A stretch of DNA of 63,074 bases, counting the filler, from Sanchytrium tribonematis (lineage: Eukaryota): assembly GCA_018985235.1 (NCBI GenBank). It is 14 parts of 14 records of this genome, joined end to end, with 100 filler letters (N's around TTAATTAATTAA, not from the genome) between each part and the next. Parts side by side here need not be neighbours in the genome. Positions count along the whole stretch, not along the records: positions 1 to 4,492 come from JADGIG010000718.1; 13 more parts are not named here. The stretch is one strand, 5' to 3'. Below, piece after piece: positions 1 to 63,074 of the stretch. The notes under the pieces were generated by a model. The model was not told the DNA's origin. It ran no database searches and worked only from the letters and a program-made list of their open reading frames with translations. Within the stretch, counting starts at the first letter, position 1. Every line of letters begins with the position of its first letter. Both the position numbers and the translations under genes were made by a program.

Positions 1-2058
1 GCTAGGAAGACCATCCAGATTAATAAAACCAATCCGAATGTTGTCAATTTCTACCAATTCAATTGGTTTATGCATTTGTATTTGTTTTAAACTAATTTGA
101 AGATGATTCGCGTAAACAATCCTGGAATTGCGGTCTCTTAGATTTGAAGGTGCAGGATTGGTAGAGGATTCCACGTTGTTACCAGCAAGAATGTGAAATG
201 GATTACGATTTCGGGTCCCGCCATTCATTTTGCCGGTTAAGAATAGAACATCGAGATTCTTTGGTTTATATTTATGTTGTCTAATTCTACGACTAATTGA
301 CAGTAATCTCAACTTACCATTAAACATCCAGGATGGAACAATGTCTGCCAAACAAGTCCCTGCTTTAAATTGTATTATATATTTTTGTTTAAGTGTAAAT
401 GCCCGAATCTCTAAAAGACAATTTTGGTGTGAATTGAGATGGATGCAAGGATGTGTTTTCGAAATCAAATCGAATAATGAAAAAGAATTATTGATTTTGT
501 GATAAGATTGTAATTGATTTAATAAGAAAATGGATAATTGGTGCATTTCACAGGCTTGTTTGAAGGAACTGTTGATGCAAACATTATTAAATTTGATGCC
601 GTATTTTGATCCAAACTCTCCCAAAATGTGATCGGGCAATAATTGTTCCAATTCAATGAATTTGGGGACTATCAAATTGTATTTTTCTCCAAAAATCTCG
701 CAAGAAATTTCAGCATGTCTGGGATTTTCAGGAATGAGTATTACGGAAGAATTTGGTTCAATTACCAACGATGTGTTAGTCACTTCTCTTAAATTTGAGA
801 CACATCTTGAGATTTGAAATTCATCTAAGAGCATCTCAAATGTGGTTTTATAATCAAGAGAGATCTGTTTTGATATCCCGTCATGAGTCAACTTGATTTG
901 TTTCAAATTTCGATTGTTTTGATTTGGTTTAATGGTGACATTATCATTGGTTGCTGAGCCATCACCCATGTCATTGAGATTATCCAAAACTTGATTTAAA
1001 TCTCCATCTGAACTATTATCTGAATCCATCCCATGCATTGAATTTGATTGAGAATTTTTAAATGTCTCAGCAAGACTGCGAATTTTCACTTTTTGTCTCT
1101 TTGAAGTTTCGATGTCCGTTTTAACTTTCAACAAATAACGACATGCTAGGAAGTTATCGTCTAGCAATTCAGCAATTCTTAAATAAAATTTGCTTACTTC
1201 ATTGGAGTACTTATTGTCCCACTTGCTAGTCTGAATTTGATAAGCTAAAGTGGCCGTCATATATTGTAATCGTTTTAATTCGCGAATTTTGATGTCTGAA
1301 TTTGATTGAAGATGAGAAATCCAGTCCCGATGTGAATAGATCTTTAATCGGTGGTACTGGGGAAGATCGGAATCTTTTTTAAAAGACTTGAGTGCGTTAA
1401 CAACGTTATTTGATTTCGATTTTACCATTATCACCTCCATCAGCTGATTTTGATGAATAAACTGAACTTGTGGAATAAGTTTGGTGTCTATGCCTGCCTG
1501 TGCAGCAATTGCAACTTTAATAGAATTGCAATTAACAAATCCATTCGGGTCAACATCATGAAATGGCATTCCGGACACGATAATTTGATCTAGAATAGAG
1601 GATTTATCACCAGAAGCGTGCATTTGAAGATGCTTTTTGGCTTTGTCATTGACTGGACTGTTGTTGTGTATCATGTGTAAACCGGAAAAGTCAAATTTAT
1701 GTAAAACGATATCTGTTGTACTTGTTTCAAATATCTGTGATTGGTTCCAAGAAATGCAAGGAGAATGAGTTATTTTTGATTGGATAAAAGGAAAATCACG
1801 GTGGGGCGGCAATTTACAGATTTTCGAAATTTTTACGATCAAGTTATTTTCATTTAAAATGTCCTTTTTGACTAAATTTGCAATTTTGAGTCGATTTTTG
1901 GATATTTTAGGATGGAATTGTTTAGATTGTTTGTAGATTTGTGGTTCACATGAAACTGATTTGCGGGAACAAAAAGGAGTAGGTTTCATTCCATTTACAT
2001 TGTTATCTGTCATAATCTTCTTAAAAGCATATCGTAAACTTGCTTGCAAAACATCCAT
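1..2058 (-). mobile_element. Probable APE-type non-LTR retrotransposon, 5' part: single ORF of at least 686 aa (ORF1-like region, ubiquitin-like domain(s), start of APE endonuclease), running off the contig end
   Basis: I checked codon by codon: no stop from ATG 2058 to position 1 (absent from the ORF track because it has no stop). It ends IRIGFINLDGLPS, matching APE/EEP motif I (hxhxxxNhxGh). QIIVSGMP...VIMVK...LKIY resembles LINE ORF1 RRM-type motifs. LDVLFLTGKMNGG resembles a Ubl C-terminus. Confidence 0.65.
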
Positions 2059-3218
2059 GCGAAATACTCATTTTTGGTGAATTTTTGGTTCTCACTAGTG
2101 TTTGAAATGCGGTCAAGTTGTTCTAATAACTTTGCTTTTGTTTGGGGTACCACAAAAAATTTTAAAACACACAAATTCTTTTCAAGATCACTTTATTTTC
2201 TAATTACTTAGGCAATATCTGTTATCACACCAATAAAGCATTTCAAAACTATTACTTTCACGCCAATTGGTGGCGAAACTGTGTCACCATTGACTTGAAA
2301 AAATTATTCAAATTTCACAGAAACTTAAAATTAATCAAATACGATGCAAGTATCAACAATTCTCTTAATGATGACTCCAATTATAATCTCATTATCTTGC
2401 ATTCACCTTCAATATCAATTATTAAACATCAATGAGTACCTAGCAGCCAAGAAATTAAAGAGTATCTAAATTTACATCCAGAATATCATATTGAATGAAC
2501 AGCATATAAATCCAATAAATTTATTAAATATATGCTGCCTTGATTCCAAACAACCTGTCACCTATTTTACTATTTGAAATCCATGTTTGACATGAACTAC
2601 TTCGCTGATTTTAAATCGCAATCCAGACTTGATATAATCCATCTGACTCATATTAAGTCACCATCTATCCTCATAAATATTATCGTTTACTAAAAGGACC
2701 ATTTGGAGGATCTAAACAAAGAGATTTGATCTTAAGTGAAGAAAATTCAACAAATATGAGAGTGCTGATGATAAAATAATAATAGACTCAATAAATGATA
2801 TTTACTGTTCTGCATTACCTTCCGAAAGAAATATGAATCAAGATACTGCTCCTAAAAGAACCAAAACTAGTGAATTTTTCTCATCATATTCAAATACGGA
2901 TTCTACAGATCCTCCAATCAGGGAGTTCTGGTTCATAAAGTAGCACGTTCTGCATCAGAATCAAAATTATACAGATTAACATGAAAAGTTTTATCGCCTA
3001 ATTCATCAGCTTCAAACTGCTTTGATTTGCTAACAATTTCATTGATGCAAACATTCGCTAAAGATTCATAATAAGCTGCAATAAAACCTTCACCTAATCT
3101 TTCATGTGTTCCGAGATAGGTATCTTCTGGTCCCCAGTCCGTTGTATATTGAGTTATTAAACCACCTGACTCTAGCGCTTGGTTGATTTGAGTAAATATT
3201 AATTTCAGAATCTCCTAA

Positions 3219-4239
3219 GGTTGGTTTGGCCCCAACCCCACTTAAGCGACTTTTGTTTCTAGTTCTATGCTGTCTATCAAATAAATATATTTCACGACGA
3301 AGCTCTGGTTATTTTTTAATCCACATTTGTATTGTTGAAATAGTGGTAGTCAGTTCTTCTTCTTGAAGGGTTTTAGAAGCGTTATTGCCATTCTCATGAT
3401 ATTTATCAATGAATTTTGGCTTCTGCTTCATGGTGAACTTTTTACGTATTCCTTTAGATTTATGTTTGCCGATTGGGAGGTTACCAGATGTCATGAAAAA
3501 TAAAAATAAAAAATTCAATTTCAATGCAATTACAGACTCCGATGCATGGATTAACTTTAGATTTTACAAATCAGACATCTGTGAATTGCAGGATTTACTG
3601 GAAATCCCTAGCACAACTAAATTATCTAATGGTTCAGTAGAATCCGGATTAGTTTGTTTATGTGTATTTTTAAAAAGAATGTCTTACACGAACAGATTAA
3701 GCGACTTGTTAGTATATTTTGGAATAGAGCAGTCCAAAGTAAGCCGTATTTGTGATTTTGTGCTTAATCATATTTATTATAACTTCAAATGGCTTCTTGA
3801 TTTCCCCGAACATCTTTTTACCCATGATTATATCACTCTCGCTCAAAATCAGCTTGGATTAGAGCATGCTGTAATTGGATTTATTGACGGTACGGTCAGA
3901 TTTATTCCACGCCCATCAGTGAATCAACGACTTATGTATAATGGTCATAAACGTCACCACGCATTAAAATATCAATCTTGCATTTTGTGGAATGGGCTTA
4001 TTATTCATTTGAGTGAAAAGCATGATATATCAATATTACGTGCATTTGATTTGTTATCAAAATTAGAACATTTTCAAAACATATTTCCAAATATCAAACT
4101 ATTTGTATATGGTGACCCAGCTTATCAAGTTGGAAAACATATCATTTCGCCCTTCAAAACAACAAGCAACACCCGTGAAATGCGATTGTTTAATACTTGC
4201 ATGAGTTCTTTTCGAATCTGTGTAGAATGGGGCTTTGGA
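3219..4239 (+). mobile_element. PIF/Harbinger DNA transposon remnant with 3'-truncated DDE_Tnp_4 transposase (ORF from about 3409)
   Basis: Motifs GFIDGT, YNGHKRHHALKYQ, HD, YGDPAY, FN..MS..RICVEWGFG. The segment before HD (HLSEKHD) looks shortened, and homology stops abruptly at the GAA run. Candidate left end TAA|GGTTGGTTTGG at 3216-3229. Confidence 0.85.
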
Positions 4240-4290
4240 GAAGAAGAAGAAGAAGAAGAAGAAGAAGAAGAAGAAGAAGAAGAAGAAGAA
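4240..4290 (+). repeat. (GAA)17 / (TTC)17 microsatellite
   Basis: Perfect 17-unit repeat read directly. Confidence 0.97.
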
Positions 4291-4368
4291 GGTATTTACT
4301 AACAAAACAATGTCATGGCTTTGTATTCAATCCTATAATAAATCACTCCTTCTTCGCTATATACATAT

Positions 4369-4491
4369 TTACATAAAAGGCGATCCAAATAAATTATTCA
4401 AGTAATATTTGTCATTTGAATAATCTGTCTGCAAGTGTAATCCATACACATAACGCATTGGACCATAAACTCCTACTTCACTAGCATCAAA
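4369..4491 (-). CDS. 3' end (40 codons) of an unknown ORF followed by 78 nt and the (TTC)17 tract; possible retroelement 3' terminus
   Basis: Open frame FDASEVGVYGPMRYVYGLHLQTDYSNDKYYLNNLFGSPFM* from the contig edge. Confidence 0.4.
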   Translation of the reverse strand, partial: FDASEVGVYGPMRYVYGLHLQTDYSNDKYYLNNLFGSPFM

Positions 4492-4492
4492 T

Positions 4493-4592
4493 NNNNNNNN
4501 NNNNNNNNNNNNNNNNNNNNNNNNNNNNNNNNNNNNTTAATTAATTAANNNNNNNNNNNNNNNNNNNNNNNNNNNNNNNNNNNNNNNNNNNN
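4493..4592. other. Artificial contig linker N44-TTAATTAATTAA-N44; also at 9079, 13642, 18185, 22727, 27253, 31768, 36274, 40763, 45242, 49713, 54169, 58623
   Basis: Identical 100-nt spacer with stops in all six frames; contig lengths fall steadily from 4492 to 4352. Confidence 0.98.
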
Positions 4593-4716
4593 TCTTCGCT
4601 TCTACAATTACTTGACAAGGTTTGGGAATAATATTATCTAATGAAGAGCCAGTTTGGACAGAATGATCAACTGTCAAATCTTTTAATTTTGCAACAGCAA
4701 ATGCCAACCATAACAT
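4593..4716 (-). CDS. N-terminus of a probable secreted protein (3' truncated)
   Basis: ATG 4716 MLWLAFAVAKL..., frame open to the gap. Confidence 0.4.
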
Positions 4717-4871
4717 GATTATTTGGATAGTTTGGCTTTTAAAAGTGGAATGGTGCAATTTTTCGTGCTCAATTTGGTCATTTTGATTAAAATGGCGCAA
4801 ATATGGCATGGGCTTCGGATGAGACTTTTGAGCTCTGTTAATGGAAGTTAAAGCAAGAAAGAAAGGCCAGA

Positions 4872-5405
4872 ATGGATGCAGATTTAGTCAAAGTTTTAGA
4901 AGAGAAAGTCAAGACTTTAGAAAAGCAATTGTATTTGACAACTAGAAATTGGCACAAATCTCAAATGGAAAAGAAAACAGAAATTATTGAAAAGATTGTT
5001 AAAGTTGAAAATAATGAGCGAATAAAAAGTTTGGAACAACAATTACAAGCTACTCAAGCATCGAAAAGAAAATACAAAGAAATGGTTACTAGATTTACTG
5101 ATGTATTTGGTGTTGAGTGCAGTGAAATTCAAATAATAGAATTAAACGCAAAACTTCAAAATGTCCAAACCTTGGAAAAGGAAAATAGTTTATTAAAAAT
5201 TAAAGCCCAAGCTGTTCCTAGACAAGCTGAGAAAGAAATCGTGACAGTTGTGGAAGAGAAAATCATCTACATCGAAAAGGAGCCGAAAATAATTATCAAG
5301 GAAAAACTTGTCGAAAATTTATTTCATGAAAATGAGTGTAAACAGGAAATGTTGCGGCTTAGAACTTTACTAGAATTCTATCAAAAAGAATACAATATTA
5401 AGTAA
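4872..5405 (+). CDS. Coiled-coil hypothetical protein
   Basis: 177-aa E/K-rich ORF with heptad pattern. Confidence 0.7.
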   Translation: MDADLVKVLEEKVKTLEKQLYLTTRNWHKSQMEKKTEIIEKIVKVENNERIKSLEQQLQATQASKRKYKEMVTRFTDVFGVECSEIQIIELNAKLQNVQTLEKENSLLKIKAQAVPRQAEKEIVTVVEEKIIYIEKEPKIIIKEKLVENLFHENECKQEMLRLRTLLEFYQKEYNIK

Positions 5406-5606
5406 ATGCATTCCTCTTAACTAATACATATTCAAAATATGAAAAATAAGAGATAGGAATAAAGCATACTCTCAGACGGTTTAGTTATCTTAAAAATTAG
5501 GATTTTGGCGTTATTGCTTATATGGTAAAGTAACGAAATCAACAATCGCAGAGCTCAACTTAACACTATTATTATAATTTGCATTTTTGACAGTTTCCCC
5601 TTTGTA

Positions 5607-6863
5607 ATGCATAAATTGGATCAATTGGAAGCAACATTAAGAGCGTCCAAAAAGCAAAATGATGGTAGAGACGATCAGAACAAATTATTGAGTCTCCAAA
5701 ATTGGAAAAGAAGAATTTTTTATTGGGATTTGAAGCCAGAAGGCTATGAACAATTCTGGGAAGATCCAAATTCATTGAAAGAGACACAACATTTTCCATT
5801 GCCTTTTCATGTAGGAGTAGCCCGTCAGAATGGTGACACTATATTACCGACATTAAATTTAGCATATGGTTTTATTTTGCAACATTTAAAAAAGAGTAAT
5901 TTTAGCTTGCGTGAGGCAAAAAGATTAGTTGTTGTTAAACTGCCGAATATTCAAAAGTCCTTAATGAAAGTGTTTTTGTCTGAACATTTGAATGAACATG
6001 CAATTAATCGAATTACTGATCAATATATCGAATTTGCTACTATGGATGATGCAACAAATGCGTTGAAATTGAATGGTATGGAAATTGGAAATGAGAAAAT
6101 AGAATTTAAAAGGCCTGATGCGTATGTTCCACCTACCAAAGAGGACTTGCTACTGCCAGATCACGTGGAGGAAAGTGAAAATAAGTTAGTCATTACAAAT
6201 ATTCCGCTCAATTTAAATGAAGAACAAATTAAAGAATTATTATCAACAGCTGGTACTTTGAAGGCATTCGAACTTGAAAAAGGACCTCACGGACATCACA
6301 AAGGCCATTGTTATTGTGAATATGAAAATTCAAATATTACTGAAATCGCCATTGCTAATTTGAATGGCATGGAAATATCAAATAGTCGACTAGGAGTTCA
6401 GAGGGCTTTGTTTGGTAGCAAGTCAACATATTGTCCTGCGAAAATGCTTCCTAATGGTATTCCTCAAGGCTATCCAGACTTTAGCAAATTGTTTTCAAAA
6501 TTGGAATGTCCAAAATCCAAAATTTTATGCTGTTATAACTTACTGGATGACAGTGACGTAGTCAATGAAGACACAATTAAGCGAGTCAGGAAAGATGTCA
6601 TGTACGAATTACAAGATTTCAAACCAATTTCAATTGAAATACCAAAACCAAATACTTGGATTGATCCTGATAACCCATCGAGTGTGCTTGAAAAAATTGG
6701 CGCCCCTAAAATATTTGTAGAGTTCAAGGACGAGGTAGATGCAGAAAAAGCAGGAAATCATTTACAAGGAAAAATGTATGAAGAGAGAATGGTTTTGTGT
6801 ACATGGTTTCCGGAGCAATTTTGGAAAGCCAAGAATTTTCATCCATTGGAAAAAGAAGAGTGA
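5607..6863 (+). CDS. U2AF2: Splicing factor U2AF large subunit (U2AF65/Prp2), divergent
   Basis: ULM WDLKPEGYEQ...FPLP, RRM1 ending KRPDAY, RRM2 (LNEEQIKELL..G.LKAF, CEY, LNGMEI..VQRA) and C-terminal UHM (KIFVEF). Confidence 0.9.
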   Translation: MHKLDQLEATLRASKKQNDGRDDQNKLLSLQNWKRRIFYWDLKPEGYEQFWEDPNSLKETQHFPLPFHVGVARQNGDTILPTLNLAYGFILQHLKKSNFSLREAKRLVVVKLPNIQKSLMKVFLSEHLNEHAINRITDQYIEFATMDDATNALKLNGMEIGNEKIEFKRPDAYVPPTKEDLLLPDHVEESENKLVITNIPLNLNEEQIKELLSTAGTLKAFELEKGPHGHHKGHCYCEYENSNITEIAIANLNGMEISNSRLGVQRALFGSKSTYCPAKMLPNGIPQGYPDFSKLFSKLECPKSKILCCYNLLDDSDVVNEDTIKRVRKDVMYELQDFKPISIEIPKPNTWIDPDNPSSVLEKIGAPKIFVEFKDEVDAEKAGNHLQGKMYEERMVLCTWFPEQFWKAKNFHPLEKEE

Positions 6864-6924
6864 ATTATAAAATTTTTTGCCATCTCAACAAAATACACTG
6901 AATAAATTTTATTTATAGATGGTT

Positions 6925-8565
6925 TTATTGCTTTTTTAACAAGTCCCGAAGCTTGTCATTGATATTTCTCAATGACCTTATTTCAACATCTTTCATTAAT
7001 AAATCATCTCGCAACTCTTTCATTTGTATACTGAGTTGATTTAGATGGGTAGCAGCAATTGATTGACTGTCGTTGGTGGAATATTTGCATTTAAATATTA
7101 ATTGTGACAAACAACTAGCCAGATCATCTAAAGCATTTTCAATTGGTTTCAATTGAGAACTAGCCTTGTATTTGTTAACAGCACTAATGTACTCTTGTCT
7201 AATTTGATCTAAACTATTATCACTTACAGTGGATGTGTCATTAAATTCTGTGTCTGCCTTGGTCGTCTCACTGGTCAAGTCTTTCGCAGCTTCTAATTGG
7301 TTTGATAAATCATTTGCATTTTCAATAGACACTTGCAATTGCTCTTGATTGATTAAAAGAAGCTGCTCCAAATGACCATACTCTTCTTCTGAATGTGAAA
7401 TCATTCGCCGCACTTGCCTCATGGCTTCATTTGACGTAGCATTATCAGTGTCCTTAATTTTAGATAACAAAATGTCAATATTGAGTGGCTCGGAGTCGCT
7501 CTCAGAAAATGGTTCCGAGAGGACGTCTTTAGCGACAGAATTAACTACATTTGTACCATTTCTGACGCTAGAGGTGGGACTCGAAGAATCAGACATCTCA
7601 ACTGAAGATGCAATACTTTCTCTCTTTCCTTCAAAACTTAGACCAATTGGGTCAGTCTGCACTTCGATAGAGTTTGTTTCAACGAGAATCTTATCATCCT
7701 TGAACAGGTTTGGATCCGGGCTGGACAAGTCTTCAGATTTAATTCTTACAACGCTGTTGCCATTAGTTTCCACAAAATCAGTCATTGTTTCCATTTCTGA
7801 AGTAAAAGTTTCGGTAAAGGTCTCTTTATCTATCGGCTCAGAATAGTCGGTAAACGATTCTTTGTGAGACAGTTTTGGAAAATCAGTGAACGTTTCTTGA
7901 TGTGACATTTCGACACCGTCAGCCTGGACCTCCCGGTCAACTGTTTCGCAAGTCTTTTGGGTATTGTTGACTAGTTCATAAATCTGGGTTTCTTTTTCGG
8001 TGATAATCTTCATAAATGATTCGATTTCAGAGTTGTGAGACAGTTTTAAATCATCTTCCCTGGCTTTGAATTCTCTCACAACGCTTGTGCTTTCACTTCG
8101 AAGTAATTGGATTTCATTTTGGTGATTTTTTTCTGCATCTTCAAGTTTCTTTTGTATGGAACTTAATTGTGATCTTGAAACTAAAAGTTCATCCTTATGA
8201 GATTGTAGATCAGAATTACTGGTAAGCGACATAGACTTCATGTCAGATAATTCACTGGATGCCAAATCCAACTGTTTAATCAATTCGGTTGATTTTAATT
8301 CCTGCTCTTCCAATTTTATCAACAAGCTTTCATTTTTTTGCTCTTGTACTTGCAACGCATCATTTAAGTAATGATGCAGCTTCTTGAATTTCTCTAATTT
8401 TGTTTCCAAGCTTCCAATCTGCTTATAAAAAAATGCGCTTCGTTTTCTTTCCTTTTCATATTGGCCTATCAATAAGCCATATTTTTCGTCAATCAATACA
8501 TCTTCTTTGGATTCAAGCTCCTGGATAAATCTACTCTTTGGCCTCTCTTTCTTCTTCGTCTCCAT
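6925..8565 (-). CDS. Long coiled-coil protein with central S/T-rich repeats
   Basis: About 546-aa ORF; heptad regions flank ETFTD/ESFTD-like repeats. Confidence 0.75.
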   Translation of the reverse strand: METKKKERPKSRFIQELESKEDVLIDEKYGLLIGQYEKERKRSAFFYKQIGSLETKLEKFKKLHHYLNDALQVQEQKNESLLIKLEEQELKSTELIKQLDLASSELSDMKSMSLTSNSDLQSHKDELLVSRSQLSSIQKKLEDAEKNHQNEIQLLRSESTSVVREFKAREDDLKLSHNSEIESFMKIITEKETQIYELVNNTQKTCETVDREVQADGVEMSHQETFTDFPKLSHKESFTDYSEPIDKETFTETFTSEMETMTDFVETNGNSVVRIKSEDLSSPDPNLFKDDKILVETNSIEVQTDPIGLSFEGKRESIASSVEMSDSSSPTSSVRNGTNVVNSVAKDVLSEPFSESDSEPLNIDILLSKIKDTDNATSNEAMRQVRRMISHSEEEYGHLEQLLLINQEQLQVSIENANDLSNQLEAAKDLTSETTKADTEFNDTSTVSDNSLDQIRQEYISAVNKYKASSQLKPIENALDDLASCLSQLIFKCKYSTNDSQSIAATHLNQLSIQMKELRDDLLMKDVEIRSLRNINDKLRDLLKKQ

Positions 8566-9183
8566 ATCCAAAATTGAAGCAAAAATGAATCATTGTTCAT
8601 TTAATTTGTTGTTATTTTAATTGATTGGCAGAAAATTAATGTGCCACGACATTGCTTGCAAGTGAGCAAGCGAAAGTTTCAAGGCAGCTGTTTGGTTGAA
8701 AAAGACTTATTTTTTTTGTTACCGATCCATAAAATAAGAAAGCGCTTCCTTTTGACACCAATTCTGATAAATCAAGTGATACTTAAAAAATCATTTAGAA
8801 CAAAGGATAATGTTTGCCCAACATGATTTATGGCAGTAAATTTGGCTTTTGATTTTTTTTGAACTAGTTTGTTACTGATTTATTGATTATCAACCTACAA
8901 TCCATCAGTCCTACTAAACAAGCTCAACGATATGTAATAATGGAACGTATAAAAAACTTGTTATTTACAAAAGTACTCTGTGGAGCAGCTAATAGTTTCA
9001 TCATTTTGATTGGATTGGGATTCATCAAATTCAAACAAAACCAGTCAATTTCTCCTTTGAACAAATGGCAAATGTTGANNNNNNNNNNNNNNNNNNNNNN
9101 NNNNNNNNNNNNNNNNNNNNNNTTAATTAATTAANNNNNNNNNNNNNNNNNNNNNNNNNNNNNNNNNNNNNNNNNNNNAATTT

Positions 9184-10223
9184 ATGCTGATGTTTAGTAT
9201 AGATGGGATGCGGTATTATGTTAATCCACTTCGATACTCCGCTACCCAAGCTTTGCAGTCTGAAAGAGTTTTACGTTCTCAATTAATTTCTATTGGTATA
9301 TCAGACCCAACAGAGCAAGAATCTCACATTTCTCCAGTTGATTTCGCTTATGTTGTTGAAAGATGTTTAAATAATTTAATGCTCTGCATATCGCAACAAC
9401 CTCAAAGATCTATGAAATGGTACTCTTCGATTTATACCTTGAGCTGGTGCTGTTTTATTTTAGGAACAGATCGCATTGTTTCTTCTGCATTTTTGTATGA
9501 GATGATAGAAAATGCTTTTTGTGAGGATTTCCTGACACTTTTTCAACTCTCTGGTCATAAATCTGAAGAGTTTTTGGACTTTTACAAGGTAAAAGTAGAA
9601 AAAAATTATCAATCTAATCAAGATGACCGAAATTTGCAACAATTTTTAAAGTTATTAGTTGATGCAGAGAACAATCGCACTAATCTAAGAAAAAGTATGG
9701 ACGGTTCACCATGTCTTAGCTTTGAAAAACAATTAAACACTGATATTGAAACTATGAACTTAACAATGGATCGAGTACTGAGGAAAGACCAAATTCCTAA
9801 AATCAAAAACCTCTCTGAAATGAACTGCAAATTTCATATTGGAGAGGTTATTTACCATGAAAAATATGGTATTTTTTATTTTATCTAGATTATTTTGGAG
9901 TTATACACGATTATGACCAGGAATGTAACGAAAGTCCTGACTGGCAACGAATCATGCAAGTTCAAAATCTTATTTACAAAAATAATCAACCGTTTTATCA
10001 TGCAGTAGTTCCAAATGACCAATCTAATCGATATATAGCCCAAGAAAACATGTGCCACGCCAAAGATGACAATAATTTGAAGCAATTATTTCTAGATATA
10101 CTGAGATCACAAGACGATTTTGTTTTTCTTTGTGGCCAGTTCTTTACAAAATTTGATATGGAGACATTCACGTTCATTTGTAACCCAAAAACAAAAGCAA
10201 AATTTCAAATGGAAAACTCATAA
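9184..10223 (+). CDS. FBXO21-like protein (SirB1-like region plus YccV-like domain); 5' partial; one 20-nt intron 9869-9888
   Basis: Splicing joins FHIGEVIYHEKY to DYFGVIHDYD...QPFYHAVV...RYIAQEN, the YccV/HspQ signature. Confidence 0.8.
9869..9888 (+). other. 20-nt GT-AG spliceosomal intron
   Basis: GTATTTTTTATTTTATCTAG; removal deletes an in-frame stop and restores the conserved domain. Confidence 0.88.
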
Positions 10224-10508
10224 CGCTGTCATAAAATCAATTAGATTATTTTTCCTTGATTTTTTGTCTACCTTCTTCTGAATAATACATTGCTTTGTGT
10301 ATTTAAAATTACAACTTTCACAATAAAAAACTAGACTTCTGCCTTGGTGTCGAGTATTTGTATGTTGGCGCCGCACATAGCATCTCGTGCAAAACATCAG
10401 ATCAAAATTTTCGAACTTGTTCAACTGCTGTGCGTACCATGGACACAATTCTGATGGTCCGGACAGTGCGAATCTCGACATCATAAGTTGCGTTGTCAAA
10501 TCACTCAT
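10218..10508 (-). CDS. Rpr2/Rpp21/Snm1-like zinc-ribbon protein (RNase P/MRP subunit)
   Basis: FCTRC...LVFYCESC spacing with a basic tail. Confidence 0.5.
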   Translation of the reverse strand: MSDLTTQLMMSRFALSGPSELCPWYAQQLNKFENFDLMFCTRCYVRRQHTNTRHQGRSLVFYCESCNFKYTKQCIIQKKVDKKSRKNNLIDFMTAL

Positions 10509-10523
10509 TACACGGAGTTGTCA

Positions 10524-11592
10524 ATGAATTTTGATTACGAAAATTTTCTTCTCACAAACGCAGACCGTATTCACGGTATTGAAAACGCATTAACTGCAGT
10601 ATCCTATTTACTACCAGGAAGATTTAAAGATGCGGACATCGCCAGTGAATTACTGTACATGATCCTTCGATTTGTAACACTTTACCACGACAAAATTATT
10701 GGTAAAATAGCTCATAAATTTAAATCGAAATCTACACATGCTAAATATATAGAACACGTGAGTCAGAACAAGTCGTATAATTTGCTATCTCATTTACTTA
10801 CTGGGATTGAATATTTAGAAACTGTTTTCGAAATGATTGTCCAAAGAAAAGGCTCAGAAAAAGCGAAGTGGAATTTTATTACGAGCCTAGAAACAGTCAA
10901 ATTTGTGATTAAAATGATAATATTAAAAGTTAATAAGAAAAGAATGCTTGTTTATCCTTATGTAACTGGCAGAGAATTGGACCCACAAGAATTAGCAGGA
11001 AGTGAGGAAAAAATATCCACTTGGAAAGGTTCTAGAAGCAATTTAGAATTTAATACTTTAAAAACAATGTCAAAATTTGTAAAGCAAGATTCAATGTATG
11101 ATTCTGATAACTTATCTAGTAACGTAGGTATAGATGAGTACATCAGATCAAAAGCTTTAGATGCTGTTGTTACTGGTCCAGAAGAGTTAGTTCCATCTCT
11201 GAGGGGCTTGTATTTGGGTGGTGAAATAGTTTCGCATTTACGTCCTCTGCTTTATGGCAATTTTAATTAATATAGTGCTTTTGATACGGAAATATGGCAG
11301 GACTTCATGGATTCCTTGGATTTGTTCTCTCGCTATAGATAGTAGCTGTTATTATGTTCGATCTAATCTGAAAGAAAATTCGACTCTCGCTAAAAATGAG
11401 AAAAATAGAAGATTTTACTTATTATTATTATATTTGGTGCGTTCTCCATTTTATCAAGCATATACCAAGCAATATGTGGAATCCATCAAGAACTCCTGGG
11501 AAAATAAGCCATTAGTGGGAATGGTGTCAACATTAATTCAAGACTATCAACCACTCTGGGAATCTGTCTTTTACTACATCAACTTGTCGTAA
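10524..11592 (+). CDS. PEX16: Peroxin 16; one 19-nt GC-AG intron 11257-11275
   Basis: LLPGRFKDADIASE, LYHD.I, WKG.RS, spliced RPLLY-V-LLIRKYG, W.PW, YLVRSPFY, DYQPLWE. Confidence 0.92.
11257..11275 (+). other. 19-nt GC-AG intron
   Basis: GCAATTTTAATTAATATAG; removal joins two PEX16 ORFs in frame with no extra residues. Confidence 0.85.
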
Positions 11593-11596
11593 TAAA

Positions 11597-12457
11597 TTAT
11601 ATTTCATTGTAATTGCTTGCAATTCCCGTTTTTCCTTTCACAATTTTACTCACAGGTTTGTCTTCAACTGGCAATCCGGAAAAAGAGCCATATGTGGAAG
11701 TAGCTTTTATAATTTCTCCGCTACCCGGTTGTGACTCAATGACTACGTCAAAAAGGTGTTTTGGGATATCCATTGGATTTAGATAGTATGTCTCACAAAA
11801 ATTTGTAATGCTGTCCTTGTTTAACCAATACAAAATATCCCAACAAGTATAGAGTTTCGCAAATCTCGCAATTTCACTGTACAACAAATGAAGAGTCTTA
11901 TTAAAACAACCAACAATTACGAAATCGCCTTTTAAATTGCCCAGCTTCGCAAGTGTGACATCAGTCATGTAAAATAAAAACACTGAGATTCCCATTTGCT
12001 TCAGAAGCTTTTTTACAATTGATGCAATTTCGAAATATTCGTTGTGAAGCACCACTATGTTAAAAATATTCTTTTTTTCTAAAGTATCGATCAACATATA
12101 TCTTTTGTTCAAAAACTTCTGCCTATGAAAGACGTGATCAAATTTTAAAATTTCGCAGATATCTTTACTTTCCTCAATTTTAATATTTTTAAGTAATTGC
12201 AAATAACAGCAGAATGTATCTTTTGATGGACCATAGTATATCTCGTGCTCAAATTCAGGATGTGAATACATTGGGTGCAAAATGTAACCTTCTTTTTTCC
12301 TTGCCAAACCACTAAATTGGTAGTTAACAGTTTTGCATGGAGTGAGGCAGTTTAAAGGCATTTCAATTGTCCCGCTTCTATAATAAAGAAATTTTGCATT
12401 TGGACAACAATCTGGCAGAATTAAAATACGTTCAGATTTTGTTTGTACAACATTCAT
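11597..12457 (-). CDS. DPH2: Diphthamide biosynthesis protein 2-like, reduced
   Basis: AKLGN...FVIVGC motif and C-terminal GKTGIASNY typical of Dph2. Confidence 0.7.
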   Translation of the reverse strand: MNVVQTKSERILILPDCCPNAKFLYYRSGTIEMPLNCLTPCKTVNYQFSGLARKKEGYILHPMYSHPEFEHEIYYGPSKDTFCCYLQLLKNIKIEESKDICEILKFDHVFHRQKFLNKRYMLIDTLEKKNIFNIVVLHNEYFEIASIVKKLLKQMGISVFLFYMTDVTLAKLGNLKGDFVIVGCFNKTLHLLYSEIARFAKLYTCWDILYWLNKDSITNFCETYYLNPMDIPKHLFDVVIESQPGSGEIIKATSTYGSFSGLPVEDKPVSKIVKGKTGIASNYNEI

Positions 12458-12502
12458 GTTACAAGGGAATAAAGTGAAGCAATCTTTTGTTTATTAAAAC
12501 GC

Positions 12503-13639
12503 TCAGTATCGTCGTGCCAGCAACCATACATTAATATAATTTTTGATGTTTTCCGGAGTGTCAATTATTTTATAATTTACGTTTTTTTCCTTCACATAAC
12601 CAAAGCTTGTGCAACCTTTTCCATCCTGGGTAAATGGCAAGTCACCGGTAATGTTTGTCAATGGACCATCTGCATACAATATTCTTGAAAAATGTTTCTC
12701 TGATAAATCTTTTCTGTATTTGGCTTGATTAGCGTGAAAAAATCTTGGAGAATCACGAAACATTTGCAGCATTCCTAAGCCACAAAATATCTTTCCAAAT
12801 GCCTTAGATGGTGCTTCGAATCCTATTAAAGCAAACATTTTGGGTGAAACATAATATGAATTCTTCAGGACCAAGCTTGCGATTCTAAATAAATCTTTAT
12901 CGCCCCATACAATAAAGTTAGTCCAAAATCTATTGAGCATCAATTTAGAAACTAACTGTATGGTATTCCCATGTTTTTCTTTATCTATCATCAATTGTCC
13001 TGCTTCAATTTCCCAATCATAAAAACAATCAATGTATCCTTTGAAAATCTCAAATATTGGATTTTTAGGGTTTGGCTTCCATATATCTAGCCACATTAAT
13101 AGCCCTGTTTGTCTATATTCTTTGCTTTGAAATAAATCATCCAGGGAAGACGTTGGAAAGTCATCCCCATCAAGAAACAAAACGTGTTGTAGTTCAGATA
13201 CAGTGATCGCTATGGGTTTCAAATGATAATTTCTCGCATATGGCCCCGTTAAAATCGGATCCCATTTCTTTCCGTCTTCATAAGGGATGTCTAATCCGAA
13301 AATTTGATATTTTTTTAAATTTCGGACCTGGACATTGGGATAAAGATTTAACAGTGTGACATGATTTTCACTCAATTCGTCATAATGATAGATTTGTATA
13401 GCTTCTTGCCATCCAATTTGAATTAGTAATCGAACATTCGCCACTACCAGGTCAAAATTGTGTAGATCACACAAAATTATGACACCACGTAAGCCAGTAA
13501 CATAATTTAATTGATCTAATGACTCGAGTGATTCTTTTAGAAACTTCCGTCCTTGATAAATGATCTCTGATGGATATTTCCAAACTTTGGGATCTGTCCA
13601 TCTCCAAGATTGTGGGTGTGGGTTGACTTGCCCTACACT
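12503..13639 (-). CDS. GT71 alpha-mannosyltransferase (MNN2/MNN5-like), 5' partial
   Basis: RGVII, FLDGD, W.DIW, EAGQLMIDK, WGDKDLFR, FFHAN; frame open to the contig edge. Confidence 0.85.
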   Translation of the reverse strand, partial: SVGQVNPHPQSWRWTDPKVWKYPSEIIYQGRKFLKESLESLDQLNYVTGLRGVIILCDLHNFDLVVANVRLLIQIGWQEAIQIYHYDELSENHVTLLNLYPNVQVRNLKKYQIFGLDIPYEDGKKWDPILTGPYARNYHLKPIAITVSELQHVLFLDGDDFPTSSLDDLFQSKEYRQTGLLMWLDIWKPNPKNPIFEIFKGYIDCFYDWEIEAGQLMIDKEKHGNTIQLVSKLMLNRFWTNFIVWGDKDLFRIASLVLKNSYYVSPKMFALIGFEAPSKAFGKIFCGLGMLQMFRDSPRFFHANQAKYRKDLSEKHFSRILYADGPLTNITGDLPFTQDGKGCTSFGYVKEKNVNYKIIDTPENIKNYINVWLLARRY

Positions 13640-13857
13640 AANNNNNNNNNNNNNNNNNNNNNNNNNNNNNNNNNNNNNNNNNNNNTTAATTAATTAANNN
13701 NNNNNNNNNNNNNNNNNNNNNNNNNNNNNNNNNNNNNNNNNGAAAAATCTACCAACAACAATTAAATCTTGTGATTGGCGACTTGGCTGCTAAATGACAT
13801 ATTATTGGCTATTAATTAATCAATGGACTATTTAATTGTCCTGCTCCTGGATGATCA

Positions 13858-14400
13858 ATGAACGTTTTAACCATCTTGGCATTTGCAAAATATCTAAATC
13901 CTTCCATTTTATCAGATTTTAAGAATCAAGTCATTTTTGAGGGATATGTGCAAAATACATTGGATAGAAATGATGGAACATCAACTATTCCATCTACATT
14001 AACCAAAAAATCTAAATATCCAGCAGCATATTACGCACTCAATTCTGATAAAAATGAGACTTTGATTTATTCAGAAAATGAAAGACCGTATTATCAAAAT
14101 GGATTGAAGAAATATTATCCATATATGGTGGGTGTGAATGGGATGGCATTGAATGAAGGGACGATTATTGGACCAGATGGCACAATTGCAGTGACGCCAC
14201 CCATGAATCAAATTGTGGCGCATAGCAAATATGTGGCAGCATGGTATTTGGATGGAGGGGATTTATACGATACAGATCATCCTGTAAATGGAACTGAAGG
14301 TGAATTATTGTATCCGGAATTGAATACATTTGAATCCAATTCAAATTTATTTGGTTTGCAATTATTTCAATTTGGTTTACTCGCATTATTGATTCAATAA
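13858..14400 (+). CDS. Secreted, possibly GPI-anchored, hypothetical protein
   Basis: Short N-terminal hydrophobic leader and hydrophobic C-terminus. Confidence 0.65.
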   Translation: MNVLTILAFAKYLNPSILSDFKNQVIFEGYVQNTLDRNDGTSTIPSTLTKKSKYPAAYYALNSDKNETLIYSENERPYYQNGLKKYYPYMVGVNGMALNEGTIIGPDGTIAVTPPMNQIVAHSKYVAAWYLDGGDLYDTDHPVNGTEGELLYPELNTFESNSNLFGLQLFQFGLLALLIQ

Positions 14401-14409
14401 AACTATTTA

Positions 14410-14730
14410 TTAAAAGACTAATGCAGCACCCTTTGTCTTCTTATCTCCTCCTAATTCGAAATGTTTACATCTCTTAATCACGGTTTGATGTTTAGATTTG
14501 CATTTGTTACATTCTAATCTCAATACAATCTTCTTGGTAGTCTTTGCTTTCTTTCTGAAAATAGGTTTGGTTTGTCCTCCGAATCCACTTTGTTTTCTGT
14601 CATAACGACGTTTACCTTGAGCCCAAATACTATCTTTTCCTTTTTTATATTGTGCGACTTTATGTGGTTGATGCTTTAAACATTTCTTTGATGGGCAGAA
14701 TGTATTCTTTGTCTTTGGAATATTGACCAT
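14410..14730 (-). CDS. RPL42: 60S ribosomal protein eL42 (L44/L36a), intronless
   Basis: MVNIPKT...[19 protein letters not shown]...[10 protein letters not shown]. Confidence 0.98.
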
Positions 14731-14763
14731 TAGAAAGTATTTAGAGAGCGTCAAGGATCAAAC

Positions 14764-14776
14764 AAAACACGTGAAA
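14764..14776 (-). promoter_or_regulatory. E-box motif AAAACACGTGAAA upstream of RPL42
   Basis: The same 13-mer lies at the same distance upstream of RPL28 (31540-31552). Confidence 0.65.
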
Positions 14777-14797
14777 ATCAATTTTCGGAAATTTGTT

Positions 14798-15088
14798 TCA
14801 TTTATTTTCTCGCTCATTGCTCACATAAAATTCCGTGTCATAAACAGACAATCGATGATCTGCTATTTCTGCATTATTCGTATTAGTTGCTTGTAATTCT
14901 ATATTCGTATGACTATCTTTTAATCGTCCTTTTGGTGGATCATTTAATAAAATGACTGCAGGCTCTCTGTTTCTAGCATGTTTAAAATGGCGAATCGTGA
15001 TGACAATCCCACCAATTCCAATAAATAAAGACGCTACGACTAAGAACAAGTAGACAGGCTGCACGACTCCATTTTCAATAAATGCCAT
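14798..15088 (-). CDS. Small single-pass membrane protein
   Basis: 96 aa, one TM helix followed by basic residues. Confidence 0.6.
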   Translation of the reverse strand: MAFIENGVVQPVYLFLVVASLFIGIGGIVITIRHFKHARNREPAVILLNDPPKGRLKDSHTNIELQATNTNNAEIADHRLSVYDTEFYVSNERENK

Positions 15089-15132
15089 GAATTTTAAATG
15101 TTTCAGTTTTAATGAGAGGAGAATTGATTTAT

Positions 15133-15612
15133 TCAGTGATGCATTCTTTTTTTCAATTCGTCCTTGACCATGTGCTTCATCTCCTTTTTAAATCCTTCCG
15201 TATTCCCGCTTTGTAATGCATGTTGTGCAGATTGCATCAAATGATTTGTATCAAAATGACTAGATGCATTTTGTGCACCTTGTTGCGCATATTGAGCACC
15301 CTGATGTGCACCTTGTTGAGCGTATTGAGCACCCTGTTGTGCATACTGTCCACCCTGTTGCATGCCTTGTTGTGCATACTGTCCACCTTGTTGCATTCCT
15401 TGTTGCGCATATCCATATCCCTGTTGAGCCCCATTTTGCACTTGTTGACTCATATTTTGATATCCCTGTTGCGTTTGTTGATACTCTTGTCCCATTTGAT
15501 TCCCCATTTGTGATCCCATTTGATGTCCCATATTGCTCATTTTTTGTTGTTTTTGTTTAAAATCATTCATCATATGAAATGCATCTCCAATCCCTCTGTC
15601 GTTGTCACTCAT
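15133..15612 (-). CDS. Gln/Gly-rich LEA/hydrophilin-like repeat protein
   Basis: QQGMQQGGQYA / QQGAQYA repeats; termini homologous to 17685-18062. Confidence 0.7.
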   Translation of the reverse strand: MSDNDRGIGDAFHMMNDFKQKQQKMSNMGHQMGSQMGNQMGQEYQQTQQGYQNMSQQVQNGAQQGYGYAQQGMQQGGQYAQQGMQQGGQYAQQGAQYAQQGAHQGAQYAQQGAQNASSHFDTNHLMQSAQHALQSGNTEGFKKEMKHMVKDELKKRMHH

Positions 15613-15883
15613 TCATGGGAATGGGGAATGTTGCATTTTAATGGGTTCTATCCAATAAAATGGAGACTGAAATTGAAAATGTGCCAATCAAATGAAAATG
15701 CTCTTTTACAAATCACATGTTAATAATATGGAGTGATGAATGAATGAGGAGGAATGATCAAAACTCATGTTGTTGTTGTGGCTCTAACTGATGGCATTGG
15801 AAATTTTTGAAGTAATTGACTGTCCACCTCAAGTTGAACTTGCAATGACAGGCGAAATCAGTCCTTTGGATAAATAATTTACT

Positions 15884-16309
15884 TTATATAGCATCAATTC
15901 GATGTTTTCGGGATTCCCAGGAGTCTCCATTTCTTTTTCTTTGTTTTGAATTGATTGCGTTCAAATTATAGATGAAATCTTCGTAATCAAGCACACCGTT
16001 CATAGATACTGTCATCTCTGCGTCTGTATCACGGTATCGAACTACAAATCCATTTGAGAAGTTTTGCTCGATAAATTGAAATACTTTCGAAGTCGAAAAT
16101 ATTGTTTCCCAAGAAGGACCAAAATCTACCAGACAATAATCGGATTCTATCCATCCGTCTTCAGTAGTACTATAACTTTTACAACTCCACAATTTAAAGT
16201 GAACATCAATCTCATCATCATCACTTTCAAGATAGATCAACTTTGCTGTTCTTGTTAATTGTATGCGAAAAGATTTGGCAATTACAATACCCATCAACAT
16301 CATCAACAT
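15884..16309 (-). CDS. Small secreted hypothetical protein
   Basis: MLMMLMGIVIA leader; ATTGG box upstream. Confidence 0.6.
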   Translation of the reverse strand: MLMMLMGIVIAKSFRIQLTRTAKLIYLESDDDEIDVHFKLWSCKSYSTTEDGWIESDYCLVDFGPSWETIFSTSKVFQFIEQNFSNGFVVRYRDTDAEMTVSMNGVLDYEDFIYNLNAINSKQRKRNGDSWESRKHRIDAI

Positions 16310-17275
16310 TTCCCAACATGTGCGCTAATGAATATTCTTCAAATACGTTTTGGGGTTGTACAAATAACTCCTTTCGTCTCTATTCACCAATCACTGCTTT
16401 CAAACTACATCACAAGTTACTCCTAATCACGCTGGTTCCAGTCGCACAAATTGAAATAGTAAAAAGTCATCCAATGTCATGTATCAAAAACGAAAGTGTT
16501 GAAAAGGCAAGATTGCGAACATATTTGAAAGTAAATAAACTGATGTTGGGTAATTAGATTCATGTTATCATTTTGCCATATTAGAATTTTCTCTCATGTA
16601 AAGTTTAAGTCATCTTGCTTGTACAATTCAGAATTTATTTATATTATACACAACAATTGATTATGAAAATATCAGAATTATCCATTGGTCCAGTGTTGTT
16701 AAAACAATTATTGCAATTAAATTAGTTGTAATTATAATTGTGAGGTAACAGTTATTAAATAAATTGAACAGATATAGATGGCCCACACACTTATAGAATA
16801 AGCGCCGTTTGATCTGGTAATTTTTAAAAGTCAATGGACAATTCTGGGATATTGTTGAGGTTCTAAAAAGCATTACAGTAAATAAATTTCTGATTTTAAT
16901 TTGTATCTGTGTTTGTGAAAACAATTAATTGTAAATAATTGTGTAGGGTTTTTGCAGATAATTGAATTGTAACAATACTGCACTGTTCCGAAAAAATAAT
17001 CCCATCTTCAATTTTCGTTTTTTTGATACTTCATGATCAAGCAACACCTTTTTAATTTCAATGATCTGGTAATAAGCCATATATCTCTCAAATTCACAAT
17101 GTGAAGACCGACTCATTTGAGTAGTTTGCAGATGATCGAGTAATTTATGATAATCAACTTTATCCACTTTTATCAAAACTGTTCTTTGTGGAGGTCTCCA
17201 TTGCTGTAATTTACTAGCCATCTACGGCTGACCTGGATCCCAACCAATCGCTAAAAAATAGTAAAGTGAATGAAT

Positions 17276-17596
17276 TTATTGATGAGCACATTGTGTTAAT
17301 ACTTGTAATACAATATCTTTATTCGGTACAAGGATAGTTTCGTGACAATTTTCGCCCATAATTTCAACAGGATTATAATTATTTGGAATGGTGATTTGTT
17401 CCAATAATTGACTCAAATCGATAGTTTGATCTGGTACATTATCAAAATAAGACACAGTACTATCTGGTATAGTACTAATATCTGTCATGATCCATTTCTT
17501 TTGGATGATTAATGGAGAAATGGGTGATATTTCATCAAATTGTAAATCACCTACTTTAATTTGTAAAGAGAATAGAAATACGATTAAGATCAACAT
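17276..17596 (-). CDS. Small secreted hypothetical protein
   Basis: MLILIVFLFS leader, 106 aa. Confidence 0.55.
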   Translation of the reverse strand: MLILIVFLFSLQIKVGDLQFDEISPISPLIIQKKWIMTDISTIPDSTVSYFDNVPDQTIDLSQLLEQITIPNNYNPVEIMGENCHETILVPNKDIVLQVLTQCAHQ

Positions 17597-17684
17597 GGCT
17601 CCGTCTGTTTTGTAATGAGGTGATTCATGTTGTCATGCGTCATCTCGATTTGCAATTGTATCACGTGGATTCTCCCTGATACAT

Positions 17685-18062
17685 ATGAGTGACAACATCC
17701 AAAATGACGCATTCAAATTGTTTAATGACTTTAAGAAACTCAAAGATGATTTCCAACATAAACCATCTCAAATGATGCATCAAGAAGAACATAAAATCAC
17801 TCAAAAGATTTCTGAAGATGGACAGCAAGTAGAATCCACCATTCAACATTCTGTACAGAATACGAGTCAGAAATTGGAACAGGAGGGATCTAATGTGATC
17901 AATACGGTCACGCAAGTCCAACAATCTGTGAGTGAGACTAAAAATGATTCTATGGCTGAATTGATGGAAGAAGCTCAAGAATTGATGTCAGGGGAGGGTG
18001 ATTTGAAGACTAAATTGGAACATTTGGCAGAGAAAGAATTGAAAAAGAGATTTCACTTTTAA
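17685..18062 (+). CDS. Hydrophilin-like protein, paralog of 15133-15612
   Basis: Shared MSDN..DAF..NDFK N-terminus and ELKKR.H C-terminus. Confidence 0.7.
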   Translation: MSDNIQNDAFKLFNDFKKLKDDFQHKPSQMMHQEEHKITQKISEDGQQVESTIQHSVQNTSQKLEQEGSNVINTVTQVQQSVSETKNDSMAELMEEAQELMSGEGDLKTKLEHLAEKELKKRFHF

Positions 18063-18666
18063 ATAAATTGAATATTTTTATTTTTATAACGCGCGACTTC
18101 CCCGACTAGATTGCAAAATACGATCCAACTTGTCCAATGCCGATGCTGTTGATCCGTAAACCGTATTTAGTTTAATCACAAATGNNNNNNNNNNNNNNNN
18201 NNNNNNNNNNNNNNNNNNNNNNNNNNNNTTAATTAATTAANNNNNNNNNNNNNNNNNNNNNNNNNNNNNNNNNNNNNNNNNNNNTTTGCAAATGCAATCA
18301 TCATGATCAAATACATCATACCATCAAGGGTGTCTTGCTGTTAAATAGTCCTGATGTTACTTGCCCATTTCATCTCATTGGTTCATTTCATAAATGAATA
18401 TCTTGATTGGTTCAAATCATGTTTAATTTACCCTGATGATCCATCTCATTAGATCATTGGTATATTTTAAATAAATGTCAAATGAAGAAATGAAATCTTC
18501 TCCTGATTGTTACAAAATGAAATTGTTAAAATGGGCATTGATTTGATCCATCACCAGTGCACAGATCATCGTATCACATATTTGTATCAACAGGTTACAC
18601 AATGGATGATTGACTGGACTCCCTGTGAAATGGGAATCCATAAATACCGACTCCATCTCTTTCTGT

Positions 18667-18981
18667 ATGTTGCTTTTATTTTTGAGTTTATTTGCAGCTG
18701 AATCATTTGCTGCTGCCACTCTCATGATTCATGTTGACACAAAGACTTATGATGTGCGATTGATTAGTAGGGAATCTGAAAATTTGTTGTGGTCTTGTAT
18801 TGAACATGAAAATGGCAAAATTGATGAACGAATTGGAGGAAGTAATTTACAATCCATTTACGAATTTTTATCAAGTAAGATTGATTTGCAGTTCAGTATT
18901 CAACCAATGGTATATGGTGAATTACTTGTAAAGTACAATGGAAAACACCAAAGTGGCAATGGAAATTTCAAGGAATTTTAA
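18667..18981 (+). CDS. Small secreted protein (candidate effector)
   Basis: MLLLFLSLFAA leader at 18667. Confidence 0.55.
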   Translation: MLLLFLSLFAAESFAAATLMIHVDTKTYDVRLISRESENLLWSCIEHENGKIDERIGGSNLQSIYEFLSSKIDLQFSIQPMVYGELLVKYNGKHQSGNGNFKEF

Positions 18982-19209
18982 CATTGCAATCAAGAATTTA
19001 AATTCTAAATTAACTATCAATCCAGTAACATGATTTAAATAAAATTAACTTATCTTAATTGGATATAGAATTTAATGTCCCTGCTCGAGTGATGGCATTG
19101 TAAGTCATTTGTGTAAATCAACAATTTACATTGATTGGATAAATCAATCTCCTATATGTCGTACAGAGTAAGCAGGGAATAGAAATACAGACTCCTCTTT
19201 ACATTCCGT

Positions 19210-19668
19210 ATGTTATTTTTATTATTGAGTGTATTATTAGCAACAGCTGATATCATAGTCAAATACCTTCAAAAACGTGGTGAGTTTCAATTATATCGAT
19301 CATCCAACAATAAATGGAATCTTAAACAAAATAATAAGAAAATAATTGAAAATGGTGAATGGAATGAAGTCATTGACCATATTCATTTTGTATTAAAATC
19401 AAATTCTAGATACAAGTATTTGACAGTCAAGACAAATGATAAAACATTAATACAAAGATACACTGGCAGAGGGACTTTAGAAAGTGTGATGAATGAAGCT
19501 GTTAATAATTTAAATAATCAAAGTGAAAGGGACTTGGAGGATGATGGATCCCGATATGATGTATTCAGAAGCAATGAATCAAGTGGTGATCCTAGTCAAA
19601 GTGAACCTATTACACCCAAAGTTAAAAAACCGCGTCAAACTCGCCAAGGTAAACCTGGGCATCGATAA
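19210..19668 (+). CDS. Secreted protein with basic C-terminal tail
   Basis: MLFLLLSVLLA leader; KVKKPRQTRQGKPGHR tail. Confidence 0.65.
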   Translation: MLFLLLSVLLATADIIVKYLQKRGEFQLYRSSNNKWNLKQNNKKIIENGEWNEVIDHIHFVLKSNSRYKYLTVKTNDKTLIQRYTGRGTLESVMNEAVNNLNNQSERDLEDDGSRYDVFRSNESSGDPSQSEPITPKVKKPRQTRQGKPGHR

Positions 19669-19682
19669 TCTAATTAATAAAT

Positions 19683-20285
19683 TCATTTAAATGAAATCAT
19701 CAAAATCACAAAATCCAATACAAATACCACTATAAAACACCCACACACTATAAAATCAATATTGCCATTTAATCCAATTGCAATAATACTCAATAATGCA
19801 CCAGTCAAATCAATACATAAAAATAATCTAGAAATCCCAAATACCCCATTATTTTTATAAATTAAAATCAATTGGGGCATAAATCCAATAAAAAAGCATA
19901 TTAATGATAAACTATTGAATAATTGAATGGTAAATGGGGTAGAATGGAATAAATACACACTCAATTGGACTAGAATAGATAAAAAGATGGAAATGATGAA
20001 AATGGAATATGCGATAAATGGAGATTTATTAGAATAGAAATAGCATTGAGAATAGCATATGATACTGAAAAATAAGAATAAATTGGGTTGGATGATGTAT
20101 AATATGGATAAATGGGTAGATAAATTGGAAATAGAATTAAAAATGGATCCCAATGACCAAAAAATGAACATGAATGGGGATAATCCAGTAGTTTGTTTGG
20201 ATTTATAATTGAGATAGATTTGTGGGATTAATTGGAATGACCAGAATATTAATGCGATGATTTCTATGATTTCTGATGGAGACAT
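19683..20285 (-). CDS. PQ-loop repeat membrane protein
   Basis: Two PQ motifs (LIPQIYLNYKSKQTTGLS; FMPQL) and multiple TM helices. Confidence 0.9.
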   Translation of the reverse strand: MSPSEIIEIIALIFWSFQLIPQIYLNYKSKQTTGLSPFMFIFWSLGSIFNSISNLSTHLSILYIIQPNLFLFFSIICYSQCYFYSNKSPFIAYSIFIISIFLSILVQLSVYLFHSTPFTIQLFNSLSLICFFIGFMPQLILIYKNNGVFGISRLFLCIDLTGALLSIIAIGLNGNIDFIVCGCFIVVFVLDFVILMISFK

Positions 20286-20432
20286 CTCCTAATTGTTACA
20301 AAATCAATTTGTCAAAATGGGCATAGATTTGACCCATATTTATTGATCCATCTTGTGTCACCATAAATAGTTTATCCATTGGTAGATATACGATCCCTTT
20401 GTACAAAAGAATTAGCAAGTCTATTTTGACAC

Positions 20433-21118
20433 ATGTTGATTTTTTTATTATTTTGTTGGTCTGTAGATAATCATATATCGATTCAGTATCAAAAGAATCA
20501 ATATCAATTAAAACTGGTTAATGATTTATATACCATAAATGGTCTCTTACTGGATTGCAAATTCATGTTGAGGGTCCTCTCAACATTATTGTCGATTGTT
20601 TGTCTACAAAAATCATGAAATCATCTAGTTTTTGGATTCATATCTTCTACAATGGTGTAATGCATCTAGTTCAAGGCACTTATACAGATAAATCATCGTT
20701 AAATCGGGCTATAGATCTCGCCATTCATGTGTTTAATGGTGGCCAAATTGTAATTCTAGATAAAACACAAATTTCATCTGACAATCTTATTTCATTCAAG
20801 TCAAATGCAAATCATCGGATTTTTGATTTATCACTTGTTGGTAATAACAAATGGTTATGCAGCATTTATGTAAATCTTGAAAATGTGACAGATTTGTTCA
20901 ATGGTACTTTAGATGAGATAATTCAAATCTTATTATCTCGATTAGAAAAAGGAATGATGCTAAAAGCTTATATTTGGGTGAATGGTGAAAAACGACCCTA
21001 TGAACCCGAATATTTATTTGAAAAAGATGAAAATCTTAAACATTTACTCGATTTGGCAATTCATGTTCTCAAGGGTGGTGAAATTGTGACTATGGATACA
21101 TTTCAATATATGTTATAA
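20433..21118 (+). pseudogene. Secreted two-repeat protein with a frameshift near 20525
   Basis: The leader frame (MLIFLLFCWS...LVND) and the downstream frame (HKWSL...) together form repeat 1, matching repeat 2 (LVGNNKW...DLAIHV..GG.IV). Confidence 0.55.
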
Positions 21119-21267
21119 TAAACTCTTCATCATCTAATGATTCCATTCTAATTAGTGTTTAGAGCATCCATAATTCAAATCATTGAAATATGAAATCTAT
21201 GAATTAATGTTATTCAATTTACATCGTGTACCCATACGGAGAAAGGAGGTTTCGAGGTAGAATCATC

Positions 21268-21510
21268 ATGTTGATTGTAATGTTGATTTGCGCATTACCA
21301 GGGAAGGACTTAAATGGTAAGAGGTTGACTGGCAAAAAGAGACGAGCACGAGAATTAACACGTGAGCAAATAGATGGAATTTTAAATCAGTTCTTTAAAG
21401 GAGTTTCAAAGGAAAGAGAAGGACCTAATGAGGCCTTATCTGGTCCAGAAGAAGATGTCCAGATGTCTTCTTCTTCTTCTACTACTACTAAATCACCTAA
21501 ATCAAATTAA
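21268..21510 (+). CDS. Small secreted protein with NLS-like basic motif
   Basis: MLIVMLICA leader; KRLTGKKRRAR. Confidence 0.5.
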   Translation: MLIVMLICALPGKDLNGKRLTGKKRRARELTREQIDGILNQFFKGVSKEREGPNEALSGPEEDVQMSSSSSTTTKSPKSN

Positions 21511-21892
21511 TATTTTGAATAAATACGCAAAATTTGCTTTTAAATACTTATTTAACATGATATAGAAATCTACAAACATTAGTTTTGTCTTCAAATGTCT
21601 TTATATATCTTATAAGCATTTACTAAATATAGTTGCAATTTTGGTAGTCATTCGCCAAATATACCAGATAACAGAAATGGTACCATTCAGATGATATCAT
21701 TCCTTCAATTTTATTAGATGAATTAACTTGCCAATGATATGTTAACTTTGTTGTATTTCATTGTATTCCAAAAAAGAGATAGGGGGACACACAATGAAAA
21801 TGATGACCAAACTTGCAAGTACCCAATGAAATCACTACTAGTCTAAACAATGAATTACAATCTCCAAATGCCCGATTAAAATTGACAGATTC

Positions 21893-22351
21893 ATGGACAA
21901 TCCCATAAATGCATTTCAACATAATGATAGAGCATTCATTAACACAAAAAATATATTTGATTTACCATTAAATAAGAATCAAAGTAAGATGCTGTTGAAG
22001 CAAATCATTTATAATCATTTTACTGTAATTTTAAAATTTGGAGATCAAATCATTCATCAATTGAAACCTACTCAAACTCAACAGGATATTTTAAAGATTT
22101 TAATGGAATTGGTCAAAGATGTGTATCCACTAGGATTTTATGAAAAATTGTTGACTAATTTTACATTAAAAGGTTTCCATAATGATTTTGGTTTTATTAA
22201 TAATCAAGTGCGGCAAATGGGTCAAAAAATGACACAACTTGAAGAGAAATATCAGTTGAATAAAGTAACTGAGCCGAGAAGATCCTCGAGAAAGAGAAAG
22301 CATGATGGAGAACAACCAGATACAGAAATATCAATAAAAGTAATTGTCTGA
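21893..22351 (+). CDS. Hypothetical protein
   Basis: 152-aa ORF with RRSSRKRK basic motif. Confidence 0.5.
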   Translation: MDNPINAFQHNDRAFINTKNIFDLPLNKNQSKMLLKQIIYNHFTVILKFGDQIIHQLKPTQTQQDILKILMELVKDVYPLGFYEKLLTNFTLKGFHNDFGFINNQVRQMGQKMTQLEEKYQLNKVTEPRRSSRKRKHDGEQPDTEISIKVIV

Positions 22352-22826
22352 TGACGTGCATGCTTTATTTATGGAATTGGTCCATGTGGTCTAGTTGGTG
22401 GGATTTCATATTGTTGACGTAATCTTTCATTGGCAAAAGCATGTTGTGCGTTGAGATCAATACTATCGATTTCTTGAGGCAATCCACGTTTTATTTCTGA
22501 TCCACCAATTCGCACATCATGCTTTGGTGCATGATTGATGGTCAATTTCCCCAATTCCTCTCCGTTATTCAAAGGTGGTAATGCGAATAAAAGAAATTGA
22601 TAAATCATTTGTAGTTCATTTGCATCCCTCTCTTTTATGGACTGTAACAGACCTGAAATGGCTGAGATCCAATCCACAAGGTCCCCGCATTTAATAAATT
22701 TATCATTTTAAATAGTTTTCAACAAANNNNNNNNNNNNNNNNNNNNNNNNNNNNNNNNNNNNNNNNNNNNTTAATTAATTAANNNNNNNNNNNNNNNNNN
22801 NNNNNNNNNNNNNNNNNNNNNNNNNN

Positions 22827-23248
22827 ATGTATCCATTTTTGTTAAGTAATTTTTTTTCGTCAATCTTCGAAGCGTCTGACCGAGGTCTTCCTCCTTTCTT
22901 TTGCGTATATTTATTCCCCAGCGTAGGGCCCCTAATTAGTTCCGAATCCTTGCTTGAATTAGTTGATGCCCGTTTTCTAATTGGCTCTTTTGAAGTCATC
23001 GATGAAGACTTTATTTTACGTGCGTGAGAAAGAACAGGTCGTTTTTTGAGTCTCATCTCGTTATCTTTAGTTTCTGTATTGGGCCTTGTTTTGAAAACTG
23101 CTCCGGAATTGGGGTTTTTCTTAAGCAAATCAGTAAAACGGAATATATCAGTGGAGATCGGTGACGGTTTTCGGCATCCTTCGCAATGAGCAGAATTTCC
23201 TACTACGTCATTTACGAAGCACTTAGTGCACTTTAAAAGATTATTCAT
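22827..23248 (-). CDS. Hypothetical basic protein with N-terminal CxxC...CxxC, 3' truncated
   Basis: ORF open from ATG 23248 to the gap. Confidence 0.5.
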
Positions 23249-23274
23249 TAGCCGCTTGTTTGACCCCTACAACA

Positions 23275-24004
23275 ATGTCAATGATTTGGGATCCAAGTAT
23301 TTATAGCAATCATGAAGTTTTTTATGACCAAGGCGGTCGCATACTGGAGCTATTGGACCCCAAGAGACATGAATGTATTTTAGACATTGGTTGTGGTAGT
23401 GCAGAAACCACAGACAAGATTGCAAAAGTTTGCAATCGAATTGTTGGTGTAGATAGCTCCGCGGAAATGATAGAGAGTGCAAATAGCAGATATAAATTAG
23501 ACTTGCGATGCATAGATGCGACCGAAATCGAATTTAGGGATGAGTTTCATGCCATTTTTTCAAATGCATGTTTTCATTGGATACAAGATCATCACTTATT
23601 AGCTCAAAAAATGTACAGCGCGTTAAAATCCGGGGGAAGACTCGTTGTTGAATTTGGGGGCCAAAGGCAATATCAAGACCATTCATAATGCATTGTGCAA
23701 AGTCTTAAAAAATCATAATATAAACATTCCAAAAGTTTGGTTTTATCCAACAATATCTGAATATTCCAGTATTTTAGAAAAAAATGGGTTCACAGTCATC
23801 TTTTGCAAGATATTCGACAGAGAAACAATTCTCAAAGGCGAAGAGGGAATGAGAATTTGGCTTAATATGTTTGGCCGTGTATTTTTAAAAGATGACGCAA
23901 ATTTGATTGAAGAATGCATAAACATACTAAAACCTGCTTTATATCAAGACGGAAATTGGAAAGCGGACTATAAACGACTTCAAATAATTGCAGTGAAGCA
24001 ATAA
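23275..24004 (+). pseudogene. Bacterial-type class I SAM methyltransferase (Tam-like), split by one extra base in G5 run 23656-23660
   Basis: ILDIGCG, IFSNACFHW, GGRLVVEFG[+1]AKGNI, WFYPTISEY, W.ADY.RL. Confidence 0.8.
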
Positions 24005-24030
24005 ATTTTCATACTTTATCATTTTGAAAC

Positions 24031-24984
24031 ATGATTGTAACTGTAGCTGCTGTTGGGATTGCGATTTATACATTTATAAAGCTTAGAGGTTTTTTGATGA
24101 TAAACAGATTTATAGTAGACGGAAGGGAATGCTTGGTCACTGGTGGATCACAAGGCCTAGGAAAATCAATTGCAAAGGAGCTTGTCAAGAAAGGCGCGAA
24201 TGTAGTCATCTGCGCAAGGCGCAAGGAAGAATTGGAAAAAGCTGTTGCAGAATTGGACAAGTTGAAAATTCATAAGAACCAGGTCATTAAATTAAAAGTT
24301 TGCGATGTAACTGACCCTAAACAAGTAGAAAATTTGTTTCTTTCCGAAAACATCCAATTTCTATTCTGCTGTGTTGGTGCAAGCAAGCCGATGTTATTTG
24401 AGGATCAAAGCATCAGTCAACTTGATAATTCCTTGAAACTAAACTACAGCACAGCTGTTTATTCTGCTTTCTATGCAGCAAAGAAAATGAAAATTATGAA
24501 AGAAAGCTCAAAGATTGTTTTTGTTGGCAGTACTCTTTCGTGCTTTGGCATGATTGGCTTTAGCGAATATGTCCCTGCAAAATTTGCATTAAGAGGACTG
24601 GCCGAAACCCTTCGAAATGAATTCTTGAAAGATAACATTGATGTTCATATTTATTTGCCAGGTAGCATCGACACCCCTGGATTTGTAGAAGAGCAAAAAA
24701 CGAAGCCAGAAGTATCTAAATTTATTGAAGGTCAAACAAAGCCAGAAAATCCGGACACACTCGCAAAGAAATTAATTCGAGGTTTAGAATTAAATTACTT
24801 TGCAATAACAACAGACTTTGTAACAGAAATGGTCTATGTTGCCGGAAGAGGTGTTGCGCCAGTCAGAAATGTTGTAAATGACTTGTTCTCGTTGCTATTG
24901 GCCATTCCATTTAGCATAGCAATGAGATTTTTTATAGACTTTAGCGTTTTGAGTCACTACAAAAAAAGCAAAAAACAAGAGTAA
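24031..24984 (+). CDS. TSC10: 3-ketodihydrosphingosine reductase (SDR)
   Basis: TGGSQGLG, YVPAKFALRGLAETLRNE, PG..DTPGF.EE..TKP; N- and C-terminal TM segments. Confidence 0.9.
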   Translation: MIVTVAAVGIAIYTFIKLRGFLMINRFIVDGRECLVTGGSQGLGKSIAKELVKKGANVVICARRKEELEKAVAELDKLKIHKNQVIKLKVCDVTDPKQVENLFLSENIQFLFCCVGASKPMLFEDQSISQLDNSLKLNYSTAVYSAFYAAKKMKIMKESSKIVFVGSTLSCFGMIGFSEYVPAKFALRGLAETLRNEFLKDNIDVHIYLPGSIDTPGFVEEQKTKPEVSKFIEGQTKPENPDTLAKKLIRGLELNYFAITTDFVTEMVYVAGRGVAPVRNVVNDLFSLLLAIPFSIAMRFFIDFSVLSHYKKSKKQE

Positions 24985-24988
24985 ATTT

Positions 24989-25519
24989 TTAAATTTTTGG
25001 CATCTTTCTGACATAATGGTATTGTAATTGCTCGTCGCAAAATTCATGTGATTCCGCATTTGTATGCTTACCAATTAGTTTTCTCATTTCTACATGGGTT
25101 TTCCAATTATATTTGCCTTCACGTTCGCTTATAGTCTGTAATTGAGACTCCAAACTAGCAGGTAATTGAACTTTGCGAAGTGGACCACCTGTTTCTCCCA
25201 GTACAATAGCACGCAAGGATATCCATGGTCCGTATTTTGGATGCAGAACCAAATGGGTATTTTTTTCAAAACTCAGATCACACAATTGCTGAAATGGATA
25301 AAAAGAGCCAGAATATTTTTTGTGGCTATACAATATGCGTTTTTCCGAATGGAATTGTAATTCTATAAATGTGTCAACTGGATTCGCTACATTTTGATTA
25401 GTTGAGAGCCATTTTAAAAAGGGTTTCCAAATAGCTTTTGTATTAGCCATAATAACCGCTTTGTCTGTGTTAAATATTGAATAAGCTAGAGCCTTGTTCA
25501 CGGGAATTTTCACAAACAT
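24989..25519 (-). CDS. MMACHC: Cobalamin-processing protein CblC-like
   Basis: NTKAIW.PF, NPVD.F, LHPKYGPWISLRAIV, C-terminal QL.YHY. Confidence 0.75.
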   Translation of the reverse strand: MFVKIPVNKALAYSIFNTDKAVIMANTKAIWKPFLKWLSTNQNVANPVDTFIELQFHSEKRILYSHKKYSGSFYPFQQLCDLSFEKNTHLVLHPKYGPWISLRAIVLGETGGPLRKVQLPASLESQLQTISEREGKYNWKTHVEMRKLIGKHTNAESHEFCDEQLQYHYVRKMPKI

Positions 25520-25662
25520 AACAAGATTCAAGGGTGAATATCAAATATTTATAATTTCCAAAAAACCTCAAATTACAATTGTACAGTCATCAAACATTAG
25601 GTAGGCTTTTTAATTCTTTTAATAACACACTTCTAATAAACCCCTTTCTTTGCGAAACTTCG

Positions 25663-26502
25663 ATGAAAGATCAAATTCATTCTGAGAAAATCGAATCTTT
25701 ATTGAATATTGAGCTACTTTCTTCAGCAGCAGCTCTCAAATTCAATTGGAATATCGAGTTTGCCAAGCGCGTGGTTAAGGAGTATTTCCGTTTTCTTGAA
25801 TTAAAAATACGATTCGGCAATACCGGGAAAAATGAATTCGGATGTGGTTGGTATATCGATAAAATCTGGATGATGCATGCTGCTGATATCAAAGAGTACC
25901 AGTCAGATTGTTACCAAATTTGCGGCTATAGGGTCGAATATAGCGATGGCAATCAGCAGATGCTGGAGCGTTCAATTGAAGCATACAAAATCACAATAGG
26001 AACTCCACCTTATGATATTTGGAGACTATCCCAAAGCACGTACGAGGCTTTAACTCAAGATTCTCCCACATTATCGCAATGGAAACCACGCCTTAAAATT
26101 TGCCTTGAAAGAAATACTATTGTTGAGAAAATCCTTCCTAAGAAAAGCCAATTCCTAATCATTGGAATTAAGCCCCCAACCGGTAAAGCCTTATACTTTA
26201 AGGTCCATCAATATGAAAAATGCTATAGACTCTTTCGATCTTATACTGAAAAAACTAGACTAAGTTTGACTGATTATAAGTTTTGCTTATGCGGAAAAGA
26301 AATTGATTCTACCGAAAGAATCCGCAATTTGAATCTCCAGGCGAAAGGCAGTTGCTTTCAAATTTTACCAAAGAATGACAAAAATGATTGGCAAACTCCC
26401 ACTCCCCCACTTGAACCGCAATTAAATACCAGTAATCCAATTTGTTCCACTAAATTGCAATATACCATAGAAGAAAAAACGTTTCCAAATTTTACTGATT
26501 AA
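25663..26502 (+). CDS. GRDP/DUF1399-like helical domain fused to a SUMO-like domain
   Basis: EY.RFL.LK...ID.IW..H....Y..DC followed by KALYFKV...LF.SY...KF...G..I. Confidence 0.6.
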   Translation: MKDQIHSEKIESLLNIELLSSAAALKFNWNIEFAKRVVKEYFRFLELKIRFGNTGKNEFGCGWYIDKIWMMHAADIKEYQSDCYQICGYRVEYSDGNQQMLERSIEAYKITIGTPPYDIWRLSQSTYEALTQDSPTLSQWKPRLKICLERNTIVEKILPKKSQFLIIGIKPPTGKALYFKVHQYEKCYRLFRSYTEKTRLSLTDYKFCLCGKEIDSTERIRNLNLQAKGSCFQILPKNDKNDWQTPTPPLEPQLNTSNPICSTKLQYTIEEKTFPNFTD

Positions 26503-26643
26503 AAATAAAAAAATGGCTTGTCCACCAATAGCTTGAAAATATTTCGGAAATTCTTAAGGATTGCCTTGATTTGCTTTGTATGGTAATTTGATTGGTCAAT
26601 CCAGGCTTGCATTCGTTTATTAATTCGGTCAACAACTCAATTG

Positions 26644-27252
26644 ATGGAGGTAAATGCAAAGTGTCAATCTGTAATTAGACCACTGTTTGAAATAATCAAT
26701 CCACAGCTAAATTTGACTTTAGACTGCTGCAAAATGGATCCGTTTGTTAAATGCAGAAATGGCAGTATTACCGAGTTACATTTAAACAAAAGATCAAGTC
26801 ATGGTAGTGGGAACATCACTGGCTACTTAAATCAATTGCAAGACCTAGTTATTTTAAATATAACGAATTTAGAGATAGATAATCTTGATTCTTTAAATTT
26901 GCCATCTTTAAGTGAATTGTATATTGGGATGAATTCTTTAAACCACGATCTGGAATTTGTATGCAATTCCAATTTGCTCAAAATATTGAGCGCATACAGT
27001 AGCAAGATCGTGGGAAGCATTCCTGATTGTTTCAAGTTACTTTCTACCAACGTAATTGATTTGAGCAACAACGAAATTCAAGGCGGCATAGAAAACATTC
27101 CTGTTAACACAACTGGACTTTTTTTGAACAACAATCTGATCAAAACTCTACCTTCATTGTCTAATAATTTTGAATATTTCATCTTTGACAATAATCCAAT
27201 TACCAATCTTCCGGATTCCCCATATTCATTTAGTAAGGTTTGCTCAATTAAA
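26644..27252 (+). CDS. LRR protein with Cys-rich N-cap, 3' truncated
   Basis: DCC...C cap; LxxLxLxxN repeats; GSIP. Confidence 0.8.
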
Positions 27253-27536
27253 NNNNNNNNNNNNNNNNNNNNNNNNNNNNNNNNNNNNNNNNNNNNTTAA
27301 TTAATTAANNNNNNNNNNNNNNNNNNNNNNNNNNNNNNNNNNNNNNNNNNNNTTGAAAGACTTAAGGCCGAAAGAGTAGCTCTTGAAAATGTCAAGAGAC
27401 TAGAAAATGAAAGAATCTTCAAAACTAATGTTAACATTTTATGTACTTGGTATAGTTTAATACTTATTATATTTTTTATGCTTTACAAATTTGGAAAAAA
27501 ACAATACCGAAAGCCAAATACCCGTACTTGAATTTA

Positions 27537-30500
27537 TTAACTCAAATCCTGATTTTCATTTCTAATAATATTGGTCACCTCTCGTCTATCTTTGAGCCAG
27601 TCTACAAATGACTGCTTAGATTTATCCAGCGAATAATCGCAAAATACAATTAGAAAGAAATAACGAATTAAATAGTTGATTGTCACCTGGTGAAGCTGAG
27701 AGTATTGTTTAGTTTGCGGGTCCATCTGCCTCAATTTACATTTGAACGTGTAAATCGCTTCTCTTAAATTTTGAAGATGTTGATTTGCGTCAATCGCTGT
27801 ATCTACGATAGATTTAGCGACCTTGCCTTGGCTCAATACACTCATGAGCTGTAATATAATTCTATATTCACCCCGAAGTAAATGAAATTCTTCCACTTCG
27901 TCGTCATAAATTTTCAGATTGTCATTTGTGGAACTTTTGTACATTTCAGATAAATAATCGCTCCTGACTAATTTTAAGATACATGCAATAATCATTCCTG
28001 TGCTGGTTCTTCCTCTTCCCATTTGACAATTAAAAACTAAATCATTTCCATTTGCGCTATTAATTCTATTGGTAAGTAAATCAAAAACAAGTGGGATCGG
28101 CGCTTGCTCATCAGTTATTGGGATTCTCAAATAATCCACTTGGTATCCGAGGCTCTGAATTTTTGCAAACATTTCCAAAGGCGTCAAAATGTCATTTTCT
28201 GTGATTGTTTGCCAAACGGCATTAATTGTGAACCCGGAATCTGTCACTACTTCTTCGTGTAGTAAGACTCGTCCACCGTATTTTGCTAATTCTTCTTTAA
28301 GATCGATTTTGGCATTATATTCCATTAATTCGACTCTTTCTTTGGCAATTCCAGTGATTTCAAGATTCTTCAAAGGCTCATGAAATTCGCGGAGTACATA
28401 TGGCTTATTTAAAACATAAATGACGGGTTCCTCTCGTAAAGAAGTCCAATAGACTTTCCCCTTGATACGATCTATCGTATTTTTAATACCATCAAAAGTA
28501 GGCATAGCTACCCCATAGCAAGAATCTGGGTCGTGGTAAGCGTGGACAAGATCCTTGTATTCAACTCTTCTATAATTCGGCGCACCAACAATTCGATCTA
28601 AAAGAGTCAATTTTTGACAACCTGGAAAGCAATCGTCTTTCAGGATTGTGTTTTGAGCCAAAACTTGCCCATTTCGACTCTTAACAACCTTGAGAATTTC
28701 ATTTGTTAACGCAAGCCCATCTCCAGGCAAGATTTTATCTATAGAAAGCAAATCCTTGATGGAAGCTTTAGAAAGCTCTTTGAACATTTGCAAAATTTCT
28801 TCATGTTGTTTAAGCCACTGACCAAACTTTATCAAATAAGCATCTGGTGCATTTTGGTCCAAATAAGATTGAAAAACAATCAATATAAAATATCTCTCTA
28901 GATTCAAAACTCCTTTTGCAATACATTCAGCTCTAATTTTTTCGTTATTTGTGGATTCTGCTTCAACTCGATACTTTTCAATTGAGTCTCTGATATTAAA
29001 AATTTGAGAATTATTATCAATGACATCGTCCACCATTTTCTTGATTTCCAGACCATTTTTGATAACTCTCAGTAGCCCATGAATGCTCTGATAATTTATA
29101 TTTGATATTTTATCAAGATTTCCTCTTGTTTTATTGTGCAGCCAATTAAAAACCATTTGGGACACCACCAACACCATTGTAGATCGACCAACGCCCATTT
29201 GACAATTAACTACGAAAACCCCCTGATTATTATTCAAAACACTTAATATTTCATCAAAATCATTTTCCTCTGGATATCCTTCAGCGGTTATGGGAACTCG
29301 AAAATAATTAATATTTTCAAAAATTTGTTTAGGCGTAAAAATATGATCTTGCTTCACATCTTCCCATTTTGCTTCGATATCGTGATTGACTTCATTGTGG
29401 AGCAATATCTGATTCCCAAATTGCTGAAGCTCCTTGACGATGTCAACTTTCAAGCGCTGTTCCATTAATTCCAGTCTTTCGCAATTTATACCACTGTAAG
29501 TATTTATATTTCTAAGAGTACTACTCTGGTCTCTGAGAACGTAAGGTAGTCCATTGATATAAATGAGAGGTTCTTCTCTCACATTTATCCAAGTGACCTG
29601 CTGATTTGGAAATGTTTCTCTAATTTCACTTAAAATAAATTGTAATCCCTTAATTGTAGGTTGAGCGCAACCATATAATGGATAGCCTGGAACTCTTCTG
29701 AAATTAGAAACAAGACTAGTCTGTTTCCCCCAGAAATCCACTTTCAGAATTGTGTTGGGACCTAAAACTGTGCCACTTCTGTTCTTGACGCAGTACATTT
29801 CTGCATCACTTCCGGAGGCAGTGGATAATGCAGAAAGATTATGAATAGGTCTATATAAATCTACATTGGTGTTTTTTGGGAATATAGAATAAATTTCTGG
29901 ACGTTCTTTAAGCCATACTGAAAAAGAAAGTGATGGATTTGTAACCAAATATGACATCACAACTAGCAACGCGTAGTACCTCTCAAGTTGCGCTTTTCCC
30001 TTATATAAATCTACCTCATCCTTAGTGGTGAAATAGCGTATTCTATAAAACAAAATTCTGTCTCGAATATTAACAACCTGGTCACATTCGTCGATAAGCG
30101 CATCAACAATTTTTTTAATATGTACGCCTTTATCTAATACTCTACTCAGCTCTAGTACGATTTGATAATTACCATTAACTGAATTAATTAAATTTTCAAG
30201 CAAGGAACTTCTAGTTATTGCAAATTGTATGGCACTTGCTTGAAGACCTTCCTCTAATACCTTCATCAGTCTTATAAGCGATTTGTGTTGGAAATCCGTC
30301 TCTTTTGCCAAATCATTCAGACTTTCAATTGACCGTTGACCAACGACAGGGCTAAAATCATCATTTTCCTTTGCCTTTCGAATCATCAAAGCTATGATCA
30401 TACAAAAAGTTGTTCTACTTGCACCCATCCCACAATTTATCACAATTGGATCATCCACATTTTGAGCCATAAAAGCATTAATTAAAGTTTCAACATATAT

Positions 30501-31061
30501 TTCGACAAATCCTTGTTCTGGACTTATGGGTAATCTGATGTATTTGATGTCGAATCCTTGATTTATAAAATGCTCAACAAGTTCTCTGGGAGTTTGCACA
30601 TGTTCCACAGCCATATAACAAGGCACAATTTCGCCATTAATTTCATCGTGCACAAGTAGCAGATTGTTGGTTTTGATTTCTTTAAGAATATCCAGCTTTA
30701 AGCGATATTCCAATTGTTCTAATCGTTCGGCAGCTATTCCGGCAAATTTTAATTTTCTATAAGGCTCGTATTCATTTCTCAACAAGTACGGCATCCCATT
30801 TATATAAACTAGGGGTTCTTCTCTGGTATTAACCCAAAGAATGTTTTCTTTAAGCAAGGTTAAAATTGTGAGCCACCCAGTTTTTGTTGGCTGACTTACC
30901 CCATAGATATTGTGTATGCCTCTGAAATGCTTTGCACCCTGAAGATGGTCCCCTTTTGCAATTGAGTGGAATAAGTCAGATTTGAGTATAGTTTGTCTGC
31001 TGAGCACAGCACCTTTTCTATTCTTCACTATAGAATTAACAGCCTTGAGATCAAAATCCAT
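27537..31061 (-). CDS. Paladin-like triple PTP-like (phytase-type) phosphatase
   Basis: Three repeats of LK.D.F / NFR / REEP..Y.NG.PY.LR / NC.MG.[GS]R[TS] motifs. Confidence 0.92.
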   Translation of the reverse strand: MDFDLKAVNSIVKNRKGAVLSRQTILKSDLFHSIAKGDHLQGAKHFRGIHNIYGVSQPTKTGWLTILTLLKENILWVNTREEPLVYINGMPYLLRNEYEPYRKLKFAGIAAERLEQLEYRLKLDILKEIKTNNLLLVHDEINGEIVPCYMAVEHVQTPRELVEHFINQGFDIKYIRLPISPEQGFVEIYVETLINAFMAQNVDDPIVINCGMGASRTTFCMIIALMIRKAKENDDFSPVVGQRSIESLNDLAKETDFQHKSLIRLMKVLEEGLQASAIQFAITRSSLLENLINSVNGNYQIVLELSRVLDKGVHIKKIVDALIDECDQVVNIRDRILFYRIRYFTTKDEVDLYKGKAQLERYYALLVVMSYLVTNPSLSFSVWLKERPEIYSIFPKNTNVDLYRPIHNLSALSTASGSDAEMYCVKNRSGTVLGPNTILKVDFWGKQTSLVSNFRRVPGYPLYGCAQPTIKGLQFILSEIRETFPNQQVTWINVREEPLIYINGLPYVLRDQSSTLRNINTYSGINCERLELMEQRLKVDIVKELQQFGNQILLHNEVNHDIEAKWEDVKQDHIFTPKQIFENINYFRVPITAEGYPEENDFDEILSVLNNNQGVFVVNCQMGVGRSTMVLVVSQMVFNWLHNKTRGNLDKISNINYQSIHGLLRVIKNGLEIKKMVDDVIDNNSQIFNIRDSIEKYRVEAESTNNEKIRAECIAKGVLNLERYFILIVFQSYLDQNAPDAYLIKFGQWLKQHEEILQMFKELSKASIKDLLSIDKILPGDGLALTNEILKVVKSRNGQVLAQNTILKDDCFPGCQKLTLLDRIVGAPNYRRVEYKDLVHAYHDPDSCYGVAMPTFDGIKNTIDRIKGKVYWTSLREEPVIYVLNKPYVLREFHEPLKNLEITGIAKERVELMEYNAKIDLKEELAKYGGRVLLHEEVVTDSGFTINAVWQTITENDILTPLEMFAKIQSLGYQVDYLRIPITDEQAPIPLVFDLLTNRINSANGNDLVFNCQMGRGRTSTGMIIACILKLVRSDYLSEMYKSSTNDNLKIYDDEVEEFHLLRGEYRIILQLMSVLSQGKVAKSIVDTAIDANQHLQNLREAIYTFKCKLRQMDPQTKQYSQLHQVTINYLIRYFFLIVFCDYSLDKSKQSFVDWLKDRREVTNIIRNENQDLS

Positions 31062-31082
31062 TACAAAAGGAGAGAAATGAAT

Positions 31083-31505
31083 TTATTCAATCAACTGAAC
31101 TGCGCCACCTGCTTCTTTAATTTTCTTTTCGGCATCAGCAGAAATAGATCTAGTTTTAACAATAATTGGGAATGGCACTTTTCTAGTTTTTCCTAAGACT
31201 TTACCGTAACCTAATTTGAGAACATCAACAACTGGAGTTTTTGATTGTAATTCGTTTGGAATCAAAGAGATAAGCTTTTCAAGATTAATTGTTGGTTGCC
31301 AATATTTGTTTTTGTTTATGTGGAAATATCTCATACCAACTTTACCGTAATAACCAGGATGATATTTATCCATATGAATTCTGTGATGATGCATACCACC
31401 AGCTAAACCTCTACCACCAGGATGCTTTCGGTGTTTACCTACACGTCCGTGTCCGTGAGAAACATTACCTCTAAGTTTGCGTGTCTTCTTTAATCTTGAA
31501 GGCAT
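31083..31505 (-). CDS. RPL28: 60S ribosomal protein uL15 (yeast L28 / human L27a), intronless
   Basis: [32 protein letters not shown]...DKYHPGY.GKVGMR. Confidence 0.98.
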
Positions 31506-31539
31506 TTGATAAAGTTGGTAAATTCTAGTAGAAGTTGTG

Positions 31540-31552
31540 AAAACACGTGAAA
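31540..31552 (-). promoter_or_regulatory. E-box motif AAAACACGTGAAA upstream of RPL28
   Basis: Identical to 14764-14776 with near-identical spacing to ATG. Confidence 0.65.
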
Positions 31553-31867
31553 TTTATGAAACAAATTGCCTAATTTGTGAAATTTATTTAATTCGTAGTT
31601 GCTTCTACTGTCGTTCGATTATTGAACACTCATTTTTATTTTTGATTTTATCATGAATCAGTGTTTTTCGCATTGAAAAAATTTTCTTCGATTTTTCCAA
31701 ATTTTAAGAAAGCCATTTTCTTGGCATGTCATCAACATTTTCAAATTTTGTTTATGGTGTATTTACANNNNNNNNNNNNNNNNNNNNNNNNNNNNNNNNN
31801 NNNNNNNNNNNTTAATTAATTAANNNNNNNNNNNNNNNNNNNNNNNNNNNNNNNNNNNNNNNNNNNN

Positions 31868-32149
31868 AATATCGAATATTGCCCCGTCAATGTGGATTAT
31901 AGTGATTTAATTAGATTTGAACCCACTCAATCTCCATTTTTACTTGGAGATGTGACACAGCAGAAAATTTGTAATGTCTTAATTGAGTTGAATATGGATT
32001 ATAAAGTAGTAGAATCTGATTTATTGCAGATATTAACTAGAAATAGCATGATTGTGTTTGAGAATCAGCATTTGTTGATACAAAGTGAGGATTTGGATGA
32101 ATTAGAGATTATTAAGCAGGGACTATTTAATAAATTGATTAATTCGTGA
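31868..32149 (+). CDS. 3' end of a gene, possibly an INTS9/CPSF100-type C-terminal domain
   Basis: Open frame from the contig edge; FLLG...L...KV...I.F....I....D..L..IK pattern, weak resemblance only. Confidence 0.35.
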   Translation, partial: NIEYCPVNVDYSDLIRFEPTQSPFLLGDVTQQKICNVLIELNMDYKVVESDLLQILTRNSMIVFENQHLLIQSEDLDELEIIKQGLFNKLINS

Positions 32150-32299
32150 TTTGGGGGGATGTTCTCTGTTAGAATTAACTTGGCCTATTTTTAGATATTT
32201 CAGGAATATCAGATTGATTTATTTGTTGGGCAAGGAATGGCGGGTCTATTTTGTCTTGTTTATGCTTTATAGGTGTGAGGGTACTTTCTCTTTATCAAG

Positions 32300-33436
32300 A
32301 TGATTTTCATTAATTTATTAATCGCAGCACCAATGAGTTTCTCACATTGGGGAATAGGATGGGGTGGACCAACTTCTCAAATTAAGACATCTGGTCAGGA
32401 GAGAACGGTAAACAATTTAGCAGATCAAACCAAGCGAGAAGGTGCAAATACTGTCAGATGGGATGAATCGGCTGTTAGAGCCTCACAAGGAAATCAATTG
32501 GATCCTGAAGTTTTCAAAGTTATTGATAGTACCAAACCTATAGGGAAGAAAAGAATTAATCGAAATCTTTGGGGGCCAGAACCACCACCTTTCATGTCAA
32601 AACAGTCAATAGCAATATTGAAAGAAATTCGCGAAACTGAGTCGGAAAAACTTTCAGCCATACACCTTGGGAGTGCGGATGTAAAGCAATTTATCGAAAA
32701 TGAACCAGAAAGAAGAGATTTAGCGCAAAGAACAGAGAAAGCTCTACGTTATTATGAATACATGCTAGATCTTAATGCAATTCAAGAATCAATTTCTAAA
32801 TTTCCTAAACATGAGAAGGGTTTACTCTATAATGAGCCAATTTTAAGCGATTTGAAACGATTGAAGCTTCAAGAGTCTCGAGTTAACAATGCATGGCCAA
32901 ATCAATTTAAGGGAGAGGCGTCTGAACTGAAAAGAATCGTCGACGTAGCAGAAAAAGAAGCGCCAATATTTTTCAAGACAACTATTGACTGGCTGACAGC
33001 ATTGAAAAAAACAGAAACAAACAAGGAAGTGATTGCTCAAATTGATGGAATTATTCAGAATGTTTTAAATCGTGGTAAAACATTATTGAATTTGCCAGAT
33101 TTTTTCAAGTTACCACATGTCTATGCTGAGCAATTAAGAATGATATACGGTCTTAATGCAAAACGTTTGAAAAAAGCAGCTGCTGTATTCAAACGTGGCG
33201 TGACGGAATTCAACCCGAAAGAACATGATTGGAGAAGGTTTTTACAAGCTATCGCTCAAGATAAGTCAGATCTTGCTAATACAATTAAAGAAGTAACTCC
33301 TAAAAATTTGGGTGATACTCATTTTGATAAATCTCAATTAGGAGAAGGCGTCTCAAAACTGAGAGCAACTCAAACAGTGACAACTCAAGAAGTAAAAACT
33401 CAAAAACCAAAGTCTGAGCATCCCGTTAAGAAATAA
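32300..33436 (+). CDS. Secreted helical hypothetical protein
   Basis: MIFINLLIA|APM leader, 378 aa. Confidence 0.75.
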   Translation: MIFINLLIAAPMSFSHWGIGWGGPTSQIKTSGQERTVNNLADQTKREGANTVRWDESAVRASQGNQLDPEVFKVIDSTKPIGKKRINRNLWGPEPPPFMSKQSIAILKEIRETESEKLSAIHLGSADVKQFIENEPERRDLAQRTEKALRYYEYMLDLNAIQESISKFPKHEKGLLYNEPILSDLKRLKLQESRVNNAWPNQFKGEASELKRIVDVAEKEAPIFFKTTIDWLTALKKTETNKEVIAQIDGIIQNVLNRGKTLLNLPDFFKLPHVYAEQLRMIYGLNAKRLKKAAAVFKRGVTEFNPKEHDWRRFLQAIAQDKSDLANTIKEVTPKNLGDTHFDKSQLGEGVSKLRATQTVTTQEVKTQKPKSEHPVKK

Positions 33437-33479
33437 ATTATTATGAAATAGATTTAATCTTTTCCCGTCTTCTCAATTT

Positions 33480-34087
33480 CTCATAACAAATTAGAAAAAT
33501 ACATTGACTTCTTACTCGTGAATGCATATAAATTAAAATACATCATATGGATCAGATCCAATCTACTCAATCATGTAAATCCACTCAATTTATTACAACA
33601 AAATTTAGATGTCGTCGATTTAAAATCACTACAAGAAATCATAAAATATTTAAATCATGAATCTAAAATAGATCCAAATGTAATGAATCAATATGTTAGA
33701 ATAATGCATGATATTTCTGATTTATCAAAAAGCACCGCATTGCAATTACGCGCATTAAAAATTTAACCATAAAGAGATCAAATCAATTTCATTAAAAATG
33801 CATCGCAAATCAATTTAAATAAAATTGAAATAGATAGACCAGAATTAGATGCTGAGATGGCTACTCAAATCGTCAATAATCATGGTGTCCACATTGAAAA
33901 TATCAATGAGATGCATGCAATATTGATTCAAAGTGGTTTACAACCCCATCAACCCACTCAAAATCATCAAATATTAAAAATATTAGGAGATATACCAAAT
34001 CTTCCTCAAATCACTCTATTGGATTCCCATACAGTCAAATCACCTAGTAAGCCATTCAAATTAATTCCAAATCATCCATTCAAATAA
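33480..34087 (+). pseudogene. Decayed paralog of the 35230-36142 secreted protein
   Basis: Shares RS.L, DVV.LK, IDPN.MN.Y and QIN.I motifs; no leader; two in-frame TAA near 33764-33772. Confidence 0.6.
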
Positions 34088-34309
34088 TTCACCATTACAG
34101 GGTAAAATCATTGCAAATGAAATTCAATTACATGATAGTTTGAAGGAGAGATTTCAAAAAACAATTGCAGAATTAAGTGAAGAAAAAGAAGAAGCATTAA
34201 AGCACGTTCAATAAATCAATCAATTGGAATGATTTTGAATTTAATAGGAGACAATCAGAGACATGATAATCTCCATAGTTTCTTTAGCTTTGAGGAGAAA
34301 GGATCAAAC

Positions 34310-35032
34310 ATGAAATTGATTCTTTTGACAATTGTATTTGGAATGATGACATTATCATCAATGACATCTATTGGGCAATTGCAAAAGCAGATATTGGGCA
34401 AATTGCAGACTTGCCCATCAACTGAAGTATTAAATTCATTAGCCGAATTGAAGTACGCTTTGCAATCGCCAAATTCTAACACTTGCAGTCTACTGTCTAA
34501 TCATCCACTTGCGTCTCAATTTTTAGAGACTAAAAGTCGACAATTAATGCCTTTATTGGAAGAGTTACATGGTCTTGGTGGAAACATTGATGATTTAGTG
34601 CCAGCAGAATGGCTCCAATTAAAAACAACATTTGAAGAACAATTGGATGAAAATGGACTCACCACGCGTGACTTATTGGATGCAAGCCCAAATTGTAATT
34701 CAAGATTAAAAAAGAGAGCTTTTTCCAACAAATTTTGGGGAGTCATTTCTGGAGTTTTGGGAGTTTCTCTATTAGGTGTTGGTTCGTTTTGTGCATATTT
34801 AGTGTTCCAAGATGGTAAACGACCTCAATGTAATAGTTATCACACTACAGACTGCCACACAGATAAGGAATCGGATATTGATATCGAAGCCATTGGTAGT
34901 GCAGTGGTGCTACTTGTGGGTCTTGCATTCGGATTATTTAGCTGGTGTTTATTGGGTGATGATGACTCTGCAAGTGCTAGTAGCGAAAGACCACACCGTT
35001 GGGGGGCATCAAATTCAGCAGATATTGCATAA
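34310..35032 (+). CDS. Secretory preproprotein with LKKR site and two C-terminal TM helices
   Basis: MKLILLTIVFG leader; SRLKKR followed by two Gly-rich hydrophobic helices. Confidence 0.65.
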   Translation: MKLILLTIVFGMMTLSSMTSIGQLQKQILGKLQTCPSTEVLNSLAELKYALQSPNSNTCSLLSNHPLASQFLETKSRQLMPLLEELHGLGGNIDDLVPAEWLQLKTTFEEQLDENGLTTRDLLDASPNCNSRLKKRAFSNKFWGVISGVLGVSLLGVGSFCAYLVFQDGKRPQCNSYHTTDCHTDKESDIDIEAIGSAVVLLVGLAFGLFSWCLLGDDDSASASSERPHRWGASNSADIA

Positions 35033-35229
35033 TTTATGAAATAAATTGATATATTTATATTGCAAGAAATTGATATTGGCAGACACTCTCGATATTCAAT
35101 GATTTCACAAAAGGGCTCTTAGCAGATTATTTAGACAATTCTGCATCTTTGATTGGCTATTATGACATCACAGGTCTAAAAATTCCTAATTTTATCAATG
35201 ATAACAGCAAGGAATCCATTTATTATTAG

Positions 35230-36142
35230 ATGCTCTTGATTCAATTATTATTAGCAGTACCAATTCCATCACTTGTTGATTTGTTCAAGGGATCACAAAT
35301 TAGCAATCAATTATTCATTCCACAACAACAACCACATATTACTGCTGCCCAACAACATAAAGTTGCCACATTAGAAGAAGCAGAAACGACCATAGCAGAA
35401 CCCATCCAATCTGCATTTGATCAAATTCAAATTCAAAGTAAATTACAAAAAGCCATGAAATACCATGATTTATTAACATTCATCACATTCGTCAGATCCC
35501 ATCTCATTCCATAAACCACATCCCACTAATTTATGGCTTCAAAATGGAGATGTTGTCAATTTAAAAATACTCAAAAATTTGATTTCATTTTTAAATGATC
35601 CACAATCCACAATAGATCCTAATATCATGAATTATTATGATTTGGAATTGTCTGAAATATCTCGGATTTATAAAGAGACATTGACTGAATTACATGCATT
35701 AGAAATGGTGAATCCAAAATTACAAGATATTCAATTTCAGATTAATTTGATTCGGGATACATTGCATCAATTTGGTGTGCTTGTATTAGATCATGATATT
35801 GATGCAGATTCAATGACAATTCAAGAAGCTCAGGGATTGGTAGAAGAAAAAGGCATTACAAGTGCAAAATTAGGGATAGTGACAAAATGGATTGATTCAG
35901 TTACTGATGATTCTAAAGAAGTTACACTGCAGCAACTGACTAAATTAACTAAATCAATTCCTGAAAAACCAGAGGTCCAATTGGGGCTATCAAAAATTTT
36001 CAAACAAAGTGATACGGTACATTCGGCAGACAAGTCAACTGCCGAATCAGAAATTACAAATCCTGCAAGATCCTTAATAGTTCGCCACAATGATCACGCC
36101 ACAACACACATTAAAGCAAAGCATGATATTCCACTCGTATAA
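35230..36142 (+). pseudogene. Secreted protein split by a frameshift near 35505-35512
   Basis: Leader MLLIQLLLA; VRSHL continues in another frame as HKPHPTNLWLQNGDVVNLK, colinear with the paralog at 33518. Confidence 0.6.
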
Positions 36143-36152
36143 ATTATTTATT

Positions 36153-36272
36153 TTACAACCATTTTACCATATAAGGTCCTTCTAATGAATATCCCAATTT
36201 ACGATAATAATCACGTGTCCCTACACCTGCAATCACTCCCAATTTCACACTACCATGTTCATCACGCGCAAT
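36153..36272 (-). CDS. ELP3: Elongator complex protein 3, C-terminal 39 aa (5' truncated; not in ORF track)
   Basis: [39 protein letters not shown]. Confidence 0.93.
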
Positions 36273-36373
36273 TNNNNNNNNNNNNNNNNNNNNNNNNNNN
36301 NNNNNNNNNNNNNNNNNTTAATTAATTAANNNNNNNNNNNNNNNNNNNNNNNNNNNNNNNNNNNNNNNNNNNN

Positions 36374-36622
36374 AGGTACAGCTTCAATGCTATTACCAAC
36401 TAAAATATATTCTGATGACCCAATTGCGTAGGACCCATCAGTTGAAATAATAGAAGCGCAAGCTCCGTCAATATTTTGCCTTTTAATTAAGTTACCATCA
36501 AAGTCGTATGATGCGACCACATGAAGTTCAGACTTTAATAAAATAAATCCGTTCACCTCTAATGCATCTGCAGGAATGCCACTGAGTTGCAACAGCAAGG
36601 CAGACACAAAGCTGAAAAACAT
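36374..36622 (-). CDS. Possible EMC1 N-terminus (3' truncated)
   Basis: Short leader MFFSFVSA, then HVVAS.D.DG.LI.RQ, a PQQ-propeller-like motif. Confidence 0.4.
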
Positions 36623-36752
36623 GTTACAAAAAATATCATCATCTACAGTACTGTTATTTGATATTAATACCATCTTTTGTGAGCATATCATCAAAAGTAT
36701 TGATTAGACCCAAAACACATTTATTGAATCAAGTTTGTGGCTTATCAAATTT

Positions 36753-39700
36753 ATGTCAGAGGTAAACTTTTTCGAGCTTTCTCAAATTGAACTCGAAGAC
36801 CAGCTGGCTGCAGCTGAAATTCCATGCGAGCCTTTGACTATTCAAAGAGTCCATAGAGAGGAAGAATTTGAATTAGATATTTTTAAGAGTGAAGTGAATG
36901 AGGAATATCAATTAATTTTAACTCTTAGAAAATTATATCAGCAAGGTCTCCCATTCAGAGCCTTTCTATACGCGTATAGATGTAGTGCATTAAGTGTTCC
37001 ACAAGTCAAATCTCACGATCAGGAAAATAAAAGTGAAATGTATCAAGCAACATACGAGGTATTAAAACCAAATGTGATAGAAATGAAAAAATTTATGAAG
37101 TTTTGTCTTTCAGTTGTCTCTACGTTGAAAGAAATCACAGATAAGGCTTCAAAGATGACCCCTAGCACAGATTTATTAAGGGAATTAGGTGTTTCCTTAG
37201 ATATGGTTTTGACGCTAGATTGCTTAAAAAATATGAAGGCCTCATTGAACAATGACTTTTCATTGTATAAGAGATGCTTGTCTAATTTGGGACCTACCGT
37301 GGGACAAGAAGAAATGATGGAAAACAATCAATTATATTTCTTTTTAGGTAACAAAGACTCGTTTATGCTAGCGTTGAAAGAAGAGTTATTCAAGATTCCC
37401 AGCTTTGAGGATGTATTGATTGAAGTCATTAATAATCAGGTTGATTTCTTTGAAAAAGGAATGTTTCTATCTCCATCGGAAAAGTATGTATTGTTGAGAT
37501 CAATTGCAGCAGCGTCTGTTATAGTACACGCTGAAAGGAAAGAACCCTCAAAAGAGTTGCTTTTAAAACTCAAGCGTATTAAATATGACAAAGTTTATAA
37601 AGCTTTGAAGTCAAATCAATACGTTCCTTTATTTGGAGAAATGACATTACAAACCAGTGTTTTGTTTAGAAAAACGACAATCGCGGATCAATTTAAGGAC
37701 GAGGTGATTCAAAATAATCTTAATTTACTGAGTCAATTGGAACAAACCCAGTCAGATTTTCAAAATATTGCAATGAAATTGAAAATTTTTGTTAATGTTT
37801 ATGACCACACAACCGCAGCTTCAGTCCTTAACGCAGAAACAGTCAGAAATATGTCAAATACAATGGTTGATGGTCTCAAGTTGATTGTTCAATGGACGTG
37901 TGTCATTCTCGAACACAACGCTTCCAAAATTGTAAATCCAGCTGACCCTGAAAAAAATCAATGTCCTCCAGAAGCCAAAGAATACGAAAGAGCAATACGA
38001 TATAACTATAATGAAACTGAAAAAGAGACACTTCTTCACTACATCTACATGGTTAAAACTTTGAGTCAACTTTTAAGCGAGGTGGAATTAAAGTATTCAG
38101 ATGTCATTCGAAAAACTGTTTATATTACGTATCAGGAGTTTACTAGAAATACAGTGGACAGTCTGATTTCATTTGCACAGAAGAAGAAAAAGAGTTATGC
38201 TTCAATATTGCAAAGTATACAAAATTTAGGTAGTGATATCTTAAATCGAGGCCAGGCCTACAGAACTGTCGGACCAAGCAACACCCAAGTGTTCTTGACC
38301 CGAATGCTTGTCCACAAATGTCTCACTGAAAGTAACAAAGGCCAAGGTGGTTTATTTTCAAAAAACGCAAATTTTTCCGATGTTCAATTGGAAGAAATAT
38401 CGAAATTCGTAGACCAATCTTATGCTTTTGAAGCGATGTTGGATTATAAACATCATTTAAGATTAGCATCCGATTTGTCACCTTTGTGGTTCAAAGAATT
38501 TTACTTGGAATTATCCAAAGAAGTTCAATTTCCAATTGAATGTTCCTTGCCTTGGATTTTAATGGATTTCATGCTGTCCCAATCTTCTCCGGAATACACT
38601 GAATTTCTTCTAGTTCCGTTTTCCATCTACAATGATGCTGCTCATGAATCTTTGTATAAATTAAATTTAGCTTATCTATTTGATGAAGTGGAGGCGGAAG
38701 CGAACTTGGTGTTTGACCAATTCATTTTCAAATACTCCGAAATCGTATTTTCACATTTCAAGACCAGATCTTCAAGGATGTTGATTGAACAAGAGATTGA
38801 CTATGTTGATCCAAATAGCAAAAATAAATCCCCAACAGGAAACACCAAAAAACCATTTCATCAAGGTGATTTGAGAGCATTTCACACATTACATGAATCT
38901 ATATTATCTCAAAGAAGATTTTATTTGCTTGGGCGATTCATTGATATTCGAAGAGTGATGGGTCAATGTATGAATCAGTATTTTAGAAAATCACTTGATG
39001 TTGCGATTAATCGATTTGAGGCCAGTGACTTAACGTTCTCAGTACAACTTGGTTTTCTAATTAGATGCAATAGACTTGCTCATAGATTAGCATCTGAGAT
39101 TATGCCCGTTGATCCATTCGAAGACATGCTTAATGAAGTGGACGAAAGCAGCACATTAGGCGCAATGGGTGGAAGGTTGTTCGCCCATACATACTCGGAA
39201 ATCATTAATGATATCATGCCAAATTATTGCTTTAGTAGTGTAACAGAGAGATTTGTCAAGTCAATGACTAGCAAAAATAAGGCTCGGCCAAGTGCAAAAG
39301 CACCTGTTATTTATTTGTTTGGTACAAAAGCTTTGAATTTATATGTTAATAAGCAGTTTGCAGGATACAAGGGTTTTATTGGAGTGTCTCCACACTTTGC
39401 GGCCATTTCCAAATTGATTGGAAAGAGGCAGACCGCATCACTGATAAACGAAATCGGTAATGTTTGCACACAATTAATCGAGTCTCATATTACGCCTTAC
39501 ATGAAAATTTTGATTAAGGGATTTCCTTCTTTGAAATTACCATCAGTGGAGTACAAAACTCAGGGTGTATATCAATTTTTTATTTCTGCGCTTGCTTCGT
39601 TACTTAAATACCAAGACCTGCCTCAAGTGGTCAATGCTTTTAAGGAAATTGGAAATGGTATTGCTTGCTGTAAGTTATTAGAGGAATCATTGGTATTTTT

Positions 39701-40389
39701 TATTAAAGTAGACAGTAGAATCGGTTATCAAAGGAATGACAAACTTTGACTCATTGGCTTCGAAAGACCTTGGTTTTGGACTAGAATTAGGTATCACACC
39801 GAAAGATATCGACGATGTAGCAACCTCTTCTTTGAAGGGAGTGAAAGATTTACATTTGAGTGAAAAAAGGATCAGTGTCTTGACTACGAACCAAAAATTG
39901 TCGGTGCTACCAGCTGTTCTATCGAATATTAAAGTTGCATTAGAAAAAGCAACTCAGTCGTGTTCCGCTCTAATATCTAAATCACCATCACCTTTTGACA
40001 CACCAAATGATTTTGCACAGATTTGGTGTTTTATTGAATTCGTATATGCCCTACCTGCGATTGGGCAAACATTAGCTCATCGTCAAATAAGCGGTGATGG
40101 AGTCATATGGGCTGGCTGTACATTCATGGCATTACTCGATTTTCCTGAAAAACACAATTTATGCTCGTTCTTGTATCATCTACTGTATACTCGAAGTATT
40201 GAATTATATAAAGAAGTTACATCTTCAACCTTACCTGACGAAACTGAAGGTGTCATAACAATGGCGGCTTACATCAAACATACAAATGATCAAATTTATG
40301 ATTTTTTAAATTTGAATTTCAAGGGTGATTTTGACAAGCAGATCCTTTTTGATGTTCCTAACAAAAGAGAGTTTGAAGACAAGAAATAA
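36753..40389 (+). CDS. CYFIP1: CYFIP/Sra1 (WAVE regulatory complex); one 19-nt intron 39693-39711
   Basis: LKNMKASLNNDFS.YKR, YERAIRYNY, DLS.LWFKEFYLEL..VQFPIE.SLPWIL, YNDAA, GDG..WAGC in exon 2. Confidence 0.95.
39693..39711 (+). other. 19-nt GT-AG intron
   Basis: GTATTTTTTATTAAAGTAG; removal gives LLEESL-TVESVIKGMTNF and fuses the two CYFIP ORFs; the alternative 16-nt cut would create TAG. Confidence 0.88.
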
Positions 40390-40425
40390 TTAATAAACCA
40401 TTGCTAATATTTTTTCAAACAAAGG

Positions 40426-40762
40426 ATGCTCACAACACAAGATCTTCAACAAGTAAGATTAACGATATCCAGTATTTTGGATTTTTTCATAGATACATTT
40501 CATGTTGCTAAATTTGACACCAGCATTATTTCAACTCCTGAAGGATCCGGAGAATTCACGACAATTTTGTATAATGATGAGATACATAACTATCAAGAAG
40601 TAATTGATATTGTTTCCGAAGCACTTGGTGCAGGAGAGAGTCGTGGTCATGAAGTGGCACAAGCTATCGATCAAAAAGGTAGAGATAGTGTCTTTTCTGG
40701 AACTTATGACGATTGCTGTATTGTAGCCAACAAAATCAGATCTATCGGACTGCACTGTACGG
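40426..40762 (+). CDS. UBR1/UBR2-type N-recognin fragment with ClpS-like domain, 3' truncated
   Basis: TILYNDEIHNYQEVI...A..ID.KGR...I.SIGL. Confidence 0.7.
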
Positions 40763-40862
40763 NNNNNNNNNNNNNNNNNNNNNNNNNNNNNNNNNNNNNN
40801 NNNNNNTTAATTAATTAANNNNNNNNNNNNNNNNNNNNNNNNNNNNNNNNNNNNNNNNNNNN

Positions 40863-41612
40863 ATGACATCCAAGGTGCTTTCAGATACTGTAGCAAATAG
40901 TAGCAGTATTATTAGGGAGATTAAATCCTTAGATAAATTATTTAGATGTGACTATATTTGCAATTATATCGGAGTTTCTTCAATTGATGGTGATTTGGCA
41001 CTGGTGATGGAATATATTGACAATTATTCACTGTATGAGTGGCTGCACACATTTCCAAACCACATGGAAGACCCAAAATCACTCACAAATCCACAAATTA
41101 GAGAAATTCAACTTGGGATTGCCCGAGGTTTAGAGTACATGCACAATCAAAAGATTGCCCACAATGATGTTAAATCAGCCAATATCATGCTAGATAGTCA
41201 ATTTAATCCCAAATTAATTGATTTTGGAATGGTCAAAATTATTAGCACGACAACGAGATCAAGTGGAAATTCTAGCAAGAAACAACTGGGAACAGATTAT
41301 TGGAGGGCACCAGAGTATTGGAAATATAATGAAGAGGTTGCTGACACGCGTGCTAAATATCCGTATGCAGGAGATGTATTTTCATTTGGAACTGTTTTAG
41401 GGGAAATGGCAACAGGAAAAATACCATGGGAGGGACTTACAAGCAAGATAATTGAGGATTCAATTTTCAAAGGCATGCGTCCATACTACGAACATCAATT
41501 AGAATCCAGTTTATTTAAAATAATTGAAGGTGCTTGGCAGCAGGAACCGAAAGACAGATTGGGGATAAATGAGGTATTGGGGCAATTAGAGAAGATATTA
41601 AAAACCGATTAA
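40863..41612 (+). CDS. TKL-like protein kinase, 5' partial
   Basis: HNDVKSANI, DFG, GT.YWRAPE, DVFSFG. Confidence 0.9.
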   Translation: MTSKVLSDTVANSSSIIREIKSLDKLFRCDYICNYIGVSSIDGDLALVMEYIDNYSLYEWLHTFPNHMEDPKSLTNPQIREIQLGIARGLEYMHNQKIAHNDVKSANIMLDSQFNPKLIDFGMVKIISTTTRSSGNSSKKQLGTDYWRAPEYWKYNEEVADTRAKYPYAGDVFSFGTVLGEMATGKIPWEGLTSKIIEDSIFKGMRPYYEHQLESSLFKIIEGAWQQEPKDRLGINEVLGQLEKILKTD

Positions 41613-41675
41613 AATAATAAATGATGAATAAATACGACTTGATCCAATATTTTTAGTCTATTTTTTTGAAACAAA

Positions 41676-42751
41676 ATGAATTCTCATGGAATTAGTCAAT
41701 CTGCTCTTTATAGTTCTTCTAATATACTAGAATTAGAAACCAATTTTTATGATATGCAATTACCTGCATCTGTCCCAGATCAAGGTTATATAGAAATCAT
41801 CTTAAATGACTCTAAAAATGCCATTTCATCCAATTTTAAAGTCAATCAAGATGCCGCAACCATACAATTTATCCAACTACCACAAAACATGTATAGGATT
41901 GTCATAAATGAAGATCCATTAAATTTAGAGGGTACAGATGAATGGTCTATTAAATCCGTTAATGATGGATTTGTAATCATTTCAAATGCACATGGACATT
42001 GTTTAAGTGTAAATGATCATGAATTGGTGCTGTTGAAAGAGACTGATTTGAAAGTGAATCATTTATGGACGATTCTCCCATTTTCAAAATTAACTCCGGA
42101 AACCAAGCACATCAATAATAGAATGAGTATAGGATCTATATCTAATCTAATTGGTATAGATATATACAGGGCACTTTGTAAATCCATAAAAACAGTGCAT
42201 ATTGATTTATTTGAAGCTTGTTTCATGATATTACTCAATTTTGTGATTATTGAAGACATTATCCGATATATCAATTCATTGACACATTTACAAGATCATT
42301 TATTACAAATTTATCAAAATATTTCCAACAAACTCATTCAAATCTTATTAAATTACTATATTTATAAAACTTTAAATGAATCCCAAATTGTAGTCGAATT
42401 AAAACAATGCACAGATGAATTAGCTGATATTTTCATTGGAAAGTTCACAAATGACAAATTAATAGCCACTCAGTATTTTAATAAAGCAGCAAATGCGAAA
42501 ATCATGACGCATTTCAACATTTAGAAGTAGCAGCAAATATGCACTTTAGCAACGCATTTGAAGAATTGATTGAATTTCATAGATATGACGAAAAGAAAGT
42601 GTATTGGTGCTGTTTAATGGGTGCTAAATATGGGAATAAACTCAGTTTGCAAATGCTGTCAAGTCGTTATAAAGATGGATCGTCTCATTATTGTAAACAG
42701 AATGTGGATAAATCTATTGAATATAGAAAATTGGCAGAAGAATTGGGATAA
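41676..42751 (+). pseudogene. Sel1-repeat protein with beta-rich N-terminal domain; frame break near 42490 (deletion or 17-nt intron)
   Basis: C-terminal half colinear with the kinase-Sel1 paralog at 42829; continues in a second frame to KSIEYRKLAEELG*. Confidence 0.6.
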
Positions 42752-42828
42752 TTGAATAAATGTTGCAAATGGAGGAGCATCTTTTAATTTCGTAATATTT
42801 TTTGATTCTCCTTCATTCTCCTTTACAA

Positions 42829-44766
42829 ATGCAGATGGATCCAGAAGAATTGAATAATTTAGAAGTAAGAGCGGCTTTGAAATTAGGAAAGACTATAGAA
42901 TCTCCTGAGACATTACAAGATGATAAATCTGATAAATTGCAAACTGATCAATTGAAAGCTAAAATAACAGTTTTAGAGCAAGATATTGGTAATTTGGACG
43001 GCTCTGTTGAAAAACTGAACCTTGATTCTAATAATGGATCTGTATTAGAAGCCACCAAAACTGTGAATTCTCAAATTTCGACTGGGGAGAAGAAATCAGC
43101 AGGATCGCGACTCATTGACTATATAAGTGATATTCAGATTGATACAAATAGTCCACTTGGAAGCGGTGCATATGGTGCAGTCTATTTGGGAGAATCAAAT
43201 GGTGAAAAAAGAGCCATTAAAATATTCAAAGATGTGTTGTTTATTGACCCTCAATGCACACAAATTACATCAGATACCGTCTATTTCAGTCGAGAAATCA
43301 TCAAGGAATTAAGGGCATTTGAGAAATTGGCAAATTGTCCAGAAATTTGCAAATATTTTGGAGTCACATCCATTGATGGACATTTAGGTGTCATTATGGA
43401 ATATTTAGACAATTGTTCACTTCATACATGGCTCCATTTAATGCCAAAAGCTGATTTAAATCCAAAATCACTCACAAATCCACAAATTAACAAAATTCAA
43501 CTTGGGATTGCCCAAGGTTTAGAATACATGCACGACAATGAAATAGCCCATAATGATCTTAAACCAGCCAATATCATGCTAGATAATCAATTTAATCCCA
43601 AATTAATTGATTTTGGAATGGTTAAAATTATTAATTCATCCTACAAATCAGTCCACAGCTCTAAAGAATTAAAATTAGGCACAGCTAATTGGAGAGCCCC
43701 AGAGTATTGGCAATACAATGAACAATCTCATCAATATCAGAATCAATTTCCATTTGCAGGGGATGTTTTCTCCTTTGGAGTCATTTTGGGAGAAATGGCC
43801 ACCCGTCAAATTCCATGGCATCATTGCAATCATATTGGACCTCAATTGTTACAAGGCATTAGACCATATTCTGAGAATCAAATGGATCCCAATTTATTCC
43901 AAATTATTGAAAATGCATGGCAACAACATCCAAAACAAAGAAATTCAATATCCATGATTCTCAATCAATTACAATTATACCAATTTGATTCTCACACTAT
44001 CACTGATTTATACAATATCAATGGTATTCAATTATTCAGATTACTCAAGAAATCCATCCAACACGTCCAATCTGAATTATTTGAGAAATGTCTTTTAAAA
44101 TTAATCAAGTACACCACTTCAAATACAATCAAGACATATTTAAATCTATCTGATTTACGTCCACAAATGACTCTATTAGCAGCACAAATCTCTAATCCAT
44201 TCACAATTGCATTAATGAAATATTATCAAATTGGATTTCAATCCACAAACAAGGATATATTCGAGTCATTTACTACATGTCAAGATAATTTATCACTTGT
44301 ATTTATTGGATTATGCCATAAAAATGGACGTGGCACTGTCAAGAACCCATTAAAAGCATTTGAAATGTATCAAAAAGCATCCGATTTAAATATACCAGCG
44401 GGTCATTATCACATGGGTTGGTGCTATAAAAAAGGTACTGGATGTGATCAAAAGGATGAAATGGCATTAAAATACTTTAAAATGGCTGCATTATCTCATT
44501 TTAGCAGTGCGTATTTGAAAATTGGATATTTTTATGGAAATGGGATTTATGTGGATTTAGATTATGAAAAAGCATTTTATTATTATGAATTGAGTGCAAC
44601 TTATGGCAATTCACAAGCGTATAACAATTTGGGAACTTATTATAGATATGGAAAAGGATGTGAAAAGAATATTGGGAAATCTATTGAAAATTATAAAGTG
44701 GCAATAGAATTGGGATATGAAAAAGCACAAATACGACTAGATGAATTATGTGCAACAATAAAATAA
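42829..44766 (+). CDS. TKL kinase with C-terminal Sel1-like repeats
   Basis: LGSGAYGAVY, AIK, HNDLKPANI, DFG, APE; repeats such as AYNNLGTYYRYGKGCEKNIGKSIENY. Confidence 0.92.
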   Translation: MQMDPEELNNLEVRAALKLGKTIESPETLQDDKSDKLQTDQLKAKITVLEQDIGNLDGSVEKLNLDSNNGSVLEATKTVNSQISTGEKKSAGSRLIDYISDIQIDTNSPLGSGAYGAVYLGESNGEKRAIKIFKDVLFIDPQCTQITSDTVYFSREIIKELRAFEKLANCPEICKYFGVTSIDGHLGVIMEYLDNCSLHTWLHLMPKADLNPKSLTNPQINKIQLGIAQGLEYMHDNEIAHNDLKPANIMLDNQFNPKLIDFGMVKIINSSYKSVHSSKELKLGTANWRAPEYWQYNEQSHQYQNQFPFAGDVFSFGVILGEMATRQIPWHHCNHIGPQLLQGIRPYSENQMDPNLFQIIENAWQQHPKQRNSISMILNQLQLYQFDSHTITDLYNINGIQLFRLLKKSIQHVQSELFEKCLLKLIKYTTSNTIKTYLNLSDLRPQMTLLAAQISNPFTIALMKYYQIGFQSTNKDIFESFTTCQDNLSLVFIGLCHKNGRGTVKNPLKAFEMYQKASDLNIPAGHYHMGWCYKKGTGCDQKDEMALKYFKMAALSHFSSAYLKIGYFYGNGIYVDLDYEKAFYYYELSATYGNSQAYNNLGTYYRYGKGCEKNIGKSIENYKVAIELGYEKAQIRLDELCATIK

Positions 44767-44827
44767 TCAATTTGATGTAAAAACTTTGAAAATTGGTAAG
44801 ATTCGCGAAATAGAAAAAAGAATAATT

Positions 44828-45210
44828 TTATAGCTCCTTCAAATATCTGATATACCAATTTGACGCATCCAGAGCTCTCCTTGAGACCTCTTTTAAATCT
44901 CGATTATTGATGTCTTCACGTAAATAAATTGAGTGATTTTCCATTATATTGCAGAAACTTAGTAATCTTTCGAGTTCAAAATCAGATTGTTCACCAATCA
45001 GTTGTGTCAAGAGATTACGCCCTGCAACGCCTGCAATTGGAGTAACAATTGTACCTACTGCGACTAGAACGCAAACACCACCCACCATTCCATAACCACC
45101 CGAAGACTTTGAACCAAATCCTAAGGCTGCTAAAGTTGCTGCCACTTGAGCAGCCCCTTTCAATGCATTTATTGGTTTGCCCGAGTCTTTTACTGTGCCA
45201 TATTCTTTAG
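44828..45210 (-). CDS. 3' part of a hypothetical protein with Gly/Ala-rich hydrophobic segment
   Basis: Open frame; the contig end is chimeric. Confidence 0.4.
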
Positions 45211-45341
45211 CACCATGGTGGGTGGTGTTTGCGTTCTAGTCNNNNNNNNNNNNNNNNNNNNNNNNNNNNNNNNNNNNNNNNNNNNTTAATTAATTAANNN
45301 NNNNNNNNNNNNNNNNNNNNNNNNNNNNNNNNNNNNNNNNN

Positions 45342-45743
45342 CTTTCAAAATCAATGGATTTATTTGATATAAGTAGTATATATCACCCAAATGAATACAT
45401 AAGAGAACGACTTGTAAGGCCAGATCCTTCCGTTCCTCCATTACAAGAATTTTGTCCTTCTTATTTAGAAAGACGTGACAATACTTTCATATACGGCGAG
45501 ACCGACCATATAGTTCAGTCTTTGAAATTTGTTAATCAGCCCATATTGATCATGGGTGTTAAAACTGATATTTTGTTTCCCATTGAACAACAGCGAGAAC
45601 TTGCTGACAAATTAAAAAAAAGTGGCAATAATCATGTGACATTTTATGAGATTGATTCAATCTATGGTCATGATACCTTCTTACTTGATCTAACATCAAT
45701 GGGTGCTGCTATCAAGGGATTTTTAGAAACTAGAGTTGACTAA
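45342..45743 (+). CDS. Homoserine/serine O-acyltransferase (MetX/Cys2 family) C-terminus, 5' truncated
   Basis: SMDLFD, GV.TDILFP..QQRELA, DSIYGHDTFLLD. Confidence 0.88.
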   Translation, partial: LSKSMDLFDISSIYHPNEYIRERLVRPDPSVPPLQEFCPSYLERRDNTFIYGETDHIVQSLKFVNQPILIMGVKTDILFPIEQQRELADKLKKSGNNHVTFYEIDSIYGHDTFLLDLTSMGAAIKGFLETRVD

Positions 45744-45752
45744 AAGTAAAAT

Positions 45753-46025
45753 TTATTCTTCAAGTTCATCACTTTCATAGTTGGCAATTACATCGATCCC
45801 ATTCATCGTTTTAATTTTTGTGATATCTGCTCCTTCTAGATTAAAAGTGACACTACCCAGCACTTGTTTTATGTCGGTAACTTTCGCCTTGTTATCTGCT
45901 TCTATAGTATTGATTAAATTGCGAATTTCTTGCTGAGGGTATCTACTATTCAAAATTATCATCCATTTATCGCCTAAATTCTCCTCCACATAAGGAATTT
46001 GCTTCGGAAGCTCATCTTTGTCCAT
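45753..46025 (-). CDS. Small protein, peptidase inhibitor I9-like
   Basis: 90 aa; beta-alpha-beta-beta-alpha-beta pattern KWMIIL...IK.MNGI.VI. Confidence 0.45.
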   Translation of the reverse strand: MDKDELPKQIPYVEENLGDKWMIILNSRYPQQEIRNLINTIEADNKAKVTDIKQVLGSVTFNLEGADITKIKTMNGIDVIANYESDELEE

Positions 46026-46090
46026 GTGTCAAATTCTCCTTTTGTTAAATTTTTTGCAACCACTTTTTGTAACACAGGAGTTGGGTATCC

Positions 46091-47422
46091 ATGACAGAAC
46101 CTAATAATGTGATTGAGCCTGTGAACGACCCATTACCGCAGCAGACCTCTTCCCAAACTCTGCCTTTCATAAATGTGGCGCCTACTATCTCAGAGCAAAT
46201 GAATCAAGTTACGCGAAATGAGAATGATGATTTGGTGAATCAATTAAACATGACACAACAACCTGCGATTAATGCCATAATGATGCCTGCGACGGAAGGA
46301 AATCCAAATCAAAATGTCATACAGATTCAACAGCCAATTCCCCATGAAATGATGGCTGCGATCCCTTTGCAAAATACTCAAGGAATTCCAATCTCTTTTA
46401 CACAAGCTATGGAACCCCAGCAATGTGTGCCCGTACCTGTAATGGTGTCTAATGTTCCTGCCCCGATTGCTGTGGTAGATAATACCCAATATAATCAACC
46501 AATTATGATAAATTCTGGAGCTCCAATTCAATATGTTCAGCCGCAGCTAGTTCAGATGATTCCGGCTCAAAATATACAGCACGGAGTACCAGTTAGTACA
46601 AATATGCAGCAAAGTGTTCCAATGGGGTATCAGGTGACAGATAATTATGTTCAACAGCAACATCACTTATACAATCAATTAACTGACCCTCAAAATTTTT
46701 CCGAAACTCCAATCCCGATTAATTCCACCATAATAATGACTCCAATTGAATCCAATAATGCCTCACCAGTAAACAAAATATCCCCACAAGAGGAAACGCC
46801 TATAGAGTTAGAAAATAGAACCGTCAATGAGTGTTCCAAAAGAATAGAATTCCTACCAATGAAAAATGCACTTGACAGCATAAATAACACCACCACTGAT
46901 TATTCAGAAACCACAGATGGAGACTCATGTAGTGCTTATTCTGATAATTTTATTTTAGAATCATTTACACATCCCAGCAAGTTTTCTCAGCATAATTTTC
47001 CAACACTTCCAAATAGCGAAGCCAGTATAAACAAATCTTCATTACGAAATGAAGTTAAGAAAGTCAAATCAAATGACCACTGCTGCCCTATTTGTGAAAA
47101 ATGTTTTTCGAGGAAAAGTGATATTAACCGTCACTTGAAGACTCACTCTGGCGTAAAGCCATTTAAGTGCAAATATTGCAGCAAATCTTTTGCTCAAAAA
47201 AGTGGTTTGACAGTACATACCAGAACTCATACTGGTGAAAAGCCATATGCATGCTCATATTGCGGTATACGCTTTGGGGATGTTTCCGCTGCAAAAAAAC
47301 ACGAGCAAAGCACTCATGAAATGAAACGTCATTTATGTCCTGTTAAAGGTTGTGATAAATCCTTTACTCGTAAAAATGCTGTTAATAGACATTTAAAACA
47401 GCATGGATTCGTTTATGAATAA
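46091..47422 (+). CDS. C2H2 zinc-finger transcription factor (4 fingers, Q/P-rich N-terminus)
   Basis: CPIC..F.RKSD..RH..TH-SGVKPF, HTGEKPY linkers. Confidence 0.93.
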   Translation: MTEPNNVIEPVNDPLPQQTSSQTLPFINVAPTISEQMNQVTRNENDDLVNQLNMTQQPAINAIMMPATEGNPNQNVIQIQQPIPHEMMAAIPLQNTQGIPISFTQAMEPQQCVPVPVMVSNVPAPIAVVDNTQYNQPIMINSGAPIQYVQPQLVQMIPAQNIQHGVPVSTNMQQSVPMGYQVTDNYVQQQHHLYNQLTDPQNFSETPIPINSTIIMTPIESNNASPVNKISPQEETPIELENRTVNECSKRIEFLPMKNALDSINNTTTDYSETTDGDSCSAYSDNFILESFTHPSKFSQHNFPTLPNSEASINKSSLRNEVKKVKSNDHCCPICEKCFSRKSDINRHLKTHSGVKPFKCKYCSKSFAQKSGLTVHTRTHTGEKPYACSYCGIRFGDVSAAKKHEQSTHEMKRHLCPVKGCDKSFTRKNAVNRHLKQHGFVYE

Positions 47423-47512
47423 ATACATATAGATTTTTTAAATTTGGCTGTTGAATTATTCGCAATGAACATTTTATTGTTTTAATTTAAAAATTTAATA
47501 TTTTTTGAGGCA

Positions 47513-49712
47513 ATGCAATCTGTGCAAAATTTGTATCAGGGCATTTCTTTTCTTCATGCACAGATAACACACCTAAAAGACAAGAATATTCCGAAGAAAG
47601 ATTTGCAACATATTCTCAAAGATCATTATGAAATACTGTCAAAATATTTAATTTTATTTAGAACTTACGAAAAGTACAAAAACATTATTGTTGGTGGCAA
47701 CGCCTATATTGGATGGGTTCTAAATCAGCAATATGCAATGCTTAGAACACTTCCAGACTACATAGACGTTTTTTCAGTCCAAGAGATGTATAATAATCCA
47801 CATCTTCCCATTCATTGGCCTGTCGAGAAAGAGGATAGCATTTTTCATTTTAAAAATGTAGATTTGTACTCGCACCTTAAATTGCTTTCTGAATACTATA
47901 TTCAAATTGATCATCATGTGCAATATAGACCTAAATTTCCAGATATTTTTGAATTTGAGAGGGAACAATTTTATGCGGCTTCTTTCAAATTTGATACTGT
48001 TTTGGGTTGTTGGAAATTGATTAACATGGATTTTTTTGACGGTATAGAAGTTGATGTCGAGAAATTGCAATTAAATTTGTTTCAATTACCACCTTGTCCG
48101 ATACCGATGTTTTTGGCAAATTACGATAGATATTTGTATAAACAAAGTGTTGAAAGAAAGTTTAATAGGCTTTATACTGATGCTATTCGATGGACTAGAC
48201 AATTTCAACACAAACTAATCAGACTTGAAAATAATGTTTTCAGGATTGCTTTGTTTCCAGATTCTACCCTAATTCAGGAGACAAATTTTGTTACAATAGA
48301 CTTTTCTTTTGATTATGTCACTCAGCAGAAAAGTCTACCAAATTGGCTTGCAGAGAAACTACAATTAAAAGATAAGGACGAGGACACTTTTAGTTCAGGA
48401 AAGAAAAAGAGAAGGAAATCCAAAAAGGATTCGGTAAACGATGAAGATTTTTTTGAGATAAGTAGGGATACTCCAATCTTATCATTGGAAATTAAAGCTT
48501 CTAAGTTTGTATTAGAAAACTCATCCCATTTTAATATTTTTAATTGGTTAAGCGAAGGGTCAACCATAACATTTACTACACTATCTGACTCCATTTATAC
48601 AGAAAGTAGCATTGGCATCCCTTTTTTCAGTATACAAAAATCATTTTCGGATCTATTTCCTATTTTAGAAAAGATCTCGAGCGGAATCTTAAATTTTCCT
48701 AAATTTAAAGCATTGAGCCAAAGCGGAATGATCAAAATAGATTCAGAACCTGTTCCTATAGTTGATATTTACTCTCACGAAATTGTTAAAATGAAATACA
48801 ATAGTACCAAATTCTCCGGCACGGTTTCAAGTCAATTTAAATTATTAATTAAGGATTGTAATCCTGAAGTACTATTTATGAGTCCAGAGACTCTGGTAGT
48901 CTTGTTATTGGACAAAATATATATACTTAAATGCGTTTATGGCCAGTTGCTTCATTATTACAAATTTCAGGGGCCTACTTTGAATTTACATTCCGTAATA
49001 CTAGAAGTAATTTTGACGGATTTACACCAGAAAGCTTCATATTATCGCACACCTTGTATTCGAAGAAGTAGAATCGAAAGCTTCTGCAGACAAAATTGTG
49101 TCTCCCTACTTCACAAGCTTAAAAATTTCGATACAATAGAACTTTACCCGTATTTTACAAAATCAGGCATATTGATGTACCACTTAGTTACCGTTCCAAC
49201 GATAAGCTCCTCGGATACTCTAAAATGCAACATTCAAGATGCATCACGATATTTTCAATCACTGAATCTTTTTCTCCTTCTCTTGGATAATAATTTTGAA
49301 TTTTATTCAGCACAATCACTTAGGATTGTTACAAATTTAAACTTGTATCCTTACATAACTTATTCAATCTTTGATAAAGTTTGGGTTGTGATAAGAATGA
49401 CTTACAATCGAAGAAATCGTTCATTTGAATCGGACGTCGAAATCAAGCACAATCTTTCTTACAACCTTGAAAAATGGGAAAAAATTTTAACTGAAAAATT
49501 GCGAGCCACAAATAATATTGAAAAACTTGTTTTGCTTGTGACTTGTACTTTTATATTGTTAAAAATCACGGAGGACTGGGAATCATCCTTAACTTGTTTG
49601 TCCTTGACAGAATGGAGATTAAAATATGGTGCTGTCTCAATAGATTTTATGTTTTTCTACGGAAAAAAAGAATTTTTAGTCAAAAATATATTGCCCCTGA
49701 AATCTACAACTG
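47513..49712 (+). CDS. Large protein, possibly divergent Mediator subunit MED14; 3' truncated
   Basis: More than 730 codons open; QFYAASF...W.LI...F and the following helical pattern resemble the Med14 N-terminus. Confidence 0.45.
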
Positions 49713-49812
49713 NNNNNNNNNNNNNNNNNNNNNNNNNNNNNNNNNNNNNNNNNNNNTTAATTAATTAANNNNNNNNNNNNNNNNNNNNNNNNNNNNNNNN
49801 NNNNNNNNNNNN

Positions 49813-50569
49813 CTCTGAAAATAATGACATAATGCCACTTTTGGATAGTGCAATATTAGCCAGTACTGATACCGCAATCAGACAAAGAATGACTCTTCTT
49901 CGCAATCCGGGTGAAGACATCCACTTAACTGATGACATCCTCAACATTGTTGGTAAATATGAACGGTCTTGTAATGAGTATCAGATTAATAGCTCTGCTT
50001 TATATGGGAAAGTCAGTCTTATAAAGCATTCATGTATTCCTAATACAGTCTCGTTTTGTATAGGTGATTTTATATTCATCAGAGCGGGAAAAGATTTGAA
50101 AGCGGATGAAGAACTTAACATATCTTACATTAGTCCACTTGCACCATATTGGTATCGAAAACAGGTACTAGGGTCATTAGGAGTCAATTGCCGGTGCAAG
50201 CTGTGTGTCTTTGATTCCAAATTATCAAAATTGCTGCCTGAAATCGAAATAATTAGGGACAAGACCTCATCATATAACAAGAAGCTTTTGCTTGACTACA
50301 TTCCCAAAATGGAGTCTTTTCCATATTCTGAGGCTAGAAATCTTAGACTTGGGTCGTTGTACATGGCTCTGTTAGAATATCGTAATGAGTTATCATCTGA
50401 TATGCTTCAACAAGCATTAAAGTGCTTTAGGCCCTCGGAAAAACGATTACTGAGTCTGATATGGTATGACATACTCTTGTGTAGACACAATGAACTACAA
50501 GCAACTAAAATAGAATGGACAAATCAATTTTATCAAAATGGTTTCAACTTGGAGGCACTTGTACAATAG
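49813..50569 (+). CDS. SET-domain (SMYD-like) protein, 5' partial
   Basis: SLIKHSCIPN, EELNISY, post-SET CRCKLC. Confidence 0.82.
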
Positions 50570-50627
50570 TTTGACATTTTTAATATTTGGAAAGCAACTG
50601 AAAAAGGACCTTGAAGTAAAAAATTTG

Positions 50628-52562
50628 TTACCATTTGGAAGCGTTTTGCATTTCAGATCTTCCAATGTTGGTCACAGCCACTGTTTCTTCAATCAAATCT
50701 TGATCAAGTGGCTCTTTTGAGTCCATAGCCAATGCAACTGCTAGTCGAACAGCATTTTTAATTTGTCGTCCATTCAACGGGTATTCTCCCAACTTCTCAT
50801 AATTCAATTCTTTTACCTCACAATTGACACGAGCAGTCATGTTTTTCCAAACTTGACTTCTTGCTTGAGGTGTCAATGAGGTATATTTTAAAGCAACGGT
50901 GACTCTACTCTCTAAAGCAGGATCAAATTCTGTCACTCTGTTGGTGGTCAAAAATAATATACCAGGATGATATTCCAATAATCTCAACATAACACAAGTC
51001 ATGGCATTTTTCAAAATATCATTGGAATCTCTTTTTTCCAAAAACACATCGGCTTCATCAATTAATGTTAGAGCATTCCAACCGGAACATAATTCCAATA
51101 TTTCAGCCAATCTTTGTTCCATAGTGGTTGGATCAGTTCCAAGCTCTCCCATAGTGACATAATAGAGAGGCTTATGCAAAACTTCAGCAATAGCTTCAGC
51201 GGTTAATGTTTTACCAACACCAGCTGGCCCATGTAGTAAAAATATGGAACCACCGCTTTTACCTTCAATGATATCCTGGACTTGATCGCCTCCAAATCTT
51301 ACCAATGCGCGAATTAATCTTTTTCGTTTTGGATCCAAAACCAACTCATTAAAAGCCGAATCATTAAATTTAATTGGTTTTAATCCTTGGACTAAAACGT
51401 GACACCAATTTTTGGATTGAAAACTGAATCCGACGAGAGCTGGCCAAGTAACACCAAGTAATTCTTTTGGCACGGAACTCAAAATGAAAATACTATCAGG
51501 ATTGCTGCTAGATTCACCTAATGATTTTTGCTCATTTTTATATCTCTTATATCTTCCAGTAATCTCAATTAATGCATGTGTGGCATCATCCATTCCTTGA
51601 GATGCATGGTGGCCTAAAGCAGCACCTCTGACAACATCAATCATAATTCTACCAGGTGTTTGGACGATGTTTGGCTTACTTTGATTTTTAGCATGTGAGT
51701 GCAAAAAGACACAACCAGCATCGTGTTGAAGGTACTTGGATTCACCTTGTCCCAATGCCACGTATTTTTCACCACTTTGTACAAATCTTTTCAAAATAGC
51801 TTCATCTACTGGCGCATAAAACATTTCATTTATCTTTCTGTTTGCTTCTCCCATCCATCTGGAAAGAACGACTTCGAATTGCACCACAGTAAAATCTGCC
51901 CCTAGTGTTACAACGTACTGCAATTCCAAATGAAAACTTTGCTCAAATCCAAATAAAGATTTGCGTTCTTGGAAATAGGATTGAACTACTCTAAATCCTG
52001 CAGGGACTCCAAGTGAAGTAATGCCACGTACAATCAATCCTGGTTTATATAACTCAGACAAAGCATCAAAAACAATTGCGTTGTCTTTGATAATTTGAGC
52101 ATAATATTCCAATTGTGACTTGTGGACATTTCTGATTTCTGCTTTAAGCTCATCTAAACCCGGGACAGCTAATGGCGTATTTGGTAATTTGATCTGAAAC
52201 CCTAAACCACTCAAGCCTTGGACAACTTGAAATTTGATGTATCTGTTAAAATAGATATCATCCTCAGGCACTTTTTGCTCAATCCCCTTATTATATTCAT
52301 TAATCATGTAAGTCAACCAGTCTAAGCGACCAAGAATGTAAAATAAAAACTTGGATTGAATTTGACTAGCCTGCTTCATGCTTGTAAAAGAACGGACAAT
52401 GGATCTCAAGGGAAAGTGATTAGGCGTCTCACATGGAACATCAGGGAAAACAAAAATTGACTCTGAGTCATTCTTCTCAACTTTAAAATACTTTGACATA
52501 TGTTTTAGGGAGATAGGCGATAATTCGTTTAAATGTTGGAAAACGTTATAAACTCGTGACAT
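50628..52562 (-). CDS. Fungal-type single-domain AAA+ ATPase (start 52562 or 52499)
   Basis: LLHGPAGVGKTLTAE, LIDEADVFL, FLTTNRV..FDPA..SR, LNGRQIKN. Confidence 0.92.
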   Translation of the reverse strand: MSRVYNVFQHLNELSPISLKHMSKYFKVEKNDSESIFVFPDVPCETPNHFPLRSIVRSFTSMKQASQIQSKFLFYILGRLDWLTYMINEYNKGIEQKVPEDDIYFNRYIKFQVVQGLSGLGFQIKLPNTPLAVPGLDELKAEIRNVHKSQLEYYAQIIKDNAIVFDALSELYKPGLIVRGITSLGVPAGFRVVQSYFQERKSLFGFEQSFHLELQYVVTLGADFTVVQFEVVLSRWMGEANRKINEMFYAPVDEAILKRFVQSGEKYVALGQGESKYLQHDAGCVFLHSHAKNQSKPNIVQTPGRIMIDVVRGAALGHHASQGMDDATHALIEITGRYKRYKNEQKSLGESSSNPDSIFILSSVPKELLGVTWPALVGFSFQSKNWCHVLVQGLKPIKFNDSAFNELVLDPKRKRLIRALVRFGGDQVQDIIEGKSGGSIFLLHGPAGVGKTLTAEAIAEVLHKPLYYVTMGELGTDPTTMEQRLAEILELCSGWNALTLIDEADVFLEKRDSNDILKNAMTCVMLRLLEYHPGILFLTTNRVTEFDPALESRVTVALKYTSLTPQARSQVWKNMTARVNCEVKELNYEKLGEYPLNGRQIKNAVRLAVALAMDSKEPLDQDLIEETVAVTNIGRSEMQNASKW

Positions 52563-53236
52563 CCTTATATGCCCAATAGACTCTGCAACGTTAACAATCG
52601 TGTGATCAAATATTAAGTGAAAATGAGTATCTCGCAATATTTTTAACAGAATGATGTCAAGTTGACATTATGATGTTGACAATGTCAACATCATGTTAAG
52701 TTTCTCAATAATATTTAGAAAATAATTTTATTGTTCTGAACCACCAGCTGCATTCGTGTCGGAAAAATCTGGCAAATCACGGAAAAATTTGATGAGGAAT
52801 TGCGAGGACTTGGGCATAAATATAATTTGGAATTTTTGAGAATAATTGAAAGCGTAAGAAGATATAGAATAATGCAATCTATTAAATAAACTTTTCGTTC
52901 AAAAAATTTCAGGTTTTTACTAAATCATGCTCGATATATTCGAGACAAAAAAACTCGCATTCAGTACTCTATATGTTGTATAACTTCCAGTTACACTCAA
53001 AAATTAGCCTGCTTTGTACCAAATATTTCTCGGCAACCTATTTTTTTGTCCAAATTTTTCCGTGATCGTCGATAATTGTCATCATGACTAAATTCCACTC
53101 GAATATAAAAAGGAGCTTTATATGGACATGTTGCCATTATTATCTTATAATAATTGGCTGATATGATAGATAATAATAACTGCTCGGCTTAAAATTTTAG
53201 GCCATGGTATTTAAGCCGACTGTTGCAATCTCAATA

Positions 53237-53473
53237 ATGAGTTCTCAAGGTCGCAATCCAGCTTTAAATGATAGCCAAAAGCAAGATATCGCAGATAAAG
53301 TCAAAAACAACCCAGACGAGTCAATTAATAGCTTGTACAAGAAAGACGACAAAGGTGTTAGCTATACTACTTATAACAAGGCAGTCCATGAAACTGGTGC
53401 GCGTGATGAGGAAGATATTGCCAAGCGTCAAGTAGCTCATGATACGAATGCAGCTGGTGGTTCAGAACAATAA
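53237..53473 (+). CDS. 78-aa protein resembling a Tc1/IS630 transposase HTH domain
   Basis: GRNPALNDSQKQDIADKVKNNP..SIN.L....VSYTTYNKAVHETG. Confidence 0.55.
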   Translation: MSSQGRNPALNDSQKQDIADKVKNNPDESINSLYKKDDKGVSYTTYNKAVHETGARDEEDIAKRQVAHDTNAAGGSEQ

Positions 53474-53669
53474 AATCATTTTCCAAATATAATTGTGAAA
53501 ACTAACATTACGTTGATATCATTCTGTTAAAAACAATTAGATATACTCATTTTCACTTAATATTTGTTCACACGATTATTAACGTTGCAGAGTCTATTGG
53601 GCATATAAGGATGTCACGAGTTTATAACGTTTTCCATTTAAACGAATTATCGCTATCTCCCTAAAACAT

Positions 53670-54168
53670 ATGTCAAAGTATTTTAAAGTTGAGAAGAATG
53701 ACTTAGAGTCAATTTTTGTTTTCCCTGATGTTCCATGTGATACGCCTAATCACTTTCCCTTGAGATCCATTGTCCGTTCTTTTACAAGCATGAAGCAGGC
53801 TAGTCAAATTCAATCGAAGTTTTTATTTTACATTCTTGGTCGCTTAGACTGGTTGACTTACATGATTAATGAATATAATAAGGGAATTGAGCAAAAAGTG
53901 CCTGAGGATGATATCTATTTTAACAGATATATCAAATTTCAAGTTGTCCAAGGCTTGAGTGGTTTAGGGTTTCAAATCAAATTACCAAATACACCATTAG
54001 CTGTTCCGGGTTTAGATGAGCTTAAATCAGAAATCAGAAGTGTCCACAAGTCACAATTGGAATATTATGCTCAAATTATCAAAGACAACGCAATTGTTTT
54101 TGATGCTTTGTCTGAGTTATATAAACCAGGATTGATTGTACGTGGAATTACTTCACTTGGAGTCCCTG
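53670..54168 (+). CDS. Second, inverted copy of the AAA ATPase 5' region (3' truncated; possibly a pseudogene)
   Basis: Near-identical to 52001-52499; upstream 3-nt and 1-nt deletions break the longer N-terminal frame. Confidence 0.75.
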
Positions 54169-54268
54169 NNNNNNNNNNNNNNNNNNNNNNNNNNNNNNNN
54201 NNNNNNNNNNNNTTAATTAATTAANNNNNNNNNNNNNNNNNNNNNNNNNNNNNNNNNNNNNNNNNNNN

Positions 54269-54949
54269 ATTAGGGATATTTCCAATTAATACGTTGTGGA
54301 CTGCTTCAAAATACAACATATTGTCATTAAATGGTGGTAATATTCCAGAGAAACTATTATAATTACCAGTAAATGAATATAAATTATTTCCATAATTTGG
54401 AATATTTCCTGAAAATAAATTATTTTCGATATTTAATGACTTTAATGAATTTGGTAATGGATTTGGAATAGTACCACTTAATTGATTATTCTGTAATTGA
54501 ATGACTGTAATGGCATTTGATGAAATGATTGGAAATGAGCCATTTAATTGGTTGCCATTTAAATACAATAATTCTATTGCATTTGGAATATGCTTGATAT
54601 TTCCATATAAATTCAAATTGGTTAATGATAATGTCGTAATTTTATCAGGTAAATTATCAGGAAATTCACTATTTAATGGATTATTGTTGATGCTAAATTG
54701 AATTAATTCGGATGGGAATTGAGAATTAGTAAATGATCCATTTAATTGCATGTTTTCCCAATTAATTGATAATACGCGTTGATTTCCATTTAAAGAGGCA
54801 CAGGATACCTTGTTTGTGACTAAACAGCAATCGGATTCAAGTTGAGAGTAAATTGTTGGATTTTTAATATTCATATTTAAATTTAGTGCCAATTGGATGA
54901 CTATAGAGCAATCTGAAGAGATGGCATTGAGTATAAAGAGTAAAAACAT
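54269..54949 (-). CDS. Secreted LRR protein with SDC..DCC N-cap, 3' truncated
   Basis: MFLLFILNAISSDC; LxLxxNxLxGxIP repeats. Confidence 0.88.
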
Positions 54950-55091
54950 GTGTTTCAAATAGAGTACCGTAAAAAAGTGAATGAAGCCCGACGTGTGGAG
55001 ATGTATTAAATATCTTACATCATATTTACTAACCATAAACCATATACTACCATGATTACATGCGTATTTACACCATTTGTTGATTCCGTGG

Positions 55092-56114
55092 CTAAATGAG
55101 TTGAAAATGACCTGTTGGAGTCAATCCTTGAGTTTGGGTTGCAACTACATTCTTGATATTTGTAGCACCAGTCACATTTACACCTGCATTAACAATTACT
55201 TTGCTAGAATACGTTGCAGTTGAAATGGGTGAGAGAGCAGGGGGATTTGTTTCGTGCGCATTTCCTTCGTTTTTATCATCCACTGCTTTTGTTTCCATGA
55301 AAGATACTTCTTTTAAAGTCGTAGTGGCTACAGATGGTCTATACGCACACATTTCACTCGTTTGTTGCTGAGTTGCATTGTAAACATTCGCATGATTGCA
55401 TTTTAAATACCATGAGGGCACTGGTTGAGTCACTGCAAAGATACCCAATGGATTGTTACTTACATCACATCGATTTGCATTGTAATACATGGAACTAGAA
55501 TCCACAATCTTGACATTGACAAAATAATTATTCGCAATTTTGACTTCAAATGGACGTGTAATGGTCAAATTACCCGTAAATTGATTGTCATACAAATACA
55601 CATATTTCGTATATTGTGGAAATGTAATGGGAACACATCCATAAAATTGGTTGCCAGCCAAATCAAATAAATACATATTTGCTGCTTGATTTGGAATCTC
55701 TGGAAAGGGACCACTCAATTTATTGGATCTCACTACAAATTTTTGAATAATAGAAGAAATGGGTGGTGGACTTCCAGTAATCGCATTACTTCTAAAATCT
55801 ACATCATAAAGCGTGTTTAATCGTGAAAATGCAGTCGCATTAAAAGTGCCATTTAACCCCATATAACTCCACTGGATCAATTCTACACGTTGAATGCTAT
55901 TGACATAAGTGCATTTGGTGTAGTAGTTGCCTGTTTGCGTGGTTGAGCAGCAGTCATTGGAAAGTTGAGTGAAAGTTGAAGGAGAAGTTAAATGCATATT
56001 TAATCCGGTTGCTAAACTCAACACGTCTTGACAATCTGGTGATACTCCCTTGACTAGTGCTACTAATAACACGAATACTAAACTCTTAAAAGACTTTGGG
56101 GGAGAGTCAAACAT
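55092..56114 (-). CDS. Secreted LRR protein, paralog of the previous gene, with T/S-rich tail
   Basis: PDC..V..LA..LNM...P....QL..DCC cap; N..SG.[FI]P repeats. Confidence 0.88.
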   Translation of the reverse strand: MFDSPPKSFKSLVFVLLVALVKGVSPDCQDVLSLATGLNMHLTSPSTFTQLSNDCCSTTQTGNYYTKCTYVNSIQRVELIQWSYMGLNGTFNATAFSRLNTLYDVDFRSNAITGSPPPISSIIQKFVVRSNKLSGPFPEIPNQAANMYLFDLAGNQFYGCVPITFPQYTKYVYLYDNQFTGNLTITRPFEVKIANNYFVNVKIVDSSSMYYNANRCDVSNNPLGIFAVTQPVPSWYLKCNHANVYNATQQQTSEMCAYRPSVATTTLKEVSFMETKAVDDKNEGNAHETNPPALSPISTATYSSKVIVNAGVNVTGATNIKNVVATQTQGLTPTGHFQLI

Positions 56115-56256
56115 GTGTCTGTGGCTTGATTTTATAAAATACACGGTGCTACACACGTAGAGGGTTCTATTTAACTAAAAAATTTGATAGAATTTTGGAG
56201 AATGAAAACTATTAGAGACGACGCGATAACGAGAAAGTCTTAAAGATTTATTAAAA

Positions 56257-56910
56257 TCAAATTGGGCGTCTTTCTGCTTCTCCTGGTGGCTCCACTCCTT
56301 CACTTGTGCTTGAAGGTGGCAAATCTGCAAATTTTGGAGGCGCAACATCCGTAGTTATTTGTCCATTAGTAAATCCATTTGCAAAATCAGTGGAATGCAG
56401 ATTTGGATCTACATTTGGTAAATTGGTATTATCGACCTGATGCAACAAATCCTTTCCAGGATTACTTTTACCTCGAAACATATCAGTTAATCGACTAGTA
56501 GTGTCTTCAATGATCCGCTGCTGGGCATTGGGTACGTTATGTAGAACATTTTCATAGGCATCTGTTTGCTTTCTATAAGCTGCATCCGGTTTTGCGTGCT
56601 CTTTTAGAAATTGAATCACTTTAACATTTTGTCCATTTTTAATTTCTTGCAGCTTTTCATCTTGTTGAGTCTTAATTTGTGTAACATCTTGCATCAATTG
56701 ACTGTCAAGTGCTTTGACTTTGGAGATATCTCCATTTGTAATTGCTTCTTGAATCAATTTAAGAGATCGTACCGCTTTTTCTTGTGCGAGATATTTGTAA
56801 TAATGTTGCACTTCTACTTTTAGTGAATTGGATTGTATTTGAGGATCTGTCCCATCAACTAAAGCAGTAAGTCTTGCTGGAATTGCCATTAAAAGAGTCA
56901 AAGAAATCAT
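56257..56910 (-). CDS. Secreted hypothetical protein
   Basis: MISLTLLMA|IP leader. Confidence 0.65.
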   Translation of the reverse strand: MISLTLLMAIPARLTALVDGTDPQIQSNSLKVEVQHYYKYLAQEKAVRSLKLIQEAITNGDISKVKALDSQLMQDVTQIKTQQDEKLQEIKNGQNVKVIQFLKEHAKPDAAYRKQTDAYENVLHNVPNAQQRIIEDTTSRLTDMFRGKSNPGKDLLHQVDNTNLPNVDPNLHSTDFANGFTNGQITTDVAPPKFADLPPSSTSEGVEPPGEAERRPI

Positions 56911-57113
56911 TTTGATAATTCTCGATACTGTGACTTCTTTTAAGTATGTGGTTAGCCCTGGCACTCAATCACAGACCCTGACAATTATTGCATTACCCTG
57001 CTACAAAGAATGAGGTCATTTGTCCAATCAATCACAGATTCTGAGTGATCTGAGATGAAATTGGGACTTGGAAAGCACCCAAAATTCTTTTAAATCATTT
57101 ATAAAATTCAATT

Positions 57114-58061
57114 TTATTTAGCATGAGCATGCTGCATCTCCATTTCCTTGTCCAATGGCTCATAATGACTATATTTTGAAATATAATCTACACTCGAATA
57201 AATAATGCCTCCAATAATCGTCACAATGATTCCAACACCATTTATAACATTTAAAGAGATATGAAATAACAACACGCTTAATAAAATGGTACTAATTTGC
57301 TTCACATTGCCAGCAACAGAGCAACTTAATGGGCCATTCTTACGCATTGCTGTAAAACTGGCCATATTTAGTAAATATGCTAAAAATGCATTACTAATCA
57401 GCATTAATAATAGGAATAAAGTGGGTGGATCTTGGCACAATCGAATGATTTCACCATTAAAAGAAGCAAAGATCAAACATTGTAAAGTAGCCAAAGGGGT
57501 TAATTTTAAAATAGCATCAAGCGGGTGCAATTTTAGTGGACCAACCATGACTTGATTAGTTACTATGCCCTTTAATGCGCTTAAAATGACTCCAATCCAC
57601 ACGATAATGAGTCCAAACCAGGAATAATTGATTTCTCCATAACTCGCCAACATGACCCCAACGACAATTGGAATGAGTGATAAACATGTTTTAATGGAAG
57701 TATATTTGCCATAAAGTAGATTTAAAATGACTGTGATGATTGGATTTGAAGATCTGATGATTTGATGAAAATGGACATTTGTGAGTAATAATCCCCAATT
57801 ACTAATAGCAATGTTGATGGTATATAGAAATGAAAAGTAGTAAATGGTTTTCCATTGTTCAGAATCCAATTTGGTGGGAGTATGAATGAATTTAACCCCT
57901 AAATAAGTGACTGAGGCATGTAAACTGGTGAGTAACCAGGGATATTGGAAATCATTCAATAAATATTTGGAATGTAGCGTGAGGATAATACTACATGCAA
58001 CATAGAGTATGAGCCATAGATATCTATTTTGAGAGAGGGTCTCCTGTTTGGAATCACTCAT
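57114..58061 (-). CDS. Triose-phosphate/nucleotide-sugar transporter family (SLC35E/TPT)
   Basis: F.YP..LT..H, NIA.SN..L, F.QIIR, SVAGNVK; multiple TM helices. Confidence 0.9.
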   Translation of the reverse strand: MSDSKQETLSQNRYLWLILYVACSIILTLHSKYLLNDFQYPWLLTSLHASVTYLGVKFIHTPTKLDSEQWKTIYYFSFLYTINIAISNWGLLLTNVHFHQIIRSSNPIITVILNLLYGKYTSIKTCLSLIPIVVGVMLASYGEINYSWFGLIIVWIGVILSALKGIVTNQVMVGPLKLHPLDAILKLTPLATLQCLIFASFNGEIIRLCQDPPTLFLLLMLISNAFLAYLLNMASFTAMRKNGPLSCSVAGNVKQISTILLSVLLFHISLNVINGVGIIVTIIGGIIYSSVDYISKYSHYEPLDKEMEMQHAHAK

Positions 58062-58723
58062 TATTTCAAATTGGGGGAAGTTTTGATTTTTATGAAAAAT
58101 TAGCCAATGATTGAGACCCAATCAACCTTTCTTAATTGCATTAGTTTAATTCACATGGATCAAATGTATTTAAATTGTATTTACATCTTCGTGTCATAAG
58201 TTAATAAAATATCTTGAGAAAAGACCTCAAAATGTCTATTTCCTTCACAAGTAAAAGTAAGGGGTATCTAGTGGACCATCTAATACTGTAAACTCAAACA
58301 GTAGATGTCGATTAGTCCCTCTTTAGCCATAGATCAATTTACTCACATCTCCTTATTTACAAAATGACTCCGAAACCATCAAAATTGTCAAAACACAATC
58401 AGAATTCTGGTAAAAGCATCAGAAGCACTCAAAAAATGGTAAATGTGAACCGACAACCCACTTTGACCAAATATGATGGCGATGTTTATGCAATTCGTCA
58501 TCCTTTGATTCACCAAATTTATAGTATGATTCATCCTATTATAATTGACTATAGAATTCAAATGCGAGATGATAATAAAAAGTATCTCCATGATGATTGA
58601 AAAAAATAAATGCATTATCTCTNNNNNNNNNNNNNNNNNNNNNNNNNNNNNNNNNNNNNNNNNNNNTTAATTAATTAANNNNNNNNNNNNNNNNNNNNNN
58701 NNNNNNNNNNNNNNNNNNNNNNC

Positions 58724-60814
58724 TATGTAACCTCGATTCTTGGGAAATCGAGCTCGAAATATCCAGATACTCAGCTGATCCTTGATTCATTTACTGCTTC
58801 ATCTGATGGGAGCCAGAGAAATAATATGGTTAGGTTGGGTAAAGAATTATACGATGCAGGCTGTGACGCGATTATAGGACCAAATGAGGGTCCTGCTACG
58901 GACGGATTCACTCAAGAAATCAGTCACTTTTTGCGTCAAAAGAAGAAGCCGGTATGTAGTGTGGGGCAGCTTAGCTTGGATTCTGAGACAAGAAAGATAG
59001 CTAAGAACTTAATAAGTGTGGTTCCATCTGATTCAGTTTTTCAAGCCAAAATAGATCAAATTGCTGATCAATGGAGCGACTATTTCATCTTTGTAGATCC
59101 TTCAATGGTTTCCTTTCTGGGTAATATCCCCGAGAAAATACCTCAAATTGTATTAGACAACTCCAAATCATCATTTTTAAGTGACGTAAAAGCCGCAGCT
59201 TCACAATTAGCTTCTTCAGCCAGTAACATTGTATTATTTTTGGGAGACATGGAATTATTCGAAGACATTTACGATGCTTCATCAGATTTGCTATCTAATT
59301 CGGTGCAATGGAATATTGTCAGCAAAACACCAATCACTTTAAAGCCTGAATGGAATAAGGTATATGCTACTTACCAACCAGAGATGTCAGATGATAACCG
59401 ATTGTTATGTTTAAAGTCAATGCTGTCATTTTTCGAAGAAATGCAGCCAAATTTGATTGCCGGAAGCTTTTCATCTGTCAATATAAGCTCAATTAATACC
59501 GTTTCTTTAGAAGGCATAAATGGCAAATTTAATGAGGTAGGAGACTTGGATGTTCAATGGATATTAGCCTCAACTGACGATAAAACTATTGAAACATTGG
59601 AAGCTGAAGATTTAAGAATTTATAGAGGAAGAACTTTGCTCCAACAATATCCAGGTACTTACAAGACTCTTTTGGTCTTTGCTTACTTGTTCTGTATTTC
59701 CACAATATTAATTGGTGTGGTTATTAGACGAAAAGTAACTCAAAAAAGAAGAAGTGGTATCTTAGATATGACAAGTTTGGTCGGAATTTTCATTGGAAAT
59801 TTATACGTATTTGCTAACATTCCTAAACCTTCTGATAGAAGCTGCCAAAAAGCTGTATGGTTTTTGCCCATCTCTTTAAGCATTATTTTGGGAACTATGA
59901 TTGTTCGATCGTATAGATTGTATCGCATTTTTGGAGGTGCAAAATTACATTCCCAAAAGTTGAATGACTTTAATCTTTTCTTAATGGTTGTCGGATTGGT
60001 TTTGGTCAATGTGGTTATCCTAGTTTTATGGACTGCTTTAGATCCAATGAAACCAAGTGTTAATTTTGAATATTTGGAAAGTGTTTGTGACTCAAAATAC
60101 AACAGTCTTTTCACTATATTATTAGCATGCTATAATGGTTTATTAATGGCAATCGCAGCCTTTTTAGCAAATTCAACGAGAAAAATTGTTTCTGAGTATA
60201 CCGAATCTGTTCAATTAGCTTGGTGTGTCTACAATGTGGCTCTTTGGTCTCTGGTCAGTATACCAATCCAATTCACAAATGGAATTGACCCGCAACTTAA
60301 ACAGATCTTTCTGTGTGTATTTGTAATTTTGGGAACCAATTTATTCACGACTTTGTTATTTGGACCGGCTTTAATTAAGACAAGACACGACATAACAGCT
60401 AATAGAACATCTTTAGCATCCACATTTCAAAAATTGGCGCCTGGGCCACAACAATCTGAGGATGACCTAGATGGTGGTGATGGAAAATTATTTGCACACA
60501 TGGCAGATGTCTGTGAACCTGGTGCGGTAAATATGTATAAAAGATATCTAGTCATGGCAAGCGCAGAGGATAAATATATTGAAATATTTGATGTCAATGA
60601 AGGAGCAATCAATTTTGTAGGCAGATCTTTTAAATTGGACCTGTTGAACAAATTAAAAATGGAAGATATGAAAACCGGCGGTGTTGATTTGACACTAGAT
60701 TCTGCTCATATTTACATCGTTTTCAATGGTGAAGAATTAAATACAAAATTCAAACAACTGATTCGACCATTTATTCAAGTGAAACAGAATGCCAACCTTG
60801 CTGCTAAGATGTAA
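58724..60814 (+). CDS. Class C (GABA-B-like) GPCR: Venus-flytrap-like N-terminus plus 7TM; 5' partial
   Basis: AIIGP, F...GD, C....W.......I.G....RSYR.YRIF, W...DP, Y.ES..L...VYN. Confidence 0.85.
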   Translation, partial: YVTSILGKSSSKYPDTQLILDSFTASSDGSQRNNMVRLGKELYDAGCDAIIGPNEGPATDGFTQEISHFLRQKKKPVCSVGQLSLDSETRKIAKNLISVVPSDSVFQAKIDQIADQWSDYFIFVDPSMVSFLGNIPEKIPQIVLDNSKSSFLSDVKAAASQLASSASNIVLFLGDMELFEDIYDASSDLLSNSVQWNIVSKTPITLKPEWNKVYATYQPEMSDDNRLLCLKSMLSFFEEMQPNLIAGSFSSVNISSINTVSLEGINGKFNEVGDLDVQWILASTDDKTIETLEAEDLRIYRGRTLLQQYPGTYKTLLVFAYLFCISTILIGVVIRRKVTQKRRSGILDMTSLVGIFIGNLYVFANIPKPSDRSCQKAVWFLPISLSIILGTMIVRSYRLYRIFGGAKLHSQKLNDFNLFLMVVGLVLVNVVILVLWTALDPMKPSVNFEYLESVCDSKYNSLFTILLACYNGLLMAIAAFLANSTRKIVSEYTESVQLAWCVYNVALWSLVSIPIQFTNGIDPQLKQIFLCVFVILGTNLFTTLLFGPALIKTRHDITANRTSLASTFQKLAPGPQQSEDDLDGGDGKLFAHMADVCEPGAVNMYKRYLVMASAEDKYIEIFDVNEGAINFVGRSFKLDLLNKLKMEDMKTGGVDLTLDSAHIYIVFNGEELNTKFKQLIRPFIQVKQNANLAAKM

Positions 60815-60902
60815 ATATAATAAATGAGTTGAATAATTTGCTGAAAATCTAAAGACGCCCTTTATATTTCAAATGTACAATTGAGGAGAACTCCTCTTGA
60901 CA

Positions 60903-62057
60903 ATGGTCCCAAAAAAAAGTAAAAGCAAAAGATTAACCTTGAAAATGAAATATAAGATACAAAAGAGAGTCAGTCAGCATCACAAAAAGCAACGCAAAGA
61001 AGCAAAAAAGAATCCACAATCAAAAAAGAAACAAGTAGATACTATTCCTAAAATGATGCCAAACAGAGAAGCTATCATTGAAAACTTGAAAAACAGAAAG
61101 CCATTATTACAAATATCAGAAGTATACAAAAATCAAACAATTGAAGAAAAAATAGAATCCCAGGATGAAGCTATAAAAATGCCTACTGTTACACAATCTG
61201 GACAACGACTAGTTCACCAGGCCATTGATGCTGCTGAGGCTGTTGTTGAGATACTAGATGCTCGTTGTCCAGAAGCATATAGAAATTTTTCTGTTGAAAA
61301 GTATATACAAAATTCGAAAAAACCATTTATAAAAGTCTTTACCAAAATAGATTTGGTGGATGAATCTGTTATCAAACTATGGAAATCGTCTTTGAAGGGA
61401 AGCATTTATTTGGTCAAATGCAACACACAATCTCAAAAGCATAATTTGAGCAGAAATGCTGGTCCTTCAAGTGCTAAAGGAATAGATGCTCTGTATGGTC
61501 AATTGAGCAAATATAGAACTGTGGCATTTTTCGGCGCACCAAGTGTGGGCAAATCTAGTTTAATTAACTCGTTATGTCGTGAAAGAGTTGCTACTAGTGG
61601 TAAAAATGACGGAACAACAAAAGGACTGATGCAAGTTGCCATTAGTAAGAAATTAAAAGTTCTGGATACACCAGGGATCTATCCTGACACCCCAAATGTA
61701 ATTATTAAAATCTTGCAGAACAGAGATGTAAATGCGCTTTATAATTGGTTCAACAGCGAGAATGCTCTTGCTAAATTGGCGATGGCATTTAACATTCCAC
61801 ATCCACAAAATTGTGATGATTTTGTCAGATATGTAGCCGAAAAGTACAAATTTATGAGCAAAGGGTGTATAGATCTTAGTAGAGCTCATGAGAAGATCCT
61901 CAAAGATTTCAGAGATCTTGGATTTTGGTCTTGCAGTCCTCAACCAAATGGGTTTGTATTAAATGTCACAGCTGCAAAATTGAATGAAATGGAAGTTGAT
62001 GAGTCAAATGAAGAAGATGGAATGGAAGAATGGATGGAAGAAGAACTTGGTGCTTAA
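60903..62057 (+). CDS. NUG1: Nucleolar circularly permuted GTPase Nug1/GNL3
   Basis: MVPKK.KSKR...KYKI.K.V..H.KK; DAR.P, TKID, GAPSVGKSS, DTPG. Confidence 0.92.
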   Translation: MVPKKSKSKRLTLKMKYKIQKRVSQHHKKQRKEAKKNPQSKKKQVDTIPKMMPNREAIIENLKNRKPLLQISEVYKNQTIEEKIESQDEAIKMPTVTQSGQRLVHQAIDAAEAVVEILDARCPEAYRNFSVEKYIQNSKKPFIKVFTKIDLVDESVIKLWKSSLKGSIYLVKCNTQSQKHNLSRNAGPSSAKGIDALYGQLSKYRTVAFFGAPSVGKSSLINSLCRERVATSGKNDGTTKGLMQVAISKKLKVLDTPGIYPDTPNVIIKILQNRDVNALYNWFNSENALAKLAMAFNIPHPQNCDDFVRYVAEKYKFMSKGCIDLSRAHEKILKDFRDLGFWSCSPQPNGFVLNVTAAKLNEMEVDESNEEDGMEEWMEEELGA

Positions 62058-62113
62058 TAAATAATTTGTGACCAGCTTTTTGGTTCTATCCCTTGTGACA
62101 TCTTTTGTACCAC

Positions 62114-63074
62114 ATGATTTTCAATGAACAGTTTTTTTTCTTTGCAGGATTGATATCCATTCTGTTGTGCATGTATATTTGTATGTGTTATTTATCATTT
62201 AGTGAAAAAAATTTGAAAAACATGAGACATAGATTAATTTTGATACTGATGATTTGCAATTTATTTCAGGCAATGATAAGCACCATTACTGTTATTCTAC
62301 ATAAGGATGCCGCATTCTTTGGGGCATTTGTTAAAATACTATGTTCATTGCATACATGGATGACAATTACAAGTGATTTTGCATTGTGCGGAATTGCGTT
62401 CATTACTTTTATGATTTTGAAATCACCGTTTAAGAGTGATTATTATTTGCAAATGTTAAAAGATAGAGAATTCTTTATTCTGCCATTAGTGTGGCTTATA
62501 CCCCTAGGAATTACTCTATCTATTTGGGATATTAAATTTGGTAGCATGATAGGCCAGTGCATTCTACCAACAACTCCCATCTGGCCACGTATTGTGATAA
62601 AAATACTGCCCAAAATTTTGACTTGTTTTGTTTTATGCTTCTGCTACTTTTTTAGTTTTACGTGGCTTCATACGCATCAAAAAAACATGAAGAAACTATT
62701 CCAATTTGACTCTCAAAAGAACATCAAAGACGATAGGAGGTGCCCCAACTGTAGATTAGTAATCCACACTATGCAATGCCAGACTTGCGGATTTAAAAGG
62801 CCTATACCCAAACCGAAAATTGACGAGGAAGATTCTGAAATATTAGAACTTAGCAAACCCAATATTTCAAAACATAAGAATCGGTTCAAGGAATACAGAA
62901 CACTTGTATTCTTTGCATCTTACTCTCTTTTATATCTGTTGGTAACTGTTCCTGAATTAATTGTTGAAATGAGCTATATTATGGATACCTTTCCAAGTGA
63001 AGTGACATTCATCATGCACAGAACACTGAGTCAACTAAATGGTGGTTTAAATGCTTACTTTTATGGTTGGAATG
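62114..63074 (+). CDS. Git3/Gpr1 or cAMP-receptor-like 7TM GPCR, 3' truncated (not in ORF track)
   Basis: Open frame from ATG 62114 to the end: RHRLI after TM1, seven hydrophobic segments, LNG.LNA.FYG.N. Confidence 0.75.
   Translation, partial: MIFNEQFFFFAGLISILLCMYICMCYLSFSEKNLKNMRHRLILILMICNLFQAMISTITVILHKDAAFFGAFVKILCSLHTWMTITSDFALCGIAFITFMILKSPFKSDYYLQMLKDREFFILPLVWLIPLGITLSIWDIKFGSMIGQCILPTTPIWPRIVIKILPKILTCFVLCFCYFFSFTWLHTHQKNMKKLFQFDSQKNIKDDRRCPNCRLVIHTMQCQTCGFKRPIPKPKIDEEDSEILELSKPNISKHKNRFKEYRTLVFFASYSLLYLLVTVPELIVEMSYIMDTFPSEVTFIMHRTLSQLNGGLNAYFYGWN

Follow-up and report, generated by a model that had tools for sequence, protein, structure and literature searches.

The first contig of the analysed stretch of Sanchytrium tribonematis DNA (63,074 nucleotides, here called the window) carries a 686-residue open frame that is likely the cut-off front part of a long single gene from a LINE-type element. 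Our preferred reading, to which we assign a rough probability of 0.4, is a single-ORF LINE whose polyprotein is processed by a host protease at the Gly-Gly (GG) end of a ubiquitin-like (Ubl) domain. The window joins 14 contigs of about 4.4 kb each through N-containing spacers (N44-TTAATTAATTAA-N44) and is not one locus; the contigs are sorted by length, and adjoining ones are unlinked. The frame lies on contig 1 (window 1-4492; 4,492 nt) and runs off the contig edge. Its features, and those of its other copies, are the following.

1..2058, minus strand: single open frame of 686 aa, 3'-truncated by the contig end (translation).
1951..1990, minus strand: 40-nt stretch (M24-S36) common to other copies (records of depth 180 and of depth 146, the latter with a loose end behind 1990).
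498..1950, minus strand: segment aa 37-521, missing from other copies (joint 497->1951, 3-nt microhomology).
1135..1662, minus strand: N-terminal domain, aa 133-308 (homologous to the domain that opens single-ORF APE-RT proteins).
904..1047, minus strand: acidic/Asn-rich linker, aa 338-385 (read directly from the sequence).
514..903, minus strand: possible further beta-beta-alpha units without GG, aa 386-448 and 450-515 (speculative, from a model with pLDDT 32).
217..414, minus strand: Ubl-like segment, aa 549-614 (homologue P0004, a weak model and an Atlas lead).
217..222, minus strand: Gly613-Gly614, proposed processing site (sole Gly-Gly in the ORF; kept in P0004).
40..216, minus strand: linker of 59 aa from GG to motif I, poorly conserved (comparison with the P0004 tail).
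1..39, minus strand: stretch resembling APE motif I, aa 674-686, at the edge of the contig (motif-I scoring).

Direct translation of the minus strand from position 2058 to 1 gave 686 residues free of stops, which bears out the run of uninterrupted codons claimed in the initial annotation; the chance of an equally long open random frame of the same composition is P ~5e-24. As the contig stops at window position 1, the frame has no 3' limit there, and the 3' end of the element lies beyond the contig. The frame's lack of a stop codon would explain why an ORF track passed it over. Candidate start codons are M1 (2058), M16, M24 (1989) and M129, the last of which lies about where the relatives P0002, P0003 and P0005 begin. 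Pfam searches at E<=10 with the full 686-aa ORF and five pieces of it returned no relevant family, and PDB sequence searches with the ORF and the alignments A3, A6 and A7 gave no relevant match. An Rfam scan of contig 1 was likewise without a match, and tblastn together with a motif search located no second piece of the element within the window. Elsewhere on the contig, a remnant of a DDE_Tnp_4 (Harbinger-type) transposase (window 3409-4302, plus strand; E 3e-13) ends in a GAA microsatellite, and many diverged repeat contigs from the sequencing run X1 cover window 2990-4480.

The N-terminal domain links the frame to LINEs. Exhaustive search of 1.84 billion representative proteins yielded three matches at E<=0.001 (P0002, P0003 and P0004), and the first two of these match aa 133-308 with E values of 2e-7 and 4e-7. 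P0005 was found in a follow-up search as a third relative matching the same region, and a profile built from P0002, P0003 and P0005 scored the domain of the window ORF at 61.9 bits. These three are ENA metagenome proteins with 21-24% identity to the window ORF over the homologous domain; in each of them the domain comes first in a single ORF and is followed in frame by endonuclease and reverse transcriptase. Pfam detected RVT_1 in P0002 and P0005 (E 1e-24 and 1e-25, respectively), RNase H in the same ORF of P0005, and weak Exo_endo_phos matches in P0003; the best PDB matches of P0005 are LINE-1 ORF2p, in an alignment that begins in the endonuclease. There are thus single-ORF LINEs that open with this domain, and the window ORF is most likely one of them; its APE and RT very probably lie beyond the contig end. 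The idea that the element is a single polyprotein, put forward in the initial annotation, gains from a domain common to single-ORF APE-RT proteins. A general role of a Ubl-GG release site is opposed by the same three APE-RT relatives, all of which lack the Ubl-GG in front of APE.

We call the first domain ORF1-like from its position, and its appearance by eye suggests an RRM and helical make-up; for the four homologues no RRM match was obtained in Pfam or PDB sequences. ORF1p of the L1 type (type II) consists of a coiled coil, an RRM and a CTD, and LINEs are known to exchange and vary their ORF1 modules (PMC4120745, whose main text does not contain the word 'ubiquitin'). Like L1-type ORF1p, the window domain stands 5' of APE, and to the eye an RRM-like alternation gives way to a helical region; unlike it, the window domain has no Transposase_22 or RRM match and shares one ORF with the presumed ORF2 part, not standing in an ORF of its own. 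Further searches covered other protein sets. A follow-up word-seeded search returned five proteins, among them P0006 and P0007, which are generic APE-RT proteins and were used for motif I only. A word-seeded search with the ORF among proteins of 1202-3430 aa found no relative, nor did one with alignment A5 among proteins of 96-875 aa, which was insensitive in that P0004 itself was not recovered. Locus scans of metagenome contigs, viral contigs and prokaryote genomes gave no relative.

The relatives differ from the window ORF at the boundary that precedes APE. P0002, P0003 and P0005 start about 128 residues later, are devoid of the Ubl-GG and have a hydrophobic stretch at this boundary. No GG is present within 60 residues of APE in any of the three, and the single-ORF organisation in the group therefore does not need GG. 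The hydrophobic stretch spans 19 residues with a Kyte-Doolittle value of 1.5-1.9, as compared with a peak of 1.0 in the window ORF, and ends in a small-x-Ala pattern (A-H-A or V-S-A); it occupies aa 293-311 in P0002, aa 293-308 in P0003 and aa 294-312 in P0005, between the first domain and APE. By hydropathy it looks like a signal peptide that carries a peptidase site, and alternative processing or membrane anchoring is possible at this point. The 2A motif DxExNPGP is absent upstream of motif I in P0001, P0002, P0003, P0004 and P0005.

The C-terminal portion of the frame has a different homologue. Residues 518-620 match P0004, the S. tribonematis protein EP00834_P002483, with 35% identity over 113 columns and z=20 against shuffles. 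Identity reaches 11/20 columns through GG compared with 19/55 in the earlier columns, and after GG the similarity to the P0004 tail is not significant (p 0.11-0.19). The Gly-Gly at aa 613-614 (positions 222-217), the only one in the 686-aa protein, is kept in both sequences, within the tails GKMNGG (window) and GNMRGG (P0004). P0004 follows the order of the window ORF from the Ubl-like segment through GG and a short linker to an APE motif-I-like stretch; it differs in being 175 aa long, in lacking the ORF1-like domain and in its stop a few residues past the motif-I-like stretch.

A segment following the ubiquitin pattern had been described upstream of motif I. Such a segment is present at aa 549-614 (positions 414-217) and ends in GG, but the resemblance to ubiquitin is one of pattern, without a detectable sequence match: aa 544-618 hit 0 Pfam families at E<=10, the ubiquitin clan included, and PDB sequences gave no match for the ubiquitin-like segment. 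As a control for the Pfam search, the SUMO-like domain of a host ORF elsewhere in the window (25663-26502, plus strand) weakly matched Rad60-SLD at E 0.013. The tail of ubiquitin itself is LRLRGG (PMC4822132), from which the window tail GKMNGG differs and to which GNMRGG of P0004 is closer.

A structural model of aa 541-618, computed from the two-sequence alignment, had a mean pLDDT of 56. At this confidence it places strands at aa 546-553 and 558-565, a helix at 570-579 and a last strand at 602-607, after which Gly613-Gly614 follows in a free tail; the middle (aa 581-599) is disordered and basic. The order of modelled strands and helix fits a beta-grasp. Foldseek with this model found no match at E<=0.001, and the best Z in VIA-align was 3.0, ubiquitin being absent from the leading matches. 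In the ESM Atlas the top match was an unnamed cluster without a family (0.85), and ubiquitin/SUMO-like clusters scored 0.81-0.84 in four of the six rows shown that had a family set; with a longer query, eight of the ten best family-bearing matches shared a family or clan. These scores lie below 0.9, and shuffled proteins reach 0.8 one-third of the time, so that the Atlas result is read as a lead only. From the model and this lead we consider that the GG-ending segment probably folds as a beta-grasp. A single-sequence model of aa 374-686 reached pLDDT 32 only, and the units that it suggests at aa 386-448 and 450-515 resemble neither one another nor the GG unit in sequence in internal-repeat tests. 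We do not propose an array of tandem Ubls, as all comparisons among the three candidate units and the post-hydrophobic segment of the relatives were non-significant.

The motif-I-like stretch begins at aa 674 (position 39), 59 residues past GG. Scored against motif I of the five APE-bearing proteins found in this analysis, the 10-mer at aa 674 is the best in the ORF and the 6th of 17,787 10-mers in the open frames of the window. The APE motif I proposed for the last 13 residues, beyond which the contig gives no more of a putative APE, is well placed, but the 10-mer is not significant alone and has no Pfam match. The best motif-I-like 10-mer of P0004 likewise lies C-terminal to its GG. BLAST pairs the motif-I-like stretch of P0004 with window 70-99 (minus strand; aa 654-663) and not with aa 674-686; aa 654-663 may represent a degenerate second copy of the first strand of the endonuclease.

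Other copies of the element, which the initial annotation had recommended looking for, were found in run X1, a single sequencing run that is probably the source sample and not independent support, and in which contig depth does not equal copy number. Positions 468-1980 and 1961-2989 are covered without differences by run contigs of depth 32. The sequence at 1-497 is repeated: a run contig of 1,112 nt and depth 136 covers it with 15 differences and continues 615 nt past position 1, beyond the end of the window contig. The further copies stand at about 4x the flanking depth, depth being a rough guide, and several diverged copies of the element are present in the genome. Five of the 15 differences are synonymous and 10 non-synonymous, none is a stop, and the ratio does not differ from the neutral one (p 0.20). 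In the other copies G613 carries a synonymous change, and G614 and motif I are unchanged. Conservation of the GG, which had been named as a check, is therefore seen in the distant homologue P0004 and in other copies of the same run, with two independent sequences (window ORF and P0004) behind it.

The other copies also lack aa 37-521. A joint 497->1951 at depth 141 skips 1453 letters with one letter between its sides, the shorter of which has 30 letters. The missing segment amounts to a net 1,452 nt, or 484 codons, with 3-nt microhomology at its ends; the frame is kept, and the gap takes out everything but the leader and the GG unit. Sequence common to the other copies starts one base before the M24 codon. 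Upstream of 1990 the other copies differ and carry, three codons ahead of the ATG, a stop in the same frame, as read from 30 loose letters. From the depths (180 ~ 146 + 32) we infer that the short contigs link into one form, and this abundant form would comprise the leader, Ubl-GG, linker and motif I, much as in P0004. The window copy may be the intact ancestor or may have gained the ORF1-like module; the change could have gone in either direction. An intron in place of the skipped segment was rejected, as no GT-AG pair fits the observed joint. The skipped segment (window 498-1950) has 5-nt inverted ends, probably by chance.

In the mechanism that we propose, the ORF would represent the 5' half of the polyprotein of an APE-type LINE with a single ORF. 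A deubiquitinase or Ubl protease of the host would cut after Gly613-Gly614 of the likely Ubl domain, freeing the presumed APE-RT part from the ORF1-like part. Two products would then come from one translation: an ORF1-like piece that binds RNA and has Ubl-GG at its end, and a free endonuclease/RT whose N-terminus is defined. The short copies, without aa 37-521, would produce a leader-Ubl-GG-APE(-RT) protein, with the ORF1 function provided in trans or not at all. The overall probability was built from a LINE assignment that we hold to be very probable, a Ubl fold that is probable, and cleavage that, given a beta-grasp fold, appears somewhat favoured; these steps are partly linked. A Ubl di-Gly release site, as suggested from the sequence at the outset, agrees with the retention of GG in P0004 and in the copies and agrees less well with the P0004 stop just after motif I. 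Processing of C-terminally extended Ubl precursors by DUBs and ULPs, which read the C-terminal tail, is described in PMC4822132, and the relevant point in PMC13517186 is the FUBI-eS30 precursor.

Other readings of the frame must be set against this one. A single-ORF LINE could carry a real Ubl that stays uncleaved as an interaction, folding or proteasome-targeting module, its GG being a relic or a flexible hinge. Such a module is favoured by the departure of the tail from LRLRGG, the two further possible beta-beta-alpha units without GG, and the relatives that manage without GG. Uncleaved Ubl domains usually lose their GG, however. The conservation with P0004 moreover peaks at the GG tail and falls after it, the tail being the part that the proteases read (PMC4822132), and we regard an uncleaved Ubl as rather unlikely. 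The segment might also be some other small beta-beta-alpha domain, for example one that binds nucleic acid, with GG shared by descent only. On its side are the lack of a match to ubiquitin in Pfam, PDB sequences and structural comparison and the disordered, basic middle of the model (aa 581-599), yet the strand-strand-helix start, the final strand and the GG spacing fit a Ubl, and the Atlas look-alikes of both queries, which count as one source of evidence, are mainly ubiquitin/SUMO clusters. We consider a non-Ubl domain distinctly unlikely.

It is quite unlikely, in our estimate, that the sequence is no autonomous LINE at all; on that reading a family of short Ubl-GG genes, lacking a complete APE-RT further downstream, received an in-frame ORF1-like insertion, and the result is a chimeric or domesticated repeat. 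The P0004 stop just past motif I and the greater abundance of the short form speak for such a family; the 3-nt junction match is compatible with a target-site duplication no less than with deletion microhomology, and the P0004 N-terminus is so weakly similar to the skipped segment (p 0.03-0.35) that the direction of change could be either. Against a chimeric repeat stand the motif-I-like stretch after GG in both proteins, the continuation of the repeat for 615 nt past the contig end, and the identity of the part gained or lost, which is itself a domain linked to LINEs and stands in the order expected. A released Ubl-GG could, finally, be conjugated to proteins of the host or of the element and serve as a modifier, or as a decoy against ubiquitin/SUMO-based silencing. 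E1 enzymes activate a free C-terminal GG, and the short copies would give a nearly free Ubl; but the surface is far from that of ubiquitin, with no sequence match, which makes use by the host E1 doubtful. We hold the conjugation reading to be very improbable.

Processing at Ubl-GG, the reading that we prefer, has counterparts in known systems. 2A peptides occur upstream of APE in LINEs, and a single ORF with its N-terminal functions made as a separate product has been proposed for such elements (PMC3708506, PMC3894237). The window ORF shares with these 2A-bearing single-ORF LINEs the one ORF and a putative separation signal just before APE; it differs in the lack of DxExNPGP, its proposed signal being post-translational proteolysis at Ubl-GG. 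The 2A elements are also mostly without ORF1, whereas the window ORF carries an ORF1-like domain in the same frame. In cytopathic pestiviruses, captured ubiquitin acts as a processing signal before NS3 that is cut by cellular hydrolases (PMC8310069, PMC13517609), and UCHs cleave Ubi-NS3 (PMC8310069). The window ORF is similar to BVDV in placing a Ubl ending in GG within a polyprotein, and in BVDV the host ubiquitin hydrolases give the replication enzyme its exact N-terminus. The BVDV insert, however, is a recent, near-identical capture of a host ubiquitin mRNA, whereas the window segment is highly diverged, has no ubiquitin sequence match and is common to distant elements, and its cleavage is predicted. 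More tentatively, and somewhat improbably in our judgement, a single-ORF LINE lineage of early-diverging fungi may possess its own old, diverged Ubl as a host-protease site between ORF1 and APE-RT, with a signal-peptide-like stretch at this place in sister elements, so that host processing routes would be interchangeable as in RNA viruses.

No Ubl-GG processing site in a LINE was found in the literature consulted, the scope of which left aside most subscription papers, Repbase reports and supplements. The separation of LINE ORF1p and ORF2p, and their ratio, are known for two-ORF elements, and some single-ORF elements use 2A ribosome skipping. If the proposal is true, Ubl-GG would add a third way, which acts after translation and relies on the ubiquitin system of the host. 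Retrotransposition would then be tied to DUB activity, for which GG versus AA is a simple test, and the natural in-frame short copies, together with the different boundary module of the sister elements, make the comparison direct.

Other parts of the window hold sequences of their own. Ribosomal L44, encoded on one of the other contigs, has fungal entries as its two best PDB matches, and we take the host to be a fungus-like microbe. On one contig the 5' part of an AAA-ATPase-like gene is duplicated in inverted orientation (window 52001-52660 and 53513-54168; 516 nt, 98%). Eukaryotic genes are found on other contigs, including CYFIP, a class C GPCR and ribosomal L44 and L27A.

Follow-up and report, generated by a model that had tools for sequence, protein, structure and literature searches.

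Predicted ultra-short spliceosomal introns in conserved genes of a sanchytrid fungus

The DNA analysed here, a stretch of 63,074 nt referred to as the window, consists of 14 contigs, each about 4.4 kb long, with spacers between them; its G+C content is 31–36%. Three of its genes, named from Pfam as encoding a YccV/HspQ-domain protein, PEX16 and CYFIP, are each split in such a way that one long open reading frame hands over to another frame, and a segment of only 19 or 20 nt lies at each handover. The question raised by this locus is whether these segments are introns, and if so how a spliceosome could recognize anything so short. The original prediction was of very short spliceosomal introns in a lineage resembling fungi, and the present analysis supports it, the lineage being the Sanchytriomycota. 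The reading favoured here, with a probability of about 0.9 as judged from sequence comparison, is that the three segments are major-spliceosome (U2-type) introns of a sanchytrid fungus. The first two segments are on contig 3 and the third is on contig 9, and each is present once in the window. The features are as follows.

9208..9868, plus strand: exon 1 of the YccV-domain gene; start codon uncertain, the contig begins at 9179
9869..9888, plus strand: predicted 20-nt GT-AG intron, phase 1, splitting the YccV/HspQ-domain gene; putative branch motif 9880-9884, A 9883 (-6)
9889..10223, plus strand: exon 2 of the YccV-domain gene; Pfam PF08755 from profile position 16, TIGR02097 from 17
10524..11256, plus strand: PEX16 exon 1; Pfam Pex16 profile positions 3-245
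11257..11275, plus strand: predicted 19-nt GC-AG intron, phase 1, in PEX16; putative branch motif 11267-11271, A 11270 (-6)
11276..11592, plus strand: PEX16 exon 2; Pfam Pex16 profile positions 246-347
36753..39692, plus strand: CYFIP (FragX_IP) exon 1, 980 codons
39693..39711, plus strand: predicted 19-nt GT-AG intron, phase 0, in CYFIP; putative branch motif 39703-39707, A 39706 (-6)
39712..40389, plus strand: CYFIP exon 2

Removal of the segments gave stop-free reading frames of 331 (YccV), 349 (PEX16) and 1205 aa (CYFIP), in register with homologues in all three genes; the positions of the segments and the effect of their removal are those predicted. The first gene had been described as FBXO21-like, a label drawn from the position of the domain only; the YccV/HspQ domain was recovered and the rest of the label was unsupported, as exon 1 matched no homologue and no Pfam family. 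All three segments begin with GT or GC, end with AG and are 84–85% A+T. They share A at +3, T at +5 to +8, ATT at +10 to +12, A at -6 and a terminal TAG, and positions -9 to -5 read TTTAT, TTAAT and TTAAA, a putative branch motif that conforms to YTNA in all three and to YTNAY in two, the last letter being A in CYFIP and not Y. A motif built from the three segments was matched 46 times in the window, against 48.4 ± 7.0 in 30 shuffled sequences. Enrichment of the motif was therefore rejected as evidence for introns, and the case for them rests on homology.

Close relatives were found for two of the genes: four for PEX16 exon 1 (63–68% identity) and three for CYFIP (80–84%, the next standing at 39%), with Amoeboradix gromovi represented in each set. 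In a CYFIP tree computed from 27 of 31 rows, four having been left out for want of the anchor motif, the window protein, that of A. gromovi and the two other close relatives formed a clade (100/100) that was sister to the blastoclad Sorochytrium milnesiophthora (96/94). This placement agrees with the published position of Sanchytriomycota as sister to Blastocladiomycota (PMC8371127). The window is assigned to a sanchytrid other than A. gromovi, by the tree for contig 9 and by PEX16 identity for contig 3. Sanchytriomycota are described as algal parasites with genomes of 10.5–11.2 Mb (PMC8371127). Contamination from a ciliate or a nucleomorph was rejected, as the genetic code is standard and the genes group with those of A. 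gromovi.

The database proteins of these relatives were called without splicing and read into the intron, so that their tails record its sequence. All four close PEX16 relatives depart from the family sequence right after an RPLLYG motif and end within 1–13 residues. Two of the CYFIP relatives end 6 and 18 residues past the homologous codon, while the A. gromovi protein reads through with a six-residue insert that is absent from 13 distant homologues. The intron lengths from 14 to 30 nt allowed by each peptide tail were enumerated; lengths obtained in this way are back-inferred from peptides, the freedom to choose codons raises every score, and introns of orthologues do not count as independent samples. 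As a control, the tail of the window's own CYFIP returned 19 nt. The A. gromovi PEX16 tail decoded to 19 nt, with 7/7 exon-2 residues recoverable (score 35 against 10 for the only other length), one CYFIP relative (P0009) also to 19 nt (41–44 against 4 or less), and A. gromovi CYFIP (P0008) to 18 nt, in frame, free of stops and ending in AAG (56 against 24 or less). A third CYFIP tail (P0007) indicated at least 21 nt and a PEX16 tail (P0002) at least 23 nt, these values being exact if the stop of the reading frame is the intron's terminal TAG. The tails of P0004 and P0005 were uninformative for length. GT or GC and AG were possible at the homologous site in all five informative tails; A at -6 was forced by the peptide in four of them and allowed in the fifth, and YTNAY at -9 to -5 was forced in three.

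These orthologues widen the size range from the 19–20 nt of the window to at least 18–23 nt. They also narrow what is shared, since neither ATT at +10 to +12 nor the TAG end is kept throughout; the general 3′ feature of the sanchytrid set is a predicted YTNA(Y) at -9 to -5 followed by AG. Likewise, the observation that none of the segments is a multiple of three holds for the window and fails for A. gromovi CYFIP, with 18 nt, and for the orthologue with 21 nt or more; it is a detection bias. Lengths that differ while the 3′ geometry holds are the behaviour of introns, unlike that of assembly errors or pseudogenes. Queries with PEX16 and CYFIP found no locus of a relative in metagenome, viral or prokaryote contigs. 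The A. gromovi CYFIP reading frame in the database has 653 aa and is without the N-terminal ~560 residues of the window protein, which points to a second break upstream in that gene.

The PEX16 site can be followed further. Among 149 distant homologues examined, the motif was located in 106, and it is directly followed by Gly, taken as the sign that a phase-1 GT intron has been retained, in 12 of these and in none of the other 94, where mostly Val (42) or Ala (33) is present. One of the ten Gly-bearing homologues that were looked up, that of Jimgerdemannia flammicorona (RUP22752.1), has a 27-residue (81-nt) insert at the site. The position is thus common to the four close orthologues and 12 distant homologues, and the intron site is, as read from these proteins, shared with at least one distant fungus. 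The sanchytrid PEX16 intron is probably the shrunken descendant of an old fungal intron, and the common position argues for shrinkage of old introns and not for new ones. A position shared with conventional introns of relatives was seen for PEX16 only among the three genes.

These comparisons bear on the possibility that the segments are artefacts of assembly or amplification, or lesions of decayed, frameshifted coding sequence. Such damage does occur in the window, which has a methyltransferase gene with a single extra base, a broken kinase/SEL1 paralogue and an inverted duplication; in addition, the CYFIP insert of A. gromovi keeps the frame and could represent six residues of coding sequence. 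An error or a lesion would nevertheless have had to recur at the same codon, with different inserts, in records from different sources, for 4/4 close relatives in PEX16 and 3/3 in CYFIP, in orthologues otherwise intact at 63–84% identity, and at a PEX16 site where distant homologues carry the mark of an intron. Minimal repairs also scored lower than the full cuts: the best single-base deletion in PEX16 scored 337.8 bits against 346.2 for the 19-nt cut, and the best 2-nt deletion in the YccV gene scored 35.6 against 40.9 for the 20-nt cut. This explanation is therefore considered very improbable.

Slightly less probable still is that the genes are spliced at other, longer boundaries and that the introns are not ultra-short. 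Cuts restoring the frame were scored without any splice rule (1049 for YccV, 937 for PEX16 and 1370 for CYFIP). Although GT/GC..AG ends are rare among candidate cuts near the sites (2/1260, 4/987 and 20/1848, respectively), the best or near-best frame-restoring cut falls on such a pair or no more than 1–2 nt from it. Several longer GT/GC-AG pairs also mend each frame, there being 6 (YccV), 16 (PEX16) and 24 (CYFIP) frame-restoring pairs in all in the ranges scanned; their use would remove conserved residues and would cost at least 15 bits in YccV and at least 30 bits in PEX16.

The boundaries in PEX16 were scored against a profile of 34 full-length non-sanchytrid homologues picked by eye from 150 listed. 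The next of the 16 GT/GC-AG pairs after the 19-nt cut scored 316.1 bits, and the top product among the 937 unconstrained cuts was that of the 19-nt GC-AG segment. The resulting junction aligned without gaps to the 26 full-length homologues displayed, and the Pfam Pex16 matches of the two reading frames abut at profile positions 245|246, with neither gap nor overlap.

For the YccV gene, the profile consisted of seven bacterial HspQ sequences. Exon 2 alone scored 26.5 bits, none of the five remaining GT/GC-AG pairs exceeded 25.7, and the 12 best of the 1049 unconstrained cuts were all 20 nt long. The two top cuts, which lie 1–2 nt downstream and are without GT-AG ends, reached 43.6 against 40.9; the difference is due to a Gly that they retain in place of the Asp of the spliced product. 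In the alignment to HspQ, the beginning of the domain, absent from exon 2, is supplied in register by the final 14 codons of exon 1. A plasmid search with exon 2 gave no match and its PDB matches were at chance level only; HspQ clusters of the Atlas at 0.84–0.86 provide a lead only. As no orthologue of this gene was found, its intron is the least independently supported of the three.

For CYFIP, a local profile built from distant homologues (at most 22) gave the 19-nt cut 79.4 bits, which is 0.1 bit below the best of the 1370 cuts (79.5; 55 nt, no AG), and a rival 19-nt pair at 39715 scored 74.2. The region after the junction is poorly conserved in distant homologues, a point in favour of longer boundaries; residues on both sides are nevertheless conserved in A. 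gromovi, leaving 18–19 nt between them. Scored against the A. gromovi protein as annotated, shorter cuts came out best because that protein retains its own insert.

If the segments are U2-type introns as proposed, the few introns surviving in sanchytrids have likely shrunk to about 18–23 nt, and the following mechanism may be envisaged. The 5′ end would be recognized from little more than G(T/C)A, and U2 snRNA would pair with the canonical YTNA(Y) branch motif at -9 to -5. The A at -6 would then attack the 5′ site, giving a lariat loop of 12–17 nt with a 5-nt tail. The 3′ AG, with 3 nt between it and the branch A, would likely be picked by its fixed distance from the latter, because there is no room for a polypyrimidine tract, and variation in length would be confined to the 5′ side of the branch point. 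Historically, at least the PEX16 intron would be old and would have been eroded in a parasitic lineage of small genome size, in which most other introns would have been lost.

A single splicing gene was found in the window.

5607..6863, plus strand: U2AF65 (U2AF2) orthologue, on contig 2; best PDB matches are U2AF65, E 3.5e-22

The first 60 aa of the predicted protein contain no RS dipeptides, the 200 nt upstream contain no RS-rich frame, and for RRM1 the Pfam match is weak and covers only the end of the domain. This orthologue suggests that a spliceosome is present, if contig 2 comes from the same organism. The lack of RS and the weak RRM1, seen in one predicted protein, would fit the loss of the polypyrimidine tract, and the reduced orthologue may be related to the tiny introns. 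No snRNA gene was found in the 63-kb window, an Rfam search being without match.

Removal or bypass of the segments without a spliceosome, either by cleavage of the Ire1/tRNA-ligase type or by ribosomal hopping, is given the same low standing as longer boundaries. The size of the segments resembles that of short HAC1 introns, which in some fungi are roughly 20 nt and are removed by Ire1/tRNA-ligase-type cleavage. Introns of the HAC1/XBP1 type spliced by Ire1 have twin stem-loops with a cleavage motif at both ends. No structure is common to the three junction regions, which show no shared twin stem-loop and are hardly more stable in folding than shuffled sequences (z values of -1.85, 0.12 and -0.45), and Ire1-type splicing was rejected on this ground. 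Also against a non-spliceosomal route are the GT/GC-AG ends, the branch-like motif at a fixed distance from AG while the length varies, the coincidence of the PEX16 position with a conventional fungal intron, and the U2AF65 orthologue.

A scan of the window for further introns, in which 14–30-nt GT/GC-AG cuts had to join two open stretches of at least 60 codons, gave 15 lines, three of them the known introns. Inspection of breaks in the window (methyltransferase, SEL1, 33763/33773, 35477/35511 and 55120/55095) disclosed no convincing further intron, and no longer intron was found at any recognized gene break within it. Two ribosomal protein coding sequences and a 1174-aa gene were unbroken, as had been predicted; the latter (27540-31061, minus strand) encodes a paladin-like protein with three PTP-like phytase domains. 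Six in-frame look-alikes of 18 or 24 nt were detected in 29.4 kb of recognized coding sequence, and the one in PEX16 is coding in the orthologues. Three introns in 29.4 kb correspond to about 0.1 per kb, with in-frame introns undercounted, against 1.30 in Allomyces and 3.93 in chytrids (PMC8476143, Table 1). By rough scaling from these three events, we infer some hundreds to about a thousand introns per genome.

Other features of the window were recorded. In the methyltransferase gene (23278-24001, plus strand), the frame shifts by one base near 23655-23662 and is restored by no GT-AG intron; this is a pseudogene or an assembly error. At 40863-44763 (plus strand) there are tandem paralogues combining a kinase with SEL1 repeats, copy 1 being broken at ~41610-41670 and 42485-42521 and copy 2 intact. 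Segments 52001-52660 and 53513-54168 are copies, 94–98% identical and in inverted orientation, of the 5′ portion of an AAA ATPase gene; this is a recent duplication or an amplification chimera. A 13-nt motif with a CACGTG core, at 14764-14776 and 31540-31552 (-), precedes the RPL42 and RPL27A start codons by ~35 nt and has no other occurrence in the window (two matches against 0.24 expected with one mismatch allowed); it is a candidate ribosomal-protein promoter element. A DDE_Tnp_4 transposase-like reading frame (3400-4299, plus strand) has a GAA repeat at its end, near the contig end. Two receptor genes are on the same contig, a class C (7tm_3) GPCR-like gene at 58724-60811 and a Git3-like GPCR gene at 62099-63073, both on the plus strand.

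A broader statement would be that all Sanchytriomycota splice only introns of 18–23 nt with a remodelled spliceosome (U2AF65 without RS and with a degenerate RRM1, AG chosen by distance), and that several hundred to about a thousand per genome have been missed; we give this a little better than an even chance. Were it true, these would be the shortest introns in any fungus, perhaps in any opisthokont, and the missed introns would split genes in published proteomes, possibly inflating reported gene losses. The expectation that gene finders miss such introns was borne out, as the database reading frames of PEX16 and CYFIP stop early or keep the insert. The sanchytrid genome paper reports TransDecoder proteins on contigs, with the word 'intron' in its reference list only (PMC8371127), and the same is true of a later paper (PMC10459994). 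Because these proteomes come from open reading frames called on contigs, PEX16 and CYFIP appear truncated or with false inserts, and claims of presence or absence for Sanchytriomycota may need rechecking. A search of titles and the starts of abstracts in the open literature returned no description of sanchytrid introns.

How short an intron can be and still be spliced is an open question. A 2015 database survey that included fungi placed the floor at 30 nt (PMC4675715); exceptions below 30 nt have been listed in ciliates, microsporidia and dicyemids, to which myxozoans with 22–27 nt were added in 2026 (PMC13644364). The published systems found below about 22 nt are all outside Fungi (ciliates, mikrocytids and nucleomorphs). 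A fungal lineage with introns of 18–23 nt, at positions where ordinary introns occur elsewhere, would provide an independent case with well-studied relatives. It would allow one to ask which changes in snRNAs and proteins go with extreme shrinkage, and whether the -6 geometry, as in Stentor, is a hard constraint.

The microsporidian Encephalitozoon cuniculi has introns of about 25 nt (PMC6349667). It too is a parasite within the Holomycota, and its GT-AG introns are very short and sparse; they are, however, mostly right after the ATG of ribosomal-protein genes and are spliced at under 20%, whereas those of sanchytrids are ~5 nt shorter, lie deep in the coding sequence of other genes and belong to a separate lineage. 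In myxobolid myxozoans, with median lengths of 22–27 nt confirmed by long RNA reads (PMC13644364), introns at conserved ancestral positions have likewise become extremely short, a convergent case among opisthokont parasites; myxozoans are animals, and the sanchytrid introns are shorter and are predicted from the DNA sequence. Mikrocytids (16–17 nt; PMC10245619) are similarly reduced parasites whose few introns, located in essential genes, are extremely short, but these introns are of uniform length and strongly conserved sequence, and the reduced spliceosome is known, while sanchytrid introns vary in length. The size range of chlorarachniophyte nucleomorph introns, 18–21 nt with a mode of 19 nt in Bigelowiella natans (PMC10245619; bioRxiv 10.64898/2026.07.09.736142), is nearly identical to that of sanchytrids, although nucleomorphs, the relic nuclei of endosymbionts, are rich in introns (852 in 331 genes) and the sanchytrid nucleus is that of an intron-poor parasitic fungus.

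In geometry the counterpart is the heterotrich ciliate Stentor coeruleus, with introns of 15–16 nt and a putative branch A at -6 (PMC9505925). The sanchytrid introns resemble these in their GTA start, T-rich body, putative branch A at -6, 5-nt tail, AG end and low density, and differ from them in being 18–23 nt long, with a wider spread of lengths, a recognizable YTNA(Y) and one GC donor. As sanchytrids are fungi and the two lineages are unrelated, the likeness is convergent. The proposed working is likewise that of the ultra-short U2-type introns of mikrocytids and nucleomorphs, to neither of which sanchytrids are related. A fixed 3′ structure and branch-to-AG spacing are a known convergence in intron-poor species, for which a branch consensus WCTRAYN is given (PMC2483917). 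The sanchytrid introns would be the shortest found here for any fungus, the ~25 nt of E. cuniculi being next within the Holomycota literature found; the kind is known, and the sanchytrid case looks like a new, independent fungal variant of it.
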